Shown: positions 1 through 64,000 of the stretch, one piece after another | Numbering within the stretch: position 1 is the stretch's first letter | How the letters are laid out: every line of letters starts with the position of its first letter | DNA from: an uncultured Candidatus Saccharibacteria bacterium | GTDB taxonomy: Bacteria > Patescibacteriota > Saccharimonadia > Saccharimonadales > Saccharimonadaceae | Reading direction: 5' to 3' | Assembly: GCA_938045445.1 (NCBI GenBank) | Contig: CALIMM010000015.1 | Location: forward strand, 122,648 to 186,647 | DNA length: 64,000 nucleotides | The notes under the pieces: model-generated | What the model was told of the DNA's origin: nothing | Database searches by the model: none | The model's input: only the letters and a program-made list of their open reading frames with translations | Program-made: the position numbers and the translations under genes

Positions 1-2519
1 AGGATCGTGCCGTTGGCAGTGCCATCTTCGTCACCAAAGCCGCCGTCGGTCACATCGTAGGCAATTGTTGTGCGTGTACCGCTCGGGTTTGTGCCAAAGT
101 TGATCCGGCTTGTGATGTCTTCGATGATCGAGCCACCTTTGGCCAGCTTGAGCACGGTGAGGCGGCTTGGGTCACGGTAGTGCTTGCTCAGTGTGAGGGC
201 TACATGGGTAGTGTAGCCAGTGTGGGATGTGTGCTCAGCACAGGTGATGGTAAAGCGCACGCTATAGCGCAGCGCTCGGCCTTGGTACTGTGCGGGGGCG
301 GTTGCTGGCTCGGCTGAGGCAATGTGGCTGCACGGTTTGCCGGCCGTAGCGAGCGATACCGCACCGCCGTGTGGCTGGGTAATGGTAGTTGAGTTGGTTG
401 GCTGCTTTGGCTGCTTGGGTGTTGGTGTGGATGGGGCAGATGTGATGGCGTTAAGCCGAGCCTGGAGAGCGGCTTGTTTGCGTGCATCCTTAACGGCGGC
501 AATGCGGGCCTGGGCTGCGGCAATGTCTGCAGGGCTCTTGCTGGCTTCAGCTCGGGCCACAGCAGCTTCGGCAGCGGCCAGTGTGCCGTCCTCTACCGGT
601 GGGGTAGTGGTGTACACCATGCCACCGTAGGCAGCAGCTACCAGCTTGCTCCCATCAGCCGAGCTGGCAAGAGCCGACCAGTTGGGCACGCCAGGCGACG
701 TCTGAGCTACCCACGTTGCACCGCCGTCGGTCGATACGTAGATATAGCCACCACCGCCAGCTGTTGCAGCGAGGGTGCTGCCATCGGCCGAGATGGTTGC
801 TGCTGTCCAGTTGTGCCGGCCGTCCACACTGCGCTCCGTCCACGTCGCGCCACCATTGGTCGAGATGTAGACGTTACCGCCAGCAGCTGTTGCTACCAGC
901 TTTGTGCCATCGGGCGAGCTGGCAATTGACGTCCAGGTGCGCGTGCCAGCTTGGGCGCGTTCTGTCCAGGTCTTGCCGCCGTCTAAGGAGGTGTAGATAG
1001 CACCGTCTTCGACGACTGCAGCTAGTTTATTGCCATCAGCCGAGCTCGTTACGGCGCGCCATTTGCGGCTGCCCGAGCCTGGCTGCTCCGTCCAGGTTGC
1101 CCCGCCATCGCGCGAGGTATAAATCGCGTGGTCTTTGGCGACAGCCACCAGCTTATTGCCATCAGCCGAGCTCGCGATCGACATCCAGTTGATCGAGCCA
1201 CTCATCGCGTGCTTGTGCCACGTCGCGCCGCCGTCTTGTGATGTGATGATGTAGCCGCCCCAGTCGTAGAGTGCTGCAAGCTTGCTTCCATCGGCCGAGC
1301 TTGCGATGCTCACCCAGTTGCGCACCTCAGACTTTGGCTGCTCCGTCCAGGTTGCGCCACCATCGCGCGAGGTGTGGATTGTGCCACCCCAGGCGGCAGC
1401 CGCTAGGTTACTTCCATCGGCCGAGCTGGCAAGGGCCGACCATTTGCGGTCGCCCGCGGCATCATGCTTGGCCCATTTTGTGCCGGTTTCGGGCACTACT
1501 GTTGCAGGTGGCTGTGTGCCCGCACCCTTTTGGAAGACGCGCACATAGTCGATCAGCATCGTCTGGGTGGGGAATGGTTCGGATGGGTCGATAGGGCTGA
1601 GGTTTTTGCTAATCTCTACATAGTCGTTGAGGATAAATTGCCAGCCACGGTGGAATGCCCCATTGATATTCTCTTGGCTCGCAACCTTCGTGAGTGGCTC
1701 AGAGTCCTTCCGAGGAGTGATGTTGCCGTCATTGGTAGGGCTCACATGGTAGCGATACACCTTGATGGGCTGGTCGTCTACAAAGTACTTCACCATCGTG
1801 CCGTCGTACTCAACGGCCCAGGTGTGCCACTCGTAGGCAAATGAGCCTGGCCGCGCACCAGCATAGTGCTCACCACTGTGCGAGAGGGAGCGTGTCCGCC
1901 AGCCAGTCTTCCATTTGCCATCGACGCCGTGGTGGTAGCACGACATGTGGGTGGTCGACCACGCGTAATTTGGTGTGGATGAATACCACTCAATGATGTC
2001 TAGCTCGCCGTATGGATCGTTGGCTTTGGGGTTGTCGTTGCAGTTTTGTAGCGTATTGCCACTCACCATCCACAGCGATGGCCGCGTGCCACGCTTGCCA
2101 TTCCAATTAAACTTCGCCCGAATCTCGGCTCGGAATGGCTTGGTGCCGTCCACAACCTTGCCCTTGTTTTTGACCCGTCCACTAAGGTAGCGCGTTGTGG
2201 TGCCGCTGGGGCAGGGCTGCTCACTCATGTTGGCACTGGTGAGCGGCTCGTTCAAATTGCTCACGCAGTGGCGCTGCGTGGTAATCTCGAGGTGGCTGTT
2301 GGCAACCTTGAGATTATTTGGGCTGTAGGCGAGGTGGGTATTGCGCAAATTATCAGTATTTTGCTTCAGTATGTCCCACTCGCCAGACACAGCCGAGCCA
2401 GTAAACTCATCGTGCCACACCATACCCCATTGGTCGGCATGTGTTGTGCCATGATAGAGAAGTGCAAGCAACACAACACTACCAAGTGCCGCAAGCACAA
2501 TAATTGCCTTTTTTATCAC
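1..2519 (-). CDS. Secreted GH16-type glycoside hydrolase fused to BNR/Asp-box-like beta-propeller repeats; C-terminus lies outside the window
   Basis: The minus-strand frame is open from the window edge up to 2561. It is absent from the ORF track because its stop is outside the window. From GTG 2519 the N-terminus reads (M)IKKAIIVLAALGSVVLLALL, a signal/anchor. PYGELDIIEW (about 1985-2012) fits the GH16 E-x-D-x-x-E catalytic motif. At least six S/T-x-D/N-G-G-x-T-W repeats lie between about 700 and 1400. The sequence reads ...DGGFGDEDGTANGTIL at the window edge. ATG 2561 is an alternative start. Confidence 0.8.
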   Translation of the reverse strand, partial: MIKKAIIVLAALGSVVLLALLYHGTTHADQWGMVWHDEFTGSAVSGEWDILKQNTDNLRNTHLAYSPNNLKVANSHLEITTQRHCVSNLNEPLTSANMSEQPCPSGTTTRYLSGRVKNKGKVVDGTKPFRAEIRAKFNWNGKRGTRPSLWMVSGNTLQNCNDNPKANDPYGELDIIEWYSSTPNYAWSTTHMSCYHHGVDGKWKTGWRTRSLSHSGEHYAGARPGSFAYEWHTWAVEYDGTMVKYFVDDQPIKVYRYHVSPTNDGNITPRKDSEPLTKVASQENINGAFHRGWQFILNDYVEISKNLSPIDPSEPFPTQTMLIDYVRVFQKGAGTQPPATVVPETGTKWAKHDAAGDRKWSALASSADGSNLAAAAWGGTIHTSRDGGATWTEQPKSEVRNWVSIASSADGSKLAALYDWGGYIITSQDGGATWHKHAMSGSINWMSIASSADGNKLVAVAKDHAIYTSRDGGATWTEQPGSGSRKWRAVTSSADGNKLAAVVEDGAIYTSLDGGKTWTERAQAGTRTWTSIASSPDGTKLVATAAGGNVYISTNGGATWTERSVDGRHNWTAATISADGSTLAATAGGGGYIYVSTDGGATWVAQTSPGVPNWSALASSADGSKLVAAAYGGMVYTTTPPVEDGTLAAAEAAVARAEASKSPADIAAAQARIAAVKDARKQAALQARLNAITSAPSTPTPKQPKQPTNSTTITQPHGGAVSLATAGKPCSHIASAEPATAPAQYQGRALRYSVRFTITCAEHTSHTGYTTHVALTLSKHYRDPSRLTVLKLAKGGSIIEDITSRINFGTNPSGTRTTIAYDVTDGGFGDEDGTANGTI

Positions 2520-2562
2520 CGTTTTGTCCCCCCTGTTTTTGTCTAAAAACGTTATGAGCATG

Positions 2563-2592
2563 ATTATAACGCTTATGGTTAGTTTTTTGCAA
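2563..2592 (-). promoter_or_regulatory. Sigma-70-type promoter of the GH16/BNR gene (TTGCAA - 18 nt - TATAAT, read on minus strand)
   Basis: The -35 is at 2592-2587 and the -10 at 2568-2563. The -10 ends 1 nt from ATG 2561, so the transcript probably starts downstream of that ATG. This favours GTG 2519, which has a G-rich SD 8 nt upstream. Confidence 0.45.
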
Positions 2593-2824
2593 GGGGTTAG
2601 TCCCATAATCTTGCAAGACTCGCTGTATAATGCATATTTTTGCCAGGGCGAGAGAGCACTGTATATTCTCGCAGTGTGGGCAGTTATCCACGTGATTTCC
2701 ACAGCACGATGTGGTTTTTACACCGCTACAGAGATGGGGTAATAAGGGGTGGTCTTTTGGGCTATTACAGCAGAGGATAGTGGGGTATACTAGAGGCACA
2801 ACAACCTAACACACAGGAGGGTGT

Positions 2825-3685
2825 ATGACGAAGTTAATTAGCTATTCGCTGGCAGGCGTGGCAGTGGCCGCAGCCATGGTGTGCCTGAGTGGTGCGCCAG
2901 CTCATGCTACCGAGCAAGAGCTGAGTGCGGCGCGGGCAGCGTGTAGCACAGTGGTAGGGCAGGTCAAGGCAGCCAAAGCATATGCCTACTGGAAGATGCC
3001 GGAGGGCTATCCGGAGGATCACAGCGCCGATGCAACCAACAGCTTCCGCCAGCAGCATGGCTGGGTGGTGGCCGGCACAGAGGTGTACGACTGGGCGTCT
3101 AACGAATCATTTGCCAACAGCGGGCGCTTTGTCTGGGGTAGCAAGACGGTCAACTTTGCGCCAGGCAACTTCTGCTTGAGCAGTGGCAAGACGACGGGTG
3201 GCCGCGAGCTCCTTCTCACCTTCCAAAAGGATGGCAACCTCGTGCTCTACAGCCACACCGGTACAGCTCAGTGGGCATCGAATACTCAAGGTAAGGGTGC
3301 ACGCTTAGCCTTCCAGGGCGATCGCAATATCGTCGTGTACGACAAGAACGACAAAGCTATCTGGGCATCGAGCTGGCAGTGGAGCACACCACGCCGCGGT
3401 GCCAAGATTGCTCAGCCTGGCCAGCGCTGGTGGCATGGCTATGGCAAGGCGCAGCAAACACCAGAGTGGTTCCACGCGTTGCGCCGCACCACAACCAAGC
3501 CACAAGACACTGGCGTGCTCACCCTGCGTGCCACCGACCGCACTATCGAGGGTATCCCCGAGACCAACTGGGCCTCGCCACAGTACCCACAGCGCGCTAC
3601 CTATGGCTCGGTAGTGGTAACCAACGAAGCACGAGGCGATGGCATACGAAACCACGTCAACATCGTTGGGACGTTTGATAACTAA
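2825..3685 (+). CDS. Secreted bulb-type (B-) lectin domain protein
   Basis: 286-aa ORF with SD AGGAGG at 2815-2820. The signal peptide is MTKLISYSLAGVAVAAAMVCLSGAPAHA. There are two copies of the bulb-lectin mannose-binding signature Q-x-D-x-N-x-V-x-Y (QKDGNLVLY, QGDRNIVVY). The C-terminal ~120 aa are unassigned. Confidence 0.8.
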   Translation: MTKLISYSLAGVAVAAAMVCLSGAPAHATEQELSAARAACSTVVGQVKAAKAYAYWKMPEGYPEDHSADATNSFRQQHGWVVAGTEVYDWASNESFANSGRFVWGSKTVNFAPGNFCLSSGKTTGGRELLLTFQKDGNLVLYSHTGTAQWASNTQGKGARLAFQGDRNIVVYDKNDKAIWASSWQWSTPRRGAKIAQPGQRWWHGYGKAQQTPEWFHALRRTTTKPQDTGVLTLRATDRTIEGIPETNWASPQYPQRATYGSVVVTNEARGDGIRNHVNIVGTFDN

Positions 3686-3709
3686 GCGACGCCCCGCAGT
3701 ATGCACAAG

Positions 3710-3742
3710 CAACCCCACGCTATCATTGTGTGGGGTTGTTGG
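3710..3742 (+). terminator. Stem-loop after the lectin gene (weak U-tract)
   Basis: CAACCCCAC (3710-3718) pairs with GTGGGGTTG (3730-3738) and is followed by TTGGGTGTT. Confidence 0.45.
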
Positions 3743-3850
3743 GTGTTAGGTGTCTATTGAATAATGGAGATATAGGATACTAGAAGTGGATTTGCATGTG
3801 TGGTTGCTTTGTATTATTATAAAAACGACACCAAACAGGGATTATACAAG

Positions 3851-4609
3851 ATGAAAACAATCTGCGTTGATGAATCTGGTACACTAGGCTTTAGCTCCCA
3901 CGAGCCATACTTTGTCATGGCAGCGCTGATGATTGACGACGAGAAGGCGCTCAAACGGATGAAGAATTTGATCCGGCGGGTAAATGCGTCTGCAATGCGT
4001 CGGCGTCAACAACCATCGCATAAGCCGTGGTATGATAACCGTGTCCCATTCCATGAAAAGCAACGCGCTCAGCGGCAGATCGTTACTGGTCTATCGGCAC
4101 GGGCAGACCATCGAATCGCATACACCGTTATTGATAAGACGGTGCGGACACCGGTCTTTCAACGTAATCGACGCGTGCGTCACAAGCTGCGGCAGAGAAT
4201 TTTGCTACGACTCATTGCACAGTGGGTTTTGCAATACAATGATGATGTGCGTATTGTGGTAAGTAACAAGACAATGAAGGCAGCGGCTGCTCGCAAGATG
4301 GAAAAATACGTCCAAAAGCTGCTTAGTGATGAACAACGATTTCCGATGGCTCGCTATCGCCATCGGATAGAAATTGTACCAGTTGATCCACAGACTCACT
4401 ACGGCCTGCGGACGATTGATTACATTGCGCGGTTGATCCACCAAACGTACACAAGGCCCATCCAGCATCGCTTCCCACCGCAAAAGGAGGCGCTGCATAA
4501 GCTGAGCATTGCCAAGCTTCGCATTGTCAATGGCGAATTCATTACTGCGCACAACGTTGGAGTGCGGCCGCTAAGCGATACATTTCACACTGGCTTATTC
4601 TTGTGGTAA
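3851..4609 (+). CDS. DUF3800-like protein
   Basis: The ORF track starts at GTG 3800. I prefer ATG 3851 because MKTICVDESGTLGF matches the DUF3800 N-terminal 'x-D-E-S-G' signature. The gene is visibly AT-richer than its neighbours. Confidence 0.6.
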   Translation: MKTICVDESGTLGFSSHEPYFVMAALMIDDEKALKRMKNLIRRVNASAMRRRQQPSHKPWYDNRVPFHEKQRAQRQIVTGLSARADHRIAYTVIDKTVRTPVFQRNRRVRHKLRQRILLRLIAQWVLQYNDDVRIVVSNKTMKAAAARKMEKYVQKLLSDEQRFPMARYRHRIEIVPVDPQTHYGLRTIDYIARLIHQTYTRPIQHRFPPQKEALHKLSIAKLRIVNGEFITAHNVGVRPLSDTFHTGLFLW

Positions 4610-4745
4610 GGAGTGTCTTGTATAGCGCGAGTGAGTCGTATATACTAGGTGCTAGAGTCAGTCATATCGTCAGCTTATCTTACCAATAAGTGAAGTAGTG
4701 TGAGAGGTTTCCTCTATGGAGCACTACCTGGCGGTGTGCATCTGT

Positions 4746-4776
4746 GGCGTGTTTGGGAAACACGCCTTTTTGTTTT
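4746..4776 (+). terminator. Rho-independent terminator
   Basis: GGCGTGTTT (4746-4754), loop GGG, AAACACGCC (4758-4766), then TTTTTGTTTT. Confidence 0.7.
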
Positions 4777-4833
4777 ATCTATAAATGCTCATTTGTTCGC
4801 ATACACTACCACCTTGTGATATAATCTATCTCC

Positions 4834-5388
4834 ATGACAGAGAAGTTCCAGACATCAGCACACCCATCACCTGAAGAACCCAACGTGCAGATACATCTGC
4901 GCAATTTGCGAGCAAACGATGATGCGGATAAGGCACGCCTTGGTGTGTGGTACGGTCTACACCGAAGTGTGGGTGATGTCTATGTGGCAGATATTGGGGT
5001 AGGGAATCAGCCGCATCATAAGGATTTGCGGGCTGAGATTGGCTTTAAATCTAAGGACTCATACCTGGTATTACCAGAGGATTTTGCTTATACACTTGGT
5101 TTTGCGTTTGGGCGCTACAATCCAGACAAGGCCGAGCAAGATGCTTATGGCGCTTCTTACGACTTGCAGGCAGAGCGCTTCCAACAGGCAGAGGTATCTG
5201 CCGCAACGACCAACGCCATTGTCCGCACAGCAATGCTTGGAATGAAGTATGCGCTTGTGGTTGACACAAAGCAGCTAGCCGATCTGCCACCAACCATGCA
5301 GCACGCCGATACACAGCTCCTCACACCCAAGGATTGGCAGGGCAAGGTCGACACGACAGGCATCGACCGCAGTGGCCGCCCAATATAG
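4834..5388 (+). CDS. Hypothetical protein (184 aa)
   Basis: The ORF has protein-like composition. TATAAT (4820-4825) lies 8 nt before the ATG, a leaderless-type start. I recognise no motif. Confidence 0.6.
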   Translation: MTEKFQTSAHPSPEEPNVQIHLRNLRANDDADKARLGVWYGLHRSVGDVYVADIGVGNQPHHKDLRAEIGFKSKDSYLVLPEDFAYTLGFAFGRYNPDKAEQDAYGASYDLQAERFQQAEVSAATTNAIVRTAMLGMKYALVVDTKQLADLPPTMQHADTQLLTPKDWQGKVDTTGIDRSGRPI

Positions 5389-5400
5389 CGTAGAGCACTC

Positions 5401-5937
5401 TTACCGATACACCTCAGGCCTCAGCACACCAATATACGGCAGGTTGCGGTAGTGCTGGCGGTAGTCAAGGCCGTAGCCCACCACGAATTCATTGGGGGTG
5501 GGGATGCCGATGTAGTCTGCCTGCACATCCACCGTGCGGCGCTCGGGCTTATCCAACAGAGTGCAGAGCTTAGTGCTGGCGGTGTGGCGCTCGGCAAATA
5601 AATCAAACAGCGCCTGGGCGGTATGGCCTGTATCCACAATGTCTTCTACCAGCAGCACATGCCGGCCAGCCACGTCCGTATCGAGGTCCTTCAGGATGCG
5701 CACATTGCCGGTCGAGGTCAGCTCATCGCCGTAGCTCGAGACATCCATAAAGTCGATTTCCAGCATGCAATCCATCGCCCGCACCAGGTCGATCATAAAG
5801 GGCGCCGCCCCGCGCAAAATCCCCACCACCAGCGGGTTTTTATCGGCATATTCCTGGCTCAGCTGCTGGCCCAGGCGCGCCACCGCCCGCGCAATGTCAT
5901 CGTTGGTAAAGAGGATTGTTTCGATATCATTATGCAT
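5401..5937 (-). CDS. hpt: Hypoxanthine(-guanine) phosphoribosyltransferase
   Basis: From ATG 5937 the protein reads [11 protein letters not shown]...[13 protein letters not shown]...[13 protein letters not shown] (PRPP-binding loop)...[25 protein letters not shown] lies 7 nt upstream. The 5' extension in the track (to 6087) is not protein-like. Confidence 0.9.
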
Positions 5938-6035
5938 AAGGATTATTGTAGCAGATATGGGGTGCGGGGGCGAATTTTTGGAAGATGGGTGCAGTGAGAA
6001 ATGTGTGAAAACGTGAACAATGCTACAATACCACC

Positions 6036-6605
6036 ATGACACAACGTACCATTCCACCCCATGCTCGGCTGATTCCGCCCGAGGCACAGTGTGTCTTTGT
6101 GGGCGAGATATTTAGTGTTTATCAGTGGCCACAGCAGCTGTATGATGGCTCGGTGGCAACCTTCGAGATGGTGCGCCGGCCCGATACAGTGTTCGTTATT
6201 GCAGTGGATGATGCGGGCAACGTACTGGTGAATGACGAGGAGCAGCCAGGCGGCATTGTGCGGCGTGGCCACCTGCCAGCGGGGCGGGTCGACCCTGAGG
6301 ATGCGACCATCATTGCAGCAGCCCAGCGCGAACTGCGCGAGGAGACAGGCTGGGAATTTGCCGACTGGCAGCTGCTGGAGGTGGTGCAGCCCGAAACAAA
6401 AATGGAATGGTTTGAACATCTCGTACTAGCCCGGCGACCAGTGCGCCACATGCCACCGTGCTGTGATGCGGGCGAGCGGATTACTACTCGCGCAATCTCC
6501 TGGCAAGAACTTGTGCAATCAGCGGCGCTGCTGCGGCATTTCCCGTGGCTGCGCGATGTTGCCTCGGTAGAGGAGCTTGCGCCGCACCATAGGGGTAGCC
6601 TATAG
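6036..6605 (+). CDS. NUDIX hydrolase
   Basis: Nudix box G-x5-E-x7-REUxEExGU is present as [32 protein letters not shown] lies 6 nt upstream of the ATG. Confidence 0.85.
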
Positions 6606-6756
6606 AGGGAGTAGGGGTGTGGGTATAGCATAAGTCAGCATGGAGCGTGCTTGGTTTTATCTCACACAATGAATAATAAATTGCCGCATCAGGTTTCGTC
6701 ATATCGCTAGGCAAGACAATTGCTCTCCCCGCCAGATACGGTATAATAAAGAAATT

Positions 6757-7560
6757 ATGAATCGACCTATCAAGCAGATAAAACAGATCAAGCAGCAGGG
6801 TAAGCTCCTGCGGATTTTTTGGCAGGCATTGGCAGTGGCGACAGTGGTGGTGAGCGTGAAGTTCGTCCTGCACCGCCTGGGGTGGGAGCCGATCGAGCAG
6901 AGCTCGCTGCACAATAGCGTCATATCCAGCGTGACCTTTGTGATTGGTTTTTTGCTCTCGGCCACGATTGCGGATTACAAAGAGTCGGAGCGGATCCCAG
7001 CGGAGTTTGCAGCACTGCTAGAGGATATGTATGATGACGCCGCGGCGATTCATCAGAGCTATCCGGTGTTTGATCTCGATGGCTTTCGCCGCCAGCTGCA
7101 CGCTGTGGCCCAAGGGTTTTCGGACGATGTGCGCCACTCGGCCTACGATGCTCGGCAGGATATCCGGGGCTTAACGCCGTATTTTGCCACGATGGAGCAG
7201 GGCAATGTGCCGCCCAACTTCATCGTCAAGCTCAAGCAGCAGCAGACCATCTTGCTCCGCCATCGCCATCGGGTGGACTACATTCAGCGGATCCGCTTTA
7301 TCCCCTCGGCATCCATCTTGGCGCGCTCCATTGTGGTGGCGTTGCTTGGCTTGTTGCTCATTACCAACATCGACCCATTTGTCGCTAGCCTGACGGTGGT
7401 GGGGCTGATTAGCTTCGTCTTGGTGTATATGATCATCCTCATCCACGTCATCAGCACGCCCTTCCACAAGGCGGGCAAGACGCGCGACGACGTAAGCCTC
7501 TTTCTTATCCGCGACGCGGAGGAATATCTGAGCAGCCCAAGCGATGCAGTGAGCAAATAG
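6757..7560 (+). CDS. Integral membrane protein of unknown function
   Basis: 267 aa with hydrophobic helices near the N-terminus (LLRIFWQALAVATVVVSV, VISSVTFVIGFLLSATI) and the C-terminus (IVVALLGLLLITNI, LISFVLVYMIILIHVI). TATAAT lies 9 nt upstream. Confidence 0.7.
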   Translation: MNRPIKQIKQIKQQGKLLRIFWQALAVATVVVSVKFVLHRLGWEPIEQSSLHNSVISSVTFVIGFLLSATIADYKESERIPAEFAALLEDMYDDAAAIHQSYPVFDLDGFRRQLHAVAQGFSDDVRHSAYDARQDIRGLTPYFATMEQGNVPPNFIVKLKQQQTILLRHRHRVDYIQRIRFIPSASILARSIVVALLGLLLITNIDPFVASLTVVGLISFVLVYMIILIHVISTPFHKAGKTRDDVSLFLIRDAEEYLSSPSDAVSK

Positions 7561-7874
7561 GCCGGGCTCGGTGTATCAATAGGGGTATGAGAAGCGCGAT
7601 ATTTCTCGTGATAATCTCGGCCATTACGCTCCTTGCTGGAGTGGCATAGAGGCTACTATGCACCAGGTGTTACACGCCAGTAAAATATGAGAATTTGTGG
7701 CGTCTATGAATCACTGTGTGTTACCAAGAGTCACCGTCAGCAACAGATATACGACCTGTAGAACAGGGGATTGAAGCTATAACGGCCACCCCTTTTGCTT
7801 ATTGGATATCTAGCTATTATCGCCCAACATTGCTATAATACAACTGTACTAACACTAACCATGGAGGACCTCAC

Positions 7875-8069
7875 ATGGGACTTACTGACGACATCAAAGC
7901 CAAAGCTCAAAAAGTAGCTGATGACGTACAAGACAAAGCCGAAGAAGTGGCTGAGAAGGCTAAAGACGCTGCAGAAGACGCCGTCGACACCGTAAAGGAA
8001 AAGGCAAACGACGCCAAGAACAAAGCTCACGAAACCGAGGGCTACGTAAAGGGCAAGATGGATCAATAA
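7875..8069 (+). CDS. Small hydrophilic K/D/E/A-rich helical protein (stress/LEA-like)
   Basis: 64 aa, MGLTDDIKAKAQKVADDVQDKAEEVAEKAKDAAEDAVD... SD GGAGG is at 7863-7867, and a strong terminator follows directly. Confidence 0.7.
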   Translation: MGLTDDIKAKAQKVADDVQDKAEEVAEKAKDAAEDAVDTVKEKANDAKNKAHETEGYVKGKMDQ

Positions 8070-8092
8070 ATCCTGCGCTTTTTATGGCTACC

Positions 8093-8124
8093 AGAGCTGC
8101 TCCATGTATAGGAGCAGCTCTTTT
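8093..8124 (+). terminator. Rho-independent terminator
   Basis: AGAGCTGCTCC (8093-8103) pairs with GGAGCAGCTCT (8111-8121), followed by TTTT. Confidence 0.8.
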
Positions 8125-8276
8125 GGTGTGAATGCACATTTGCGGGGCGATGGCTGCCAGGATATTCGGCAAGTGAGTGTATCTTCTTGCGATGACCTCA
8201 CATGAATACCCTATACCCCATAGCGTACGTCTGCAGGGGGTATTAGCTACCGCTAGGCCGTGCTACACTAAGGAGT

Positions 8277-9017
8277 ATGACGAAACCATTTGTACTACTG
8301 CAGTCGCGCCCTGAGGATGAGGCGTCGGATAACGAATATCAGGCATTTTTGCACTTTGGTGGCCTTGCACCGGGTGACCTTGAGCGAGTGCGTATCGAGG
8401 CAGGGCAGCGCCCCACGCAGCCGCTCAGCGCCTACAGTGGTGTGCTGATGGGTGGTGGCCCAGCCAACTTTGCCTACCGGCCAGAGGAGAAATCAGCCGA
8501 GCAGCGCCGGTTCGAAGCCGTGATGATGCCACTCCTGCGCGAGATTATTACCCATGATATGCCATTTCTTGGCGCTTGCCTAGGCGTTGGCGCACTGGTC
8601 TCGGCACTGGGTGGTACGCCCAGCTTTGCCTATGGCGAGGCAATTGGTGCTGTGCCCATCACTCTCACGCCAGCGGCTAGGGACGACCCACTCCTCGCTG
8701 ACTTGTCCACTACCTTCGACGGCTTCGTTGGGCACAAAGAAGGGGTGCTCGAGCCACCAGCTGCCTGCACCGTCTTAGCACGCTCGCGTACCTGTGTGCA
8801 GATGCTGCGCGTGGGGCGCAACGTGTATGCCACGCAGTTCCATCCCGAGCTCGACCCCGAGAGCCTTGCTTTGCGCATCGACATCTACCGCCACGCTGGC
8901 TACTGTGCTCCGGACGAAGCTGATACCCTCATTGCCAACGCCCGCCAGCAAACCGTCACCGAACCAGTCAAGATCCTGCGCCGGTTTGTGCAGCGGTATC
9001 GGCAGGAAGAGCTCTAG
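8277..9017 (+). CDS. Class I glutamine amidotransferase-like protein
   Basis: FLGACLGVGAL carries the nucleophile Cys. ATQFHPELD carries the His/Glu region typical of GATase1/GuaA-like domains. SD AAGGAG lies before the ATG. Confidence 0.85.
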   Translation: MTKPFVLLQSRPEDEASDNEYQAFLHFGGLAPGDLERVRIEAGQRPTQPLSAYSGVLMGGGPANFAYRPEEKSAEQRRFEAVMMPLLREIITHDMPFLGACLGVGALVSALGGTPSFAYGEAIGAVPITLTPAARDDPLLADLSTTFDGFVGHKEGVLEPPAACTVLARSRTCVQMLRVGRNVYATQFHPELDPESLALRIDIYRHAGYCAPDEADTLIANARQQTVTEPVKILRRFVQRYRQEEL

Positions 9018-9298
9018 GCTCGATCTTACTCATCTTCCGCTTGCATATACTTTTACCAAGCTATGAATGGCCGACGTATTCGTTATATTGACCGCTAAGA
9101 GTTGGAGGAAAGTTAGCTTATGTGGCGCACTTATTATTTACCAAATGAGATGGTAGGGAATAGGCTCGCATAGGCAAAAATGGTTTTGATGTAAGGACGC
9201 GTACTATTTGTCTACTTCTTGTGCAAAAACATACCCCCTCCCCCATATAGGCAGTAGGCCATAGCATATATCTCTATGCGATACTGGCAGTGAAATGT

Positions 9299-9336
9299 AA
9301 GAAGCTCGGTATTTATATACGGGCTTCTTTGCTTTT
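9299..9336 (+). terminator. Rho-independent terminator with no annotated gene directly upstream
   Basis: AAGAAGCTCG (9299-9308) pairs with CGGGCTTCTT (9320-9329), including one T-G wobble that exists only on the plus strand. TGCTTTT follows. It lies about 280 nt downstream of the amidotransferase stop. Confidence 0.55.
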
Positions 9337-9456
9337 GGCAGTGGCTAAAGAATCGCTACTCGCGGAGTGATCAAACTACCGTGCTCGGCTACTATTGATT
9401 GGCAACAGGATCTTCGCATAGATACCCTGCCACCCACTGATAGGGTAGGGGTATCC

Positions 9457-9831
9457 CTATGCATCAGCGTGACACACTGCCTCAATGTTATGCCCGTTTG
9501 GGTCGATGAGGAAGGCACCATAATAGTCTGGATGATAGATCGCTCGCACGCCTGGTGCGCCATTGTCCTGTGCTCCTGCTGCTAGGCCAGCTGCATAGAA
9601 TGCATCAACTGCTGCCCGCGACGGTGCAGCAAAAGCAAAGTGTAGTGGCGATGATGGCTCGCCTTGCCCAAGCCAAAATATCCTGGTGTGTTGCGTCCGG
9701 TCTGGATTACTAAAGCCTACGCCATATGATTCGTCAATTGTCTTGGCATACCCCAGTGGTGCCAATACCGCTTCATAAAAGGCCTTGCTTGCTTCAATGT
9801 CTTGAACGATGATGCCGAAGTGGTCGATCAT
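9457..9831 (-). CDS. VOC (glyoxalase/bleomycin-resistance/dioxygenase) family protein
   Basis: From ATG 9831 the protein reads MIDHFGIIVQDIEASKAFYEAVLAPLGY...YYGAFLIDPNGHNIEAV. SD GGAGG is at 9838-9842 on the minus strand. Confidence 0.85.
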   Translation of the reverse strand: MIDHFGIIVQDIEASKAFYEAVLAPLGYAKTIDESYGVGFSNPDRTQHTRIFWLGQGEPSSPLHFAFAAPSRAAVDAFYAAGLAAGAQDNGAPGVRAIYHPDYYGAFLIDPNGHNIEAVCHADA

Positions 9832-9905
9832 GAGGTACCTCCTTGTGATATATCGATTAGTGTATTGCCTCTTAAGTATACGCCACAAATGATGACAACA
9901 GTGTG

Positions 9906-10043
9906 TCAGTATTGAATATTTTTTTGTGTCTTTTGAATCACCCTGCGCTTCGACACCTCAAAGCGATCTGCTAACTCCTGAGCAGTGGCTTTGTCTCGCT
10001 CGCAGAGGAGAGATAGAATGGCGAGTAGACGCTGGAGTTTCAT
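9906..10043 (-). pseudogene. 45-codon remnant of a YafY/DeoR-type HTH regulator (N-terminal wHTH only)
   Basis: My own translation gives MKLQRLLAILSLLCERDKATAQELADRFEVSKRRVIQKTQKNIQY*. The first ~37 aa look like the HTH_11-type N-terminus of YafY-family regulators. The WYL/effector part is missing. The ORF is below the ORF-track cut-off. Confidence 0.45.
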
Positions 10044-10612
10044 AATAACCTTACCAGATAATTCGTATAGCAATTATATACCACTATTGTAGCAACGTAT
10101 GGCTCATCATGACAAAGAAAGATGTTTGTGAGAACAGATTATAAATAGGCTAATGGTATATAGATAGTAGGGGTATAGGTATTATTGCAGGATATACAGT
10201 CCCGTGTGCTGCGTGGCTGCCTGGTAAGATAGCGGCATCTCGGTATGTAGATACGTGTTGCGAGGCTTATGAGATGGTTGCTTTGCGTGATGGGGGTGCT
10301 ACCTTATTTTTTACTTCCTAGCATCACCCCCCGGCGAAAGACATAGTGGATTTAGATAGAATATATAGCAGTGTAAAAGCGAAAAATAACCACCTAACAG
10401 TGGTCTAGTGTCGGTAAAAAATCTCCACGACTTTTCCACATGACCCTAGACACTAGATATGGGCACGCTATATATAGTGTGGGTGAGACGAAACTCTTGA
10501 TACTAACAGAGGTAATAATATACAAAACTTGCACAATACTGTATTTAACGAGCACCCTGCGCACCATATGGTATAATTACCTCGATAACCCCATAAACAA
10601 GGAGATAAGCAG

Positions 10613-10990
10613 ATGAGTAATTTTCCGGTAGTGCGCGTCGAGCGTGTTGATGTGCGGAATGAGAGCGCGTCGAAGATAGATGTATGGGCACGCATCAAGA
10701 ATGAGTCCGACCGGCAGGTGAAGGTTGTGAGCTGGGAGTATCTGGGGAATATGCGCAACGAGTCGCACACGCTCAACCCGGGGAACACAGTTGATGTGAT
10801 GCTCTATAGCGGTGCACCCAAGAATTATCCAGACCAAATGTACATTCGCTACGAAGCCGAGCATGATGGTGGCAGGCATTACTTCTTGGCGCGGCACCAG
10901 GCGAAATTTGACGAGCGCTATAACAATGACACGAAATGGTATCGGCCATCAGATTGGATGGAGTTCCAGCGCGTGGACCGCGGTAACTAG
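10613..10990 (+). CDS. Hypothetical small beta-rich protein (125 aa)
   Basis: SD AAGGAG precedes ATG 10613. The stop TAG (10988-10990) is 1 nt from the rnhA ATG. Confidence 0.7.
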   Translation: MSNFPVVRVERVDVRNESASKIDVWARIKNESDRQVKVVSWEYLGNMRNESHTLNPGNTVDVMLYSGAPKNYPDQMYIRYEAEHDGGRHYFLARHQAKFDERYNNDTKWYRPSDWMEFQRVDRGN

Positions 10991-10991
10991 C

Positions 10992-11432
10992 ATGGCAGCC
11001 GCTCCACGCATTTTCTACACCGATGGCAGCGCCAGCCCCAACCCTGGCCCGGGCGGCTATGCCGTCATCGAGCAGGGCAAGCCCGTAGCGCTGGGCAGTG
11101 AGCCAGGCAACACGACGAACATCCGCATGGAGGGGATGGCCCTCATCACAGCCATGCAGTTAGCTGGGGCTGAGAAATGCGAGATTCATACCGATAGCGA
11201 ATTTTGGGTTAATGTCCTCACCAAGTGGGCACCTGGCTGGGCAGCCAAGGGCTGGCGCAAGAGCAGCGGGCCCATCAAGAATCTCGAGCTCGTGCAAGAA
11301 GCCTATGCGCTTTATACCACCGTGCAGCCAAAGCTCATCTGGGTGCGCGGCCACAACGGCCATGAGCAAAATGAGCTCGCCGACCAATGGGCCAACCGAG
11401 CACGAGCCGGGGAGCGGCTAGAGGAAGAATGA
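10992..11432 (+). CDS. rnhA: Ribonuclease HI
   Basis: From ATG 10992 the protein reads MAAAPRIFYTDGSASPNPGPGGYAV...NIRMEGMALI...IHTDSEFWVN...VRGHNGHEQNELADQWA. These are the DEDD catalytic residues in canonical RNase H context. Confidence 0.9.
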   Translation: MAAAPRIFYTDGSASPNPGPGGYAVIEQGKPVALGSEPGNTTNIRMEGMALITAMQLAGAEKCEIHTDSEFWVNVLTKWAPGWAAKGWRKSSGPIKNLELVQEAYALYTTVQPKLIWVRGHNGHEQNELADQWANRARAGERLEEE

Positions 11433-11439
11433 GTAGCTA

Positions 11440-11466
11440 AAAACCGGTTGTAATGACCGGTTTTTA
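11440..11466. terminator. Bidirectional-type terminator hairpin AAAAACCGGT-TGTAATG-ACCGGTTTTT
   Basis: A perfect stem is flanked by an A-tract and a T-tract. A near-identical copy lies at 30846-30870. Confidence 0.85.
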
Positions 11467-11663
11467 GGTGCAGAGGATATTGCTGCGTGGCGGCTTATAT
11501 AAGAATGCAGCTCTATGTACCAGGCTCAAGCTTGTAGCCAAGCGGCTGAACAATGCGTTCTTCCTCTCATGTTGAGTTAGCTGTATCTTTCTCGTCGCGT
11601 TGTGCTACATCAACGAGGTAGATATTCCTAGCATAAATATATGCTATACTATTACCAATATCA

Positions 11664-11770
11664 CTAATATCCAGAGTGCGACGAGGGACTGGCCCGATGA
11701 CTCGCCAGCAACCTGCTCGGGAAGCGAGTAAGGTGCTAATTCCAGCCTGTGCGCAGGGAAGATATGAGAC
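11664..11770 (+). promoter_or_regulatory. SAM-I (S-box) riboswitch
   Basis: AUAUCCAGAG..GACGAGGGACUGGCCCGAUGACUCGCCAGCAACC...AAGGUGCUAAUUCCAGC...GGGAAGAUAU matches the conserved S-box core. The P1 halves are ATATC/GATAT. A TATACT -10 lies at 11645-11650. The element sits directly upstream of metK. Confidence 0.9.
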
Positions 11771-11784
11771 GCGTAAGAGAGCAG

Positions 11785-11829
11785 CTCCTTTCTCGCCTGG
11801 TAGTGCAGGATAAGAGAAGGGAGTTTTTT
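11785..11829 (+). terminator. Riboswitch expression-platform terminator that also sequesters the metK SD
   Basis: CTCCTTTCTC (11785-11794) pairs with GAGAAGGGAG (11814-11823), which contains the SD. TTTTTT (11824-11829) abuts ATG 11830. Confidence 0.7.
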
Positions 11830-12840
11830 ATGACAGCAACGACTATAGCATCAGCGCAGTTTCGCACCGCCGAGAGCGTAAGCCCAGGCCACCCCGACAA
11901 GCTGTGCGACCAAATGAGCGACGCCATCCTTGATGCCTATCTGGCCCGCGACCCACAGGCACGCGTGGCGGTGGAAGTGTGCGGCGGCCATGGCATGGTG
12001 TTTGTGACGGGCGAAGTGACGTCGCAGGCGACGGTGGCAGTGGCACCGATTGTGCAGCGTTTGGCGGGGAGTGAAGTAGAGATAATTGAGCATATTGCGC
12101 AGCAGAGCCCAGAGATTGCTCGCGGTGTGGACGATGGTGGGGCAGGTGACCAAGGCGTGATGATCGGCTATGCTTGCAACGAAACGCCTGAGCTGCTCCC
12201 ACTCGAAACAGTGTTGGCACGGCGATTGAACCAATTTTTGTATCAACGTTGGCCCTACGATGGCAAAACGCAAGTAACACTGCGTGGCGGGCAGATAACG
12301 GCAATTGTTGCAAGCTTCCAACACGCGCCAAAAGACGAATTAACAGAGGCGGTAGAGGAGTGGCTTCAGCAGCAGACGTATGTGAACACATTTTTTAAGG
12401 ATAAGCAATATGACGCGCCAGTGCTACATTGCAACCCAGCCGGGGACTGGCAGATTGGTGGCTTTGCGGCTGATGCTGGCCTGACCGGGCGCAAGCTCAT
12501 CGTCGATAATTATGGGCCACGCGTGCCGATTGGTGGCGGGGCCTTTAGTGGTAAGGATGCCACCAAGGTGGATCGCTCGGCGGCGTATATGGCGCGGCAC
12601 ATTGCGGTGGATTATCTGCGGCACCACCACGCACAGGAGGTGCTGGTACGCCTGGCGTATGCAATTGGCCACAACCAGCCCGTCGAGGCGACTGCCATCA
12701 TCGATGGTGTGGAGCAGCCCATTGCAGGCTACGATCTCAGCCCACATGGCATCATCACCACGCTCCAGCTCGCCCAGCCCATCTACGAGCCAACCGCTCG
12801 CTGGGGGCACTTTGGTGAGGGGTTTGTGTGGGATCGGTAG
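11830..12840 (+). CDS. metK: S-adenosylmethionine synthetase (short, 336 aa)
   Basis: The protein begins MTATTIASAQFRTAESVSPGHPDKLCDQMSDAILDAYL and continues ...GAGDQGVMIGYA...GGGAFSGKDATKVDRSAAY. Start ATG 11830 lies downstream of the riboswitch, and the track's upstream start falls inside the riboswitch. Confidence 0.9.
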   Translation: MTATTIASAQFRTAESVSPGHPDKLCDQMSDAILDAYLARDPQARVAVEVCGGHGMVFVTGEVTSQATVAVAPIVQRLAGSEVEIIEHIAQQSPEIARGVDDGGAGDQGVMIGYACNETPELLPLETVLARRLNQFLYQRWPYDGKTQVTLRGGQITAIVASFQHAPKDELTEAVEEWLQQQTYVNTFFKDKQYDAPVLHCNPAGDWQIGGFAADAGLTGRKLIVDNYGPRVPIGGGAFSGKDATKVDRSAAYMARHIAVDYLRHHHAQEVLVRLAYAIGHNQPVEATAIIDGVEQPIAGYDLSPHGIITTLQLAQPIYEPTARWGHFGEGFVWDR

Positions 12841-12982
12841 GGTGCTAGGTCGAGCCCTTACTGTGAGGGTGTGAGTATATAGTCTCTATACTATTCTTTT
12901 CTCATTCTGTTCCGTTACATCTCTCTCAAGAAATCACCTCACTATAGAGAAAGAGCGGTAGCATCTTTTGAGCGAGCAGCTA

Positions 12983-13723
12983 CTAAACTGTGCTATGAGT
13001 AGTATCGTGCTGCTCGTAGCTCTTGTACACTGCATCGAGGTGAGGAGAGAGTGTCTCGCGCACGTTATGTCGTAGTGTCTCGTAGCCAGATGGGTCGCGC
13101 AGCGCATCGCTTATTTCATACTGGGCAAGGAGGGCAGACTGATCTGGCATAACACAGTCCACGACTTGCGCCAGTGCAGCTGTGTCGAATGGGTTGATTA
13201 GTACGGATGAGTCTTGCTCGCTATTACGCTCGTTTATCATATGTTGCAAGTCTCGCACTGCGCTGGTGACAGGCTGGTATTGCTCACCGATGAGCTTGCG
13301 CAGCTGCTGTGTCTTCCGGTGGGCGCGCCAATGAGCAAATGGGCTATAATGCCCATGGTCGGCCAACATAGCTCGGCCGTAAACAGCAGCAGGAGTGCCA
13401 ATCAGTGATGTGGCAGACCCAATCGTAAAACCTGTTGTCAGCTCTTGCATTGGTGTACCGTCAAATCCATACGCGTAGGTTGCCGCAGCCATTGCACATG
13501 CACCGAGCGTAGCAATGCTTAGACCAGCCTCTGCATATTCTTCAGGCAGCGTCACATCTCGTTCGCCAAACTGTGGTGGCACTTTGTGATTGCGACTGCG
13601 GATGTAGGCGATGGCAACGTCTGGATCGACAGCATCGAGCATAGATTGTGAGCAATCGGCCCACACATGTACTCCGTCATTTATATCTTTGGGGGCGTAG
13701 TTGTATCGAGATAGCAGTGCCAT
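12983..13723 (-). CDS. Hypothetical protein (246 aa)
   Basis: Clean ORF with SD GAGGAGAG upstream. It has a central Gly/Ala/Thr-rich hydrophobic stretch and no motif I recognise. Confidence 0.65.
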   Translation of the reverse strand: MALLSRYNYAPKDINDGVHVWADCSQSMLDAVDPDVAIAYIRSRNHKVPPQFGERDVTLPEEYAEAGLSIATLGACAMAAATYAYGFDGTPMQELTTGFTIGSATSLIGTPAAVYGRAMLADHGHYSPFAHWRAHRKTQQLRKLIGEQYQPVTSAVRDLQHMINERNSEQDSSVLINPFDTAALAQVVDCVMPDQSALLAQYEISDALRDPSGYETLRHNVRETLSPHLDAVYKSYEQHDTTHSTV

Positions 13724-13906
13724 ATATCTCTCCTCTCGCTTAAATAAGTAATGTGTCTATGGTAGAAGGGTGTTGCTGCTATGTCAAGGTTGTGGATTTG
13801 TCAGTGAAGTAGGTGTTGGTGTGTTTTTGTTAATGATGAGTTGCCTATATATAGAGAACATACCCATACTTTGCCTCTCACCCCACAACCTTGTATACTA
13901 GAGCCT

Positions 13907-15439
13907 ATGGATCAGACACTTGCACAGGAGATTTTGCGTAGTGGTCAAAGTGCGCTGCTGACAGGGCCAGCGGGCACGGGCAAGACGTATGTGCTGGGGC
14001 AGTTCATCCGCCAGTGTAAGGCGGATGGCAAGTATGTGTCCGTCACCGCCACGACGGGGCTTGCGGCGACGCACCTGGGTGGTAGCACCATCCATGCATG
14101 GGCGGGGATTGGCATTCATGATAGCTTGCCGAACAATTTTTTTGATCACCTGTCGAAGACGCGGCGCGATATTATTGCCAAGACAGATGTGCTCATCATC
14201 GATGAGATTAGTATGTTGCACGACTACCGCCTGGATATGATCGACGAAGTGTGCCGCCGGGTGCGCGAGATGCCGAATCAGCCTTTTGGCGGATTGCAGG
14301 TGGTAATGAGTGGGGACTTCTTCCAGTTGCCACCGGTTAATCGCGATGGTGGGCGGCAGGGGAGCTTTGTGGTGCAGTCGCAAGCTTGGCGACAGCTCGA
14401 CCCAGCTATTCTGTATCTCGACCAGCAATACCGCCAGCAAAAGGGCGACGCTCTGCTAGATATCCTAACGGCTATGCGAGCTGGTGACCTGCGCCGACGC
14501 CATGCCGAGCAACTACTAGCTCGCACAGAGGTAGAGCCACCTCACGAGAGCGACCTAACCGAGCTTCATACCGTCAATATCGACGTTGATCGGATCAACC
14601 AAGCCCGCCTCGCTGAGCTGCCTGGCGACGAAGTATCGTACCAGCGCAGCAGCACTGGTGGGCAAAATTATGTCGACACCTTGCAGCGGAGCATCCTCGC
14701 GCCGGAGGTGCTGGTGCTCAAGCGGGGTGCGCTGGTGATGGCCATCAAGAACGACCAAGCGCGGCGCTTTGCTAATGGGAGCATTGGCCAGGTAACAGAC
14801 TTCGAGCCAGGCACAGACTACCCCGTGGTGGAGTTTCGTAATGGCCATGTGGTGACGATGCAGCCTGACACCTGGGAGCTGCGCGATGGTACGCGCAAGC
14901 GGGCCAGCATCTCGCAGTTGCCGCTGCGCCTGGCTTGGGCGATTACTGTGCACAAGAGCCAGGGGATGACGCTCGATAGCGCACGCATCGACCTACGCAA
15001 AGCCTTTGTCCCGGGCATGGGCTACGTGGCACTGAGCGGCGTTAAGGGCCTCGACAATATATATCTCACTGGTATCAATCGGATGGCACTTACCATGAGC
15101 GATGAAGCCTATATCATCGACACGCAGCTGCGCACTCGTGCCGCCCAAGATGCCGAGCGCTTTGCCCATCTGCGCGAACAGGCTGCTCAGCGTGCTACGA
15201 TGCCACAGAAGAAGCCGACGGGCAAAACTGGCAGCACTAGCTGGGCGGCCAAGATCGCCACAATGCGCCAGACTCACCCCAACGCCTACAAACCATGGAC
15301 AAAGGCCGATGATGAGACACTCAAGCAAGGCTTTGTCCAAGGCGTGAGTATCCGCCAGCTCAGTCGCGAGCTCGGCCGGCACGAAGGCTCGATAAAAATG
15401 CGATTGCAAAAGCATTTTGGTGAGGATGCGGTGCAGTAG
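13907..15439 (+). CDS. PIF1/RecD-like SF1 helicase with C-terminal HTH
   Basis: Walker A is LLTGPAGTGKTY, Walker B is VLIIDEISML, and the PIF1-signature-like region is GGLQVVMSGDFFQLPPV. The C-terminus KPWTKADDETLKQGFVQGVSIRQLSRELGR is Myb/HTH-like. TATACT (13894-13899) lies 7 nt before ATG 13907. Confidence 0.85.
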   Translation: MDQTLAQEILRSGQSALLTGPAGTGKTYVLGQFIRQCKADGKYVSVTATTGLAATHLGGSTIHAWAGIGIHDSLPNNFFDHLSKTRRDIIAKTDVLIIDEISMLHDYRLDMIDEVCRRVREMPNQPFGGLQVVMSGDFFQLPPVNRDGGRQGSFVVQSQAWRQLDPAILYLDQQYRQQKGDALLDILTAMRAGDLRRRHAEQLLARTEVEPPHESDLTELHTVNIDVDRINQARLAELPGDEVSYQRSSTGGQNYVDTLQRSILAPEVLVLKRGALVMAIKNDQARRFANGSIGQVTDFEPGTDYPVVEFRNGHVVTMQPDTWELRDGTRKRASISQLPLRLAWAITVHKSQGMTLDSARIDLRKAFVPGMGYVALSGVKGLDNIYLTGINRMALTMSDEAYIIDTQLRTRAAQDAERFAHLREQAAQRATMPQKKPTGKTGSTSWAAKIATMRQTHPNAYKPWTKADDETLKQGFVQGVSIRQLSRELGRHEGSIKMRLQKHFGEDAVQ

Positions 15440-15631
15440 TGCATCGTTATCCCAAAGCCTTGGCTCGTCTCATATTTTTCGCAAAATATAGCAAACAAAA
15501 ATGAATATTATTCTAGTATATTCAGCTCCTACACAAGAGCTGCGAACTTTCCAGTAGCTCCCGTAAGTTGCTAATTGACAAACCTCCTCGATATCTCTTA
15601 CAATAAGTAACCTAGACAATAAGGAGAAAAT

Positions 15632-16453
15632 ATGGCAAATCCAGAGAGAGAGAGAGCCTTAACAGGTAGCGCTGAGCGCCGAAGTATAAAAGACTCCATA
15701 ATCATCCAATCATTGGGCCAGTTGTCGACCCATCGTGTAATCACGCTAGAAAATACATCACCAAGTACAGCCAGTATCATAAAACAACCAACAGGCACTG
15801 CCTCCGTCCGGCAGAATAGTATTTTCCTTAGCGCTCGAGAAAAGATGAAAGACAGCTTCATTATGTTGGGGTATGTAAAGGAATCTCAAGCGACCATGCG
15901 GCTTAATTCACATGATATTGCCTATGTAGAGATGAACTCGTCTGGAAGGGTATCTCTTGAAAAAAACGAGACGGGTGTGATAGCGACAAGCGGGTTGGCA
16001 GGCTGCACTGGTGTGGCTGGTTTTGCAAAAAGTCGAGATGGGAAAATTCAATCGTTTGTTTCGCATTATGATGCTCTGAGTCAGAATAGCCGCATAACAG
16101 GAAAAGATAGTCCGGTTAATCGGGATCTCTATACTTTTCGCTACCAAGTAGAAAAAGACGACACCCAAAGTACGCCATTGTATGTTGTTTCATATCCTGC
16201 ATCGAGTTGCTATGATCAGGATTATGGTAAGCGACGGGGAGTGTTTCGAGAATGGCATTATATGGACCAGATCAATACTACAATAGCGCAGCTGGGCAAA
16301 AACGCACAAGTCCTCCTCTTGCCATATGAGCTTAACTCGCAAGGTCACTCTCTTGCGAGTGGCCGTATTGATGGCAAAGAAGGGATATTTTGGGATGGTG
16401 TCTATATTGATTTTGCTGACTATATTGGCGATACGGCAGCTAACAAACAGTAA
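15632..16453 (+). CDS. Hypothetical soluble protein with a candidate Cys-His active site (L-A-G-C ... S-H-Y-D)
   Basis: SD AAGGAG (15621-15626). 273 aa with no hydrophobic helices. IATSGLAGCTGVAGFAKSRDGKIQSFVSHYD is reminiscent of CheD/CNF1/BLF1-type deamidase Cys/His spacing, a weak similarity recalled from memory. The gene is visibly AT-richer than its flanks. Confidence 0.65.
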   Translation: MANPERERALTGSAERRSIKDSIIIQSLGQLSTHRVITLENTSPSTASIIKQPTGTASVRQNSIFLSAREKMKDSFIMLGYVKESQATMRLNSHDIAYVEMNSSGRVSLEKNETGVIATSGLAGCTGVAGFAKSRDGKIQSFVSHYDALSQNSRITGKDSPVNRDLYTFRYQVEKDDTQSTPLYVVSYPASSCYDQDYGKRRGVFREWHYMDQINTTIAQLGKNAQVLLLPYELNSQGHSLASGRIDGKEGIFWDGVYIDFADYIGDTAANKQ

Positions 16454-16494
16454 CAAGTTTAGTTATAAAGGTATAGTTGTAGTAGAATAGCTAC

Positions 16495-17610
16495 ATGCAT
16501 AACCAACCAAACACACAAACCCCCACTACCGATACCACCTCAGTAACGCCACCAGAGCTAGCTGCCACGCCGCAGAGTGATGCAGACGTGGCCGCCCATG
16601 CCGAGGCTCAGCCAACAGATACTACCGCACAGTCTACGGCTGACACATCTACCGACGCTACCGACATCTTCCTCTGGGCTAACCAAGCCGATCGCGACAA
16701 AGACCAGCTGGAGGTGGATCTCTTCCTCTTTACCAAGGGCTATACGGTGTATGCTACCAACTATGCGGCCGAGCTCAAGGCACAGCTCAAGGTGCTCTTC
16801 CTCTACGATATGATCACGGCGGTGCAGACAGGTGCAGCGACTGGCCTGATGGTGCGCGACTTCGAGGCGGCCAAGGCTGAGGAAAATGTCCTTGAGCGCA
16901 CCACGCTCGACCGGGTAGTGCATGCTCAGGAAGTCATCGAGCAGATCACCTATAGCGAGGCAGACCTCGAGACCTTCAACGAGGGTGACCATGAATTCAA
17001 GAAGGTTAAGGGTATCATTGCGCGCTTCCGGATGGGCACAGATGGTGAGCCATTCTTCGTGGCCAAGCTGCTGCCCCAGTCGCAGGTGCTCAAGGGGGCA
17101 ACCGCCTGGATGTACAGCGGTGGGTCGTTCCAGCCATTTGTGGCTGATGCGGGGCTGCGCATTACGCCAGATAATCAGGTGTTGATCGTCGGCAACGATA
17201 TTTTTGCCTTTAGCGAGAGCAAATTCGTCCGGCTCTTTGGCTACGATGCCAAGAAGCACGCTGTGGCGGAGGAGAAGATCGCTGCCATCACGCAGCAGTT
17301 CAAACTTACCTTGCCTGAGGGGCTCACGCTCGACCGCCTAGTGCGCGATACGCCAGCGCTGGTGACTAAACTGCAAAAGCTCGACCCCGCCCAGGTGACA
17401 CAAGACCAACTGATCGACCACGCCGACGAAATGGGCCTGGGCCTGATGACGGACGACGCGGCAGGGAGCATCATTATCATGGATGCCAAGGATGCAGCCG
17501 TTTTTGTCAATCTCCTCAACGACGACTACGTCACGAGCGACCTGACCGGCGTCAAATACGAAATGCGCGGCAAGAAGATCTTGCGCGAGAACGAGCAATT
17601 GCCGGAGTAG
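16495..17610 (+). CDS. DUF4868/KwaB-like protein with a low-complexity N-terminus
   Basis: 371 aa. The N-terminal 60 aa are T/A/D/Q-rich. The C-terminal part (...QVLIVGNDIFAFSESKFVRLFGYD ... AAVFVNLLNDDYVTSDLTGVKYE...) resembles the DUF4868 family as I remember it. TAGAAT (16483-16488) lies 6 nt before the ATG. The CDS is confident; the family call is moderate. Confidence 0.6.
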   Translation: MHNQPNTQTPTTDTTSVTPPELAATPQSDADVAAHAEAQPTDTTAQSTADTSTDATDIFLWANQADRDKDQLEVDLFLFTKGYTVYATNYAAELKAQLKVLFLYDMITAVQTGAATGLMVRDFEAAKAEENVLERTTLDRVVHAQEVIEQITYSEADLETFNEGDHEFKKVKGIIARFRMGTDGEPFFVAKLLPQSQVLKGATAWMYSGGSFQPFVADAGLRITPDNQVLIVGNDIFAFSESKFVRLFGYDAKKHAVAEEKIAAITQQFKLTLPEGLTLDRLVRDTPALVTKLQKLDPAQVTQDQLIDHADEMGLGLMTDDAAGSIIIMDAKDAAVFVNLLNDDYVTSDLTGVKYEMRGKKILRENEQLPE

Positions 17611-17653
17611 GGGAGCGGTATTCTTTGTATCTAGCTAGCTCATGCCATCAGAC

Positions 17654-17712
17654 AAGAAAATATCTGGAGGCCAGCGACCAAGCAAGCGGGAGAGCTCTGT
17701 ATTTCGTCATAG
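17654..17712. repeat. Copy A of a ~60-nt intergenic repeat (AAGAA..TATCTGRAGGCCAGCGA...AAGCGGGAGMGCTCTGT...TCG.CAT)
   Basis: It aligns by eye at roughly three-quarters identity with 55708-55772. It aligns with an internal insertion to 32708-32788. Confidence 0.5.
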
Positions 17713-17824
17713 GGTGTTGATCTCAAAACTCTCATGTATTCTCACACTCCACCTCCACACTCCCTCCTCCGGAACACTATAAGGGTTGATATTCACTGGA
17801 TATCGATCTCTTGACGCCAGGGCT

Positions 17825-17851
17825 GAAAACAGATTATTGTAATCTGTTTTC
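17825..17851. terminator. Perfect 12-bp hairpin GAAAACAGATTA-TTG-TAATCTGTTTTC
   Basis: The stem has A-tract/T-tract arms, so it could terminate in either direction. It lies between the KwaB-like gene and the GH1 gene. Confidence 0.5.
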
Positions 17852-17966
17852 ACACTCCATCGGATGAAGTGATGGGGAGGTGGAGCGAGCGCAAAGAAAG
17901 AGAGACGATGCATCCACCCAATAATTCTATTTTTCTTAATCCTCAGCTGATGGTACAATAAGCATT

Positions 17967-19511
17967 ATGGCTAAGCAACAATCTACGGTGCAATTTCCAA
18001 AACATTTCCTCTGGGGCGCTGCCACGAGCGCGCATCAGGTCGAGGGTGGTATGCACAACCAGTGGTCGGAGTGGGAAAAAGCTCAGGCCAAGACCCTCGC
18101 TGCTCAGAGCCAATATCAATATGGCGACTTGCCCAACTGGCCGCACATAGCTAGTGCCGCCAAAGATCCAAACAATTATATCTCGGGCAAAGCTGCCAAC
18201 CACGCCGAGCTCTACGCCCAAGACTTCGCCCTGGCCAAGAAGATGGGCCTGACCTCGTGGCGCTTTAGTGTGGAGTGGTCGCGCATCGAGCCAGAAGAGG
18301 GCGCGTGGAATGCTGAGGCGATCAAATATTACAAGGCGTACTTGGCCGCGCTGGCCGATGCTGGGCTAGAGCCAGTTATAACACTGTTTCACTTCACACT
18401 GCCGGTGTGGTTTGCTGCCCGTGGGGGCTTTGCGAAGCGCGATAATGTGAAGTATTTCGTGCGCTTCGCTGATAAACTGATGGATGAGATTGGCGCCACG
18501 GTGCGCTATGTCATTACCATTAACGAACCCTGCGTCTACGTGACCGAGAGTTACTACAATGGCACTTGGCCACCCAACGTCCGCAGCAAGTGGCAAACCT
18601 ACCGCGTGCTGAGCAACCTTGCCTATGCACACAACCAAGTAGCCAAAGTCCTCCATGCCAAGAGCCGGCGCTTCAAGGTGGCGGTGGCCAAGAATTCGGC
18701 CTATACCTACCCGGGCGACGACGCCTGGCTCAGCCGAGCAACGGCGCGGGTGGTGCAGTTCTTCCAGGATGATTATTTCCTACGCAAGGTGGTGCGGCAG
18801 AGTGATTACATCGCCGTCAATTATTACTTTAGCAATCGCATCTATGGCTACCGCATCCACAACCCCGAGACCACGCCAAATGATCTCGGCTGGACAATGC
18901 AGCCCGACCATCTCGAGCTTGTGCTGGAGCGTCTCTGGGGCCGCTACAAGCTGCCGCTGCTCGTGACAGAGAACGGTGTGGCCGACGAGCGTGACCAGTT
19001 CCGCAAGCAATGGCTCACTCAGTCTATCCTTGCTATGCAGCGCGCCCTTGGCAGTGGGGTAGAGCTGCTGGGGTATATGCACTGGAGCTTCCTCGATAAC
19101 TTTGAGTGGGACAAAGGGTTTTGGCCGCGTTTTGGCCTCTTTGCGGTCGACTACAAGACGTATAAGCGGACACCACGCCCGAGTGCAGTGTGGTTTGCTC
19201 GCGTATTGCAACAGCAGAAGAAACAGGCAGAGCAGCCCATTGAGCCATTGCCGTCTGTACCAGCGCGCAAGAAGCCGAGTACTAAGCCAGCTACTGCACA
19301 GGCGCAAGCTACATCATCATCGCCGCGCTCTACTCGCTCTACGCCAGCAGTGCCACCCAAACCGACGCCGCCAACGCCACCCCAAACACCCCAAATGCCA
19401 CCATCTACACCAGGGCCAGCGGCACGCTCTAGCGGGGTGATTGCACCGCCGCGCCGACCAGCAGTCGCATCACGCAGTCGTTCACGTAGTCATAATAATC
19501 GGGAGGAATAA
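17967..19511 (+). CDS. GH1 beta-glucosidase with a ~100-aa Pro/Thr/Ser/Ala-rich C-terminal tail
   Basis: FLWGAATSAHQVEGG is the N-terminal GH1 signature. TINEP carries the acid/base Glu and VTENG the nucleophile Glu. The tail reads ...PPKPTPPTPPQTPQMPPSTPGPAARS.... TACAAT lies 7 nt upstream. Confidence 0.9.
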   Translation: MAKQQSTVQFPKHFLWGAATSAHQVEGGMHNQWSEWEKAQAKTLAAQSQYQYGDLPNWPHIASAAKDPNNYISGKAANHAELYAQDFALAKKMGLTSWRFSVEWSRIEPEEGAWNAEAIKYYKAYLAALADAGLEPVITLFHFTLPVWFAARGGFAKRDNVKYFVRFADKLMDEIGATVRYVITINEPCVYVTESYYNGTWPPNVRSKWQTYRVLSNLAYAHNQVAKVLHAKSRRFKVAVAKNSAYTYPGDDAWLSRATARVVQFFQDDYFLRKVVRQSDYIAVNYYFSNRIYGYRIHNPETTPNDLGWTMQPDHLELVLERLWGRYKLPLLVTENGVADERDQFRKQWLTQSILAMQRALGSGVELLGYMHWSFLDNFEWDKGFWPRFGLFAVDYKTYKRTPRPSAVWFARVLQQQKKQAEQPIEPLPSVPARKKPSTKPATAQAQATSSSPRSTRSTPAVPPKPTPPTPPQTPQMPPSTPGPAARSSGVIAPPRRPAVASRSRSRSHNNREE

Positions 19512-19514
19512 TAT

Positions 19515-20513
19515 ATGGCACAGAGCAATGGTGGAGCACGTGTCGTCGTCATCGGCGGCGGGACGGGGAGCTTTACGCTCCTGACAGGCCTGAGGCAGTA
19601 TGCCTCGCAGGTCACAGCGCTCGTCAATATGGCAGATGATGGCGGCTCGACGGGCCAACTGCGCGATGAGCTCGGCGTCTTGCCGCCTGGTGATGTGCGG
19701 CAGTGCCTGGTGGCGCTGAGCAATAGTCCCAAGGTGCGCGACCTCTTTAATTATCGCTTCGATGAAGGGAGTTTTAAGGGGCATGCCTTTGGTAATCTCT
19801 TCCTCACAGCCCTTGAGAAAATGACCGGCAGCTTTGCCGAGGCGGTGGCACTAGCCAGTCAGGTGCTTAATATCGATGGGTGCGTTGTGCCCGCAACACT
19901 CAGCAATGTGACGCTTTGCGCAGAAGGCGAGGATGGTCAGCCTATCAAGGGAGAGTATGTCATCTCGCAGCAGGCACTAGCGCGTCGGCCCAAGATTTGG
20001 CTCGAGCCAGAAGCCCAGGCTAACCCCGCCGCGGTGGAGGCAATTCGCACCGCCGATATGGTCGTCGTGGCTCCCGGCAACCTCTATGGCAGCTTGGCAC
20101 CTGTCTTGGTCATTCGCGAGATCCAAGAGGCACTTGCCGCCACCAAGGCGCGCTGTGTCTTTGTCTGCAACCTCGTCACCAAGCCCGGCCCAACAGACGG
20201 CTTTTCGGTGAGTGACTTCGCGAGTGAGATCGAGCGCCTAGCGGGTAGTCAGTTCCTCGACTATGTCGTCTTTAACAACACGCGCCCCAGCCCCGAGCTG
20301 ATGGATAAGTACGCCCACGATGGCGAGCTGATGGTCGAGTACGATATGGACGAGATGCACCGCCAGCACTACCGCTACCGCGCCGCACCAGTCCTCGCAC
20401 AAGACGTGTGGGATGGTGCCCAGGCTAGCGATCCATTGGCTAGCACGCGCAGCTTCATCCGGCACGACCCCGATGTTGTGGCGCGCCAGCTGATGCGGAT
20501 ATACTTTGCATAA
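19515..20513 (+). CDS. YvcK/CofD-family (UPF0052, gluconeogenesis-factor-like) protein
   Basis: VVVIGGGTGSFTLLTGLR...VNMADDGGSTGQLRDELGVLPPGDVRQCLVAL is the canonical family N-terminus. SD GGGAGGAA. Confidence 0.9.
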   Translation: MAQSNGGARVVVIGGGTGSFTLLTGLRQYASQVTALVNMADDGGSTGQLRDELGVLPPGDVRQCLVALSNSPKVRDLFNYRFDEGSFKGHAFGNLFLTALEKMTGSFAEAVALASQVLNIDGCVVPATLSNVTLCAEGEDGQPIKGEYVISQQALARRPKIWLEPEAQANPAAVEAIRTADMVVVAPGNLYGSLAPVLVIREIQEALAATKARCVFVCNLVTKPGPTDGFSVSDFASEIERLAGSQFLDYVVFNNTRPSPELMDKYAHDGELMVEYDMDEMHRQHYRYRAAPVLAQDVWDGAQASDPLASTRSFIRHDPDVVARQLMRIYFA

Positions 20514-20543
20514 ATATCAAGGACTGGCTATACTGTAATAATT

Positions 20544-21332
20544 ATGGAATACCCATCGAGCCATTACCATATCTACGTCGACCTCGATCGGACGATCATC
20601 AACACCACGCAGTGGTTGCGCGAGATAGCGGAGGCACTCGCCCAGCTCTACCCGGCGCAGGTGACCGCTCAGGAATTCTTGGCGGCGCAGCCTCGCTACA
20701 TGCTCCGGCCAAGGACCAATCCTACTGCGCCGACCTATGTCTTGGCAGCGCAGCTTGCGGCGCTTGGTCTCGATGCGGCATCTGTTATTGAGCAGCTCGA
20801 GCAGACGACGCTCGCCGATGGCCACCTCCAGTATCCCGGTGTGGCACAGATGCTGCGCACGCTCAGCCACTATGGTACGGTGCAGGTGCTAACCTACGGC
20901 GACCCCATCACCCCGCACTGCAAAGCCCGTCTGTGCCCAGCAGTGCGTGCGCTCGTGGCTCAGCAGGGTGGGCAGGTAATCATTACCACCTTGCAAGATA
21001 AAGCCCAGTGGCTGCGCCGTGCTGCCGCTGCAAACCCCGGCCAAACAATCTACCTGATCGACGATAAGCCCGTTGCCGTTGCCTTTGCGCCCGAGCCAGA
21101 CCCGCCCATCCGCTGCGTGCAGATCGACCACACTGGCCAGCTTACGCCGCGCTCTATCAATTGGCGCTCGGGAGACTGGCCCATTTGTCATACGTTAGCT
21201 CAAGCAACTAATATCATACAAGGAGACATCGAGTATGCACTGCACCAAAGCAATCATCCCCGTAGCAGGCTGGGGGACACGGCGCCTGCCCGTCACCAAG
21301 ACGATCGAAAAATGCATGCTGCCGCTGGGTAA
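20544..21332 (+). CDS. HAD-superfamily hydrolase-like protein
   Basis: Motif I is YVDLDRT and late motif IV is IYLIDDKP. TATACT lies 9 nt upstream. The 3' end overlaps galU by 98 nt. Confidence 0.6.
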   Translation: MEYPSSHYHIYVDLDRTIINTTQWLREIAEALAQLYPAQVTAQEFLAAQPRYMLRPRTNPTAPTYVLAAQLAALGLDAASVIEQLEQTTLADGHLQYPGVAQMLRTLSHYGTVQVLTYGDPITPHCKARLCPAVRALVAQQGGQVIITTLQDKAQWLRRAAAANPGQTIYLIDDKPVAVAFAPEPDPPIRCVQIDHTGQLTPRSINWRSGDWPICHTLAQATNIIQGDIEYALHQSNHPRSRLGDTAPARHQDDRKMHAAAG

Positions 21333-22056
21333 CCGCCCGGTGGTAGACTACGCCGTGCAAGACTGCATCGCGGCGGGCATCCGCGATATCTACTTTGTGG
21401 TGAGCGAGCAAAGCACGCAGATTCGCGACTTCTACCGCTCCAACGTCGATCTCAACAATTACCTACGCCGCAACGGCAAGGCAGATCTCTTGCCCCTCAT
21501 CGCTCCACCAAAGGTTAATCTACACTACATGGTGCAGTCCAGCTATGGCAAGTACGGCACAGCCATCCCGGTGAGCCTGGTGGTGCCGCAGCTCGACCCT
21601 GGTGAGCCAGTGGTCGTGCTGATGGGTGATGACTGCGTGTACAATGCTGACGGCACATCAGAGGTGGCGCGCCTCATTGAGGCAGCGGGGGAGGATCGCT
21701 CGGCTATCCTGGGCGTGCACATGCCGCCCGACCAGCTGAGCCACTATGGTGTGCTGGATGTTGCCGATGATGGCCGGCTGCGCGGCGTGGTAGAGAAGCC
21801 AGCGCCAGGTGAGGCACCAAGCGAAATGATCAATGTCAGCAAATACGTCCTCAGCCACGACCTCTTGCAGCGCATTGCTGCCCACGCTGACCGCGATGAC
21901 GTCGCGGGTGAATACTACATCACCGACCCCTTCAACGACTACCTCGCCGCTGGTGGCCACATGGCCGTCGTCCCCACCAAGGGTCACTACCTCGACACTG
22001 GCACGCTCGAGACCTGGGTGGCAGCCAATAACTGGCTCCTCAAGCATCAGGGGTAG
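21235..22056 (+). CDS. galU: UTP--glucose-1-phosphate uridylyltransferase-like nucleotidyltransferase
   Basis: AIIPVAGWGTRRLPVTK is the nucleotide-binding loop. KYGTAIP and EKP motifs are present. SD AAGGAG lies before the ATG. Confidence 0.85.
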   Translation: MHCTKAIIPVAGWGTRRLPVTKTIEKCMLPLGNRPVVDYAVQDCIAAGIRDIYFVVSEQSTQIRDFYRSNVDLNNYLRRNGKADLLPLIAPPKVNLHYMVQSSYGKYGTAIPVSLVVPQLDPGEPVVVLMGDDCVYNADGTSEVARLIEAAGEDRSAILGVHMPPDQLSHYGVLDVADDGRLRGVVEKPAPGEAPSEMINVSKYVLSHDLLQRIAAHADRDDVAGEYYITDPFNDYLAAGGHMAVVPTKGHYLDTGTLETWVAANNWLLKHQG

Positions 22057-22095
22057 GGGCTTAATACCAGCACTATTCTTAAAGGCGCACTTTCT

Positions 22096-22524
22096 ATGCC
22101 GCAACAGCCAATTCCAGCCCAGTCTCAACCACAGCCACCCCAGCAAGCACAGCCACGACAGCCCACAACATCACCCGCCTTGGCTCGTCAGTACGCATCC
22201 CTAGGTACGGTGCTTGGTGTAGGTGGTGTGTGCAGTGGCATTATTAGCATTCTCATGCTAATTGCGAGTACTACTTCAGATGAATCTACTAATATGAATC
22301 GTGCTGCTTTTTCTGCTGCCGTTGTTGCCAGTATTGCTGGTATTGTCCTTGGCATCAACTCTTACGATAAGCTACGCGAAGCAGGCGCATCGCGTGCGTG
22401 GGGTATAGCAAGTATTGTGTGCAGCGCTGTCGTGGTTGGGTGGATTGTGCTATGGCTTTTATTCCTTATTGCAATGATAGCCCTTTTTCTTGTTAAGTTC
22501 TTGATCGATTCTCTGCAGAAGTAG
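22096..22524 (+). CDS. Membrane protein with a P/Q-rich N-terminus
   Basis: MPQQPIPAQSQPQPPQQAQPRQP... is followed by three or four hydrophobic helices. Confidence 0.65.
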   Translation: MPQQPIPAQSQPQPPQQAQPRQPTTSPALARQYASLGTVLGVGGVCSGIISILMLIASTTSDESTNMNRAAFSAAVVASIAGIVLGINSYDKLREAGASRAWGIASIVCSAVVVGWIVLWLLFLIAMIALFLVKFLIDSLQK

Positions 22525-22690
22525 GTGGAGAGCTCGTAGCATGGCTATTTATATCGCTGGCGGCGAGAAACTCGCCTTGTTTTGCCGCCCGCTCTACTAA
22601 TCCCCCAGCCTCATTAGGGTTCTTTACGGTCCTGGTAAGGATGTAAACGCTTCCGTCGGTCATTGTAACCTCAACCTTGTAACGCGTCAT
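22493..22690 (-). CDS. Small hypothetical protein (65 aa)
   Basis: SD AGGAG precedes ATG 22690. MTRYKVEVTMTDGSVYILTRTVKNPNEAGGLVERAAKQGEF looks protein-like. Its 3' end overlaps the convergent gene by 32 nt. Confidence 0.4.
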   Translation of the reverse strand: MTRYKVEVTMTDGSVYILTRTVKNPNEAGGLVERAAKQGEFLAASDINSHATSSPPTSAENRSRT

Positions 22691-22921
22691 GATGATCTCC
22701 TAAGATCAGCAGAGGCCAAAGAGCTGCTTTTCGCTCTTTGAGGAGACCTCTGAGCTAAAAAGCTAATATATATATCAATATATGAGAGCGGCGTCAAGCT
22801 ATTTTGCCTGTAATGCCATAAAATCGGCGTACTTTCTATTTTTGTGCGTATAAGATAGTAAGGTACGCCTACCGTAGGTGCACCTAGAGTAGAGCAAAAC
22901 GCTCACCAATATCGCTTATTT

Positions 22922-22997
22922 TTATCCACATTGTGCAGAGTGGGGAAAACCACCGACCCCTGATACTGGTTGAGCTTTTCCACAGATTTGTGGATAA
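22922..22997. promoter_or_regulatory. Cluster of three DnaA boxes
   Basis: TTATCCACA (22922-22930) is a perfect match. TTTTCCACA (22976-22984) has one mismatch. TGTGGATAA (22989-22997) is a perfect match in inverted orientation. An AT-rich tract lies at about 22757-22785. Confidence 0.6.
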
Positions 22998-23020
22998 GCG
23001 CCGACGCGGCGGGGAATACC

Positions 23021-23086
23021 GTGGGTAAAAGGGGTTGCGTGTGGGTGAGAGTGGGTAGTATAGTGGGAGTAGTGGAAGAAAGTGGG
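23021..23086 (+). promoter_or_regulatory. MraZ-operator-like array of direct GTGGG repeats upstream of mraZ
   Basis: GTGGG occurs at 23021, 23041, 23051, 23063 and 23082, with GTGGA at 23072. The last five are spaced 9-12 nt apart. TAGTAT (23056-23061) is embedded as a possible -10. Confidence 0.6.
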
Positions 23087-23155
23087 TAACCACGAGAAAA
23101 ACAAACACCACTGCACAAAAACAAAATAATTCATCTGTAAGGATCACCACACCCC

Positions 23156-23518
23156 ATGGATTACTTCGAACGCAAGCTGGATGACAAGCGTCGGCTCACC
23201 ATACCGACGGAGCTTCGGGCAGAGTTCGCCAGTGGCGTGGTCCTGACGCGCGGCTTTGGCAGCTACCTCCACCTGTATGCGCAGGATGTGTGGGATAGCC
23301 AGGTAGAGCCAGCGTTGACGGGCAGCATCCTGGATGAACATGTCGCCGACCTCAACGTCAAGTTCCGGCGCGGCAAGACGGCTGCCACTCTGGACCAGAA
23401 GCAGGGCAGGGTAACGGTAGAGCAGCATCTGCTGGATTATGCTGGGATATCGCGCGAGGTTGTGGCGGTGCGCGCCGGCCAGTATTGGCGCCTCATGGCA
23501 CCGGAGCAGGCTGAGTAG
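23156..23518 (+). CDS. mraZ: Transcriptional regulator MraZ
   Basis: There are two SpoVT/AbrB-like halves, each with the DxxxR signature (LDDKRRLTIP and LDQKQGRVTV). It is the first gene of the dcw cluster. Confidence 0.9.
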   Translation: MDYFERKLDDKRRLTIPTELRAEFASGVVLTRGFGSYLHLYAQDVWDSQVEPALTGSILDEHVADLNVKFRRGKTAATLDQKQGRVTVEQHLLDYAGISREVVAVRAGQYWRLMAPEQAE

Positions 23519-23659
23519 CAAGGCTGTTTTTGTGACGCTCTTTAACAAGTACGTGTAACTGATATCCTCGAGATCAACCATCTGGTAGTGAGCCATGTGG
23601 GCACCCGACCCACGCAAAACCTTGTCGGGCGCACCTTCCTCACAAACACCTCCCAAAAA

Positions 23660-24000
23660 CTCCACCTCACATAATTGCTGCGGCAATTATACACATAAGT
23701 CTCTCAAACGATCTTTGGCGGGCTCTCTCGGCCTGGTACAAGCAAAGATCGTCAACAAAAACAAACACATTTTATGCGAAAACAAACAGGTTTCGCTACC
23801 AGGTGGGTGATCTCGAACCCGCATCGGACTATCTCGCAGTAGCCTGAGCGGGGCGTATCTTTATGGAAAAGCATAGCTATACCTATCGGTAGCATTGCCG
23901 TGCCACCCTCCTGCCGAGGGAGTGTGATAATCCGTTGCAATAACGGATTATCAGCCCAGCGCAAGAGGTCAACATCTGGGAGATGTTGACCCTTATAGTG
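23660..24000. other. Hairpin-dense non-coding spacer (candidate structured RNA or decayed insertion; strand unresolved)
   Basis: Stems lie at 23671-23690, 23710-23750, 23776-23796, 23803-23822 and 23904-23924. Two perfect 11-bp hairpins lie at 23926-23952 and 23967-23991. There is no credible ORF. Confidence 0.4.
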
Positions 24001-24143
24001 ATCCCGAGTGCAGGAGGTGGTGAGGCAAGGCGTGAGACGGCGTATAGCTAGCCAGCTTAGTATTGGTTTCTCTGTTGTTCTTTGGCTAAATAGGCCATGA
24101 CCAGTAGGGGAGGAAAGCAATATTATGCTACCATAAGAAACGT

Positions 24144-25034
24144 ATGAGTATCAAAGCACATCCACCACTTCATGTTCCGGTATTGCTGGAGGCAGTGTTG
24201 GCCCAGCTCCAGCCACGCCCAGGTGAGCGCTATCTCGACCTGACGGCGGGGTATGGCGGCCATGCCACAGCGATTCTCGAGCAGACCCAGACGTATACCA
24301 CGGCGTGTTTGGTCGATCGCGACCAGTATGCTTTGTCGCAGCTTGGTAGCTTGGTAGGGCAGGGCGCACGGCTTATGCATTGCGATTTTTTGCATGCCGC
24401 ACAGCAGTTGGTTCGCGAGGGTGAGCAGTTTGATTTATTGCTGCTGGATTTGGGGGTGTCGTCACCGCAGCTCGATCGAGCTGACCGAGGGTTTTCCTTT
24501 ACACACACTGGCCCGCTTGATATGCGGATGGATCAACGCCAGGCGATGACTGCCGAGCAGATTGTCAACCACATGGCAGAGGCAGAGCTTGCCCGACTGA
24601 TCGCCCGCTACGGCGAAGAACCGCCGGCGATAGCACGGCGCTATGCTACTGCTATTTGCGCGGCCCGGCCACTGTCGAGTACTGGAGAACTCGCGCGCGT
24701 CATCGAGCACGCTACCCGTGGCAAGCGGGGCAAGACCCATCCGGCCACGCGTACCTTTCAGGCAGTCCGCATTGCCGTCAATGACGAATTGACGCAGGTA
24801 GAGCAGACGCTCCAGCTGGTGCCAGCCTTGCTGCGCACTGGTGGACGGGTGGGAGTGATTAGCTTCCATAGCCTCGAGGATCGGCTCGTCAAGCGCTTCT
24901 TCGCGGAGCAGCGCCAGGCAGGCTACGAGGCCGAGCTGCGCATCCTCACCAAGAAGCCTATCGCGGGCAGCCATGACGATGCTTACAATCCGCGTGCCCG
25001 CAGCGCCAAGCTGCGAGCCGCCGCAAAAATATAA
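24144..25034 (+). CDS. rsmH: 16S rRNA (cytosine1402-N4)-methyltransferase RsmH
   Basis: HVPVLLEAVL...YLDLTAGYGGHA...LLLDLGVSSPQLD...RGFSF...DMRMD...SFHSLEDRLVK are canonical MraW/RsmH motifs. Confidence 0.92.
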   Translation: MSIKAHPPLHVPVLLEAVLAQLQPRPGERYLDLTAGYGGHATAILEQTQTYTTACLVDRDQYALSQLGSLVGQGARLMHCDFLHAAQQLVREGEQFDLLLLDLGVSSPQLDRADRGFSFTHTGPLDMRMDQRQAMTAEQIVNHMAEAELARLIARYGEEPPAIARRYATAICAARPLSSTGELARVIEHATRGKRGKTHPATRTFQAVRIAVNDELTQVEQTLQLVPALLRTGGRVGVISFHSLEDRLVKRFFAEQRQAGYEAELRILTKKPIAGSHDDAYNPRARSAKLRAAAKI

Positions 25035-25227
25035 AAAAACAAAAAAAGGAGTAGGGACATGCCAGTTCGTATCCCCGTACAAAATCAATCAATCACGACA
25101 ACCGTATTGGTCCGCCACGGCAAATAGCCCTTGGCCTAAGACCTCGCGCTGGGGCGGCGCGCTATCCGCCCCACTTAGACCTAGAAACGACCCCATACCA
25201 ACGCTAAACAACACAAACACCACCACA

Positions 25228-25581
25228 ATGACAACCTACACACGGACAATGCAATTTAATAGTCGACGCCAGAGCACCTGGAAGCGCAACCGCAACACCG
25301 TTGCTTTTGCTTCGGCTATCAAACTTGGGCCAATCACCCACACAGTGCTGATTGCCCTCCTTATCACCATCCTTGGCTTGATATATCTGGCGCAGGCAAC
25401 GCATACAGTCAGCTATGGCTACGAGGCCAGCAAGATCGACGACAAGATCTCTGCTCTCAGCGAGCAAAAGAAAGACCTGGAGGTCGATAATGCCCGCCTG
25501 ACTGCCCTTAAGGAAGTGCAGGGTAGTAGTGTGGCCAAAACAATGACAACACCAGCCAATACAGCGTACGCCAGCGAGTAG
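25228..25581 (+). CDS. ftsL: FtsL-like division protein
   Basis: It sits between rsmH and ftsI. It has a single TM helix (ITHTVLIALLITILGLIYLAQA) followed by a coiled-coil-like segment (KIDDKISALSEQKKDLEVDNARLTALKE). ATG 25228 is the first in-frame Met after rsmH, ATG 25249 is an alternative, and there is no obvious SD. Confidence 0.6.
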   Translation: MTTYTRTMQFNSRRQSTWKRNRNTVAFASAIKLGPITHTVLIALLITILGLIYLAQATHTVSYGYEASKIDDKISALSEQKKDLEVDNARLTALKEVQGSSVAKTMTTPANTAYASE

Positions 25582-25584
25582 CCC

Positions 25585-27339
25585 ATGCTGCAGCGCCATC
25601 TTGCTACGCCACGCGCTCAGGCGCTCGCCACTGTGCTCGGCGGGCTACTTGTGGTGTTTGTGTTGCGCCTGGGGTATGTGCAGTTGCTGCAGCACGACTA
25701 CTATGTGTCGCAGGCTGATAGCGAGCAGGTCAAGCAATTTCGTCTGCGTGCCCAGCGCGGTGAGATATACACCATGGATGGTACTACTCCCGCCAAACTT
25801 GTCATGAATGAGACGGTCTATACCGTGTGGGCCGACCCAATGGCTGTGACGGATGCAGATAAGATCGTAGCGGTCCTCAACCAGGTGGCTGGTGGCAATG
25901 TGCGTGAGAACTTTCGCCAGTACATTACGCGCAAGCCAAGCCGCTACCAAGTGCTTGCCACCAAGGTGAACCGCAAGCAGGCTGAACTTATTAAGAAAGA
26001 GAATCTTGCTGGGGTGGGCTTTGATGCGATGAGCCAGCGCGTCTACCCAGAAGGGCAGCTGGCCAGCCAAGTGCTGGGCTTTGTTGATGCCGAGGGCAAG
26101 GGGAAGTACGGCTTCGAGCAAGCCAACGATGATAAGCTGCGCGGCACGGATGGCGTGCTCAAGACGGTGACGGACATCCGCTCAGTACCGCTGACGATTG
26201 GCCGGACGAACATCAACCAGCCCGCCAAGAATGGAACTAACATGGTGCTGACAATCGATCGCAACATCCAGACGAGGGTCGAGCAAGCGCTTGTCGATGG
26301 AGCCAAGCGCAGTGGCGCTACCGATGTCAGTGCCGTTGTGATGAACCCACAGAATGGCCAAGTCTTAGCCATGGCCAACCTCCCTACCTATGATCCGTCC
26401 AACCTCAAGACGATCAAAAGCGTCGCTGCACTCAACAACAACACCATCACCACACCATACGAGCCAGGCTCTGATATCAAGACATTCACAGTAGCAACGG
26501 GCATCGACAAAGGGGTTATCACGCCGCAAACGACGTACAATAATACCGATAGCATCAAGGTAGACGACATCACTATCGGCAATGCCAGCAAGGGCCAGAC
26601 GGGCAACATTACCATGCAGCACGCCCTTAATTGGTCGCTCAACACCGGTATGGTTACGGTGGCGCAGCGCTTGGGCAATGGCAGCTACATCACGCGCCAA
26701 GCGCGCGATACGATGTATGATTACTTCCACAAGCGCTTTCGCCTTGGGCAGTTGACGGGGATAGAGCTGGCTGGTGAGGCCAAGGGCAATATCATCTCGC
26801 CCACCCAGCAGCAGGGCAATGCCGTGCGCTACTCCAATATGTCCTTTGGCCAGGGGATGGATGCGACGATGCTGCAGGTCTCGGCTGGCTTTAGTGCGAT
26901 TATTAATGGTGGGACGTACTATAGCCCCACCGTCATTGCGGGGACGATTGACGACAATGGTACCTTTGCCAAGGCTGCGCGCAAAGCTTCGTATGCTCAT
27001 GTTATCAAGCCGCAATCATCTACCACTGTGCGCGAAATGGTACACCAAGCGCGCCAGGCCTTTTATGCGGGTGGCGATCGTGCGGGGTTCTACATTGGTG
27101 GCAAGACGGGCACATCGCAAACCATCAAAGACGGCAAGTATATTTCCAACCAAACCATTGGCACGTACCTCGGTTTTGGTGGGGAGGTTGGCAAAACACC
27201 AGCGTATGTTATTATGGTGGAGGTTTCGGGCAAAGGGCTGAATATGCAGGGGGGTCGAGACGCTCACCCGATTTTCACGGATATATCTAATTGGTTGCTC
27301 GACTACATGAAGCTCGAGCCGAAAGGAAACACACCATAA
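25585..27339 (+). CDS. ftsI: Penicillin-binding protein (FtsI/PBP2-type transpeptidase)
   Basis: N-terminal TM anchor. SxxK is present as GSDIKTF, SxN as WSLNTG and KTG as GGKTGTSQ. Confidence 0.9.
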   Translation: MLQRHLATPRAQALATVLGGLLVVFVLRLGYVQLLQHDYYVSQADSEQVKQFRLRAQRGEIYTMDGTTPAKLVMNETVYTVWADPMAVTDADKIVAVLNQVAGGNVRENFRQYITRKPSRYQVLATKVNRKQAELIKKENLAGVGFDAMSQRVYPEGQLASQVLGFVDAEGKGKYGFEQANDDKLRGTDGVLKTVTDIRSVPLTIGRTNINQPAKNGTNMVLTIDRNIQTRVEQALVDGAKRSGATDVSAVVMNPQNGQVLAMANLPTYDPSNLKTIKSVAALNNNTITTPYEPGSDIKTFTVATGIDKGVITPQTTYNNTDSIKVDDITIGNASKGQTGNITMQHALNWSLNTGMVTVAQRLGNGSYITRQARDTMYDYFHKRFRLGQLTGIELAGEAKGNIISPTQQQGNAVRYSNMSFGQGMDATMLQVSAGFSAIINGGTYYSPTVIAGTIDDNGTFAKAARKASYAHVIKPQSSTTVREMVHQARQAFYAGGDRAGFYIGGKTGTSQTIKDGKYISNQTIGTYLGFGGEVGKTPAYVIMVEVSGKGLNMQGGRDAHPIFTDISNWLLDYMKLEPKGNTP

Positions 27340-28367
27340 TGAACCTCACCACACTCGTTCGCGAGCTCAACGCGACATTTCTTCTCAGCGTCGCGGCTTT
27401 TTTGCTGGCGATGGCCCTCACGCCGCTCTATACCTACTTTGCGTATCGTTATAAGTTCTGGAAAAAACAGCGGGCCGCGAGCACGACGGGCGAGGAATTG
27501 ACGGTCTTTACCAAGCTCCATGCCGATAAATTTACGCGCGATATCCCCACTATGGCAGGGATGGTTGGCATTGTGGCCATTGCTGTGGTGACGCTGGGGT
27601 TTAATCTCGACCGAGCCCAGACCTGGCTCCCACTGGCGGCATTGCTTGGTGGTGGGGCAGTGGGACTGCTGGACGATGTGATTAATATCAACAGTGATGG
27701 CTCGGGCTCGGCGGGTCTGCGTGCCTGGCTAAAGTTCTCGATGATCGCGGTGATGGCGGCAGTACTGGCCTGGTTCTTCTACGTTAAGCTGGGCTATACA
27801 ACGGTGCATGTGCCATACCTTGGCGACTGGCAGCTGGGCCCGTGGATTGTCCCGCTCTTTATCTTTGCGGTGGTAGCAACTGGCAATGCAGTGAATATTA
27901 GCGATGGCCTGGATGGTTTGGCTGGTGGACTGCTGGCGGTAAGCTATTGCATCTTCGGGGTGATTGCTTTGCTGCAGGGGCATTTGCAGCTGGCGGGCTT
28001 TTGCTTCACCGTGGTGGGGGCGCTGCTGAGCTACCTGTGGTTTAATATCTATCCAGCACGGTTCTTTATGGGCGATGTGGGGAGCTTTGCCTTTGGGACG
28101 AGCCTAGGCGTGGTAGCGATGCTGACGAATACGTTGTTTTTGCTGCCAGTGATTGGTGTGCTGTTTGTGGTAGAGGCGGGCTCGAGCTTGATTCAGATCC
28201 TGAGTAAGAAGTTCTTTCACCGTAAGGTGTTTATCTCAGCACCAATTCACCAGCACTTCCAAGCGATTGGTTGGCCAGAGGTGAAGGTGACGATGCGTTT
28301 CTGGGTGATCTCTTGCGTGACGGGATTTATTGGTCTGATGATGGCGCTTGGTGGGGGGCATATCTAG
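27339..28367 (+). CDS. mraY: Phospho-N-acetylmuramoyl-pentapeptide transferase
   Basis: ATG 27339 overlaps the ftsI stop (TAATG). NAVNISDGLDGLAGG and FMGDVGSFAFG motifs are present, and the protein is multi-pass membrane. Confidence 0.92.
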   Translation: MNLTTLVRELNATFLLSVAAFLLAMALTPLYTYFAYRYKFWKKQRAASTTGEELTVFTKLHADKFTRDIPTMAGMVGIVAIAVVTLGFNLDRAQTWLPLAALLGGGAVGLLDDVININSDGSGSAGLRAWLKFSMIAVMAAVLAWFFYVKLGYTTVHVPYLGDWQLGPWIVPLFIFAVVATGNAVNISDGLDGLAGGLLAVSYCIFGVIALLQGHLQLAGFCFTVVGALLSYLWFNIYPARFFMGDVGSFAFGTSLGVVAMLTNTLFLLPVIGVLFVVEAGSSLIQILSKKFFHRKVFISAPIHQHFQAIGWPEVKVTMRFWVISCVTGFIGLMMALGGGHI

Positions 28368-28368
28368 A

Positions 28369-29727
28369 ATGGCTGCTGCTCGCCGCACTCGTGCTGCTCA
28401 CCGATCGGCTTCGGCTCGGTCGGCTCAGCCAGTGCGCCGCGAGCAACGGAGTGCTACCTCTGCTCCATCTGCCGCTGTGCCGCGTTTGCACCGGCCGGAT
28501 TATCAGATTATCCTCTGGGTGGGGCTGCTCATGCTGCTTGGTTTGGTGGTAATGTATGCCATTGGCCCGCAGCGTGCTAATGTACTCAACTCTGCACACA
28601 ACACCAACTACTACACCGATGGCTACTTCGCCATTAAGCAGACGGTGAGCTTGCTCCTGTCAATTAGCGCTTTTGTGGGGTTGTCGCTCGTACCCTTTGC
28701 ATGGCTGCGCCAGAAGGCGGGTACGCTGCTAGCGAGCGGCTTCGTGCTGTGTGCACTGCTGTTTGTTCTTGGCAATATGCTACATGTCTCGGCGATTGCT
28801 CAGTGTAGCCTTGGGGCGTGCCGCTGGTTCTCGCTGGGGCCACTAGGGAGCTTCCAGCCAGCCGAGATGCTGAAGTTTGGCATGCTTATCTATATGGCGC
28901 TCTTCCTCGGCACACGGGCGCGCCAGGGGGTGATAAACGACCTCCATCAGACGATCATCCCCATGGTAATTATGATGTGCGCCGCGCTCTTCTTCGTGAT
29001 ATTTTTGCAAAAGGATATGGGCACAGGCCTGGCGCTCACTGCCATGGTGGCGTGTATGCTGGTGATGAGTGGTATGAGCTGGCGCTGGCTGGCCTACCTA
29101 GCGGCGGGCTGTGTGGCATTGGTGCTACTGCTTATCGTTATCGCGCCGCACCGCATGGAGCGGGTGGCGACCTTCTTCCAGGGGGATGACCACGCCGCCA
29201 GCAGCAATGATGATGGCTACCACATCAAGAATGCGAAGATTGCGCTGGGTACAGGAGGGCTATTTGGCCTGGGTATTGGCAACAGCATCCAAGCAACGGG
29301 TTACCTCCCCGAGGCAATTAACGACTCAGTCTTTGCTATCATTGGTGAGACGTTTGGCTTTGTGGGGGCGGTAGTGGTGCTGGCGTTGTTTGCAGCGCTG
29401 CTGCTGCGCTTGCTGAGGATTGCCGAGCGTTTGCCCGATATGACAATGCGCCTGGTGGTAGTTGGAGTCTTTGGCTGGCTGGGCGCACATGTTATGCTAA
29501 ATGTAGCGTCGATGATTGGAGTCTTCCCGCTGACGGGTATTACGCTGCCATTGCTGAGCTTTGGTGGCACCAGTATGGTATTTATTGCTGGTGCGCTTGG
29601 TCTGGCCTTCCAATTATCACGCCAGGCAGCTTACCAACCAATCAACGAAAAGGAGACCTCTCATGAAGCTACTGGCAGTCGGCGGTGGATCGGGCGGGCA
29701 CGTTACGCCGGTCGTCGCCGTCATTAA
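28369..29727 (+). CDS. ftsW: SEDS-family peptidoglycan polymerase FtsW/RodA
   Basis: ATG 28369 is 1 nt after the mraY stop. The N-terminus is Arg-rich. GLGIGNSIQATGYLPEAINDSVFAIIGETFGFVG is the conserved SEDS block. Confidence 0.88.
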   Translation: MAAARRTRAAHRSASARSAQPVRREQRSATSAPSAAVPRLHRPDYQIILWVGLLMLLGLVVMYAIGPQRANVLNSAHNTNYYTDGYFAIKQTVSLLLSISAFVGLSLVPFAWLRQKAGTLLASGFVLCALLFVLGNMLHVSAIAQCSLGACRWFSLGPLGSFQPAEMLKFGMLIYMALFLGTRARQGVINDLHQTIIPMVIMMCAALFFVIFLQKDMGTGLALTAMVACMLVMSGMSWRWLAYLAAGCVALVLLLIVIAPHRMERVATFFQGDDHAASSNDDGYHIKNAKIALGTGGLFGLGIGNSIQATGYLPEAINDSVFAIIGETFGFVGAVVVLALFAALLLRLLRIAERLPDMTMRLVVVGVFGWLGAHVMLNVASMIGVFPLTGITLPLLSFGGTSMVFIAGALGLAFQLSRQAAYQPINEKETSHEATGSRRWIGRARYAGRRRH

Positions 29728-30814
29728 TGAAATCGCAGCCCTCCAGCCCGATGTGCAGGTGACCTTCGTCTGCGATAAGGCCTTCGCTAGCCAATCGCGC
29801 GGGCTCATGCAGCACGCTGCAGTGCCAGTGCGGGTGCGGACAATCGCTGCGGGCAAGTTCCGGCGCTACCAGCACCTCAGCGTAGTGCGCCAGTTGCTCA
29901 TGCCGAGTATTGTCCTGGCTAATATACTAGATATCTTTAAGATCCTGGCTGGCATATGCCAGAGCCTCTGGCTGGTGCTGCGCTGGCGGCCAGATGTGAT
30001 CTTTGCCAAAGGGGGGTTTGTGTGTTTGCCTGTTGGCATTGCGGCGCGCTGCCTGCGCGTGCCAGTAGTCATCCACGACTCCGATGCTCGCCCTGGCCTG
30101 ACTAACCGTGTGATGGCACGCTGGGCGGCAGCGATTGCTACGGGCTGGCCACTCAAGCATTATCACTATCCAGCATCGCGTAGCCGCTATGTGGGGGTGC
30201 CGATTGGCGCTGATTTTCGCCCGCTCACCCCAGCGCAGCGGCAGCAAGCACGGCAGACCTTCTCGCTTGATCCACACAAGCCATTAGTTGTCGCTACCGG
30301 TGGTGGTCTTGGTTCGGCTATTATCAATCACGCGGTGCTGCGCGCTGCCGATGACCTGCTGGCTGCTGGCATGCAGGTTTATCTGGTGGCAGGCAAGGGC
30401 AATTACGATGCCGCCCAAGCCAAAGCGCCGCAGCACCCCGATTTTCACTGCGTACCCTTCGTTTTTGAGCATATGGCGCAATTGCTCGGCGCGGCCGATG
30501 TCGTGGTATCTCGCGCCAGTGCCACCTTCACACAGGAGCTTGCTGGCCTCGCGCAGGCGGCTATCTTGGTGCCGGCCCATCACCTGGGCGACCAACGCAA
30601 AAATGCCGCCATCTATGCCGAAGCCAAGGCTGCGCTGGTCTTGCAAGATGGTGCCTTAGAGCAGAGCGATGCCCTTGGCCAAGCCATTCTTACCCTCATG
30701 CGCGACCCTGCGCAGCGCCAGCAGCTTGCTCAGCGCCTTCACACCTATGCACGTCCCTACGCTGCCCGCGATGTAGCGCAAATGGTGGTAGAGACGGCTC
30801 GGCGTCAGAAGTAG
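29663..30814 (+). CDS. murG: UDP-N-acetylglucosamine--N-acetylmuramyl-(pentapeptide) pyrophosphoryl-undecaprenol GlcNAc transferase
   Basis: MKLLAVGGGSGGHVTPVVAV is the G-loop. SD AAAGGAG lies at 29649-29655. The gene overlaps the ftsW 3' end by 65 nt. Confidence 0.9.
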   Translation: MKLLAVGGGSGGHVTPVVAVINEIAALQPDVQVTFVCDKAFASQSRGLMQHAAVPVRVRTIAAGKFRRYQHLSVVRQLLMPSIVLANILDIFKILAGICQSLWLVLRWRPDVIFAKGGFVCLPVGIAARCLRVPVVIHDSDARPGLTNRVMARWAAAIATGWPLKHYHYPASRSRYVGVPIGADFRPLTPAQRQQARQTFSLDPHKPLVVATGGGLGSAIINHAVLRAADDLLAAGMQVYLVAGKGNYDAAQAKAPQHPDFHCVPFVFEHMAQLLGAADVVVSRASATFTQELAGLAQAAILVPAHHLGDQRKNAAIYAEAKAALVLQDGALEQSDALGQAILTLMRDPAQRQQLAQRLHTYARPYAARDVAQMVVETARRQK

Positions 30815-30845
30815 GGTAGAGCACTCGCGTATCATATAGACAAAC

Positions 30846-30870
30846 AAAACCGGTTGGAATGACCGGTTTT
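30846..30870. terminator. Bidirectional-type terminator AAAACCGGT-TGGAATG-ACCGGTTTT
   Basis: It lies between convergent murG and the small minus-strand genes. It is 24/25 identical to the hairpin at 11441-11465. Confidence 0.85.
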
Positions 30871-30902
30871 AGTATAATTTTATTATAAGCTTGCATAGTG
30901 AC

Positions 30903-31118
30903 TCACCAAATGACAGCACGTCTGGAGACTAGCGACAATGATGCGGATAGGGCTGTATCAGCGCTGTTGAGGTCGCTCATCGCAGCGTTCCCAAATTCTT
31001 CGCGGCTAGCCCATGGGATGTCGCCGCCGTGCTTTTCGTAACCATGGTCCATGATTCCTTCGATGGCGGCAAACTGGGCGTCGCTCCCAGGCGTTAGGTA
31101 ATCGTTTATTGAATACAA
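30903..31118 (-). CDS. Small hypothetical protein (71 aa; TTG start uncertain)
   Basis: The ORF follows the 74-aa gene by 10 nt. The only start is TTG 31118 or the internal ATG 31052, and the SD is weak. Confidence 0.35.
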   Translation of the reverse strand: MYSINDYLTPGSDAQFAAIEGIMDHGYEKHGGDIPWASREEFGNAAMSDLNSADTALSASLSLVSRRAVIW

Positions 31119-31128
31119 TTATCTCATC

Positions 31129-31353
31129 TTACTTGGATAAGGCGTTTACGGCCTTGACAATGTCATGAAACTTGTACAATATTTCGCCAGATTGCTCAAA
31201 TGGAATTGGCATAGCAACAGTAGTCCAAAGACGTTTGCATTCTTGTCGAAAGGCTCCGTAAAACACTTCAATACCTAATGACCCAATAAGGCGAAGCTCA
31301 TCTTTCGTTAGTTGAACAGTTGCCCCTTCCTTCGTTGTTTCTAGTACTTTCAT
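31129..31353 (-). CDS. Small hypothetical protein (74 aa)
   Basis: SD GGAGAAA lies upstream of ATG 31353. MKVLETTKEGATVQLTKDELRLIGSLGIEVFYGAFRQE... looks protein-like. It is AT-richer than the dcw genes. Confidence 0.6.
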   Translation of the reverse strand: MKVLETTKEGATVQLTKDELRLIGSLGIEVFYGAFRQECKRLWTTVAMPIPFEQSGEILYKFHDIVKAVNALSK

Positions 31354-31537
31354 CGCAGTTTCTCCGATTATGTTGATGATGCCATTAGTATGGAGAAAAC
31401 TGGGGTATAAGTCAAGGGCGTGTTATGTGTTAGCCTGTGGGAACTTCTTGACGATGGTGCCCCAGATGGGATCGAAAATGAAGTGGCGCAGACTTTGCCA
31501 ACAACCAACCATCTACGGTATAATGGCCTGTAGCATC

Positions 31538-32464
31538 ATGGGCTTTCGCACAAAACAAACACCACCACCCGCGCGCCGCCGAGCTGCCAAAAACAAGAGG
31601 GAAGAGCAGCCCCAGCGCACCGCCTACACCTACCGGCGTAACCGGACGCTGACCGGTAGCTTGGTGAGCCGTGTGCCGAGTGCGAGCGAGCCCAAGGCGC
31701 AGCTGCGGTCGCCGCGTATGCATGCGCATGATTTGCGCCGGACGCGCCGCCGCGTGGTATTGTCGCTTGGAGTAGTGATGGGGCTGCTGGCTGCAGTGTG
31801 GTTTGCGCTTGATAACGTCATTGCGACACCAGTTGTTGCAGGCAATCTCACCAGCAACCATCAGCTCTACCAAGCCAAGATCAACGACTATCTCACTGCC
31901 CATCCGCTGGAGCGTTTTCGCTTTGCACTCAATACTAGTCGGCTGGCGGCCTATCTCCAGACGCATGATTGCCCCGAGGTGGCCGCAGTGCTTCCAGCCA
32001 CGCAGCAAGCTGGCTTGGGGCGTAGCACCATCACCCTCGCTATGCGCCAGGCAGCAGTGGTCTGGACGGTTAATCGCCAGCAGCTCTTTGTCGATACCGA
32101 GGGCCACGCCTTCCGCCGCGCTTATGGGTCACGGCCAAGCATTGAAGTAGTGGACGACAGTGGTATCGGCACGCGCAATAACCAAGTCGTCGCGAGCAAC
32201 CAATTCCTCGGTTTTATCGGTAAAGTCGTCGGCGCAGTCCGCCGCCACCAGCTCACCGTCCAAAAGATCACGCTGCCTGCTGGCACGACGCGTCAAATCT
32301 ACGTTTGGTTTACAGGGGTGGAGTATCCTGTTAAGTTCTCGGTCGATCGCTCGGCTGGCTTGCAGAGCGAGGACGCCGCCCGGGCCATCCGCTACCTGGC
32401 GCAGCACCACATCACCCCCAAATACCTCGACGTCCGCGTCAGTGGCCGAGCAGCGTATCGGTAA
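31538..32464 (+). CDS. ftsQ: FtsQ/DivIB-like division protein
   Basis: It has a basic N-terminus, one TM helix (VVLSLGVVMGLLAAVWFAL), then a POTRA/FtsQ-like ectodomain, and its position in the dcw cluster fits. The start is uncertain: TATAAT (31519-31524) precedes ATG 31538, and the track's start at 31370 would overlap the divergent promoter. Confidence 0.7.
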   Translation: MGFRTKQTPPPARRRAAKNKREEQPQRTAYTYRRNRTLTGSLVSRVPSASEPKAQLRSPRMHAHDLRRTRRRVVLSLGVVMGLLAAVWFALDNVIATPVVAGNLTSNHQLYQAKINDYLTAHPLERFRFALNTSRLAAYLQTHDCPEVAAVLPATQQAGLGRSTITLAMRQAAVVWTVNRQQLFVDTEGHAFRRAYGSRPSIEVVDDSGIGTRNNQVVASNQFLGFIGKVVGAVRRHQLTVQKITLPAGTTRQIYVWFTGVEYPVKFSVDRSAGLQSEDAARAIRYLAQHHITPKYLDVRVSGRAAYR

Positions 32465-32538
32465 TGGGGAACTTGTTAATAACAAAGGTATTAGCGCTTG
32501 TAAAGTACAGGACCAACAAGGAAACTGGTCTATAGTAT

Positions 32539-32562
32539 GGATATTGAGATATCCGCTTTTTC
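32539..32562 (+). terminator. Weak AT-rich terminator after ftsQ
   Basis: GGATAT (32539-32544), loop TGAG, ATATCC (32549-32554), then GCTTTTT. Confidence 0.4.
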
Positions 32563-32707
32563 TATAGCGTCTTCACCGTCATTGATGGGACGAGATCGAT
32601 TGTCATGAGTAACGACCAGAGGATGATTAGTTTTGACGTAAGAGTCCGACATCCTGATATTCACGAGAGGTATTAAGCTATAAACCTTTCTGAGAATGGA
32701 GCGGCAT

Positions 32708-32788
32708 AAGAGAAATTACTGAGGTTATGAAGCATCGGTTTCGTCGCTAACTGCAGCGCATCCAGCAAAGGGTAGGGGAGCTCTGTAA
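32708..32788. repeat. Copy C (with internal insertion) of the ~60-nt intergenic repeat
   Basis: AAGAGAAATTACTGAGG ... CCAGCAAAGGGTAGGGGAGCTCTGTA corresponds to the ends of copies A and B. Confidence 0.4.
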
Positions 32789-34388
32789 AACAAGAACAAA
32801 TTTACAACACTTTACATAACAAAGCATAAAAAATGCAAATAATATATTTATACTACAAAATCGACAAAATGCAAAAAAGAGTAGGGGAGATGTTTTTTGC
32901 GAAAAAGTCAAATCATGATATTGTATAGATTTTTAATCTCGGTCAACTCAAGCAGGGTAGAAAACATAGCAAAAATACCAAGCAAACAAAATGTCAAACA
33001 ACGCAACCATGGCTCAGAATCTGTGGGGCTCAGGTTAGTATTAGTATTGGTATGACGTCAGGCAAACACGAGACCGGAATACGTATGTCTAGTTCTGCGG
33101 CCAAGCTCATTTGTTCGATATCGAGCCACTGCACAGACAAGTTACAAACCTTGCGCAGCAAACAAACACATTCACACGAACAAACGTACATAACTTTGCA
33201 CGCATGAATGTTCATGAACATATACACAGTGTGTTCCCTCCAATAGAACAAGCGTCTGCTTTTACTTTTGCAGGACGTATAAGTGCCCGCAGCTCTATCC
33301 TTACTCTCCCCATTGGATGGCGCGGATATCTTAAGTGAACCTGCTGAACAAGAAGCAAGATCGATCAATAATCGAAGATCTATATACCGGATATATACGT
33401 TTTATGCTCATGAAGCCCATAACCGCCAAACCCAGCTCAATTCGGGCCGCATCTGGGGTCAGATCTATATATGCATCGTAAAAGGATTATTGTGCGAAGT
33501 TATATTACACTCCTAAAGATGATCAATGATACATCCTTTGCGTCTACCCTACTGCTGCGTGGATGTGAATTATTGTGTACGCGTTGATTGCGATACATGG
33601 CGACTCATCATTCCCTTGTCTATGGGCGCTGATGTTTATGCTTATGCTTATGCTTTGCTGCTAGCTGCTACTTTTGCTGTGCATGGTTGCTTGCTATATT
33701 GTGTAGTATAGTTAATCAGCGCGGTAAGATTGTGAGCTTTCTGGGTATATTTCTATGCGGCTTTAGGTTGTTATTGATTGCTAGCTTAATAGCTTTCATC
33801 TAAGCCGAAACCTATATGCTGTGTGCTGCTGCCAGGACAAGTATGACTCTCTGACTGGCCTAAGAGATATAGGCAGAGAGATGGCCTGACGGTGAGCAGA
33901 GAGCTACAGCTCAGGTGAGGTATGTCACGAGAACACAGCTCTCGAATATGAGCTTATCAGTGGTAGGTGTTAGTGAAATGAGGCAGAAACAGGGGTAGGG
34001 CGGTTGCCGGGGATTTTTTGGCGAAAGGGTGGCAGACTCCCCTGCCTTGCCCTGCCCTTTTTGTTTGCTTTTGCTGTGTACTTGAGATGCTCTCTGCAAA
34101 AGGAATAGATGCAAGAGGTATATATGAGCAAATTGTAGCTGCGATGGAATTATCTTGCATACAAACGGTCGATACATAAGCCTATGAGTGCAAAATCACA
34201 CGCGAATATCCGCAGCCATCATGTGTATACGATATTTGTCCAGGCGGCAAATTACCTCTGTTATAGCTGAGTATATGTAGTGTTCGGGGCGGGAGGGGAA
34301 GGCCACTTCCCTATCGTTATTTCTCTCAACCTGTAGACTCGAGCTCTCACTTATTTTCAGGCTGTTTATGATCCACCAAAATAAAGAC

Positions 34389-35126
34389 TTATGCTCTTGT
34401 GAGGATGAGTACTGAGATGCGTTTGGCTCGCCCAACACCAATGTGCTCGGGCACAGAGAGATTCGACACCGCTAATCCTGCCTCCGTAGCCGCAGCAATA
34501 TACTCCTTCATTGGCCGATGAAAGAAAAGAACTCGCTCTGGATGCGCGTCCTTGCCATGAATCCGGAACGGGATTTCAAAGACGTAAGATGTTTGCATGT
34601 TATAGTCAGATACATCTACATCGCTTCTTCCTGGCAGATAGGTATCTGGGTTGGGCAATGTTGCAATAAACGCACCGTCAGCCGCAAGAAGCCGAGCTGC
34701 TGCGGCAAAGAATGAATAATGGTTTGGCACACAATGCAACACCATATTTGCCACGAGTGCATCAAAGGAAGCGTTGGGATGGTTGTAGGCATAGTCTTCA
34801 AGAGACGTGGCTTCAAATTGAAGATGAGACTGCGTATGCGTTGTGGAAGCAATCTCAATACCTTGATCAGCCGGATCAATTCCAACTACCGTAAAACCAA
34901 GTGATGCAATATGGCTGGACAAAAACCCAATGCCACAGCCAACATCAAGTACGCTACCATGACCGTCCGGTAATAATCCGGTCAGTTTCTGTAGAATAAG
35001 ATGCGAGAGCGCCCGATACGACGGGTCGTCGTTTGATCCTAATTCGTGCAGACGTGCTGCGGAATTAGCGTTCCAGCGGGCTGCTTGGTCGGTGACAGTG
35101 TAGGTGTGAGATGAATGGATTGTCAT
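34389..35126 (-). CDS. Class I SAM-dependent methyltransferase
   Basis: VLDVGCGIGFLSSHIA...VVGIDPA is motif I and post I. TAGAAT lies 9 nt upstream of the ATG. Confidence 0.85.
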   Translation of the reverse strand: MTIHSSHTYTVTDQAARWNANSAARLHELGSNDDPSYRALSHLILQKLTGLLPDGHGSVLDVGCGIGFLSSHIASLGFTVVGIDPADQGIEIASTTHTQSHLQFEATSLEDYAYNHPNASFDALVANMVLHCVPNHYSFFAAAARLLAADGAFIATLPNPDTYLPGRSDVDVSDYNMQTSYVFEIPFRIHGKDAHPERVLFFHRPMKEYIAAATEAGLAVSNLSVPEHIGVGRAKRISVLILTRA

Positions 35127-35363
35127 AATGGCAGTATTCTAGCATGATATATATATATTCCACCTGTTATATCAAAATTGAATAAGAAATTACGTTTGCT
35201 ATGACCAAAACCAATAGCCAATACCCTGCCAGGCGCTTCATCTATTGAGATGAATTATCCTGGATAGACCTCGTACCATCATTGTAGCCACACTATATAA
35301 CCTAACCAAAAGAGACGAAGCTTTAATCACCTCGTCTCTTATTGGCGTATTGTTTATCTAGAG

Positions 35364-36464
35364 CTACGCTGTTGCGACCGCCTCTGCTTGCTCCTTGGGC
35401 GGTTCGAGGGCGTATGTGGCTTTGGCAACGCGCTTGAAGAGCGGTTTGCTTTGGAGGTTGAGGAGGATGGTGGTCTCCTTGACCTGGCGGCTCTTGAGAA
35501 CGCGCTTAACGATCTCGTCGCGGTGCAATGGGCCACCCTCGTCGCGCAAGATACCGGCAATGATGTCAGCTACAGTGCCTTGGCTATAGCCCCAGATGTC
35601 GAGCGCATAAATGCCACGGCCGATGAGGATGAAGCGCTTGTCTTTGATGAGCTCGTTGTGGATGGCTTGCTTGGTGACGTTGCGGCGCTTGAAGGTGCTC
35701 TCCTTGATGCGCTGGGCGATCTCGCTAAAGTGCAGTGGCTTGCCTTCGTCTAGCAGGACGACATAGATCTTGTCGCGGATGTTCTTGGGATTAACAGTTG
35801 GCCACTTACTCAGGCCCCACATATCTTTGAGGTGGGCCAGCTGGGTAGAAAGGCTGGCCAGGCCGCGCACTTGGTTGGGGTTCTCGTAGGTGAGTTGGTC
35901 ATGCAGCGCTTCGAGGCTGATAGGTGCACCATGCTGCTTAATAGCGGCAACGATCTCATCCACGCGGCTTCGCACTGCCTTCTCATCGCCGTATTCGGCA
36001 ATGGCCAGGCCTTGGTGGTATTTGTCGGTCTCGTTGATGGGGGTGAGGCGGGCCGAGACTTCGCCAATGAAGGCAATATGGGCACGCTGCTGCACCGTGG
36101 GTGTCTCGACGTCTAGCAGGCGCTGTGTGATGTCTGAGACGCGCCCCACGCGGCCATTCTCGGAGAGGTCGCGGATGATGAGACGCTCGGCGTCGTGCAG
36201 GCCCTCTAGCTCGCCTGCTTCGGCGGCAAGCTTGAGGCGCACCACGATAGCCTTCTCGAGCTGGCGGACGCGCTCGCGCGTAATGCCGAGCAGCTCGCCG
36301 ATCTGCTCGAGCGTTTCGCGGCGCTCTTTGAGGCCAAAGCGACGCACGATGATCTCGCGCTCGCGGTCGTGTTCTTCGCCGACTGCATCAAGGATGGTAG
36401 CGATCGACGCGGCAAAAATTTCGGTTGGTTGTTTGGTTGTTTGGTTCATGATTCGGTTCTCCAT
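35364..36464 (-). CDS. Sigma-70 region-4 HTH protein with C-terminal HARE-HTH-like repeats
   Basis: REREIIVRRFGLKERRETLEQIGELLGITRERVRQLEKAIVVRL is sigma region 4. It is followed by winged-helix units such as GKPLHFSEIAQRIK...DKRFILIGRGIYALDIWGY and GGPLHRDEIVKRVL...FKRVAKATYAL. ATG 36449, with GGAGAA upstream, is an alternative start. Confidence 0.75.
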   Translation of the reverse strand: MENRIMNQTTKQPTEIFAASIATILDAVGEEHDREREIIVRRFGLKERRETLEQIGELLGITRERVRQLEKAIVVRLKLAAEAGELEGLHDAERLIIRDLSENGRVGRVSDITQRLLDVETPTVQQRAHIAFIGEVSARLTPINETDKYHQGLAIAEYGDEKAVRSRVDEIVAAIKQHGAPISLEALHDQLTYENPNQVRGLASLSTQLAHLKDMWGLSKWPTVNPKNIRDKIYVVLLDEGKPLHFSEIAQRIKESTFKRRNVTKQAIHNELIKDKRFILIGRGIYALDIWGYSQGTVADIIAGILRDEGGPLHRDEIVKRVLKSRQVKETTILLNLQSKPLFKRVAKATYALEPPKEQAEAVATA

Positions 36465-36727
36465 TTCCTTCTCAGTTGTTTGCGAATGCCCACTCGCACT
36501 TCTTACATTTGATTATAGAATAATAGGTGATATAAGTCAATCGTTTCATCATAGAACTATTATAGCACACACTTTACGCTTATGGTAAACAATTTTTTGA
36601 GGCTTTTCATTTGCAAGTGATGTGGCGAGCATGACGGGGCAGTTGACGGGATCGCAGCAATGCAGGCTGGCATAGAAAAACCAGCGGCCAGTACAGAGGA
36701 GCCGCTGGTATATGAGAGGTCGCCGGG

Positions 36728-39103
36728 CTAGGCGGTGCGCTTCTTGCGTGTGGTGGTGGTGCGGGCTGCGGTCTTGCGCCGGCCGCGTTTGGGTGGTGCG
36801 GCGGCCAAGATTTCGCGGGCTTGCGCCTCATCCAGAGTTGTTGGATCGGTATCCTTGGGTACACGTGCGTTGGTCTTACCGTCAGTCACATATGGCCCCC
36901 AGCGTCCCTTGAGGATCTTGATAGTGCCAAAATCGGCAATGTGCTTCTCTGCCTCAGCCTTGAGCTTGGCGGCGTAGAGCACGCGAGCCTCAGCTTCGGT
37001 AATGTCGCGCGGGTCGTGCTCCTTCAGGCTGACGTAGAGCTTGCCTACCTGAATGTACGGCCCAAAGCGCCCGACGTTTGCCTTGATGGTCTGACCATCC
37101 TCGGTGGTGCCAACAGTGCGCGGTAGTTCAAAGGCCTTGAGAGCTTGCTCGAGCGTGACGGTCTCGATGCGCTCACCCTTGGGGAGCGGCGCAAACTGTG
37201 GCTTGGTCGTCTTATCCTCGCTGCTACCTAGCTGGAGCATCGGCCCAAAGCGCCCAAAGCGGGCGAAGATCGGCTTGCCAGTCTTGGGGTGGGTACCAAC
37301 CTCGCGGTGTGCGCCAACGGTGCTGCGGTCGATGTCGCCGGATTTTTCGATGAGCTCGTGGAAGGGCTCGTAAAATTGGCGCAGCATGGCATTGCGCGCG
37401 AGCTTACTGGCGGCGATGTCATCGAAATCGGTCTCGACGCGGGCGGTGAAGCCATAGTCGATGATAGGGTCGAAATGGTCAGTGAGAAAGCCAGCAATTA
37501 GCTCCCCCGCTGGGGTAGGCAGTAGCTTGCCACGAGTGGCACCAGTTTTTTCTTGGACGATGCGACGAGTGACGACAGGGGTATTGTCGCTCGGTGTCTC
37601 ACCGCTGCGCTCCAGGACGATGACATCACGTGGTTCGCCCTCGCTCTCGCCTCGCTCGGCATAGCCACGAGTCTGGATGGTGTTCATGATGGTGGCATAG
37701 GTGCTAGGCCGGCCAATGCCAAGCTCCTCAAGCTTCTTGACGAGCGTCCCCTCGGTATAGCGGGCTGGCGGGCGGGCAAAGACCTGCCGCGCCTCGGCCT
37801 GTGCGAGCTCGAGGGTGGTGTGCTGGCTAACTGATGGCAGGATGGTCGAATCCTTACCGCCATAGACACGCAAAAAGCCATCAAAAAGCACTGTCTGACC
37901 CTTAGCCTCAAAAACGAGCGTCTTCTCGGCCTTGAGCTGCGTGCTGTCGATACTGATGGTAATGGTGGTGTTCTCTAGCTTCGCAGCGGCCATTTGGCTG
38001 GCCAGGGTGCGCCGGCGGATGAGGTCGTAGAGTTTTTGGTCGTAGCTACTGCCAGTGATGGATTCGCGGGCGATGTCGGTCGGGCGGATGGCCTCGTGAG
38101 CCTCTTGGGCACCAGCCGACTTCGTGGCGAAGGTGCGGCTGTGCGAATAGTCAGCGCCAAACTGCTGAGTAATATATGTGCGGCTGGCGGCAATGGCCTG
38201 GCGGCTGAGATTGACGCTATCGGTACGCATATAGGTGATGAGCCCCTCTTGGTAGAGCTTTTGGGCACTCGCCATGGTAGCGCGGCTGCCCATGCCGAGC
38301 TTGCTATTGGCCTCTTGCTGGAGGGTACTGGTGGTAAATGGCGCAGCCGGGTTGCGCGTGCTGGGCGTCTTGGTAATGTTGCTAACGGTGAAACGAGCGC
38401 CACTCAGCCCCGTCAAGAAGTCGTGGGCGGCTTGCTCGCTGTCAAAGCGCTGCTTGAGCTCAGCCTTGAGCTCCTCGCCATCTACGGCAAAGTGCGCCGT
38501 TACGCGGAATTGTGCACTACTCGCAAAGTCGCGAATCTCGCGCTCGCGCTCCACGAGCAGGCGGACCGCTGGGCTTTGCACGCGGCCAGCCGATTTGCCG
38601 CCTGGCACCTTGCGCCACACCACAGGACTCAGCTCAAAGCCCACAATGCGGTCGAGGATCTGCCGTGCCTGCTGCGCCTCCACCAGCTGCATATCGACAG
38701 TGCGAGGTTGCTTGATAGCCGCCTCGATAGCGGGCTTGGTGATCTCATGGAAGGTAATGCGCTTGGTATGCTGCGGGTCTAGACCAAGCACTTCGCACAA
38801 GTGCCAGGCAATCGCCTCCCCTTCCCGGTCTTCATCGGTTGCGAGCCACACATTATCCGCGCCAACCGCCTTGACGGCCTTCTTGAGCTCGGTGATGACC
38901 TTCTTCTTATCTGGATCGATCTCGTAGACGGTCTTGAAGTCATTCTTGATATCGATCGGCGGCTGTCCATCCTTGGTCTTCTTGGGGATGGCGCGAATGT
39001 GCCCTACGCTCGAGAGCACCTGATATTCCCCGCCCAGGTAGCGCTCAATTGTCTTGGCCTTGGCGGGGCTCTCGACGATGACTAGTTGTGTGTGTTTGCT
39101 CAT
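36728..39103 (-). CDS. topA: DNA topoisomerase I
   Basis: The Toprim N-terminus reads [24 protein letters not shown]. The active-site region is [15 protein letters not shown]-terminal GRFGPY / [11 protein letters not shown] repeats replace Zn ribbons. The tail is basic ([20 protein letters not shown]). Confidence 0.95.
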
Positions 39104-39390
39104 TGATTATCTACTCGCTTGTTAGTTATAGTTATATGCTTGCTATTAACCTATCTAATCAAGCGCCTATGATACCGCAAAGTAGAATGGAATGCAAATG
39201 GGGTGCATCTTGAGCCGCAACACTTCACCATCAACTCTCTGGACAACTCACTGCACAAGAAAATATATGGAGGTTAGTTCGGATACCCTCTCCCCCTCCC
39301 TGGCTTATAGGCAGGGGTATTGCTGATAGTGTGGAAATATATAAGAAGCCTGGCTGCCAATAAAGAATGCTGCACGAATCATCAATCGCA

Positions 39391-40092
39391 TTACCCACGC
39401 ACGCGGCGTTTGCGACGCATACGGGTGCGAGGTTGCTGTGGTGAGGTGTTTGCTGCTGGAGTGGTTGAGCTATAATCTTCGGCTTTGGCATAGTGGCCAG
39501 TGAGATAGTCCTTCGCAGCGGCAATACCAAGGACAGTACCTACAGCAAACGACCCTAGTGCTGCTACACCAGCATAACGCTCAAGCTTACTACCCTCAGG
39601 AGCGAGCGACTTGAGAAAATAGGCAGCAATTGCTATATTATCTGCTGCCATACTGAACTTGCCGGATTTTGGCGTACGGAAGGCTTCATCATTTGTGAGA
39701 CCATGATAGATGGTTGCGCTAGCATTAACGGCATTCTTAGTGGCAATTGTTGCTAAAACTGATTTGGGTACAATATAGAGCTTGCCTGCTATTATACCAA
39801 TCACTGCCATACCGAATTTGTCGCAAAAAGCATCAAACCCTGCACCAAAGTCACTTTCTTGGCGAAGACGTCGTGCCGCTGGGCCATCTGCTGAGTCACA
39901 TGCACGACCACCAAGTATCATGAGTGCGCCAATGACTTGGCCGGTCTTATCATTTTCCCTTGTAGCGGTGTCAAATTTCTGAGCACCGGCAGCTACTAAC
40001 CCTAGCCCAGTAGCCGAGATGGCATTTGGCACAGTAGGAATATCTCTCATGTGATATTCGCGTTGTCTTGGGGGCTGCTCTGCTGTCGCCAT
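39391..40092 (-). CDS. CDP-alcohol phosphatidyltransferase family protein
   Basis: The D-x2-D-G-x2-A-R-x8-G-x3-D-x3-D motif is present as DSADGPAARRLRQESDFGAGFDAFCD. The protein has several TM helices and a basic C-terminal tail. ATG 40050 is an alternative start. Confidence 0.8.
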   Translation of the reverse strand: MATAEQPPRQREYHMRDIPTVPNAISATGLGLVAAGAQKFDTATRENDKTGQVIGALMILGGRACDSADGPAARRLRQESDFGAGFDAFCDKFGMAVIGIIAGKLYIVPKSVLATIATKNAVNASATIYHGLTNDEAFRTPKSGKFSMAADNIAIAAYFLKSLAPEGSKLERYAGVAALGSFAVGTVLGIAAAKDYLTGHYAKAEDYSSTTPAANTSPQQPRTRMRRKRRVRG

Positions 40093-40116
40093 AGTATATA
40101 GTACTGTACCATAATA

Positions 40117-40995
40117 CTAAGCCAATGTCCACTGGTTGGCACCAAGTGAGCGGATAACGCCGTTAATCTCCAGCATTGTCAGGGCAATGGTAAACTCGCT
40201 GATGGGTGTGCCTAGGCGGCGCTGCATTTCTTCGCCGTCGCGCAGGCCTTGGCGCAGTAGCTTGATAATGGCGGCCTCGAGCGGTGTATTACCCAGCGGC
40301 AGAGTGGCATTCTCGCTCTGCTGGCGTTGGGGCGGTGTGATGGTCATGACGGCGAGAACATCGGCTGGGCTGGTGGCGGGCAACGCGCCTTGCTTGAGGA
40401 GATTGTTGCAGCCCTGTGAGAGTGGGCTGGTGATGTTGCCCGGCACCGCAAAGACGTCCTTGCCTTGCTCGAGTGCGTGGGCAGCAGTGTTAAGTGTGCC
40501 ACTGCGCTCGGCTGCCTCGGTGATGACGACGACGTCGGCTAGGCCAGCGACGAGGCGGTTGCGCTCGAGGAAGCTCCAGCTGCCAAAGCGGTAGCCATCC
40601 CCCGCCAGGTGCTCCGACACCACTGCCCCACCCTTGGCCACGATATCACCCGCAAGCGCAGTATGATTGGCCGGATAGATCCGTGGCAAGCCATTGCCCA
40701 GCACAGCGATCGTCGTGCCACCCACCGCCACACAGGCCTGGTGCGCAATGCTGTCAATCCCAAGGGCGAGCCCGCTGATGATGATCACCCCTTGGCGGGT
40801 CAGCTCGCGGGCGAACTGCTCCGTCACTTCCCGACCATAGCGTGTGGGCCGGCGCGACCCAACGATTGCCACGCTGGGGCGGCGCTCCTCGGGCAGTGTA
40901 CCGAGATAGTGAATCTGCTGCGGTGGCTTGGCAATATGGCAGAGTGGATTGAGATATTGGTGGGCTTGTGGTGTGGTGTGATTGATCTGTTGCAT
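40117..40995 (-). CDS. dprA: DNA-processing protein DprA/Smf
   Basis: VAIVGSRRPTRYGREVTEQFARELTRQGVIIISGLALGIDSIAHQA is the Rossmann-like DprA core. The C-terminus is wHTH-like. I prefer ATG 40995 to the track's TTG 41028. Confidence 0.88.
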   Translation of the reverse strand: MQQINHTTPQAHQYLNPLCHIAKPPQQIHYLGTLPEERRPSVAIVGSRRPTRYGREVTEQFARELTRQGVIIISGLALGIDSIAHQACVAVGGTTIAVLGNGLPRIYPANHTALAGDIVAKGGAVVSEHLAGDGYRFGSWSFLERNRLVAGLADVVVITEAAERSGTLNTAAHALEQGKDVFAVPGNITSPLSQGCNNLLKQGALPATSPADVLAVMTITPPQRQQSENATLPLGNTPLEAAIIKLLRQGLRDGEEMQRRLGTPISEFTIALTMLEINGVIRSLGANQWTLA

Positions 40996-41013
40996 AATTT
41001 GTGCTGAAAAGTG

Positions 41014-41042
41014 TTGACATTTTGTCAAGCGGGTGCTAGTAT
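41014..41042 (+). promoter_or_regulatory. Near-consensus sigma-70 promoter TTGACA - 17 nt - TAGTAT with no ORF behind it
   Basis: The -35 is at 41014-41019 and the -10 at 41037-41042. It is divergent from dprA. Confidence 0.5.
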
Positions 41043-41048
41043 CATAAG

Positions 41049-41328
41049 TGATTGATTGAGCGCAAGCTCGTTCAAGTACCTTATACCCCCTATTTTAACA
41101 TAGTTACCCCAGTGTTTTCACGAAGGTAACGTGTTAGGTTGCACACAATCTGTGCTGTAGTTATCTACCCTCCACTGCAGCACCGTTAGACAGGGTTGTG
41201 TGCTTACTAACCCCTTTGTCCAGCGGATCTCGTATGTGTGAGTAGATCACGTATACCCTGATTGGGTGGGACGAAGGGCAAACCAAGCGCTCATAGTGAT
41301 GCCCACCCTTACTATGAGCGCTTTTTTG
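41049..41328 (+). ncRNA. Candidate ~280-nt non-coding transcript or cis-regulatory leader (unclassified)
   Basis: It is bounded by the promoter above and the terminator at 41286-41328. An internal helix pairs GCACACAA..TGT (about 41142-41154) with ACA..TTGTGTGC (about 41194-41207). GGGTGGG (41264-41270) can pair with CCCACCC (41302-41308) in the terminator loop, an alternative fold. There is no ORF. Confidence 0.35.
41286..41328 (+). terminator. Rho-independent terminator
   Basis: AGCGCTCATAGT (41286-41297) pairs with ACTATGAGCGCT (41311-41322), followed by TTTTTTG. Confidence 0.75.
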
Positions 41329-41411
41329 TTGGGGTGAGTTGGTGATGGTCTACTCTTGCAGGGGCTATTTTTTAAGCTGATATACTTTGGCATGCATAGA
41401 GGAGTTATGAA

Positions 41412-41726
41412 TTGCTTTGGTTTGTGACATGCGCTACCAAGGCAAAGGTAGCTGGTATCTGTGGTAGTGGCCACGATCCTGGCGGATTTGCCCTGCTTGT
41501 AGAACTTACTGCAGGGACTGTGAGACTTACATGTAAAGGTTTAATAAAAGGCCTTCTCCGCGTTGCTACGCTCTCTGGCGCAGTATACAATACCTTGTGT
41601 GTTGATAATTTTTCACCCTCAACTACATACTTCTCAATGAGAAAAACGAGCATCGAGAAGTATAGTTGCTATAGCAACATTGTGGCTTGCGATGGGCGCA
41701 CGTATGTGCGCGTCACAGACAAGTAG
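41412..41726 (+). CDS. Possible small Cys-rich protein (104 aa, TTG start)
   Basis: TATACT lies at 41381-41386. SD GGAG (41401-41404) is 7 nt before TTG 41412. The protein has six Cys and no recognisable motif. A 6-codon ATG ORF (41407) in another frame competes. Confidence 0.35.
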   Translation: MLWFVTCATKAKVAGICGSGHDPGGFALLVELTAGTVRLTCKGLIKGLLRVATLSGAVYNTLCVDNFSPSTTYFSMRKTSIEKYSCYSNIVACDGRTYVRVTDK

Positions 41727-42056
41727 AGGTGCAAGCTGAAACGCTATGTGATTGACACACGCTTACACCAGGCATACCTATATAGCCCAGCACGCACAAA
41801 ATCTATGACTGAACAATACTTTTCACCATGTTTTCCTCTGTTATTGCGCAGTGAACTTGTTTTTTGTTCAAGTAGGCGATGAGCGAGAGGGGTGTTTGCT
41901 ATTACTATGATAATACGTACCAGAGTTTGACTATTATATTGATTGCTTTTACTTGTTCAGCGTGATACTGGGCGATGTAAATATATTAAACTACTTATAT
42001 TAAACTACTTTGCTAAATTTGTATTTAGTCCCGCAAAGCGCTATAATGGCCAAACC

Positions 42057-43253
42057 ATGACAGAAATGGCAGTTCGAGAACATAATTCTCATTCATGTTC
42101 GCCTCGCCCCGGGACGCGAATGGAGCGTCTGCAACTCCAGCGGGAGAAGAAAACGAATTTGGGCAAAAAGGTAATTAGTGCAGTGGTAGGCGCAACAATT
42201 GGCTGCATGCCAATGGCTGGTGTGGTCTATGCCAAGCATGCTCAGCACGAGGCGCGGCGGCCATATGAGCCACTGCCGCCGTGTATGGCAGTTGGCCAGC
42301 CTTCGTCGCTTGACCTCACGCAGCCTGAGACGGTAGCCCAGCGCTCACCGGTGGGCATAGCTGAAGCGTTGGGCAATCGCGAGTCGCTGGAGCAGCAAAA
42401 GCAGGAGGCTCTGCAAGCAGTGCAGCACTCCATCGTCAAGATAGAAGCTCATTCTCATAATATGGCGGAGGCAGGCAGCGTGGATATCACTGGCAGTGGC
42501 TACATCATAGCAATGCCAAATGGCAAACCGATGGTGATGACGGCTGCCCATGTGGTGTCTAATAAATATACTATTCGCCAAGCCGACATCACCTTCCAAA
42601 CAACTGACGGCCAGACTCATAAGATACAAAAAGGCTGCCATAATGGCGAAGCACCGCCCGAAGGCCAGTGGAGCTCTGGCATGCCTGATGTAGCGGCACT
42701 GAGGCCGCGTGATGAGCTGCCAGGTAGCTCATCACTCCAGCTTGCAACAGATGAGGAGATAGCGGCAGCGACACAGGCTGGCCAGCCATTCTTTGCGGTG
42801 GGCTTCCCTGCTAATGCGCCGGTGGAGTGGGGGCAACCGATCGCCACGCCACAGGTCGATGTGCTCCTCCCTGCTGGGCAGCGTGGGGCTAATGGCAAGA
42901 TGGTCGTGATCTCGGGCCTTGAGCGGTCGGCTAAAGACGCAAATGATGTTGACGGGCTAGATGATGCAGTTTTGCCTGGTATGTCGGGCGGTGTGGTTGT
43001 TGTACGCACTCCATCTGGCGAGATGAAGGTTGTTGGGATGGTGCAAGCAGTAGCTCAGCCAGCAACGGCGGTTGAGCTCAGTGCGTATGGCATTAAAGAT
43101 GACCCAGAGACAGTGCGCGCATATGAGCCGCGCATTGCCTATCTTGGGAGCATCACAGAGATGCAAGAAGCGTTTACGAGCCTACAAGCAGAAGACGAGT
43201 GGTCGGCAACGAGAGTAATAATGTACCTTGGTGCGGTCTTTCACGAAGATTAG
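42057..43253 (+). CDS. Membrane-anchored trypsin-like (S1) serine protease
   Basis: TAAHVV carries the His, PDVAAL the Asp and GMSGGVVV the Ser. An N-terminal TM segment is present. TATAAT (42042-42047) lies 9 nt before ATG 42057. Confidence 0.8.
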   Translation: MTEMAVREHNSHSCSPRPGTRMERLQLQREKKTNLGKKVISAVVGATIGCMPMAGVVYAKHAQHEARRPYEPLPPCMAVGQPSSLDLTQPETVAQRSPVGIAEALGNRESLEQQKQEALQAVQHSIVKIEAHSHNMAEAGSVDITGSGYIIAMPNGKPMVMTAAHVVSNKYTIRQADITFQTTDGQTHKIQKGCHNGEAPPEGQWSSGMPDVAALRPRDELPGSSSLQLATDEEIAAATQAGQPFFAVGFPANAPVEWGQPIATPQVDVLLPAGQRGANGKMVVISGLERSAKDANDVDGLDDAVLPGMSGGVVVVRTPSGEMKVVGMVQAVAQPATAVELSAYGIKDDPETVRAYEPRIAYLGSITEMQEAFTSLQAEDEWSATRVIMYLGAVFHED

Positions 43254-43309
43254 CTTAGAAGGCCATAGAAGGTGAAGCTCTACCTTATTCTGTGCTATAC
43301 TAAATCACT

Positions 43310-44368
43310 ATGAAACATCTCTGGCATTCTCATCACCCTTTTCGTATTTTTTGGTTTTCGGCACTGCTAACGGTGCTGCTGGGTGGGGCGGTCTTTGGCT
43401 ATTTGGGGACGAGCGGTTTGTGGGTGTTTGCCATCCTGGTGCTGCTGGAGGTGACCTTCAGCTTTGATAACGCCATCATCAATAGCCGCGTCTTGGCAAC
43501 CCTAAGCCCCTTCTGGCAAAAGATCTTCCTGACGGTGGGGATCTTTATTGCGGTGTTTGTGGTGCGATTTGTGCTGCCGATTGTGATTGTGATGATTGCC
43601 GCCCACCTGGGGTTTGGCGATGTGGTGCAGCTTGCTCTACACGACCCAGCCCGCTACGGCCAGGTGCTACACCACGCTGCGCCGATGATCGATGCCTTTG
43701 GCGGTGCCTTCCTTTTGATGATTGGTATTCACTACTTTATGGATCGGCGCAAAACCACCCACTGGCTTAAGGGTGAATCCTGGCTGGCCCGGGCGGGGCG
43801 GTTCGAAAATCTCAAAATCTGCCTAATGCTGAGCGTGGCAGTGGCGCTGTACTTTACGGTGGCGCCGGAGTACCAAACCATCGTGCTGATATCGAGTATT
43901 TTGGGGATTCTGCTGCATATTGGTATAGAGCTGTTTGGCTCGTTCTTCCACGATGATGAGCACGGCGCGGCGCACCAAGCCGGTGCCCAGGTGGGCTGGG
44001 CGGCTTTTGCCAGCTTCCTCTACCTTGAGGTGCTGGATGCTAGCTTTAGCTTTGATGGTGTGATTGGGGCCTTTGCTATTACCACTAGCCTACTGCTGAT
44101 TATCGCGGGCCTGGGTGTGGGGGCAATCTGGGTGCGAGCGCTGACGGTGTATTTGATGCGGGCTGGCACCCTAACCCAGTACCGCTACCTTGAGCACGGT
44201 GCCCACTGGGCGATTATGGCTCTGGGCGCCATGATGTACATTAAGCTCTACCAGGTGGAGCCACCAGAGTGGATTACCGGGAGCATTGGCCTAGTGTTTA
44301 TTGTGACGGCTATCTGCTCGAGCATGTACGAAAAGCGCCGGCTGGCCCGGCGGCAGCAGGCACAGTAG
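43310..44368 (+). CDS. DUF475/TerC-related integral membrane protein
   Basis: LLEVTFSFDNAIINS and LEVLDASFSFDGVIGAF form the duplicated signature. The protein has more than 8 TM helices. TATACT lies 8 nt upstream. Confidence 0.8.
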   Translation: MKHLWHSHHPFRIFWFSALLTVLLGGAVFGYLGTSGLWVFAILVLLEVTFSFDNAIINSRVLATLSPFWQKIFLTVGIFIAVFVVRFVLPIVIVMIAAHLGFGDVVQLALHDPARYGQVLHHAAPMIDAFGGAFLLMIGIHYFMDRRKTTHWLKGESWLARAGRFENLKICLMLSVAVALYFTVAPEYQTIVLISSILGILLHIGIELFGSFFHDDEHGAAHQAGAQVGWAAFASFLYLEVLDASFSFDGVIGAFAITTSLLLIIAGLGVGAIWVRALTVYLMRAGTLTQYRYLEHGAHWAIMALGAMMYIKLYQVEPPEWITGSIGLVFIVTAICSSMYEKRRLARRQQAQ

Positions 44369-44370
44369 GG

Positions 44371-44895
44371 CTAGCGGGGGTTGCCTTCTTCGGCGCCGTG
44401 TGCGTGCCCGCGGGTATGCGTATGGGTGCTGGCACTATGCTGGCAGCGCGGGCAGATACCACTAAGCGCAACGCTATGCTGGCCTAGGCTATAGCCGTGG
44501 CTCCTGGCGGCGGCTTGCAGGGCGGCCTCCAGCTCTGGTGTGGCCACATCCTGGTGTGCGCCACACATCGTACAGGTAATATGGTGGTGGTGCGGCCGGA
44601 AGGGCTCTGCCAGGCTAATGTACGGTGTCCAGCCGCGCATGTGCACGGTGGTAATGCCAATACGCTCGAATACCTGCAGCGCCCGGTAGACACTAGCACG
44701 GTTGCAGCGTGGCGTAGCGGCTGTAGGCTGGGAGCTACCTGCGGCCGGCGCGGCGGTGGCCCGCTCGGCGATGTAGGCCCGCCTAAGCGGCTCATCGGCC
44801 TGCTGCAGCACACGCAGGACTGCCAGGCGCGGTGCGGTAATGCTATAGCCATGGTGGCGTAGATGCTGGGTGATGGGGGTGGTAGTGACTGCCAT
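44371..44895 (-). CDS. Fur-family (Zur-like) metalloregulator with a His-rich tail
   Basis: RLAVLRVLQQ...ASVYRALQVFERIGI is the wHTH, interrupted by an A/P/S/T-rich insertion. HHHHITCTMCG...CPRC are the Cys pairs. The tail reads HSASTHTHTRGHAHG. The start is ATG 44895. Confidence 0.85.
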   Translation of the reverse strand: MAVTTTPITQHLRHHGYSITAPRLAVLRVLQQADEPLRRAYIAERATAAPAAGSSQPTAATPRCNRASVYRALQVFERIGITTVHMRGWTPYISLAEPFRPHHHHITCTMCGAHQDVATPELEAALQAAARSHGYSLGQHSVALSGICPRCQHSASTHTHTRGHAHGAEEGNPR

Positions 44896-44927
44896 ACTAG
44901 CTTTTATAGTAGCGCATGGGCCGTTTT

Positions 44928-44953
44928 GTTGCAATAATACGCAGTTTTGCAAC
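44928..44953. promoter_or_regulatory. Inverted repeat GTTGCAA-N12-TTGCAAC in the fur/ATPase divergent promoter (candidate Fur/Zur operator)
   Basis: The repeat arms are at 44928-44934 and 44947-44953. It lies between the two divergent starts (44895 and 44995). It does not match any Fur/Zur consensus I know. Confidence 0.35.
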
Positions 44954-44994
44954 ATTTTTGCGAAAGGGGGCTGCGAGGAGTACAATTTGCCCAT

Positions 44995-45917
44995 ATGAGA
45001 ATTGCATTTTTAGGAAAGGGTGGCAGCGGCAAAACGACCCTATCGTCGCTGGCAACCCGCTTAGCGCCAGAGCTCTTTACCGAGATCTACGCTATTGACG
45101 CCGATATCAACCTGCACCTGGCGGGGGCTTTGGGCCGGACGCACGCCCAGGCCAGTGCGTTTACGCCGATCTACAAATACGTCGAGGCGACTATTCGCCA
45201 GGCGCGCCCGGAGCTGGCTGAGCTACCCAGCCTGCCCCGTACACTCCCGCCCTATAGCGACGGCGACCGCCTGCCACTTGGGTTCCAGGTGGAGCCGTGG
45301 CGCGGTCTCCCCCACCCGTGCTGCTGGAGCTTGGCTCTTACAGCCAGGAGACCATGGGCTGGTCCTGTCACCACGGGGCACTGGGCAAGCTACAGCTAGT
45401 GCTGGCCCACACGCAGGATAGCCCTGATCAGCTGATTATTGCTGATCTCACGGCTGGTGCTGATGTGTTTGGTGTTGGCATGCTGGGGCTGTTCGACATG
45501 GTGTTCGTGGCGGTTGAGCCAACCATCAAGAGCACGACCATTTACCAGCAGTTGGCCGAGCTTGCAGCCCACGATGACGTCACATTAGTGCCCGTGGGTA
45601 ATAAAATTATTGATGAAACTGACACGGCGTTTATTACTGCGCAGTTGGGCCAGGCACCGGCCTATAGCATTGGTATGTCGAATTTTGTGCGCCGGCTGGA
45701 GCGTGGCGAGCAGCTCGCAACCAGTGATATTGAGCCCACTACAGCCGCCACGGTGCGCCAGCTGCTTGCCGCAGTTGCTGCCCATACCCGCGATGACGCA
45801 GCCATGCGGGCCGCAGCCGTCAAAGCCCATATTCGCGCCGCCCAAAACTGGCCAAAGGCGAAGTTCCCGATTGACCTGCTGAGCCTGCTACCGCCCCAGG
45901 AGCGCCCCGGTGCGTAG
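44995..45917 (+). pseudogene. CooC/MinD-superfamily P-loop ATPase interrupted by a frameshift
   Basis: The N-terminal part (MRIAFLGKGGSGKTT...) is in one frame. The C-terminal part (...VLLELGSYSQETMGWSCHHG...IIADLTAGADVFG...FVAVEPTIKS) is in the frame of ORF 45297-45917. The second frame opens at 45258, and the switch must lie before about 45315 (C5 run at 45309-45313). Confidence 0.7.
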
Positions 45918-47001
45918 CCGCGGTTCTGGCGCTGCGTCGCCACAATCATCCCCCACCCACAGCCTGGCCCCCGGCCAGGTGTTGTGGCTCAGCCGGCAGG
46001 ATGTGCTGGATGCTGGTGGCGGCGATATGGCGCTGGCTACCCAGGCGGTGCAGGAAGCCTTTACGGCCTGGCGGGCTGGCCAGGCACTGCAGCCGGCTAA
46101 GACATCGCTCCGGCTAGCACACAAGCAGCAAGAGGCCCAGGCTGGTGTGGTGAATGTGCTGCCAGCTGCTGTCGCCACACCCGTGGGGACGGTGTTTGGC
46201 GTCAAGGCCCTGGGCGCGATGCCTGGTAACCTCGCCCAGAATGTGCCGCGAGCAACTGGCACCATCACCCTATTTGATGATGCCCACAAAATGCCGATTG
46301 CCATTATGGACGCCCAGGTCGTTAGCGCTATGCGCACCGGGGCGGTTAGTGCACTGGCGGCGCCCAAGCTAGTCCGTACGGATGCCCGTAGCCTGGGCTG
46401 TGTGGGGGCGGGCGTCAATATGATGACGCAAATTCGTGGCTTGCTGCATGCCTTGCCAGGTCTTGATATTATCCGCATCTATAGCCGGGGCGCCAGCAAG
46501 CACCAGTTGGCTGAGCGGCTGCGCCAGCGTTACCCGGCCCTGGCGGTCAGTGCCGTTGATAGTGCCGACGCTGCCGCCGCCGATGCCGATATCGTTGTAA
46601 CCTGCGCGGCTAATGTTAATCAGCCAGTGGTGCCCCTGCAGGCGGTGAACCGGCCGGGGATGACGATATGTAACATCGGCTGCCTCGAAAATGAGCCCCA
46701 GCTGCTGGCCCATATGGATGTGATTGTATCTGATAACTGGCAGCAGAGTAAGCACCGCGGCGTGCAGACCCACGCGGTGGCCTTTAGCCAGGGTATTATT
46801 GCCGATAGCGACGTTACCAACCTAGGTGATATCCTGGCTGGCCAGGCACCAGGCCGCACCACCCCGGCGCAGAAGGTCTTCTTTGGCCCGACTGGCCTGG
46901 GGATTGAAGACATCAGCCTGGCGGCGCATATCTACACCCAAGCCCTGGCGCGAGGCTGCGGCACCGTGCTTGACTTATGGAGTAACCAGCCGTGGATATA
47001 G
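45910..47001 (+). CDS. Ornithine cyclodeaminase/mu-crystallin family protein
   Basis: VLWLSRQDVLDAG...AVQEAFTAW and the Rossmann segment LGCVGAGVNMMTQIRGL...IRIYSR are family-typical. SD AGGAG (45898-45902) is 7 nt before GTG 45910, which overlaps the upstream stop. Confidence 0.8.
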   Translation: MRSRGSGAASPQSSPTHSLAPGQVLWLSRQDVLDAGGGDMALATQAVQEAFTAWRAGQALQPAKTSLRLAHKQQEAQAGVVNVLPAAVATPVGTVFGVKALGAMPGNLAQNVPRATGTITLFDDAHKMPIAIMDAQVVSAMRTGAVSALAAPKLVRTDARSLGCVGAGVNMMTQIRGLLHALPGLDIIRIYSRGASKHQLAERLRQRYPALAVSAVDSADAAAADADIVVTCAANVNQPVVPLQAVNRPGMTICNIGCLENEPQLLAHMDVIVSDNWQQSKHRGVQTHAVAFSQGIIADSDVTNLGDILAGQAPGRTTPAQKVFFGPTGLGIEDISLAAHIYTQALARGCGTVLDLWSNQPWI

Positions 47002-48395
47002 CGGCCCTGGCGCAGTGGACGAGCGCCCTGCAGGCCCTGACGCCGCCCCAGCAGCGTGAGCTCACCCAGCAGCTGGCCAGCATCCCACCGATTACAATTG
47101 CCGGCAAGCAGGCTAGTGTGCTGCTGGCTCCCCTGCCCCTGACGCCGCCAGCCGCGGCCCAGCTTACCCAGGCCATCTATACCCTGCAGGATGCCCTGGT
47201 GGCGATTGAATCCCACCCAAGCTTTATGCCTGGCCAGGTGGTGTACGACCGGCTGTACCAGTCGCTCAGTGCCCAGGGTAAATATTTGGTCGATCACGCG
47301 CCGCCGGTTAGCCCACGCACCATGCGCCGCCGCTTTCGCCGGATTGATGGCTTTTTGCCGCTTGCGCCCCACAGCCCTGGGCCGCAGTTTATTGAGGTGA
47401 ATCAATCCGCGCCCTTAGCAATCAGCTTTTATGAGCGTGCCCGCCAGGCGCTCGCTATAGCTGCCGGGTACGTACCGGCTGTTCAGGCCGCCCCGGCCCC
47501 TAGCGCACCGAACACACCGGGCGTGGCTGATTCGCCATCACTCTACGCAGCGCTGGCAGACTGGTTTATAGACGCTGCCCCGGGCCGATCAAGCCTGACG
47601 GTGGCCGTGAGCATGGAGCGTGGCTACCCAGCAAAGTTTGTCGATCTACCCACCGCCACCGCTGGCATTACCCAGGCTGCCCGGGAGCGTGGTGTAGAGA
47701 TTCGCTTTGTGCTGGCGCAGCCGCCGGAATTTGGCTACCAATCGGGGCGCATGACGGTGCGTGGCCATAGCTTTGATGTGCTGTGGCGTAATACCGTGTA
47801 CCTGGCGAATTATGATGTCGATATTGCCGACTACCAGGCTATCCGCTACAGCCCGGCTGTGGTGCAGCAGAATGACCTGCGGGCCTGGCTGCTGCGCTCG
47901 AAGGAGCTCTTTGCCCTCGCGTGGGACGATACGGTGCAGGCGGTGCTCGCTGATATGGGGGTGGATGTGGCGGCCCTGCGGCGCATCATGCCACCGACCT
48001 ATAGCCTGGCAGCAGCCCAGCAGCTGGATTGGCAGCACACCCACCGCCGGCAGGACTATATTGCAAAACGCTGCGACGATGGCTTTGGCCAGGGGCTGGT
48101 GTTTGGCCACCAGTGCACGGCAAGCCAGTGGCACACCCTGCTGGCAGGCAGCCGCGGCCAGGATTGGGTGGTGCAGCGGCTGGTGCCAGTTGCCCCGGTG
48201 GAGGTGCCGCTGTATACACCAGGCCATGGCATCCACACCCAGGCAGTCACGCTTGATTGCAACCCCTACACCGCTAGCGGTAAGCTGGCCGGGGTGCTCG
48301 CCCGGGCAATGCCGGCAGCACAGCAAACGGCTGGCCCGCAGGCTATGAATATTGTGGCGGGGGCGGCCATCGGTGCCTATACTGGCGTGGTATAG
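46992..48395 (+). CDS. ATP-grasp-like ligase (glutathionylspermidine-synthase / circularly permuted ATP-grasp type)
   Basis: RRIDGFLP...GPQFIEVNQSAPLAISFYE, NDLRAWLLRSKELFALAWD, DYIAKRCDDGFGQGLVF and DWVVQRLVP resemble the conserved blocks of GspS-like/CP-ATP-grasp enzymes, recalled from memory. GTG 46992 overlaps the OCD stop by 10 nt. Confidence 0.55.
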   Translation: MDIAALAQWTSALQALTPPQQRELTQQLASIPPITIAGKQASVLLAPLPLTPPAAAQLTQAIYTLQDALVAIESHPSFMPGQVVYDRLYQSLSAQGKYLVDHAPPVSPRTMRRRFRRIDGFLPLAPHSPGPQFIEVNQSAPLAISFYERARQALAIAAGYVPAVQAAPAPSAPNTPGVADSPSLYAALADWFIDAAPGRSSLTVAVSMERGYPAKFVDLPTATAGITQAARERGVEIRFVLAQPPEFGYQSGRMTVRGHSFDVLWRNTVYLANYDVDIADYQAIRYSPAVVQQNDLRAWLLRSKELFALAWDDTVQAVLADMGVDVAALRRIMPPTYSLAAAQQLDWQHTHRRQDYIAKRCDDGFGQGLVFGHQCTASQWHTLLAGSRGQDWVVQRLVPVAPVEVPLYTPGHGIHTQAVTLDCNPYTASGKLAGVLARAMPAAQQTAGPQAMNIVAGAAIGAYTGVV

Positions 48396-48952
48396 ACGCG
48401 CTGGCTGGTATCGGCCAGGGTGCCCGCCACAAACTGCTCTACCAGGGCGGTAGTGGCTGGGATGATGGCTGTATTGAGTGCCTCCTGCTCTGCTTGGCTG
48501 AGGGGCTTGAGCACAAAGGTCGCATCGCCCATGCGCCGCCGCAGCGGGTTGTGGATACCAATCCGCAGCCGCGCGTAGCCTTGGCCCAGGTGGGCATTGA
48601 GCGATTTAATACCATTATTGCCAGCATCGCTACCACTGTGGCGCACACGAATGATGCCAAATTCCAGCGCTAGCTCGTCATGGATAACAAGCACGTCACT
48701 AAGCGATACTTTATAAAAATCCATAATTGCCCGAGCCGCCCGGCCGGTATCGTTATAAAAGGTGGTTGGCTTAGCCAGCAGCACTGGCTGGCCAGCAATG
48801 GTAGCACTGGCGGTGGCGGCGTGCAGCTTGGGCTTGGTGGCAAACTGGGCGCCGTGCGCGTGGGCCAGCGCGTCCAGGCACTGCCAGCCAATATTATGGC
48901 GGGTGCGGGCGTACTCGCTGCCAGGGTTGCCTTGGGCGAAGAGTAATTTCAT
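48377..48952 (-). CDS. pth: Peptidyl-tRNA hydrolase
   Basis: MKLLFAQGNPGSEYARTRHNIGW...VIHDELALEFG...GSDAGNNGIKS. TATACT lies 7 nt upstream. Confidence 0.92.
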   Translation of the reverse strand: MKLLFAQGNPGSEYARTRHNIGWQCLDALAHAHGAQFATKPKLHAATASATIAGQPVLLAKPTTFYNDTGRAARAIMDFYKVSLSDVLVIHDELALEFGIIRVRHSGSDAGNNGIKSLNAHLGQGYARLRIGIHNPLRRRMGDATFVLKPLSQAEQEALNTAIIPATTALVEQFVAGTLADTSQRVYTTPV

Positions 48953-49212
48953 ACGTATTAGTATAGCATGGATGAGGTCTTGTCGTGGCTGTAGTGCAAG
49001 GCTGCGATTATATAAAAAGCATTAGCACCATTGCTGGTGCTATAACTGAACCGAAAATGTTCCGGCTAGATTATACTACAGCGATCATTCGCCTGCTGTA
49101 TGGCTGGCCTCCATATATTTTCTTGTTCAACTTTTCACCGTACCCCAGTAGTCTTGCTATCAAGATGCCCGTTAGAGCGAGCGGGCATGCCCTGCCATGC
49201 TATACTAAACTC

Positions 49213-50181
49213 ATGGCCCAGCGCGATAACGATCTTGAATTTAGCCTCAATGCTGCCTTTGATGAGCAGCGCACCCAGCCTGGCCTGGTACCACTCTACC
49301 TCATCAATGGCTCGCTCGGGGCGGGCAAGACAAGCGTGCTGGAGTATCTTTTGCGTCAGCCGGAGTTTGCTGGCTCGCGCGTGATTGAGAATGAATATGC
49401 CAACGAGAATGTCGATGGCTACCGGCTAGAAGGCCTGGCGGAGCTTGTAACGACGCTGGCGGGCGACTGCGTGTGCTGCTCGTCCAAGCATGCCTTGACG
49501 CGCATGCTGCTGGATTTTTGCCAGTCGTCCCCTGCCCCAGTTTTTATCGAGGCAACAGGGGTCGCGCGGACGATGAACTTGGTGGAGAAGCTCATCAATG
49601 CCCGGATCTTCGACAAATACGAGCTGCTGCAGAGCTATTATGTCATCACGGCGCACGAGATTTTGCACGGTATTGAGCCAGCCCACGAGGTGGAGCTGCA
49701 AGCCGCCGATACAATCCTTATTACCAAAGAAGATCTTCTGCACGGTGATGATCGCACTACCTATGATACCAAGCGCCGCGCCCTGCCCTACGCGCGGGTG
49801 CTGTCTGCGCCGCATGGGTATTTTGACCTTAGTAAGATCACAACGCCGTCGAGTCTGCTCACCTTCTTCGATACCTATGATGGCGAGCTTGCCGTGCCAG
49901 ATAACCCAACCTATAGCGTCATCGATATGTCGCAGCTCACTGCTACCGAGGCAGCCTTTGAGACGCTGTGGCTCGAGCTCTTTGCGACGTATGAGCTGCG
50001 CCGGCTCAAGGGGTGCTTTATTGATGAGCATGGCGCGCGCCGGCACATCGAGGCTACGCCTGAGCAAATTCAGATCACCACTGGCCAGTCTGGCGAAGCA
50101 CCCAAGCTGGTATGTATTGGTACCCATGCCAGCAGCATCACCCGCGATGGGTTGGCGGCGCAGCTGATGATGTTTGGGTAA
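49213..50181 (+). CDS. CobW/YjiA/ZigA-type G3E GTPase (metallochaperone family)
   Basis: The P-loop is INGSLGAGKTS and the metal-binding CxCC is GDCVCCS. TATACT (49201-49206) lies 6 nt before ATG 49213. The track's upstream extension is not protein-like. Confidence 0.85.
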   Translation: MAQRDNDLEFSLNAAFDEQRTQPGLVPLYLINGSLGAGKTSVLEYLLRQPEFAGSRVIENEYANENVDGYRLEGLAELVTTLAGDCVCCSSKHALTRMLLDFCQSSPAPVFIEATGVARTMNLVEKLINARIFDKYELLQSYYVITAHEILHGIEPAHEVELQAADTILITKEDLLHGDDRTTYDTKRRALPYARVLSAPHGYFDLSKITTPSSLLTFFDTYDGELAVPDNPTYSVIDMSQLTATEAAFETLWLELFATYELRRLKGCFIDEHGARRHIEATPEQIQITTGQSGEAPKLVCIGTHASSITRDGLAAQLMMFG

Positions 50182-50556
50182 GGTAGGCCTGAGGAGTCTC
50201 TCGGGCTTATCCACTAACTCCACTGGTAGGATCTATTGCAGAGGATGAGGGTTGATTATTATTGGCTTGGATGTAAAAATTTTTCCTCTTTTGCGTCATT
50301 CTCTCTTCTCTGTAGCGCCAGTACGAGAGGTTGGTATTGAGTCTTATATACATCAGAGGAGGATGATATGGCAAGAAGCAGTATCGAAAGATAGATCTAT
50401 ACCATAATAAAACCCCACCTACCCCTACTTTGTTGCACGCAAAAACAGAGGTAGATGGGTGTGATATTATGGGTCTTGCGATTTCTTAGCCCTTCCTTAA
50501 GCGAGGAGTATTCGTCGACCTGGATTGCTTGGCCGTATAGGCCACTAGAAGCCACA

Positions 50557-50763
50557 CTACTGATTCTTATCAAGGAATTCGCTCAGCTTCTCATCGATCG
50601 ATGTGAGCGATTGGCTCATCTGATTGACTCGCCGGACGAACCAAACAAGTAGCCAAATAGCCACCACAAATAGCACAACATGGAAGGCGACGGCCGACCA
50701 AAAAAGCGCATTTGCCTCGGGCGCGCGAATCAACAAAGCAAAATAAGCTGGTATATGAGTCAT
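50557..50763 (-). CDS. Small membrane protein (68 aa)
   Basis: SD AAGGAG lies 7 nt before ATG 50763. There are two hydrophobic helices, then SLTSIDEKLSEFLDKNQ. Confidence 0.55.
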   Translation of the reverse strand: MTHIPAYFALLIRAPEANALFWSAVAFHVVLFVVAIWLLVWFVRRVNQMSQSLTSIDEKLSEFLDKNQ

Positions 50764-50806
50764 GGTACAACTCCTTGTGTTATTAGTTATTACTGAATGT
50801 TGTTTG

Positions 50807-50844
50807 CCCACCCAGCCTTATGTTACACAATAAGGCTGGGTGGG
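50807..50844 (-). terminator. 14-bp perfect hairpin after the secreted-protein gene (no U-tract)
   Basis: CCCACCCAGCCTTA (50807-50820) pairs with TAAGGCTGGGTGGG (50831-50844). Confidence 0.4.
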
Positions 50845-50855
50845 CGTTCCGGTGG

Positions 50856-51194
50856 CTAGTCCAGCTTCAGGCAGGACCAGCCCTCAGCGAGCGCGGCGTT
50901 CGTTACCTCGGCCTTGGAACCGGGGTAGAATCGGTTGCAGTAGCCCTGGATGTCGACACTACCAGCCGACCCAAACGACACACCGAACGGGAACGTGTAC
51001 GACATGTCGTAACACGTCCATGTGTACGGCTCGCCGAAGAAGTTGTAGACACCGGAGTGCCCCTGCAGGCGGCAAGCCTCCTCAATATCCGCCGGCCACT
51101 CGCCGTCGGCGGCGTTCGCCGGCGAGCTCAAAACGAACCCGCCCACCGCCAACGCAGCGGTAGCACCCAAGGACGCGATCTTCCGGAACTTCAT
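50856..51194 (-). CDS. Small secreted Cys-containing protein (112 aa)
   Basis: SD GAGGAGG. The signal peptide is MKFRKIASLGATAALAVGGFVLSSPANA. The mature part has four Cys. Confidence 0.7.
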   Translation of the reverse strand: MKFRKIASLGATAALAVGGFVLSSPANAADGEWPADIEEACRLQGHSGVYNFFGEPYTWTCYDMSYTFPFGVSFGSAGSVDIQGYCNRFYPGSKAEVTNAALAEGWSCLKLD

Positions 51195-51473
51195 GTTATC
51201 CTCCTCTAGGATTCCAGGAGCCCAAGATTTTTGGGCTCAACCAACATGACGATTTGATTGTAGCTGATATATATATATCAATACTTGTTATGATATATTG
51301 CAATAATACGGTAAAATAACAGTGGTAAGTGCTGTCTATTCTACAACGATTTTGTTCGAAAATAGGCGAACATGGTCAGGGCTATGCACCAACAGGAAGA
51401 GAACGATACATACTCTACTAATTATGCCATAAAACACCCTAAGATAGGTTGCCCTGCAAGCGTCAGAAAGCAC

Positions 51474-52904
51474 TTACAAACGGCTCTTGCCTGGGCCCTG
51501 TGTGCTTTGCCCTTCGGCATTCTTGCGCTGCTTATATGCTTTCGTCACAGGTTCGAGACCGCGCTTGACGCGCTCGCGGTTGGCTTTGAGCTGCTTCTCG
51601 TCGCGGAAGGAGAGCTTGATGGGGGTGCCAGTGTAGTCGTAGGTGTCGCGGATGCGCCGCTCGAGGTAGCGCTTGTAGCTCCAGTGGACGAACTTGAGGT
51701 TGCTGCCGTAGATAACGAACCATGGTGGGTTGGTGTCTGTCTGGACGATGTAGCGCAGCTTGGGGTGGGTATTCTTGAGGCCAGCTGGTGGGTGCTTCTG
51801 CACAGAGCGCTGCAGGAGGTCGTTGAGGGTGCGCGTGGTGGTCTTTTGCTGGCGATGAGCAGCAATGCCAAGGGCGAGGTCGAATAATTTCGTCACATTC
51901 TGGCCCGTAACAGCACTGGTGAAGATGAGTGGTGCCCATGGTGTGAAGTCGAACTGGGCGGAGATCTGCGGGGCGAGTGCATCGCGCGTGTAGGCATCTT
52001 TGCCTTCCACGGCGTCCCATTTGCTCACGACGATGGCCATGCCCTTGCCTGCCTCGGCAATGATACCTGCAAGCCGCTGGTCGAGGGCGGTGTTGAGCTC
52101 GTTCACATCCATCAGGAGGAAGCAGATGTCAGCCTCCTCGATGGCAGCCAGGGTGCGCAAGACGCTAAATTTCTCGATGCCCACCTCCTGCTTGCCTTGG
52201 CGGCGAATGCCGGCGGTGTCGAGCAGCTCGATGGTTTGCCCCTGGTAGCGCAGGCGGATGCGATTGACATCGCGCGTGGTGCCTGCTACCCCAGCCACGA
52301 TGGCCTGCTGCTTGCCTGCCAGGGTGTTGAAGAGGCTGGATTTGCCGACATTGGGCCGGCCGATCAACGCAATCTTGAGCACATCACTTGGCTCTGCTTG
52401 GCGCTTCTCTGGGATGTGCTGGCAAATCTCATCCAGCGCATCGCTAATACCACTGTTGTGCTCGGCACTGGTACGGATGATACTCTTGATGCCAAGGCGG
52501 AGGAATTCACTGGTGGGCAGGCTGCCCCGCAGGTCGGTTTTGTTGGCGATGAGAATGACGGGTTTGCGGCTCTTGAGGGCGGTCTTGGCAACGCGCCGGT
52601 CTTCGTCACTGGGGTATTCGGTGCTATCCACCACCACGAGAATGACGTCGGCCGCGTCGGATGCATCGGTGATTTGCTCTTGGATACTTGCCTCAAACTC
52701 GTCTTCTGCTGGCTTGAGGCCAGCGGTGTCGACCAGCCAGAACTCATGCCCATGGTAGGCTGCCTTGCCCACCACCCGATCGCGCGTCGTACCGGCCTCG
52801 CGTGCCACGATAGCCTGCTGCGAGCGCATCATACGATTAAACAGCGAGCTCTTGCCAGCATTGGCACGCCCGATGATTGCAACGGTAGGAAGTTTGGTAG
52901 CCAT
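51474..52904 (-). CDS. der: Ribosome-biogenesis GTPase Der (EngA)
   Basis: There are two tandem G domains (GRANAGKSSLFN ... DTAG ... NKTD; GRPNVGKSSLFN ... DTAG ... SKWD) plus a KH-like C-terminus. TATAAT lies 9 nt upstream. Confidence 0.93.
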   Translation of the reverse strand: MATKLPTVAIIGRANAGKSSLFNRMMRSQQAIVAREAGTTRDRVVGKAAYHGHEFWLVDTAGLKPAEDEFEASIQEQITDASDAADVILVVVDSTEYPSDEDRRVAKTALKSRKPVILIANKTDLRGSLPTSEFLRLGIKSIIRTSAEHNSGISDALDEICQHIPEKRQAEPSDVLKIALIGRPNVGKSSLFNTLAGKQQAIVAGVAGTTRDVNRIRLRYQGQTIELLDTAGIRRQGKQEVGIEKFSVLRTLAAIEEADICFLLMDVNELNTALDQRLAGIIAEAGKGMAIVVSKWDAVEGKDAYTRDALAPQISAQFDFTPWAPLIFTSAVTGQNVTKLFDLALGIAAHRQQKTTTRTLNDLLQRSVQKHPPAGLKNTHPKLRYIVQTDTNPPWFVIYGSNLKFVHWSYKRYLERRIRDTYDYTGTPIKLSFRDEKQLKANRERVKRGLEPVTKAYKQRKNAEGQSTQGPGKSRL

Positions 52905-52951
52905 AATGCTCTCATTATATCATGAAAGCGCGCGAGCAGATTTGCAGCGCC

Positions 52952-53635
52952 CTACTGCTCGGCCACATCCTGCCACTTGCCTCGTGGTAGCTTGCCCAGG
53001 CTATAGCTGCCAAAGTGTGTGCGGTGCAGACGCACCACGGTGTAGCCTAGGGCAGCGAAGGTACGGCGGATCTGGCGGTTGCGGCCTTCACTCATGCTAA
53101 TGTGCCACTCGGTGCGGCTATCGGGCCGAAGACGAGTGAGGATGAGCCGGCTGGTGCCATCGGCCAGCTGGATGCCGTAGTCGCTGATCATCTGCTGGTG
53201 GAGGGGTTCAAGCGGGTGGTCGAGCCGGACGCGGTATTCTTTGACCTTGGCAAACTGCGGATGGGTCATGCGGTAAGCAAAGTCGCCATTGTTGCTGAGC
53301 AAAAGCAGGCCCGAGCTATCGGCATCGAGCCGGCCAACGGGCTTAAGCGTGTGCAATTCTGGCGGCAAAAGGCTGTAGATGGTCGGCTGCGACCCCTGTT
53401 GCTTGCGCGAGCAGACGTAGCCTACTGGCTTGTTGAGCATGATAGTGCGATAAGTAACCTGCTTGGGCAGTGGCGCGCCCTTGACTGCTACCAGGCTGCC
53501 TGGCTGGAGGCGGGCACCGAGCACAGCTACCTCGCCATCAACCACGACGTCTCCAGCGGCGATCAGGTCATCCGCTTGGCGGCGCGACAGGCCCAGCACA
53601 AGAGCAATGTGTTTGTTGAGGCGAGTAGTCGACAT
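52952..53635 (-). CDS. RsuA/RluB-family rRNA pseudouridine synthase
   Basis: The S4 domain is RLNKHIALVLGLSRRQADDLI. The catalytic motif is GRLDADSSGLLLLSNNG. TATAAT lies 6 nt upstream. Confidence 0.9.
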   Translation of the reverse strand: MSTTRLNKHIALVLGLSRRQADDLIAAGDVVVDGEVAVLGARLQPGSLVAVKGAPLPKQVTYRTIMLNKPVGYVCSRKQQGSQPTIYSLLPPELHTLKPVGRLDADSSGLLLLSNNGDFAYRMTHPQFAKVKEYRVRLDHPLEPLHQQMISDYGIQLADGTSRLILTRLRPDSRTEWHISMSEGRNRQIRRTFAALGYTVVRLHRTHFGSYSLGKLPRGKWQDVAEQ

Positions 53636-53701
53636 GCCCCTATTATATCACCCAGGACGTGCTGGCCGAAGGCTCGGCTCTGCGCTCATAACTCTCTCGG
53701 C

Positions 53702-53980
53702 TTAATGCTGATGGGTATGATGCGACCACGGCCGAGTAACCGCTGAAACAATGCTCCGCGTGCCGCGGAGAGCAGCCTTGCCAATGGCACGAATGCATGT
53801 GAAAAGTGGGCTATGTTTGACTTCTGGCACAACCAGTGGGTACTCAAGCGATGGATGCTGGCGGCTATCGGCTTGTAGTGGATCATTGCATCGCGTAGCA
53901 GGGCCAGTGACAGGGTCATCGGTAGGTTGTTCATGGAATGGGTAGTCGAATGGTGATCGATCGGGCATAACAGGCTCCAT
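53702..53980 (-). CDS. Doubtful hypothetical ORF (92 aa)
   Basis: It fills the gap between the response regulator and the pseudouridine synthase. A TATACT lies at 54001-53996 on the minus strand. The composition is low-complexity. Confidence 0.3.
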   Translation of the reverse strand: MEPVMPDRSPFDYPFHEQPTDDPVTGPATRCNDPLQADSRQHPSLEYPLVVPEVKHSPLFTCIRAIGKAALRGTRSIVSAVTRPWSHHTHQH

Positions 53981-54030
53981 GCATGATGATTACCTAGTAT
54001 AGCACGCGTGAAGCGATATGGATACGCTTT

Positions 54031-55578
54031 TTAGTGCGACCCGGCCGATGATGGTGTTGCCCGCTCAGTCTCTTCGAAACTGAGGTTGTCGTGGCTGTGC
54101 TGTATGGCCGGCGCTGGGCGCGAAGGTGTGGCTCCTGGCTGAGGCACTGATGCCGCATGATGAGTGGTTGATGGTTGCCCTGCTGCGGCGTTGACGGGCT
54201 GTGCTGGAGCAGAATGCGCTGCAGCAACGGGAGCTGGGCGGATGGCATCGTAGAGTGGATGATCGACTGGTGAGACCGACGGATGAGCGGCTGCACTGCC
54301 CTGGAGCAACGCCGCGGCTAGTGCATCAGACGGGTCTGCAGCAATGGCCTGTGGGCTGTGTGGCGTAATAGCTGCGCTATCAGCAGCCTCGTGATGTTCG
54401 TGGTGAGTAACTGGTGGCTGCGCTGAGGCTGCTGGTGCTGGATGGCTTGGCGCTGGTGTGCTATATGCTGTGGCGGCTGGCGGTTGCGGCTCAACAGGGG
54501 TTGGCATGGTATCCATCTGCTCATTAAGGCTGGCCACGGCGTCTGTGACGAGCTGGTTTTGGCTTGGCTGGTAGGTGGCTGCATCGGTGTCTGCCTCATC
54601 ATCGGTCTGCTGTGTGCTCATGTGGAGAGCTTCGGCCAATTCGGCTTCGTCGTCGGCTGGAGTGTGGGTGTAGTGAGCAGGCTGGCTCGCCACAATGTGG
54701 TGATGTACATCTGGAATACCTGATGGCGCTGTGCTGTGCGGCGCAATAATATCGTTAATAAGTGGCTGCGTAGCGGGAGTATCACTGGCTGGTGGTGTGT
54801 GCAGATGTGTAGCTTCTGCTGGGCTTGGTGCGCTATTAGCAGGGGCTGGGTGTTCATCGTGATGCCTGATGATCTCAGCCTCTGGTGTTTCTTCGGCTGG
54901 CGGCAAGGTGAATGGCTGTGGCGTGGTGGGCCCGGCCGGTGGCGTGGGCGTCGTGGGTTGTGGAGCGCCATTGGCGGCGTCCAGCTCGTCGTCTATTAAG
55001 CTGGCATAATCTGGCCTCGGCATCGAAGATTGCAGGGGGTGGATCACTCGCTCACCCAGGCTGGCTGGCCGCGGTGTAGAGAATGGCGCTGTGGGCTGCG
55101 GCAGTGTGGTAGGCTGGGGCTGACTGGCTAGTGGCACTGGGTTGGCTGGTGCGCTTGGCTGAGGTTCAGGAGTGGTATGTGCTGCTGGCCGGTGGCTCAC
55201 CCCTGTATCGCCAAGGACGTCGTGCACAGCACGCACTACATCTTCAATGCCAACCTGCGATTTGACGAGGTAGCGGTCTGCTCCCAGTGCCTCGCCGCGC
55301 ATGCGCTGGTCTTGGCTCGAGAGTGCTGTCATGATAATCACCTTGATGCCACGCGTCTCGGTGGTGCTGCGCAAGATATCGAGCATGTCGAAGCCACTAA
55401 TCTTGGGCATCATCACATCGCTGATGATGAGCTGTGGACGTTCTTTGATAGCCATGGCGAGTGCTTCTTCCCCATCGCCGGCCGACACGATGTCATACCC
55501 CTCGGCCAACAGGCGTACTCCGTATATTTCGCGCAGGCTTTTGTCGTCTTCGACAAGCAGAATCTTAACCTTTGTCAT
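54031..55578 (-). CDS. Response-regulator receiver domain fused to a ~390-aa P/A/T/H-rich low-complexity tail
   Basis: MTKVKILLVEDDKSLREIYG...LIISDVMMPKISGFDML...IIMTALS...YLVKS is a CheY-like receiver. The remainder has no recognisable output domain. Confidence 0.85.
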   Translation of the reverse strand: MTKVKILLVEDDKSLREIYGVRLLAEGYDIVSAGDGEEALAMAIKERPQLIISDVMMPKISGFDMLDILRSTTETRGIKVIIMTALSSQDQRMRGEALGADRYLVKSQVGIEDVVRAVHDVLGDTGVSHRPAAHTTPEPQPSAPANPVPLASQPQPTTLPQPTAPFSTPRPASLGERVIHPLQSSMPRPDYASLIDDELDAANGAPQPTTPTPPAGPTTPQPFTLPPAEETPEAEIIRHHDEHPAPANSAPSPAEATHLHTPPASDTPATQPLINDIIAPHSTAPSGIPDVHHHIVASQPAHYTHTPADDEAELAEALHMSTQQTDDEADTDAATYQPSQNQLVTDAVASLNEQMDTMPTPVEPQPPAATAYSTPAPSHPAPAASAQPPVTHHEHHEAADSAAITPHSPQAIAADPSDALAAALLQGSAAAHPSVSPVDHPLYDAIRPAPVAAAHSAPAQPVNAAAGQPSTTHHAASVPQPGATPSRPAPAIQHSHDNLSFEETERATPSSAGSH

Positions 55579-55707
55579 ATCACCCTCTATTGTACGCAAT
55601 TGTCAGCGAAAATACCATAGTGCTTGTGGTTTTTTTGAGAGGAATTGATAGAAAGAGCCGCCTCAGTGGTGGTGTGGGCGCACAATTGGATTTGCATAGA
55701 GAGATTG

Positions 55708-55772
55708 GAAGAACGTATCTGAAGGCCAGCGATGCAGGAAGCGGGAGCGCTCTGTGTATATCTTCGGCATGG
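55708..55772. repeat. Copy B of the ~60-nt intergenic repeat
   Basis: GAAGAACGTATCTGAAGGCCAGCGATGCAGGAAGCGGGAGCGCTCTGTGTATATCTTCGGCAT aligns with 17654-17712. Confidence 0.5.
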
Positions 55773-55890
55773 ATACTGTGAGCGTAGCTATAAGTATGAG
55801 AGGTTTGGAGGTTTTGGGCGTAGATGTGTAACTATTGACTATAAATCCATGCCGTGGTATTATATTGTCTCTAACAGAGGAAGATGAACT

Positions 55891-56349
55891 ATGACAACAA
55901 CATCACAAATGCGACATGCCGGAGCTTCATATAAGCACCGAGCACGGCACAAAAGTGAGAAGCCAAGCTGGGTCACGCGTTTTGCAGAAAAATTGCAATC
56001 GCCCGAGCGATCCTCACGGCGTGAGAAAGCAGCGCGGGCACTAGGGATGCTGGCCACCATTGGCGCCACGCTGACAGCTGCAACAGGTATTAGTCTCTAT
56101 CATGACAGTGGCAATATGGAGCCGGTGGGTAACCTGCTCAACCCAGTCGCTGAGCACGTGATGACGACGGATGAGGATATTGCCGCAGCAAATTTTTCGG
56201 ATAGTCTTGCGCTTGAAGGTCGCCAGATGGAAGAGACGGTCATGCACGGGGTAGCGCGTGGTACTGAGGCGACGGCTCTTAGCTCTATCACGCTATATCT
56301 GCTCAATGAGCGAGCGCACAGATCTTCACGCAAGAAGGCTCAGCCATAA
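55891..56349 (+). CDS. Hypothetical membrane protein (152 aa)
   Basis: SD-like GAGGAAG. It has a basic N-terminus and one TM helix (ALGMLATIGATLTAATGISLY). It lies between the response regulator and the histidine kinase on the opposite strand. Confidence 0.6.
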   Translation: MTTTSQMRHAGASYKHRARHKSEKPSWVTRFAEKLQSPERSSRREKAARALGMLATIGATLTAATGISLYHDSGNMEPVGNLLNPVAEHVMTTDEDIAAANFSDSLALEGRQMEETVMHGVARGTEATALSSITLYLLNERAHRSSRKKAQP

Positions 56350-56511
56350 GCGTGTGATGGACGAGAGCTTTACCTCCCAGTATTTGGTAGGGTTCACTCC
56401 CCTTCTCGCTTTTTGCTACAGGAGGGGTACTAGTAGCAGGTTTTAATATAAAAGAGGCCAGTATTGTGGAAAATATCGGCCTCTATAATTATTTCGAGAT
56501 AGGCGTGAGGT

Positions 56512-58575
56512 TTACCGCACTGCCCGTGGTGGCGCAGCAGAGCGCGGCGTGGTGAGGACATCACGGACGCGAGTAGGGCTGCGCTTGGGTTGGCTGGTGG
56601 CGATAATGTGCGCCGTGGGCGATGTACTGGGCGTAGGTTGCGGTGTGGTACTTAATGAGGCGGAAGGAGTAGTTTGGGCAGCGGTAACAGCGGTAGATTG
56701 CACGTTTTTTGCTGTGGATGGCGTAGCTGCGCGGCTGTTCTTTTGGGCTGGGTGCTGGGCGCGAGTAGCTAGGCTTGGCTGCGGCAAAAAGCCTTGGCCC
56801 TGGAGTGTGGCTGTGGCAAAAGTTGGCACTGGGCGAGGCGGGGTTGCCTCGGCTACTTGTACTGCTGTCTTGGCTTTGGCAGCGAGGGCGGTTTGAGCAT
56901 CGTGCTCGCTCAAGCGCGGGAGCTCAAGGAAGAAGGTACTTCCCTGCCGGTAAGCACTCTCCACCCACAAGCGGCCACCCATCACCTCTGTAAGGCGGCG
57001 ACTAAGATAGAGCCCTAGGCCAGTGCCGCCAATCTCGCGCGTGTCCGAATTATCTACTCGATAGAACTTTTGGAAGAGGTGTGACTGATCTTCTACTGGT
57101 ATGCCAATGCCAGTATCGGCAATGGCGATTGTCACGCGCCCACTACCACCAGTCACATCCACTGTTATATGCCCGCTGGGAGTGTACTTGATAGCATTCT
57201 CCACCAGATTATCGAGCACCTCACGCAGTTGGTCTGGGTCGACATAGACATAAAAGGCAGGGCTAAGCGTCCGGCTAGTAAAGGTAGCGCTATGCTCACC
57301 GCCAGTTGCACCAGGGCGTGGCTTGAAGATAAGCTGGAGCTTTTTGTCCTCAGCTTTGTGGCGCAGCCCCTCTACAATGTCGCTGACAAAGGGGATGAGG
57401 TCGATCGCTTCAGGATTGCTCTGCAAGCGGCCATCGTCGGCTTTGCTTACATCTAGCAGGTCTTGGAAGAGCCGGCCGAGGTGCTCAGCCGAGCGGTGGG
57501 CTTTGGTAATGAAGTCGCGAGCGCGCTGGTCGATGGTGGCGGTGGCGGGGTTAAGGGTGAGGCCAAGGTAGCCCTCGATTGACGCTACAGGGGTACGCAT
57601 CTCGTGGCTGGCGGTGCTAATGAACTCGGCTTTTTGGCGTTCCTCGGCCTTTTCCTTTGTCACGTCACGAAAGACGACGATGACTCCACTACCTGGCTCG
57701 CTGCTGACGGGCGAAATGACGAGTGAGATGATCGGTGTCTTGCCAGAGCTCGTCACGAGGCGTAGGCGGTCGGTGGTGAGGGGCTGGTTGTCCGCCAGGA
57801 CGGCAGCGATGGGGTCGGTATCATTGGTAATGGGGTCGTTCTTGGCGTCGATAAGCTTGAGGACGGATTGGTAGCTGAGGCCCAGAGCATCTTCGTCACC
57901 CCAGCCCACAAGACGTTGGGCTGCTGGATTGATAAGTTCAATCATCCCATCTGCGTCCAGCGCCATCACACCATCACCAATTGCATTGAGCACGATATCC
58001 GACTTGCCTGCCACCCGGCTGAGCGTGGCGGCAAGCTCGCGGTATGAGGTAGTGCGAGCCTGTGCGGCGCGATCATCTGGCCCCCAGAGCAAGCACCCCA
58101 CTAGGATGGGTAGCTCGCCCGTGAGCATGGCACTGGGGATCATTGTACTTGTAATATGCCCCGACAGCACTCCCCAACTGAGGTAGGCATTGACTAGCAA
58201 CAAGACGAGCGCTAGCCCTACCCAGCCAAAGAACATTGCAAAGACTGCTACCAAAAGCCAGGCTGCAATGAAGGGTGAGCTCAGCCCACCAGTGCCAATA
58301 ATGAGCGCGCCTGTTGTAGCAATGGCGCAGAGATACACTACCAGACTCGCCTGCCCAAGCCGCTGCTGTGGTGGCCAGATGTGAAGCACCGCTGCCACGA
58401 CCCCTGTTATACCGGCCAAGATAACGGCAATGAGTGGCATGCCAAGCACGAGGTTGTATTGATCCACCCCGCCAAAGTGCCGCCATGCCCACAGCGCCAC
58501 GATGATGACGGCATAGAGCATGCTTGCCTCGCACAAGCGCCGGTGCCAAAACCGGCTGATTTGTTGCACCCCCAT
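56512..58575 (-). CDS. Multi-pass membrane PAS/HisKA/HATPase sensor histidine kinase with a low-complexity C-tail
   Basis: The H-box is FISTASHEMRTPVASIEGY. The N, G1 and G2 boxes are NLVENAIKYTP, DTGIGIP and GGTGLGL. There are about 6 N-terminal TM helices. The C-terminal ~110 aa are A/T/P/S/Q-rich. Confidence 0.9.
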   Translation of the reverse strand: MGVQQISRFWHRRLCEASMLYAVIIVALWAWRHFGGVDQYNLVLGMPLIAVILAGITGVVAAVLHIWPPQQRLGQASLVVYLCAIATTGALIIGTGGLSSPFIAAWLLVAVFAMFFGWVGLALVLLLVNAYLSWGVLSGHITSTMIPSAMLTGELPILVGCLLWGPDDRAAQARTTSYRELAATLSRVAGKSDIVLNAIGDGVMALDADGMIELINPAAQRLVGWGDEDALGLSYQSVLKLIDAKNDPITNDTDPIAAVLADNQPLTTDRLRLVTSSGKTPIISLVISPVSSEPGSGVIVVFRDVTKEKAEERQKAEFISTASHEMRTPVASIEGYLGLTLNPATATIDQRARDFITKAHRSAEHLGRLFQDLLDVSKADDGRLQSNPEAIDLIPFVSDIVEGLRHKAEDKKLQLIFKPRPGATGGEHSATFTSRTLSPAFYVYVDPDQLREVLDNLVENAIKYTPSGHITVDVTGGSGRVTIAIADTGIGIPVEDQSHLFQKFYRVDNSDTREIGGTGLGLYLSRRLTEVMGGRLWVESAYRQGSTFFLELPRLSEHDAQTALAAKAKTAVQVAEATPPRPVPTFATATLQGQGFLPQPSLATRAQHPAQKNSRAATPSTAKNVQSTAVTAAQTTPSASLSTTPQPTPSTSPTAHIIATSQPKRSPTRVRDVLTTPRSAAPPRAVR

Positions 58576-58753
58576 TGGTTATCCCCCTTATGCTTTGTGT
58601 GTATTATAGCGGATTGCTTGGGTGATGGCAATGGAGTACTGGGCGAGATAGCCGCGCTCGCTGTCAGTCACTTCTTATAATCCTAGTAGTAATTTATTCG
58701 CCCATTTTTCTCCACAATGTGCTACAATAGTGCCAGAAAACAAAGGAGGCCAT

Positions 58754-59023
58754 ATGGCAAAAAAATCAACCAAAGCAGCGGCCAAAGCAGCCGCGCCAGC
58801 AACAACCACCACCAAGACGAAGGTCACGGTATCGACCGCTCGCAAAAAGACGCCCAAGCAAATGCTCGACATTCTGCTCATCGCAGCCTGCCTGGTGCTC
58901 AGCGTTATCGTAGTGGTACTGAGTATCTCGCACAGCATCGACCCGCACACCGCCATCGTCATGCTTAGCATCGGTCTGGCCTGTCTCAGTGCCTATGTGC
59001 TTAACCATGCAGCAAGCCGGTAG
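58754..59023 (+). CDS. Small membrane protein with a Lys/Ala/Thr-rich N-terminus (89 aa)
   Basis: SD AAAGGAGG (58743-58750) precedes ATG 58754. There are two TM helices. Confidence 0.7.
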   Translation: MAKKSTKAAAKAAAPATTTTKTKVTVSTARKKTPKQMLDILLIAACLVLSVIVVVLSISHSIDPHTAIVMLSIGLACLSAYVLNHAASR

Positions 59024-59047
59024 AACCCCTGCTCTACTGCTCTTAAT

Positions 59048-59080
59048 AAATAACCCGTTCACAATGGCGGGTTATTTTAC
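59048..59080 (+). terminator. Rho-independent terminator
   Basis: AAATAACCCG (59048-59057) pairs with CGGGTTATTT (59068-59077), followed by a T-rich run. Confidence 0.75.
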
Positions 59081-59151
59081 ATTTTGCTATAAACTGCGGC
59101 TATGTAGAGGAGATGTGGGTACGCTGTGTGCTGGAAACGTAAGGTGCAGCA

Positions 59152-60639
59152 CTACGTGCCTGGCACATACACCACAAGTGTGCCGTCCTTGCTGGTGCTA
59201 GCGATGAGGTTGCTGCGGATGGTGAGGCTGCGCATGTCGGTGGCTTTGATGGTGAGAACGGTGCTGCCATCGGCGACTTTGACGATCTTGAGGCCTTTGC
59301 TACCGCTGGCTTGGATACCGGCAGAGTGGAGGTTGCTCGTGAGGAGGAGTGAGCCATCCAGGCTGGCGGAGACAACATTACCGCCGTCGGCCAGGGTGAG
59401 TGTGCCACCGCCGGTGCGGCTATAGGTGGCCTGGCTGAGGGCGAAGTCTTGGGTGTTTTGGCTGGCAATACGCAGGAACTCTCTACCCTGCCCATTCACA
59501 ACAACGCGCGGCATATCTGTGGTGAGAGCCTCTCGGGGGTAGGTTGGCGCAGTAGTGCCAGCGGGGTTAGTAAAGGAACTGGCGGCTGGGCTGAGCTTGT
59601 AGGCGCTATTAACAGTGCTGCGGCCGCGTGGCGTGCCATCAAGGCCATAGCTCTCGAAGGTCTCTTGCCCGCTTGATTGGATGGTATTACTGCCAGCAGT
59701 GCCCTCCAGCCAGCCATCGCTTGCTAGGGTGACGTTGCTAGAGCTGGCTGTGCGCTGCACTTCGCGTGTGCCACTCGTGATGTCGTACACGGTGATGACA
59801 GTGGTCGATTGGTCTGCAGTGGTCGCCTGGCGCTCATTCGTAATGACGACACCGGTGGTGGTACGCGAAGTAGCATGCTTGCTGGGCGACTTCTGGGATG
59901 GCTTGGCACCGTGGTCTTTCTCGGTATTGCGGCGGCAGATGAGCTTGCTCCCGCCCGCCATAATGCAGGTGGCGGTGGGGTTCTGAAAATCACCACTGGT
60001 GATAGTGCGGATACCCCCTGCAGCGGCGTAGAAGGTGGCGGTGGCGCTCTCGCCAATAATGTCTTGCTGTTGGCTATCTGTGCCGTAATATGTAAGCGTA
60101 GTAGGCTGGGTAGCTACAGGGGTAGTATAGAGAACCTTGGCGGTAGCAAGCTCCACCGCCGTAATGACCGAGCGCCCCCGCTGTTGGCTGGCGCAATATA
60201 CTACTCCACGCGGCGTCACACTGCTGCAGGTACTGGCCGGCCAAGTGGCAACTGGCTGCTTGCGCCCAGTATCCCAAATGCGGAGCACTGGTGTGGTATC
60301 CTGCGCACCCTGCCCTGCAATGGCAAGCCGCGAGTGGTCGGCTGTGCTACCCAAGAAGCTCAAGCCACCCTGCCCCGCCGCAAATCGCACTGCGCGCTGG
60401 CCTGCTCCATAACCATTAGCCAGAAACATATCGGTGCGCGATGGCGTGGCCGACACTGCCGCTGCTTGCATGCGCTGCGGCGAGGAGAGAAGGGTTACTA
60501 CCGCAGCAATGGCCGAGAGCACCACAGTGATGGCCGCCGCAAGCATTACCCATAGCATGAGTGTGCTATGCCGCCGTTTGGCAGGGCGTTGTGGCGGGTG
60601 CTCTCCCAGCACAGATGTCGGAACGGGTGAAATATCCAT
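59152..60639 (-). CDS. Membrane-anchored extracytoplasmic protein, probably beta-rich (495 aa)
   Basis: It has an N-terminal cytoplasmic stub, one TM helix (LMLWVMLAAAITVVLSAIAAVVTLL), then a long S/T/G/A-rich ectodomain. I recognise no catalytic motif. Confidence 0.75.
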   Translation of the reverse strand: MDISPVPTSVLGEHPPQRPAKRRHSTLMLWVMLAAAITVVLSAIAAVVTLLSSPQRMQAAAVSATPSRTDMFLANGYGAGQRAVRFAAGQGGLSFLGSTADHSRLAIAGQGAQDTTPVLRIWDTGRKQPVATWPASTCSSVTPRGVVYCASQQRGRSVITAVELATAKVLYTTPVATQPTTLTYYGTDSQQQDIIGESATATFYAAAGGIRTITSGDFQNPTATCIMAGGSKLICRRNTEKDHGAKPSQKSPSKHATSRTTTGVVITNERQATTADQSTTVITVYDITSGTREVQRTASSSNVTLASDGWLEGTAGSNTIQSSGQETFESYGLDGTPRGRSTVNSAYKLSPAASSFTNPAGTTAPTYPREALTTDMPRVVVNGQGREFLRIASQNTQDFALSQATYSRTGGGTLTLADGGNVVSASLDGSLLLTSNLHSAGIQASGSKGLKIVKVADGSTVLTIKATDMRSLTIRSNLIASTSKDGTLVVYVPGT

Positions 60640-60800
60640 AGTAGCTTCGTGGTATGACGTAATTAGTGTGTCATTAGTATAGCAGATATTGCTGCAGCCA
60701 GAGCATGATTCTCAGCTCGCGCGGCAATAGAGCGGTATTATGGTGGACAAACCAGCGACTTTTTCGTATAATGGCACACAGCACTGCTACGTGCCTGCAC

Positions 60801-60875
60801 GGCCTCATCGTCTAACGGTTAGGACACCAGGTTTTCATCCTGGCAATCCGGGTTCGATTCCCGGTGAGGTCACCA
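60801..60875 (+). tRNA. tRNA-Glu (anticodon UUC), CCA encoded
   Basis: GGCCTCA-TC-GTCT-AACGGTT-AGGAC-A-CCAGG-TTTTCAT-CCTGG-CAAT-CCGGG-TTCGATT-CCCGG-TGAGGTC-A-CCA folds as a cloverleaf. The D-arm TCGTCTA..GG..AGGACAC is typical of tRNA-Glu. Confidence 0.93.
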
Positions 60876-60893
60876 CTATAGCTGCATTACGAT

Positions 60894-60920
60894 ACCTTGC
60901 CTCGGCGAGGTGTTTTTATT
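60894..60920 (+). terminator. Terminator after tRNA-Glu
   Basis: ACCTTGC (60894-60900), loop CTCG, GCGAGGT (60905-60911), then GTTTTTATTT. Confidence 0.65.
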
Positions 60921-61221
60921 TGCGGTATTATTTTGAGATATATAGCAAGAGCTAAAGCTTCAGAACTTCACCGTTGTATATAACGGACTGACCAAATAAG
61001 AAATATGGAGGTAGTGGCATATTGGCAAATATTCGCTATATCACTCTCGGCCGGAGTATACTTACTGCGATGCGCCTACTATGTGAGGGAAAGTTACCCC
61101 AATACGCTTGTTCGCTATTGCGTTCTACACAAAATGTAGTATAATCACCACATGACAACAGAGAGAGAGCAACAGAAGTAACACGCCGCACCCTGCTGAG
61201 TATGCAGCGCGGCAGGATAGA

Positions 61222-62097
61222 TTGAAGCGGTCGCTGGAGCTTATCTATACAGTAGCCGAGAGTACGCAGGCGCAAGATATGCTTGGTGTTCTTGCTGTAC
61301 GCCTAGTGGAGGCGATAGACTATGTGCGATTTCCAATGATTAACCACGATGGCTCTATACAAGAGATTCATCGGTGGGTACAAAAGCCAGTTATTCCGTT
61401 AATGGCGCTGCGCCCTGGTCAAGAAGTGCAGCTATCGATGGTAGGCATTACCGATCGACAGTACTTTGGAGCTAAAGAGCAAAATAATATTCATCCGATA
61501 GCACAAAATCAGATCACTCGCCACTTTTATAATGGAAAGACATCTGCAGCAAAACATAATGAAAAATTTAGTATAAGCAAGGGTGCTAGTGGATCGACGT
61601 ATACAAAACGATTCCCAATATTCATTGATCATCGTAAGAAAGGTAGTCCTGAGGTTGGAGCCGTGTTTGGTCAGCCTAGTGTAGCAGTCGATTATACTAG
61701 TGATAGTAACCCCGAAGATATATTATCTCATGAGCTAACTCATGCATTAGATATACTTGATGACCCAGTATGGCTCATGCAGCGTAACGAACCAAGAGAG
61801 AAACATACGTTAAGAAGAGAGTTACGAGGCTATGCCGTTGGTGCTCGAATTAGTCTATTAATTGCACAACGTCAAGGATTGAATATCATTGACGATGAGG
61901 AGTACTTTCGCAGCGTAGGTTTGTCTCATCACATTGAGAGAATACGAAACAGAATTAATGGCCCGATTGATTCCCCAAATGCTTTTGATCCAAACGACGA
62001 GATCATGCAGACACTAGATAGGGATGGGCTAAGCCGTATGTGGGATAAGAACAAGCGTAACGTTAAAAACGTCAGCTCTTCTTCATCCCCGCAATAA
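61222..62097 (+). CDS. Putative zinc metallopeptidase (HExxH), low-GC
   Basis: DILSHELTHALDIL contains HELTH (HExxH). The gene is AT-rich compared with its neighbours. The start is uncertain (TTG 61222 or ATG 61279). The 3' end overlaps the convergent response regulator by 26 nt. Confidence 0.6.
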   Translation: MKRSLELIYTVAESTQAQDMLGVLAVRLVEAIDYVRFPMINHDGSIQEIHRWVQKPVIPLMALRPGQEVQLSMVGITDRQYFGAKEQNNIHPIAQNQITRHFYNGKTSAAKHNEKFSISKGASGSTYTKRFPIFIDHRKKGSPEVGAVFGQPSVAVDYTSDSNPEDILSHELTHALDILDDPVWLMQRNEPREKHTLRRELRGYAVGARISLLIAQRQGLNIIDDEEYFRSVGLSHHIERIRNRINGPIDSPNAFDPNDEIMQTLDRDGLSRMWDKNKRNVKNVSSSSSPQ

Positions 62098-62449
62098 TCT
62101 CTAGCAATCGCCGTGGGGTGATCTCGGCTTTGATGAGGTAGCCGTCTACGCTGGCTTGGAGGGCGAGGCGGGTGGATTCGTCTTGGTCGAAGTTGGTCAT
62201 GATGACGATCTTCGTGCCAGCGATGTGTTGCGGCTCGGTGCGCAATGCCTCGAGGATCTCGCTGCCGCGCTTCTCGGGGAGCATGATGTCGAGCAGGATG
62301 AGGTCGTAGTGGTTGTTGCGTGCCGCCACGAGGCCGTCTGCCCCATCGATGAGCCAGTCTACCGCATAGCCTGCTTTGCGGAGGCTACGCACGTACATTT
62401 CGCCGATGAAGCGATCGTCTTCGATGACGAGAATCGTTTGAATTGCCAT
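62072..62449 (-). CDS. Single-domain (CheY-like) response regulator
   Basis: ILVIEDDRFIGEMY...LILLDIMLPEKRGSEIL...IVIMTNF...YLIKA. SD AGGAGAG. It lies 22 nt downstream of the kinase gene. Confidence 0.9.
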   Translation of the reverse strand: MAIQTILVIEDDRFIGEMYVRSLRKAGYAVDWLIDGADGLVAARNNHYDLILLDIMLPEKRGSEILEALRTEPQHIAGTKIVIMTNFDQDESTRLALQASVDGYLIKAEITPRRLLEIIAGMKKS

Positions 62450-62471
62450 AATTTCTCTCCTACTACCTCTG

Positions 62472-64000
62472 TTATCCCTTATACATCGTGTGGTTTTTTA
62501 TCCAGCCACTGCCGCTGGTGATGAGCTGACTATTGCTACCATCAGTGATTTTGTCTGCTACGCTGGCGTAGGTGGGGATGGTGATCGTGAAGGTGGAACC
62601 CTCCCCTTCGCGGCTTACCACGCCAATCTGCCCACCGTGTGACTCGACGATCGCCTTGCTAATGTAGAGCCCAATACCCGTGCCAGCTACAGTTTCGCGG
62701 CTGCGGTGTGAGCGGTAGAACTTGTGAAAGAGATTGCCCATGACATTGGCGGGGATGCCGATGCCGTGGTCTTGCACCTTGATGGCAACAAATACACCGT
62801 CTTGTTCTGCTGAGACGGCTACGAGCCCGCCTTCGTTGCTATATTTGAGCGCGTTATCAATGATATTGCTTAGCACCTCAGATAGACTGGAGTGATCGGC
62901 CGCAATAGTGGGCAGCGTGGTGGGGATATCTACTGTGAGCTGGCGACCTTGGGTGGTGGCGCGCAGCTGCATGTCGTCGCGGATGATATTGTAGATACTA
63001 GCCACTGACTCTTCTGCTAGGTGGACGCGGAGGTGGCGGCGGTCGAACTTGCTGGCGTTGAGGATGTTGTTGACATAGCCACTGAGACGGTTAGCTGAGA
63101 CGACCAGCCGCCCTAGTAGCTCTTGCTGGTCGCCAGCCAGCGCTGGGCCAACCTCCTCAGTGAGGACATCCAGATAGCCACGAATAACGGTGATGGGCCC
63201 GCGTAGCTCGTGAGCGGCAAAGGCGATGAAATCGAGGTCATCATCCTCGGGCTGGTAGAGGGTGGTGCGATCGTGTAGCACCAGTATAACCTCGGCGCTG
63301 CTTCCCTTCTCATAATTGGCCGTAATGTCGAAGATACGCCGCCCAGGCTCACCCGCCAGCTTGTTTGCAATGCGCAGCCAGGTCTTCTCGGCGTGGACAG
63401 CGCTGCGGCGGCAGTGTGCCAGCCACTCCGTCAGGCCATCGCCTGGCTCGAATAACAGCTCGAGCTCGGCCGCACCATCATGGCTCTGGCGCAGTGGGGT
63501 GTGGCGGTTGTGGTAGCGTACTTGCCCCTGGCCAGTGAGGATGGCAATGCCAGCACTGGTTTGATCGAGCGCGGCCTCGATCTGGGCAGCTTGTGCTTGA
63601 ACCTGGCTCGGCGGGTTTTGGCCAGCTAGTGCAGCCGTCTGGTAGATGTATTGCAGTAGTGGTTTGAAGCCATCGCGCTCGAAGTGGGCTGCATTGGGGT
63701 TGGGTGGTGTGATGGTACTGGGCTCACCCGCCACGTGGCTGAGAGCATGCGTGAGGTCTTTGAGCGGGGTGAGTAGCTGCATGAGCAGGAAAATATTGAG
63801 TGGGATACTCGCCAATACTACAACCATAATGACCAGCCAAAACTGCAGCTGGCTAGGGTTTAGGCCAATCATCCACAGCGTACTCGCCACGAGCCCGGCA
63901 ATAGTGCACTGCATCAGGATACTCGCGCCAATAGCACGGCGACTATAGCGCGGCCAATATTGCTTAATAAGGGTGGGTGGACGATGAGGTGGTAATGGCC
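62472..64000 (-). CDS. Sensor histidine kinase (5' end probably outside the window)
   Basis: The H-box is FIAFAAHELRGPITVIRGY. The HATPase boxes are NIIDNALKYSN, DHGIGIP and GTGIGLY. The frame stays open upstream of ATG 63914 to the window edge (...KQYWPRYSRRAIGASIL-MQCTIAG...). Confidence 0.85.
   Translation of the reverse strand, partial: PLPPHRPPTLIKQYWPRYSRRAIGASILMQCTIAGLVASTLWMIGLNPSQLQFWLVIMVVVLASIPLNIFLLMQLLTPLKDLTHALSHVAGEPSTITPPNPNAAHFERDGFKPLLQYIYQTAALAGQNPPSQVQAQAAQIEAALDQTSAGIAILTGQGQVRYHNRHTPLRQSHDGAAELELLFEPGDGLTEWLAHCRRSAVHAEKTWLRIANKLAGEPGRRIFDITANYEKGSSAEVILVLHDRTTLYQPEDDDLDFIAFAAHELRGPITVIRGYLDVLTEEVGPALAGDQQELLGRLVVSANRLSGYVNNILNASKFDRRHLRVHLAEESVASIYNIIRDDMQLRATTQGRQLTVDIPTTLPTIAADHSSLSEVLSNIIDNALKYSNEGGLVAVSAEQDGVFVAIKVQDHGIGIPANVMGNLFHKFYRSHRSRETVAGTGIGLYISKAIVESHGGQIGVVSREGEGSTFTITIPTYASVADKITDGSNSQLITSGSGWIKNHTMYKG

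Follow-up and report, generated by a model that had tools for sequence, protein, structure and literature searches.

The window analysed here (64 kb of Saccharibacteria DNA) contains a compact divergent locus, in which a gene encoding a Fur-family transcriptional regulator of 174 amino acids (44371-44895, reverse strand; PF01475, 51.7 bits, cut-off 23.1) is separated by exactly 99 nt (44896-44994) from three overlapping genes on the forward strand. These encode a CooC/MinD-type P-loop ATPase (44995-45917, interrupted), an SbnB-like NAD(P) dehydrogenase of the OCD/mu-crystallin family (45910-47001, 363 amino acids; PF02423, 161.6 bits, E=2.9e-47) and a circularly permuted ATP-grasp amide ligase (46992-48395, 467 amino acids), the last assigned by structure modelling and profile comparison. 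The dehydrogenase gene, which starts with GTG, overlaps the last 8 nt of the ATPase gene, and the start of the ligase gene overlaps the dehydrogenase stop by 10 nt, an overlap of equal length in distant relatives. The ligase gene converges with pth (48377-48952), which is followed by a gene for a COG0523 (CobW-family) G3E GTPase (49213-50181, forward strand; PF02492, 83.7 bits); on the other flank, a DUF475/TerC-family membrane protein gene (43310-44368, forward strand; PF04332, 316 bits) converges with the Fur gene. A preliminary description of this DNA had proposed the same intergenic region, overlaps and gene order, all of which were confirmed, and its five gene-family calls were upheld by Pfam and NCBIfam searches and by comparison of sequences and structures.

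The regulator carries CxxC...CxxC and HHHH motifs, and five of its residues (H103, H105, C108, C148 and C151) are invariant across five lineages. Its histidine-rich C-terminal tail (...CQHSASTHTHTRGHAHGAEEGNPR), already recognised in the preliminary description, places 5 histidines among the final 23 residues and is clade-specific, being kept in all close relatives and missing from the L001 and L003 lineages. The NCBIfam models for Fur, Zur and PerR all score far below their cut-offs (with slightly higher values on the Fur and PerR models than on the Zur model), so that a Zur, Fur or PerR type is not assignable from sequence; judged by its genomic company, however, the regulator would be Zur-like. 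A Fur gene is divergent from the cassette of three genes in the window’s clade and in L001; its divergent neighbour is a ZIP-cassette operon in L003 and a dehydrogenase-ligase pair in L029, and in L026, a locus of 32% GC, the gene is co-directional and abutting.

Within the divergent region, the preliminary description had drawn attention to the inverted repeat GTTGCAA-N12-TTGCAAC, which is indeed present (44928-44953) as a single exact copy in the window. Taken alone this repeat does not exceed chance (two matches in the window with up to 3 mismatches, versus 3.7 expected), and its significance derives from conservation; the motif recurs in every orthologous promoter. The conserved, operator-like element is a set of TTGCAA hexamers, each itself palindromic, of which the inverted repeat spans two. 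Boxes are found at 44929-44934, 44947-44952 and 44958-44963, the third being a degenerate TTGCGA that doubles as the -35 element of a promoter-like match, with a -10-like TACAAT at 44981-44986, 8 nt before the ATG. The three hexamers keep their distances to the start codon (66, 48 and 37 nt in the window and L001; 61, 49 and 38 nt in L006 and L020) in lineages that are only 42-57% identical in protein, and boxes over the -35 are a constant feature of the recovered Saccharibacteria loci. The L003 promoter harbors a perfect 9-1-9 palindrome (ATTGCAAAT-T-ATTTGCAAT), the usual architecture of a Fur-family operator. Binding of the Fur protein to these boxes, and a corresponding metal-dependent expression of the operon, may be proposed from sequence. 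Other near-matches to TTGCAA in the Saccharibacteria loci occur only away from promoters or within coding sequence, and the suggested search for further copies of the repeat found no second operator site in the 64 kb and about 40 loci; therefore no regulon is defined.

The ATPase gene has the location and the MinD/CooC type originally described, but it is not intact in this genome. A 10-bp deletion at 45317/45318, flanked by CACC microhomology, splits it into two open reading frames (44995-45399 in frame 1, with the remainder in frame 3 to 45917), whereas the 10 deleted bases are present in all of about 28 relatives (90-94% nucleotide identity). In relatives, the gene encodes an intact protein of 308-312 amino acids. 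Because of this frameshift, the earlier reading of two metallochaperone-type NTPases at the locus fails for this strain. The family’s best match in both sequence (profile comparison, E=3.8e-19) and structure (model pLDDT 90; top Foldseek match) is CooC1 (3kje), the nickel-inserting ATPase for CO dehydrogenase. The two share a deviant Walker A motif (GKGGSGKT), and an invariant C128-x-H130 aligns with the nickel-binding CxC of CooC, so that a conserved metal-ligand pair occupies the same position. Unlike CooC, the family displays Cys-x-His rather than Cys-x-Cys, exceeds it in length by approximately 55 residues (with an insertion and with helices extending the C terminus), and is found here where genes for CO dehydrogenase / acetyl-CoA synthase are absent. 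Actinobacterial homologues of the ATPase adjoin a KH_NucS_shadow gene.

The nearest characterised relative of the dehydrogenase, both by PDB sequence match (4m54, E=4e-39, full length) and by NCBIfam model, is SbnB, which works in an iron-starvation (siderophore) pathway, in the synthesis of L-2,3-diaminopropionate for staphyloferrin B. The score on the SbnB model (186.9 bits) is nevertheless well short of the equivalog cut-off (326.9). SbnA, the usual and obligatory partner of SbnB, is absent from the locus, and for this reason the substrate of the dehydrogenase probably differs from that of SbnB.

For the ligase no Pfam or NCBIfam model reaches significance, and a search of 5.8 billion proteins gave only 23 clusters. 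Its AlphaFold model (pLDDT 85, pTM 0.86) matches eukaryotic glutathione synthetases best in Foldseek searches (E about 1e-17, TM 0.64), followed by GspS, YgiC and trypanothione synthetase, and at the level of profiles it aligns over its full length (hhalign probability 100%, E=2.8e-43) with relatives of which 4 of the 5 scanned have PF14403 (circularly permuted ATP-grasp type 2 ligases) as their top Pfam match, above the cut-off in one and sub-threshold in three. The only solved relative detectable by sequence, through a local match, is the ligase Cp1B (9cjn), with which it shares a glycine-rich loop; identity to solved structures is 12-16%. Conserved motifs (R-x-x-R-x-D, E-x-N-Q-x-x-P, K-P/R-x-D-x-G-F-G and M-N) are evident, and residues invariant among the aligned permuted ATP-grasp relatives are retained. 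The protein thus models confidently as a divergent, circularly permuted ATP-grasp ligase similar to eukaryotic glutathione synthetase; the designation ‘GspS-type’, used in the preliminary description, is imprecise. It belongs to an undescribed subfamily, which, unlike glutathione synthetase, Cp1B and the PF14403 enzymes, is tied to an OCD-family gene, an association not reported for those.

The cassette of ATPase, dehydrogenase and ligase, with its overlapping genes, is kept in every Saccharibacteria locus recovered (including 15 GTDB species as well as metagenome contigs), down to 42-57% protein identity. Its neighbours differ by lineage, the alternatives being a gene for a Fur-family regulator, for a ZupT-like transporter of the ZIP family or for a COG0523 GTPase. 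In two lineages the ZIP gene adjoins the cassette or opens the operon, and in another the operon ends with the COG0523 gene, which directly follows the ligase gene on the same strand in L006, L020 and L021; this joining of metal-related genes strengthens the connection to metal homeostasis that had been suggested for the locus. In the window, the GTPase gene displays a GDCVCC motif, but it is not co-transcribed with the cassette, forming its own transcription unit with no TTGCAA pair or recognisable box upstream. In this it differs from Zur-regulated COG0523 genes (YciC, ZigA, ZagA), with which it shares the CxCC motif and a genomic linkage to a Fur-family regulator and a ZIP importer (PMC2770081); it also falls far under the ZigA and CobW equivalog cut-offs. 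The DUF475/TerC gene occupies the slot held by the ZIP transporter in L001 and L002 and has no TTGCAA box upstream, and its membership of the system is uncertain.

Whether the dehydrogenase and ligase genes are conserved as neighbours, a point on which the original reading had been staked, is answered in its favor, because the pair is kept both in Saccharibacteria and in unrelated genomes (32-70% GC). Outside Saccharibacteria the pair can occur without the ATPase, adjoins a Fur gene twice, and is followed in four unrelated loci by a transporter of the EamA type, which is the kind of efflux system predicted most often in opine zincophore clusters (PMC7438024). A single ligase homologue (L032) has no dehydrogenase alongside.

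Taken together, these observations are tentatively interpreted, at somewhat less than an even chance, as a metal-starvation operon of Saccharibacteria, in which a Fur-family (Zur-like) regulator represses a pathway to an amide-linked, amino-acid-derived, metal-related metabolite. From sequence comparison we infer the metal, the product and the regulation of this pathway, which appears to be undescribed so far. The repressor, with its metal corepressor, would bind the palindromic boxes, which overlap the operon’s -35 and sit within the repressor’s own divergent promoter, and scarcity of the metal (most likely zinc) would derepress the operon. The SbnB-like dehydrogenase might then use NAD(P)-dependent imine chemistry to form or remodel an alpha-amino or N-alkyl amino acid, and the ligase might couple a carboxylate to an amine via an acyl-phosphate, so that the cassette probably yields an amino-acid-derived compound on metal shortage. 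This compound would act by binding the metal or buffering it, possibly being exported in phyla with an EamA transporter after the pair and possibly remaining intracellular in Saccharibacteria, which are tiny parasitic bacteria; the CooC-like ATPase and COG0523 GTPase would serve as metal-handling NTPases. Several features count against this proposal: the typing scores of the regulator, DUF475 in the ZIP slot, the absence from the Saccharibacteria loci of a linked exporter and of a linked importer of metal-ligand complexes, the missing SbnA and second operator, the solitary L032 ligase, and an ATPase that is dispensable elsewhere and broken here.

As in the preliminary description, no known metallophore cluster was found to match the locus. 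The closest comparators are Zur-controlled aminopolycarboxylate and opine zincophore clusters, namely the [S,S]-EDDS aes genes of Amycolatopsis japonicum, a cluster that includes SbnA/SbnB-like genes, and the staphylopine/pseudopaline cnt genes. Like them, the locus combines a small, NRPS-independent set of amino-acid enzymes with a Fur-family gene (the zinc control being presumptive here). EamA-type efflux, present with many opine zincophore clusters (PMC7438024), also goes with the dehydrogenase-ligase pair in the four loci described above. Unlike these clusters, the locus has no nicotianamine-synthase-like CntL, opine dehydrogenase CntM, SbnA-like PLP enzyme or complex importer, and has an ATP-grasp ligase and a CooC-like ATPase instead. 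ZIP/ZupT importers are common members of Zur regulons, as are COG0523 genes, and some actinomycetes and pathogens also have metallophore genes among them (PMC6103462, PMC2770081); in A. japonicum, according to the primary paper cited in PMC6103462, zinc-dependent regulation led to the EDDS genes.

Among other explanations, the pair might replace a zinc-dependent amino-acid or cell-envelope step, with the NTPases metallating the remaining clients. Such metal sparing is in keeping with the typical clustering of Zur-regulated COG0523 genes with zinc-independent paralogues of zinc enzymes (PMC2770081), with an OCD family that includes alanine dehydrogenases and proline- or pipecolate-forming enzymes, and with the absence of a linked exporter in Saccharibacteria; it is considered unlikely, as no zinc-dependent enzyme was identified whose reaction the pair would replace, the EamA carboxylate/amino acid/amine transporter fits product transport, and the very rare ligase family is no paralogue of a housekeeping enzyme.

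It is decidedly unlikely that the regulator is a sensor of iron or manganese, of the Fur or Mur type, with a product for the acquisition or buffering of either metal. The Fur-like proteins score 46 to 59 bits on the NCBIfam Fur models versus 26 to 39 on the Zur model, ZIP carriers (the ‘ZIP zinc/iron transport family’) can move iron or manganese besides zinc, SbnB serves an iron pathway, and a DUF475/TerC-family gene abuts the Fur gene, TerC proteins being more often tied to manganese. However, scores so far under the family cut-offs do not type the regulator, the ZIP proteins match ZupT best, COG0523 genes adjoining Fur-family regulators and metal importers are mostly zinc-linked, and the window lacks the iron-uptake, ferritin and haem genes that typify Fur regulons.

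It is quite improbable that a PerR-like regulator controls synthesis of a protective low-molecular-weight compound against oxidative stress, such as a glutathione- or trypanothione-like thiol peptide. The ligase’s top structural relatives all act in thiol metabolism (glutathione, glutathionylspermidine and trypanothione synthetases), and PerR models give the highest scores for the Fur-like proteins of L026 and L029; those scores are likewise far under the cut-offs, though, the loci are without catalase, peroxiredoxin or Dps genes, the ZIP and COG0523 neighbours indicate metal supply, the substrate is not fixed by the fold, and Cp1B ligates a non-thiol dicarboxylic acid to an amino acid (PMC12568646). 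Finally, fortuitous adjacency of unrelated genes packed in a small genome, where short overlaps are frequent, together with an inverted repeat that by itself lies within chance expectation, is extremely improbable, being already contradicted by gene order, overlaps and box positions kept across lineages with 42-57% protein identity and by the recurrence of the dehydrogenase-ligase pair in genomes of 32-70% GC.

Within the window, a gene for a DUF475/TerC-family membrane protein (43310-44368, forward strand) is followed by that of the Fur-family regulator (44371-44895, reverse; PF01475), a 99-nt intergenic control region (44896-44994), and the cassette itself, which consists of a P-loop ATPase gene (44995-45917, forward), an OCD/mu-crystallin-family dehydrogenase gene (45910-47001, forward; PF02423) and a 467-aa open reading frame that encodes the ligase (46992-48395, forward). 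A convergent pth gene (48377-48952, reverse) and a COG0523 (CobW-family) GTPase gene (49213-50181, forward) lie beyond it. The gene coordinates, the spacer, the inverted repeat (exactly at 44928-44953) and the gene overlaps of 8 and 10 nt proposed in the preliminary description were all borne out, and its observations were largely correct, apart from a frameshift in the ATPase gene. The COG0523 protein carries both a G3E GTPase domain (PF02492, 83.7 bits against a cut-off of 20.7) and a CxCC motif (GDCVCC). Among 20 other proteins of the window scanned with Pfam, none added to the metal-related genes, and no PLP enzyme or exporter was seen; a scan of positions 40000-52000 against Rfam (in evalue mode) yielded no riboswitch or other RNA.

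When all of the related loci recovered for comparison (designated L001 and so on) were mapped with tblastn, the ATPase, dehydrogenase and ligase genes were found in this order, and overlapping, in every Saccharibacteria locus, an arrangement that holds at 42-47% identity to the window for the ligase and at 52-61% for the ATPase and dehydrogenase. The neighbours of the cassette vary. Among the close relatives of the window locus, DUF475 and Fur genes converge ahead of the cassette, which in turn converges on pth, with CobW beyond; in L001 and L002, a ZIP gene converges on the Fur gene that precedes the cassette; in L003 and L019, the Fur gene points away from a single operon formed by ZIP and the cassette; and in L006, L020 and L021, the cassette and CobW share one strand, with no Fur gene nearby. 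A locus of 32% GC from outside the Saccharibacteria (L026) contains Fur, ATPase, dehydrogenase and ligase genes that abut on one strand. Elsewhere, in loci of 36-70% GC, the dehydrogenase-ligase pair persists without the ATPase: it is followed by an EamA gene in L028, L056, L057 and the P0292 contig, adjoined by a divergent Fur gene in L029, and alone in L055 and L058. Two loci depart from this pattern: in L032 the ligase has no dehydrogenase beside it, and in L030 a remote member of the ligase subfamily is found beside an HMGL and GNAT fusion, with an Ldh_2-family gene nearby. Because the pair recurs without the ATPase, gene order identifies the dehydrogenase and ligase as the functional core of the system; by the same reading, the ATPase is an addition, seen here solely in the Saccharibacteria loci and L026, and Fur, ZIP and COG0523 are recurrent companions of the core pair.

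Several of these loci display further features. In both L030 (7617-11455) and L031 (2004-5842), the gene for a 794-aa HMGL-like and GNAT fusion is directly followed by that of P0039, a remote homologue of the ligase (24% identity to the first sequence of the profile). The Ldh_2 family includes imine reductases such as DpkA, and the arrangement hints, by analogy, at a comparable logic of imine reductase plus ligase. In L055 (70% GC), a 973-aa membrane protein (3557-6478, reverse) is encoded convergently with the dehydrogenase-ligase pair, and its C-terminal half looks like an aminopropyltransferase of the spermidine synthase type (GLGSG and EPSNPW motifs). In L011, L052 and L053, the ATPase, dehydrogenase and ligase genes are interrupted by several frameshifts, which probably reflect assemblies rich in errors and not decay of the loci.

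The 467-aa ligase matched no model in Pfam (PF14403 included) or NCBIfam, and other members of its subfamily matched PF14403 only below threshold. A confident AlphaFold model of the protein, with 17 homologues as input (pLDDT 85, pTM 0.86), found its best PDB matches in the eukaryotic glutathione synthetases (8fbz and 2hgs; E about 1e-17 to 1e-16, TM 0.63-0.65), followed by glutathionylspermidine synthetase, YgiC/YjfC and trypanothione synthetase. An exhaustive HMM search returned 911 relatives at E<=1e-3; in the more distant relatives that were scanned, PF14403 (circularly permuted ATP-grasp type 2) ranked first among Pfam models, and two of the six matches passed the cut-off. Profile-profile alignment of the ligase family to the PF14403-like proteins with hhalign spanned the full length and gave 100% probability (E=2.8e-43, 426 columns), and the columns that are invariant in those relatives (R..D, E.N...P, K, KP, Q, R, N) align with conserved residues of the ligase family, in which R114, R117, D119, N137, Q138, P141, W191, E209, D262, W265, R266, N294 and Q395 are invariant and E135, K304, K359, D362, D422, R438 and M452, among others, nearly so. 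The only solved structure detectable by sequence was Cp1B (9cjn), with a match over the glycine-rich loop; Cp1B is an ATP-grasp enzyme that resembles glutathione synthetase in architecture and couples a dicarboxylic acid with an L-amino acid (PMC12568646). The earlier assignment of an ATP-grasp-like amide ligase was therefore right in fold and in profile homology, but the label 'GspS-type' was imprecise: glutathione synthetases match better, glutathionylspermidine synthetase structures align at only TM 0.42-0.46, and the corresponding profile (GSP_synth, PF03738) gave no significant match.

The ligase family, which has neither a Pfam or NCBIfam model nor a characterised member, is also rare. 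It forms 23 clusters in a database of 5.8 billion proteins, none of them with a Pfam domain or a name, and relatives of the 467-aa protein occur in 15 of 185,579 GTDB species representatives. All of its close and moderately distant relatives belong to Candidatus Saccharibacteria.

The dehydrogenase is a clear member of the OCD family (PF02423, 161.6 bits against a cut-off of 24, E=2.9e-47), with a Rossmann motif of the GxGxxG type (VGAGVN). Its top NCBIfam model is SbnB (TIGR03944), at 186.9 bits and thus short of the equivalog cut-off of 326.9; its top PDB sequence is likewise SbnB (4m54, E=4e-39, full length), with archaeal alanine dehydrogenase and pyrroline-2-carboxylate reductase ranking below.

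The ATPase gene, which had been taken as intact, proved to be split over two reading frames by a 10-bp deletion between 45317 and 45318, which came to light when the gene was aligned with a relative of 92% identity. A CACC microhomology flanks the gap, and the missing bases are present in all of about 28 relatives of 90-94% nucleotide identity; the window copy is accordingly a pseudogene or a split gene, or else the assembly is in error here. In intact relatives the protein has 308-312 aa and displays a deviant Walker A motif of the MinD/CooC type (GKGGSGKT). The family profile detects CooC1 (3kje, E=3.8e-19), and a structural model (pLDDT 90) gave 3kje as its top Foldseek match, followed by MinD, FlhG/FleN, NifH and ATPase-type HypB. 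Sequence and model together suggest a dimerising, metal-handling SIMIBI ATPase. Two defining features of CooC are nevertheless missing: the nickel-binding Cys-x-Cys motif is replaced at the aligned position by an invariant Cys-x-His (C128-x-H130), and no CODH/ACS genes lie beside the ATPase in any recovered locus. Actinobacteria commonly encode homologues of about 35% identity, annotated as 'CO dehydrogenase maturation factor'; the conserved Cys-x-His variant of CooC, likewise widespread in that group, is a putative type of metallochaperone. In Streptomyces canus and Labedaea rhizosphaerae (L022-L025), each such homologue is followed by a gene for a 130-aa KH_NucS_shadow protein (PF20704), a different and equally uncharacterised partnership. 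The actinobacterial context was rejected as a clue to the function of the ATPase, its partner there being KH_NucS_shadow rather than the dehydrogenase or the ligase.

The control region retains a common architecture across lineages. The hexamer TTGCAA is itself palindromic, and the inverted repeat of the preliminary description consists of two such hexamers 18 nt apart, with a third, degenerate one (TTGCGA, at 44958) 11 nt after the second. The three start 66, 48 and 37 nt 5' of the ATPase start codon, with identical spacing in the window and L001; in L006 and L020, the distances are 61, 49 and 38 nt. The ZIP-led operon of L003 is preceded by a perfect 9-1-9 palindrome made of two hexamers, ATTGCAAAT-T-ATTTGCAAT. 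Within the Saccharibacteria loci (3-21 kb each), exact hexamer pairs occur at these promoter sites only, and pairs with one mismatch are few and lie away from promoters or within coding sequence. Since the promoter-proximal hexamer is placed 17-18 nt 5' of a -10-like hexamer (TACAAT, TACGAT or TATAAT), it doubles as the -35 element, and a dimer bound at the boxes would occlude the promoter, which is the usual mode of Fur-family repressors. Adjacency and operator architecture suggest the Fur-like protein as the one that would bind the TTGCAA boxes. Their retention in L006 and L020, although no Fur gene adjoins, fits a regulator that acts in trans.

The operator scan covered the 64-kb window and about 21 kb of each related contig. 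A second operator was considered at 55982-55998 (TTGCAG-N5-TTGCAA, one mismatch from the core), the sole other site resembling TTGCAA-N5-TTGCAA in the window, and was rejected: it lies inside a hypothetical reading frame (55891-56349) and is probably retained in close relatives merely as coding sequence. No such site was found upstream of CobW or DUF475 in the window, or of the ZIP gene in L001. The motif does not occur in L026 and L029, outside the Saccharibacteria, and any Fur operators in these two loci therefore differ. In three lineages (window 44981-44997, L001 6020-6043, L006 3690-3710), only 7-8 nt separate the end of the -10-like hexamer (TACAAT or TACGAT) from the ATG of the ATPase gene, so the cassette mRNA may be leaderless or nearly so; L003, where the ZIP gene comes first, has its -10 element 50 nt upstream, together with a Shine-Dalgarno sequence.

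The regulator itself is unambiguous as a Fur-family protein (PF01475, 51.7 bits against a curated cut-off of 23.1). It contains two CxxC pairs (HHHHITCTMCG and GICPRC), corresponding to a structural zinc site, with a cluster of histidines before the first; H103, H105, C108, C148 and C151 are invariant in five lineages. In the window clade, some 20 residues rich in Ala and Pro (about 46-66) are inserted into the N-terminal DNA-binding domain, and a conserved His-rich tail, QH(S/R)ASTHTHxxGHAHG, makes up the last 23 residues; the orthologues in L001 and L003 have neither.

Which signal this regulator senses is suggested chiefly by its surroundings. Zinc is favoured, at somewhat better than even odds, because the best match of the ZIP proteins is ZupT, because the window-clade regulator carries the His-rich tail, and because COG0523 proteins with a CxCC motif are classical companions in Zur regulons (PMC2770081, PMC6103462). 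Iron, manganese or peroxide would be less likely signals. The window regulator scored 26.5 bits against the Zur equivalog NF008646 (cut-off 167), with Fur and PerR models equal or better, and when the Fur-like proteins of five lineages were scored with the NCBIfam models for Fur, Zur, PerR and Irr, every match fell far below the cut-off. In alpha-proteobacteria, the Mur box may be built on a TGCA core, a point given no weight here.

From the gene identities and from the conservation of the cassette and its operator, we infer the following mechanism. Under metal-replete conditions, a metallated Fur-family dimer would occupy the TTGCAA palindrome and repress both its own gene and the operon, which would be expressed when metal is scarce. 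The dehydrogenase would then supply or remodel an alpha-amino or N-alkyl amino acid through NAD(P)-dependent imine chemistry, the mode of SbnB, alanine dehydrogenase and ketimine reductases of the same family; the ligase would join a carboxylate and an amine as an amide by way of an acyl-phosphate; and the Cys-x-His ATPase and COG0523 protein would handle the metal itself. The product is likely to be a polar, polydentate amino-acid derivative, which may be exported where a gene for an EamA carboxylate, amino acid or amine transporter comes after the pair; EamA is the commonest predicted efflux type in opine zincophore clusters (PMC7438024). In the Saccharibacteria loci, neither an exporter nor an importer of metal complexes is linked to the cassette, and a ZIP importer of free ions can share its operon, so that an intracellular role of the product, in buffering or mobilising metal, is at least as likely as its secretion.

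The idea of a metal-responsive small-molecule pathway was thus a reasonable hypothesis that is now better founded, with the metal response and the product standing as predictions; that the locus is a Fur-family-regulated metal-starvation operon with an amino-acid-derived product is put forward tentatively, at a little under even chances. Its genes would place it broadly within metal-regulated, NRPS-independent small-molecule synthesis. Its logic is similar to that of Zur-controlled zincophore or aminopolycarboxylate clusters, but neither family of the cntL/cntM-type pair (a nicotianamine-synthase-like enzyme and an opine dehydrogenase) is represented among the genes of the window locus or related loci; it is also similar to the SbnA/SbnB branch of staphyloferrin B, but a PLP-dependent, cysteine-synthase-like gene of the SbnA type is likewise missing from all of these loci. 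Neither the ligase subfamily nor the CooC-like clade with Cys-x-His has a characterised member, and literature searches on OCD, ATP-grasp and Zur, on permuted ATP-grasp with cyclodeaminase, on Saccharibacteria with zinc and Fur, and on Zur and CooC found no description of the system.

A bolder proposal, which we consider rather unlikely, is that the SbnB-like dehydrogenase and permuted ATP-grasp ligase constitute a hitherto unnoticed pathway in which two enzymes make a metal chelator from amino-acid precursors (a new class of zincophore or zinc buffer), exported by EamA in several phyla and, in Saccharibacteria, wired to a Zur-like repressor, ZIP, COG0523 and the Cys-x-His ATPase, which would be the first zinc-linked metallochaperone of the CooC/MinD type. 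Were the product a metal ligand, it would be a metallophore or metal buffer of a new chemical class, built by two enzyme families unused in known zincophore pathways, and would give a first point of entry to the metal homeostasis of the candidate phyla radiation. Saccharibacteria are described as organisms with genomes of about 1 Mb and without most biosynthetic pathways; a dedicated, tightly conserved and regulated small-molecule pathway would therefore not be expected in them, and its presence suggests that the product matters for life on the host.

Two other regions of the window may be recorded. A KwaB-like protein (16495-17610; PF16162, E=6.5e-11) is preceded by a 273-aa reading frame with no Pfam match, and the two (15632-17610) may represent a saccharibacterial example of a Kiwa-type anti-phage pair. 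The protein encoded at 54031-55599 (reverse) combines a response-regulator receiver domain with a subsequent low-complexity tail, about 400 residues long, in which Pro, Thr, Ala and His abound.
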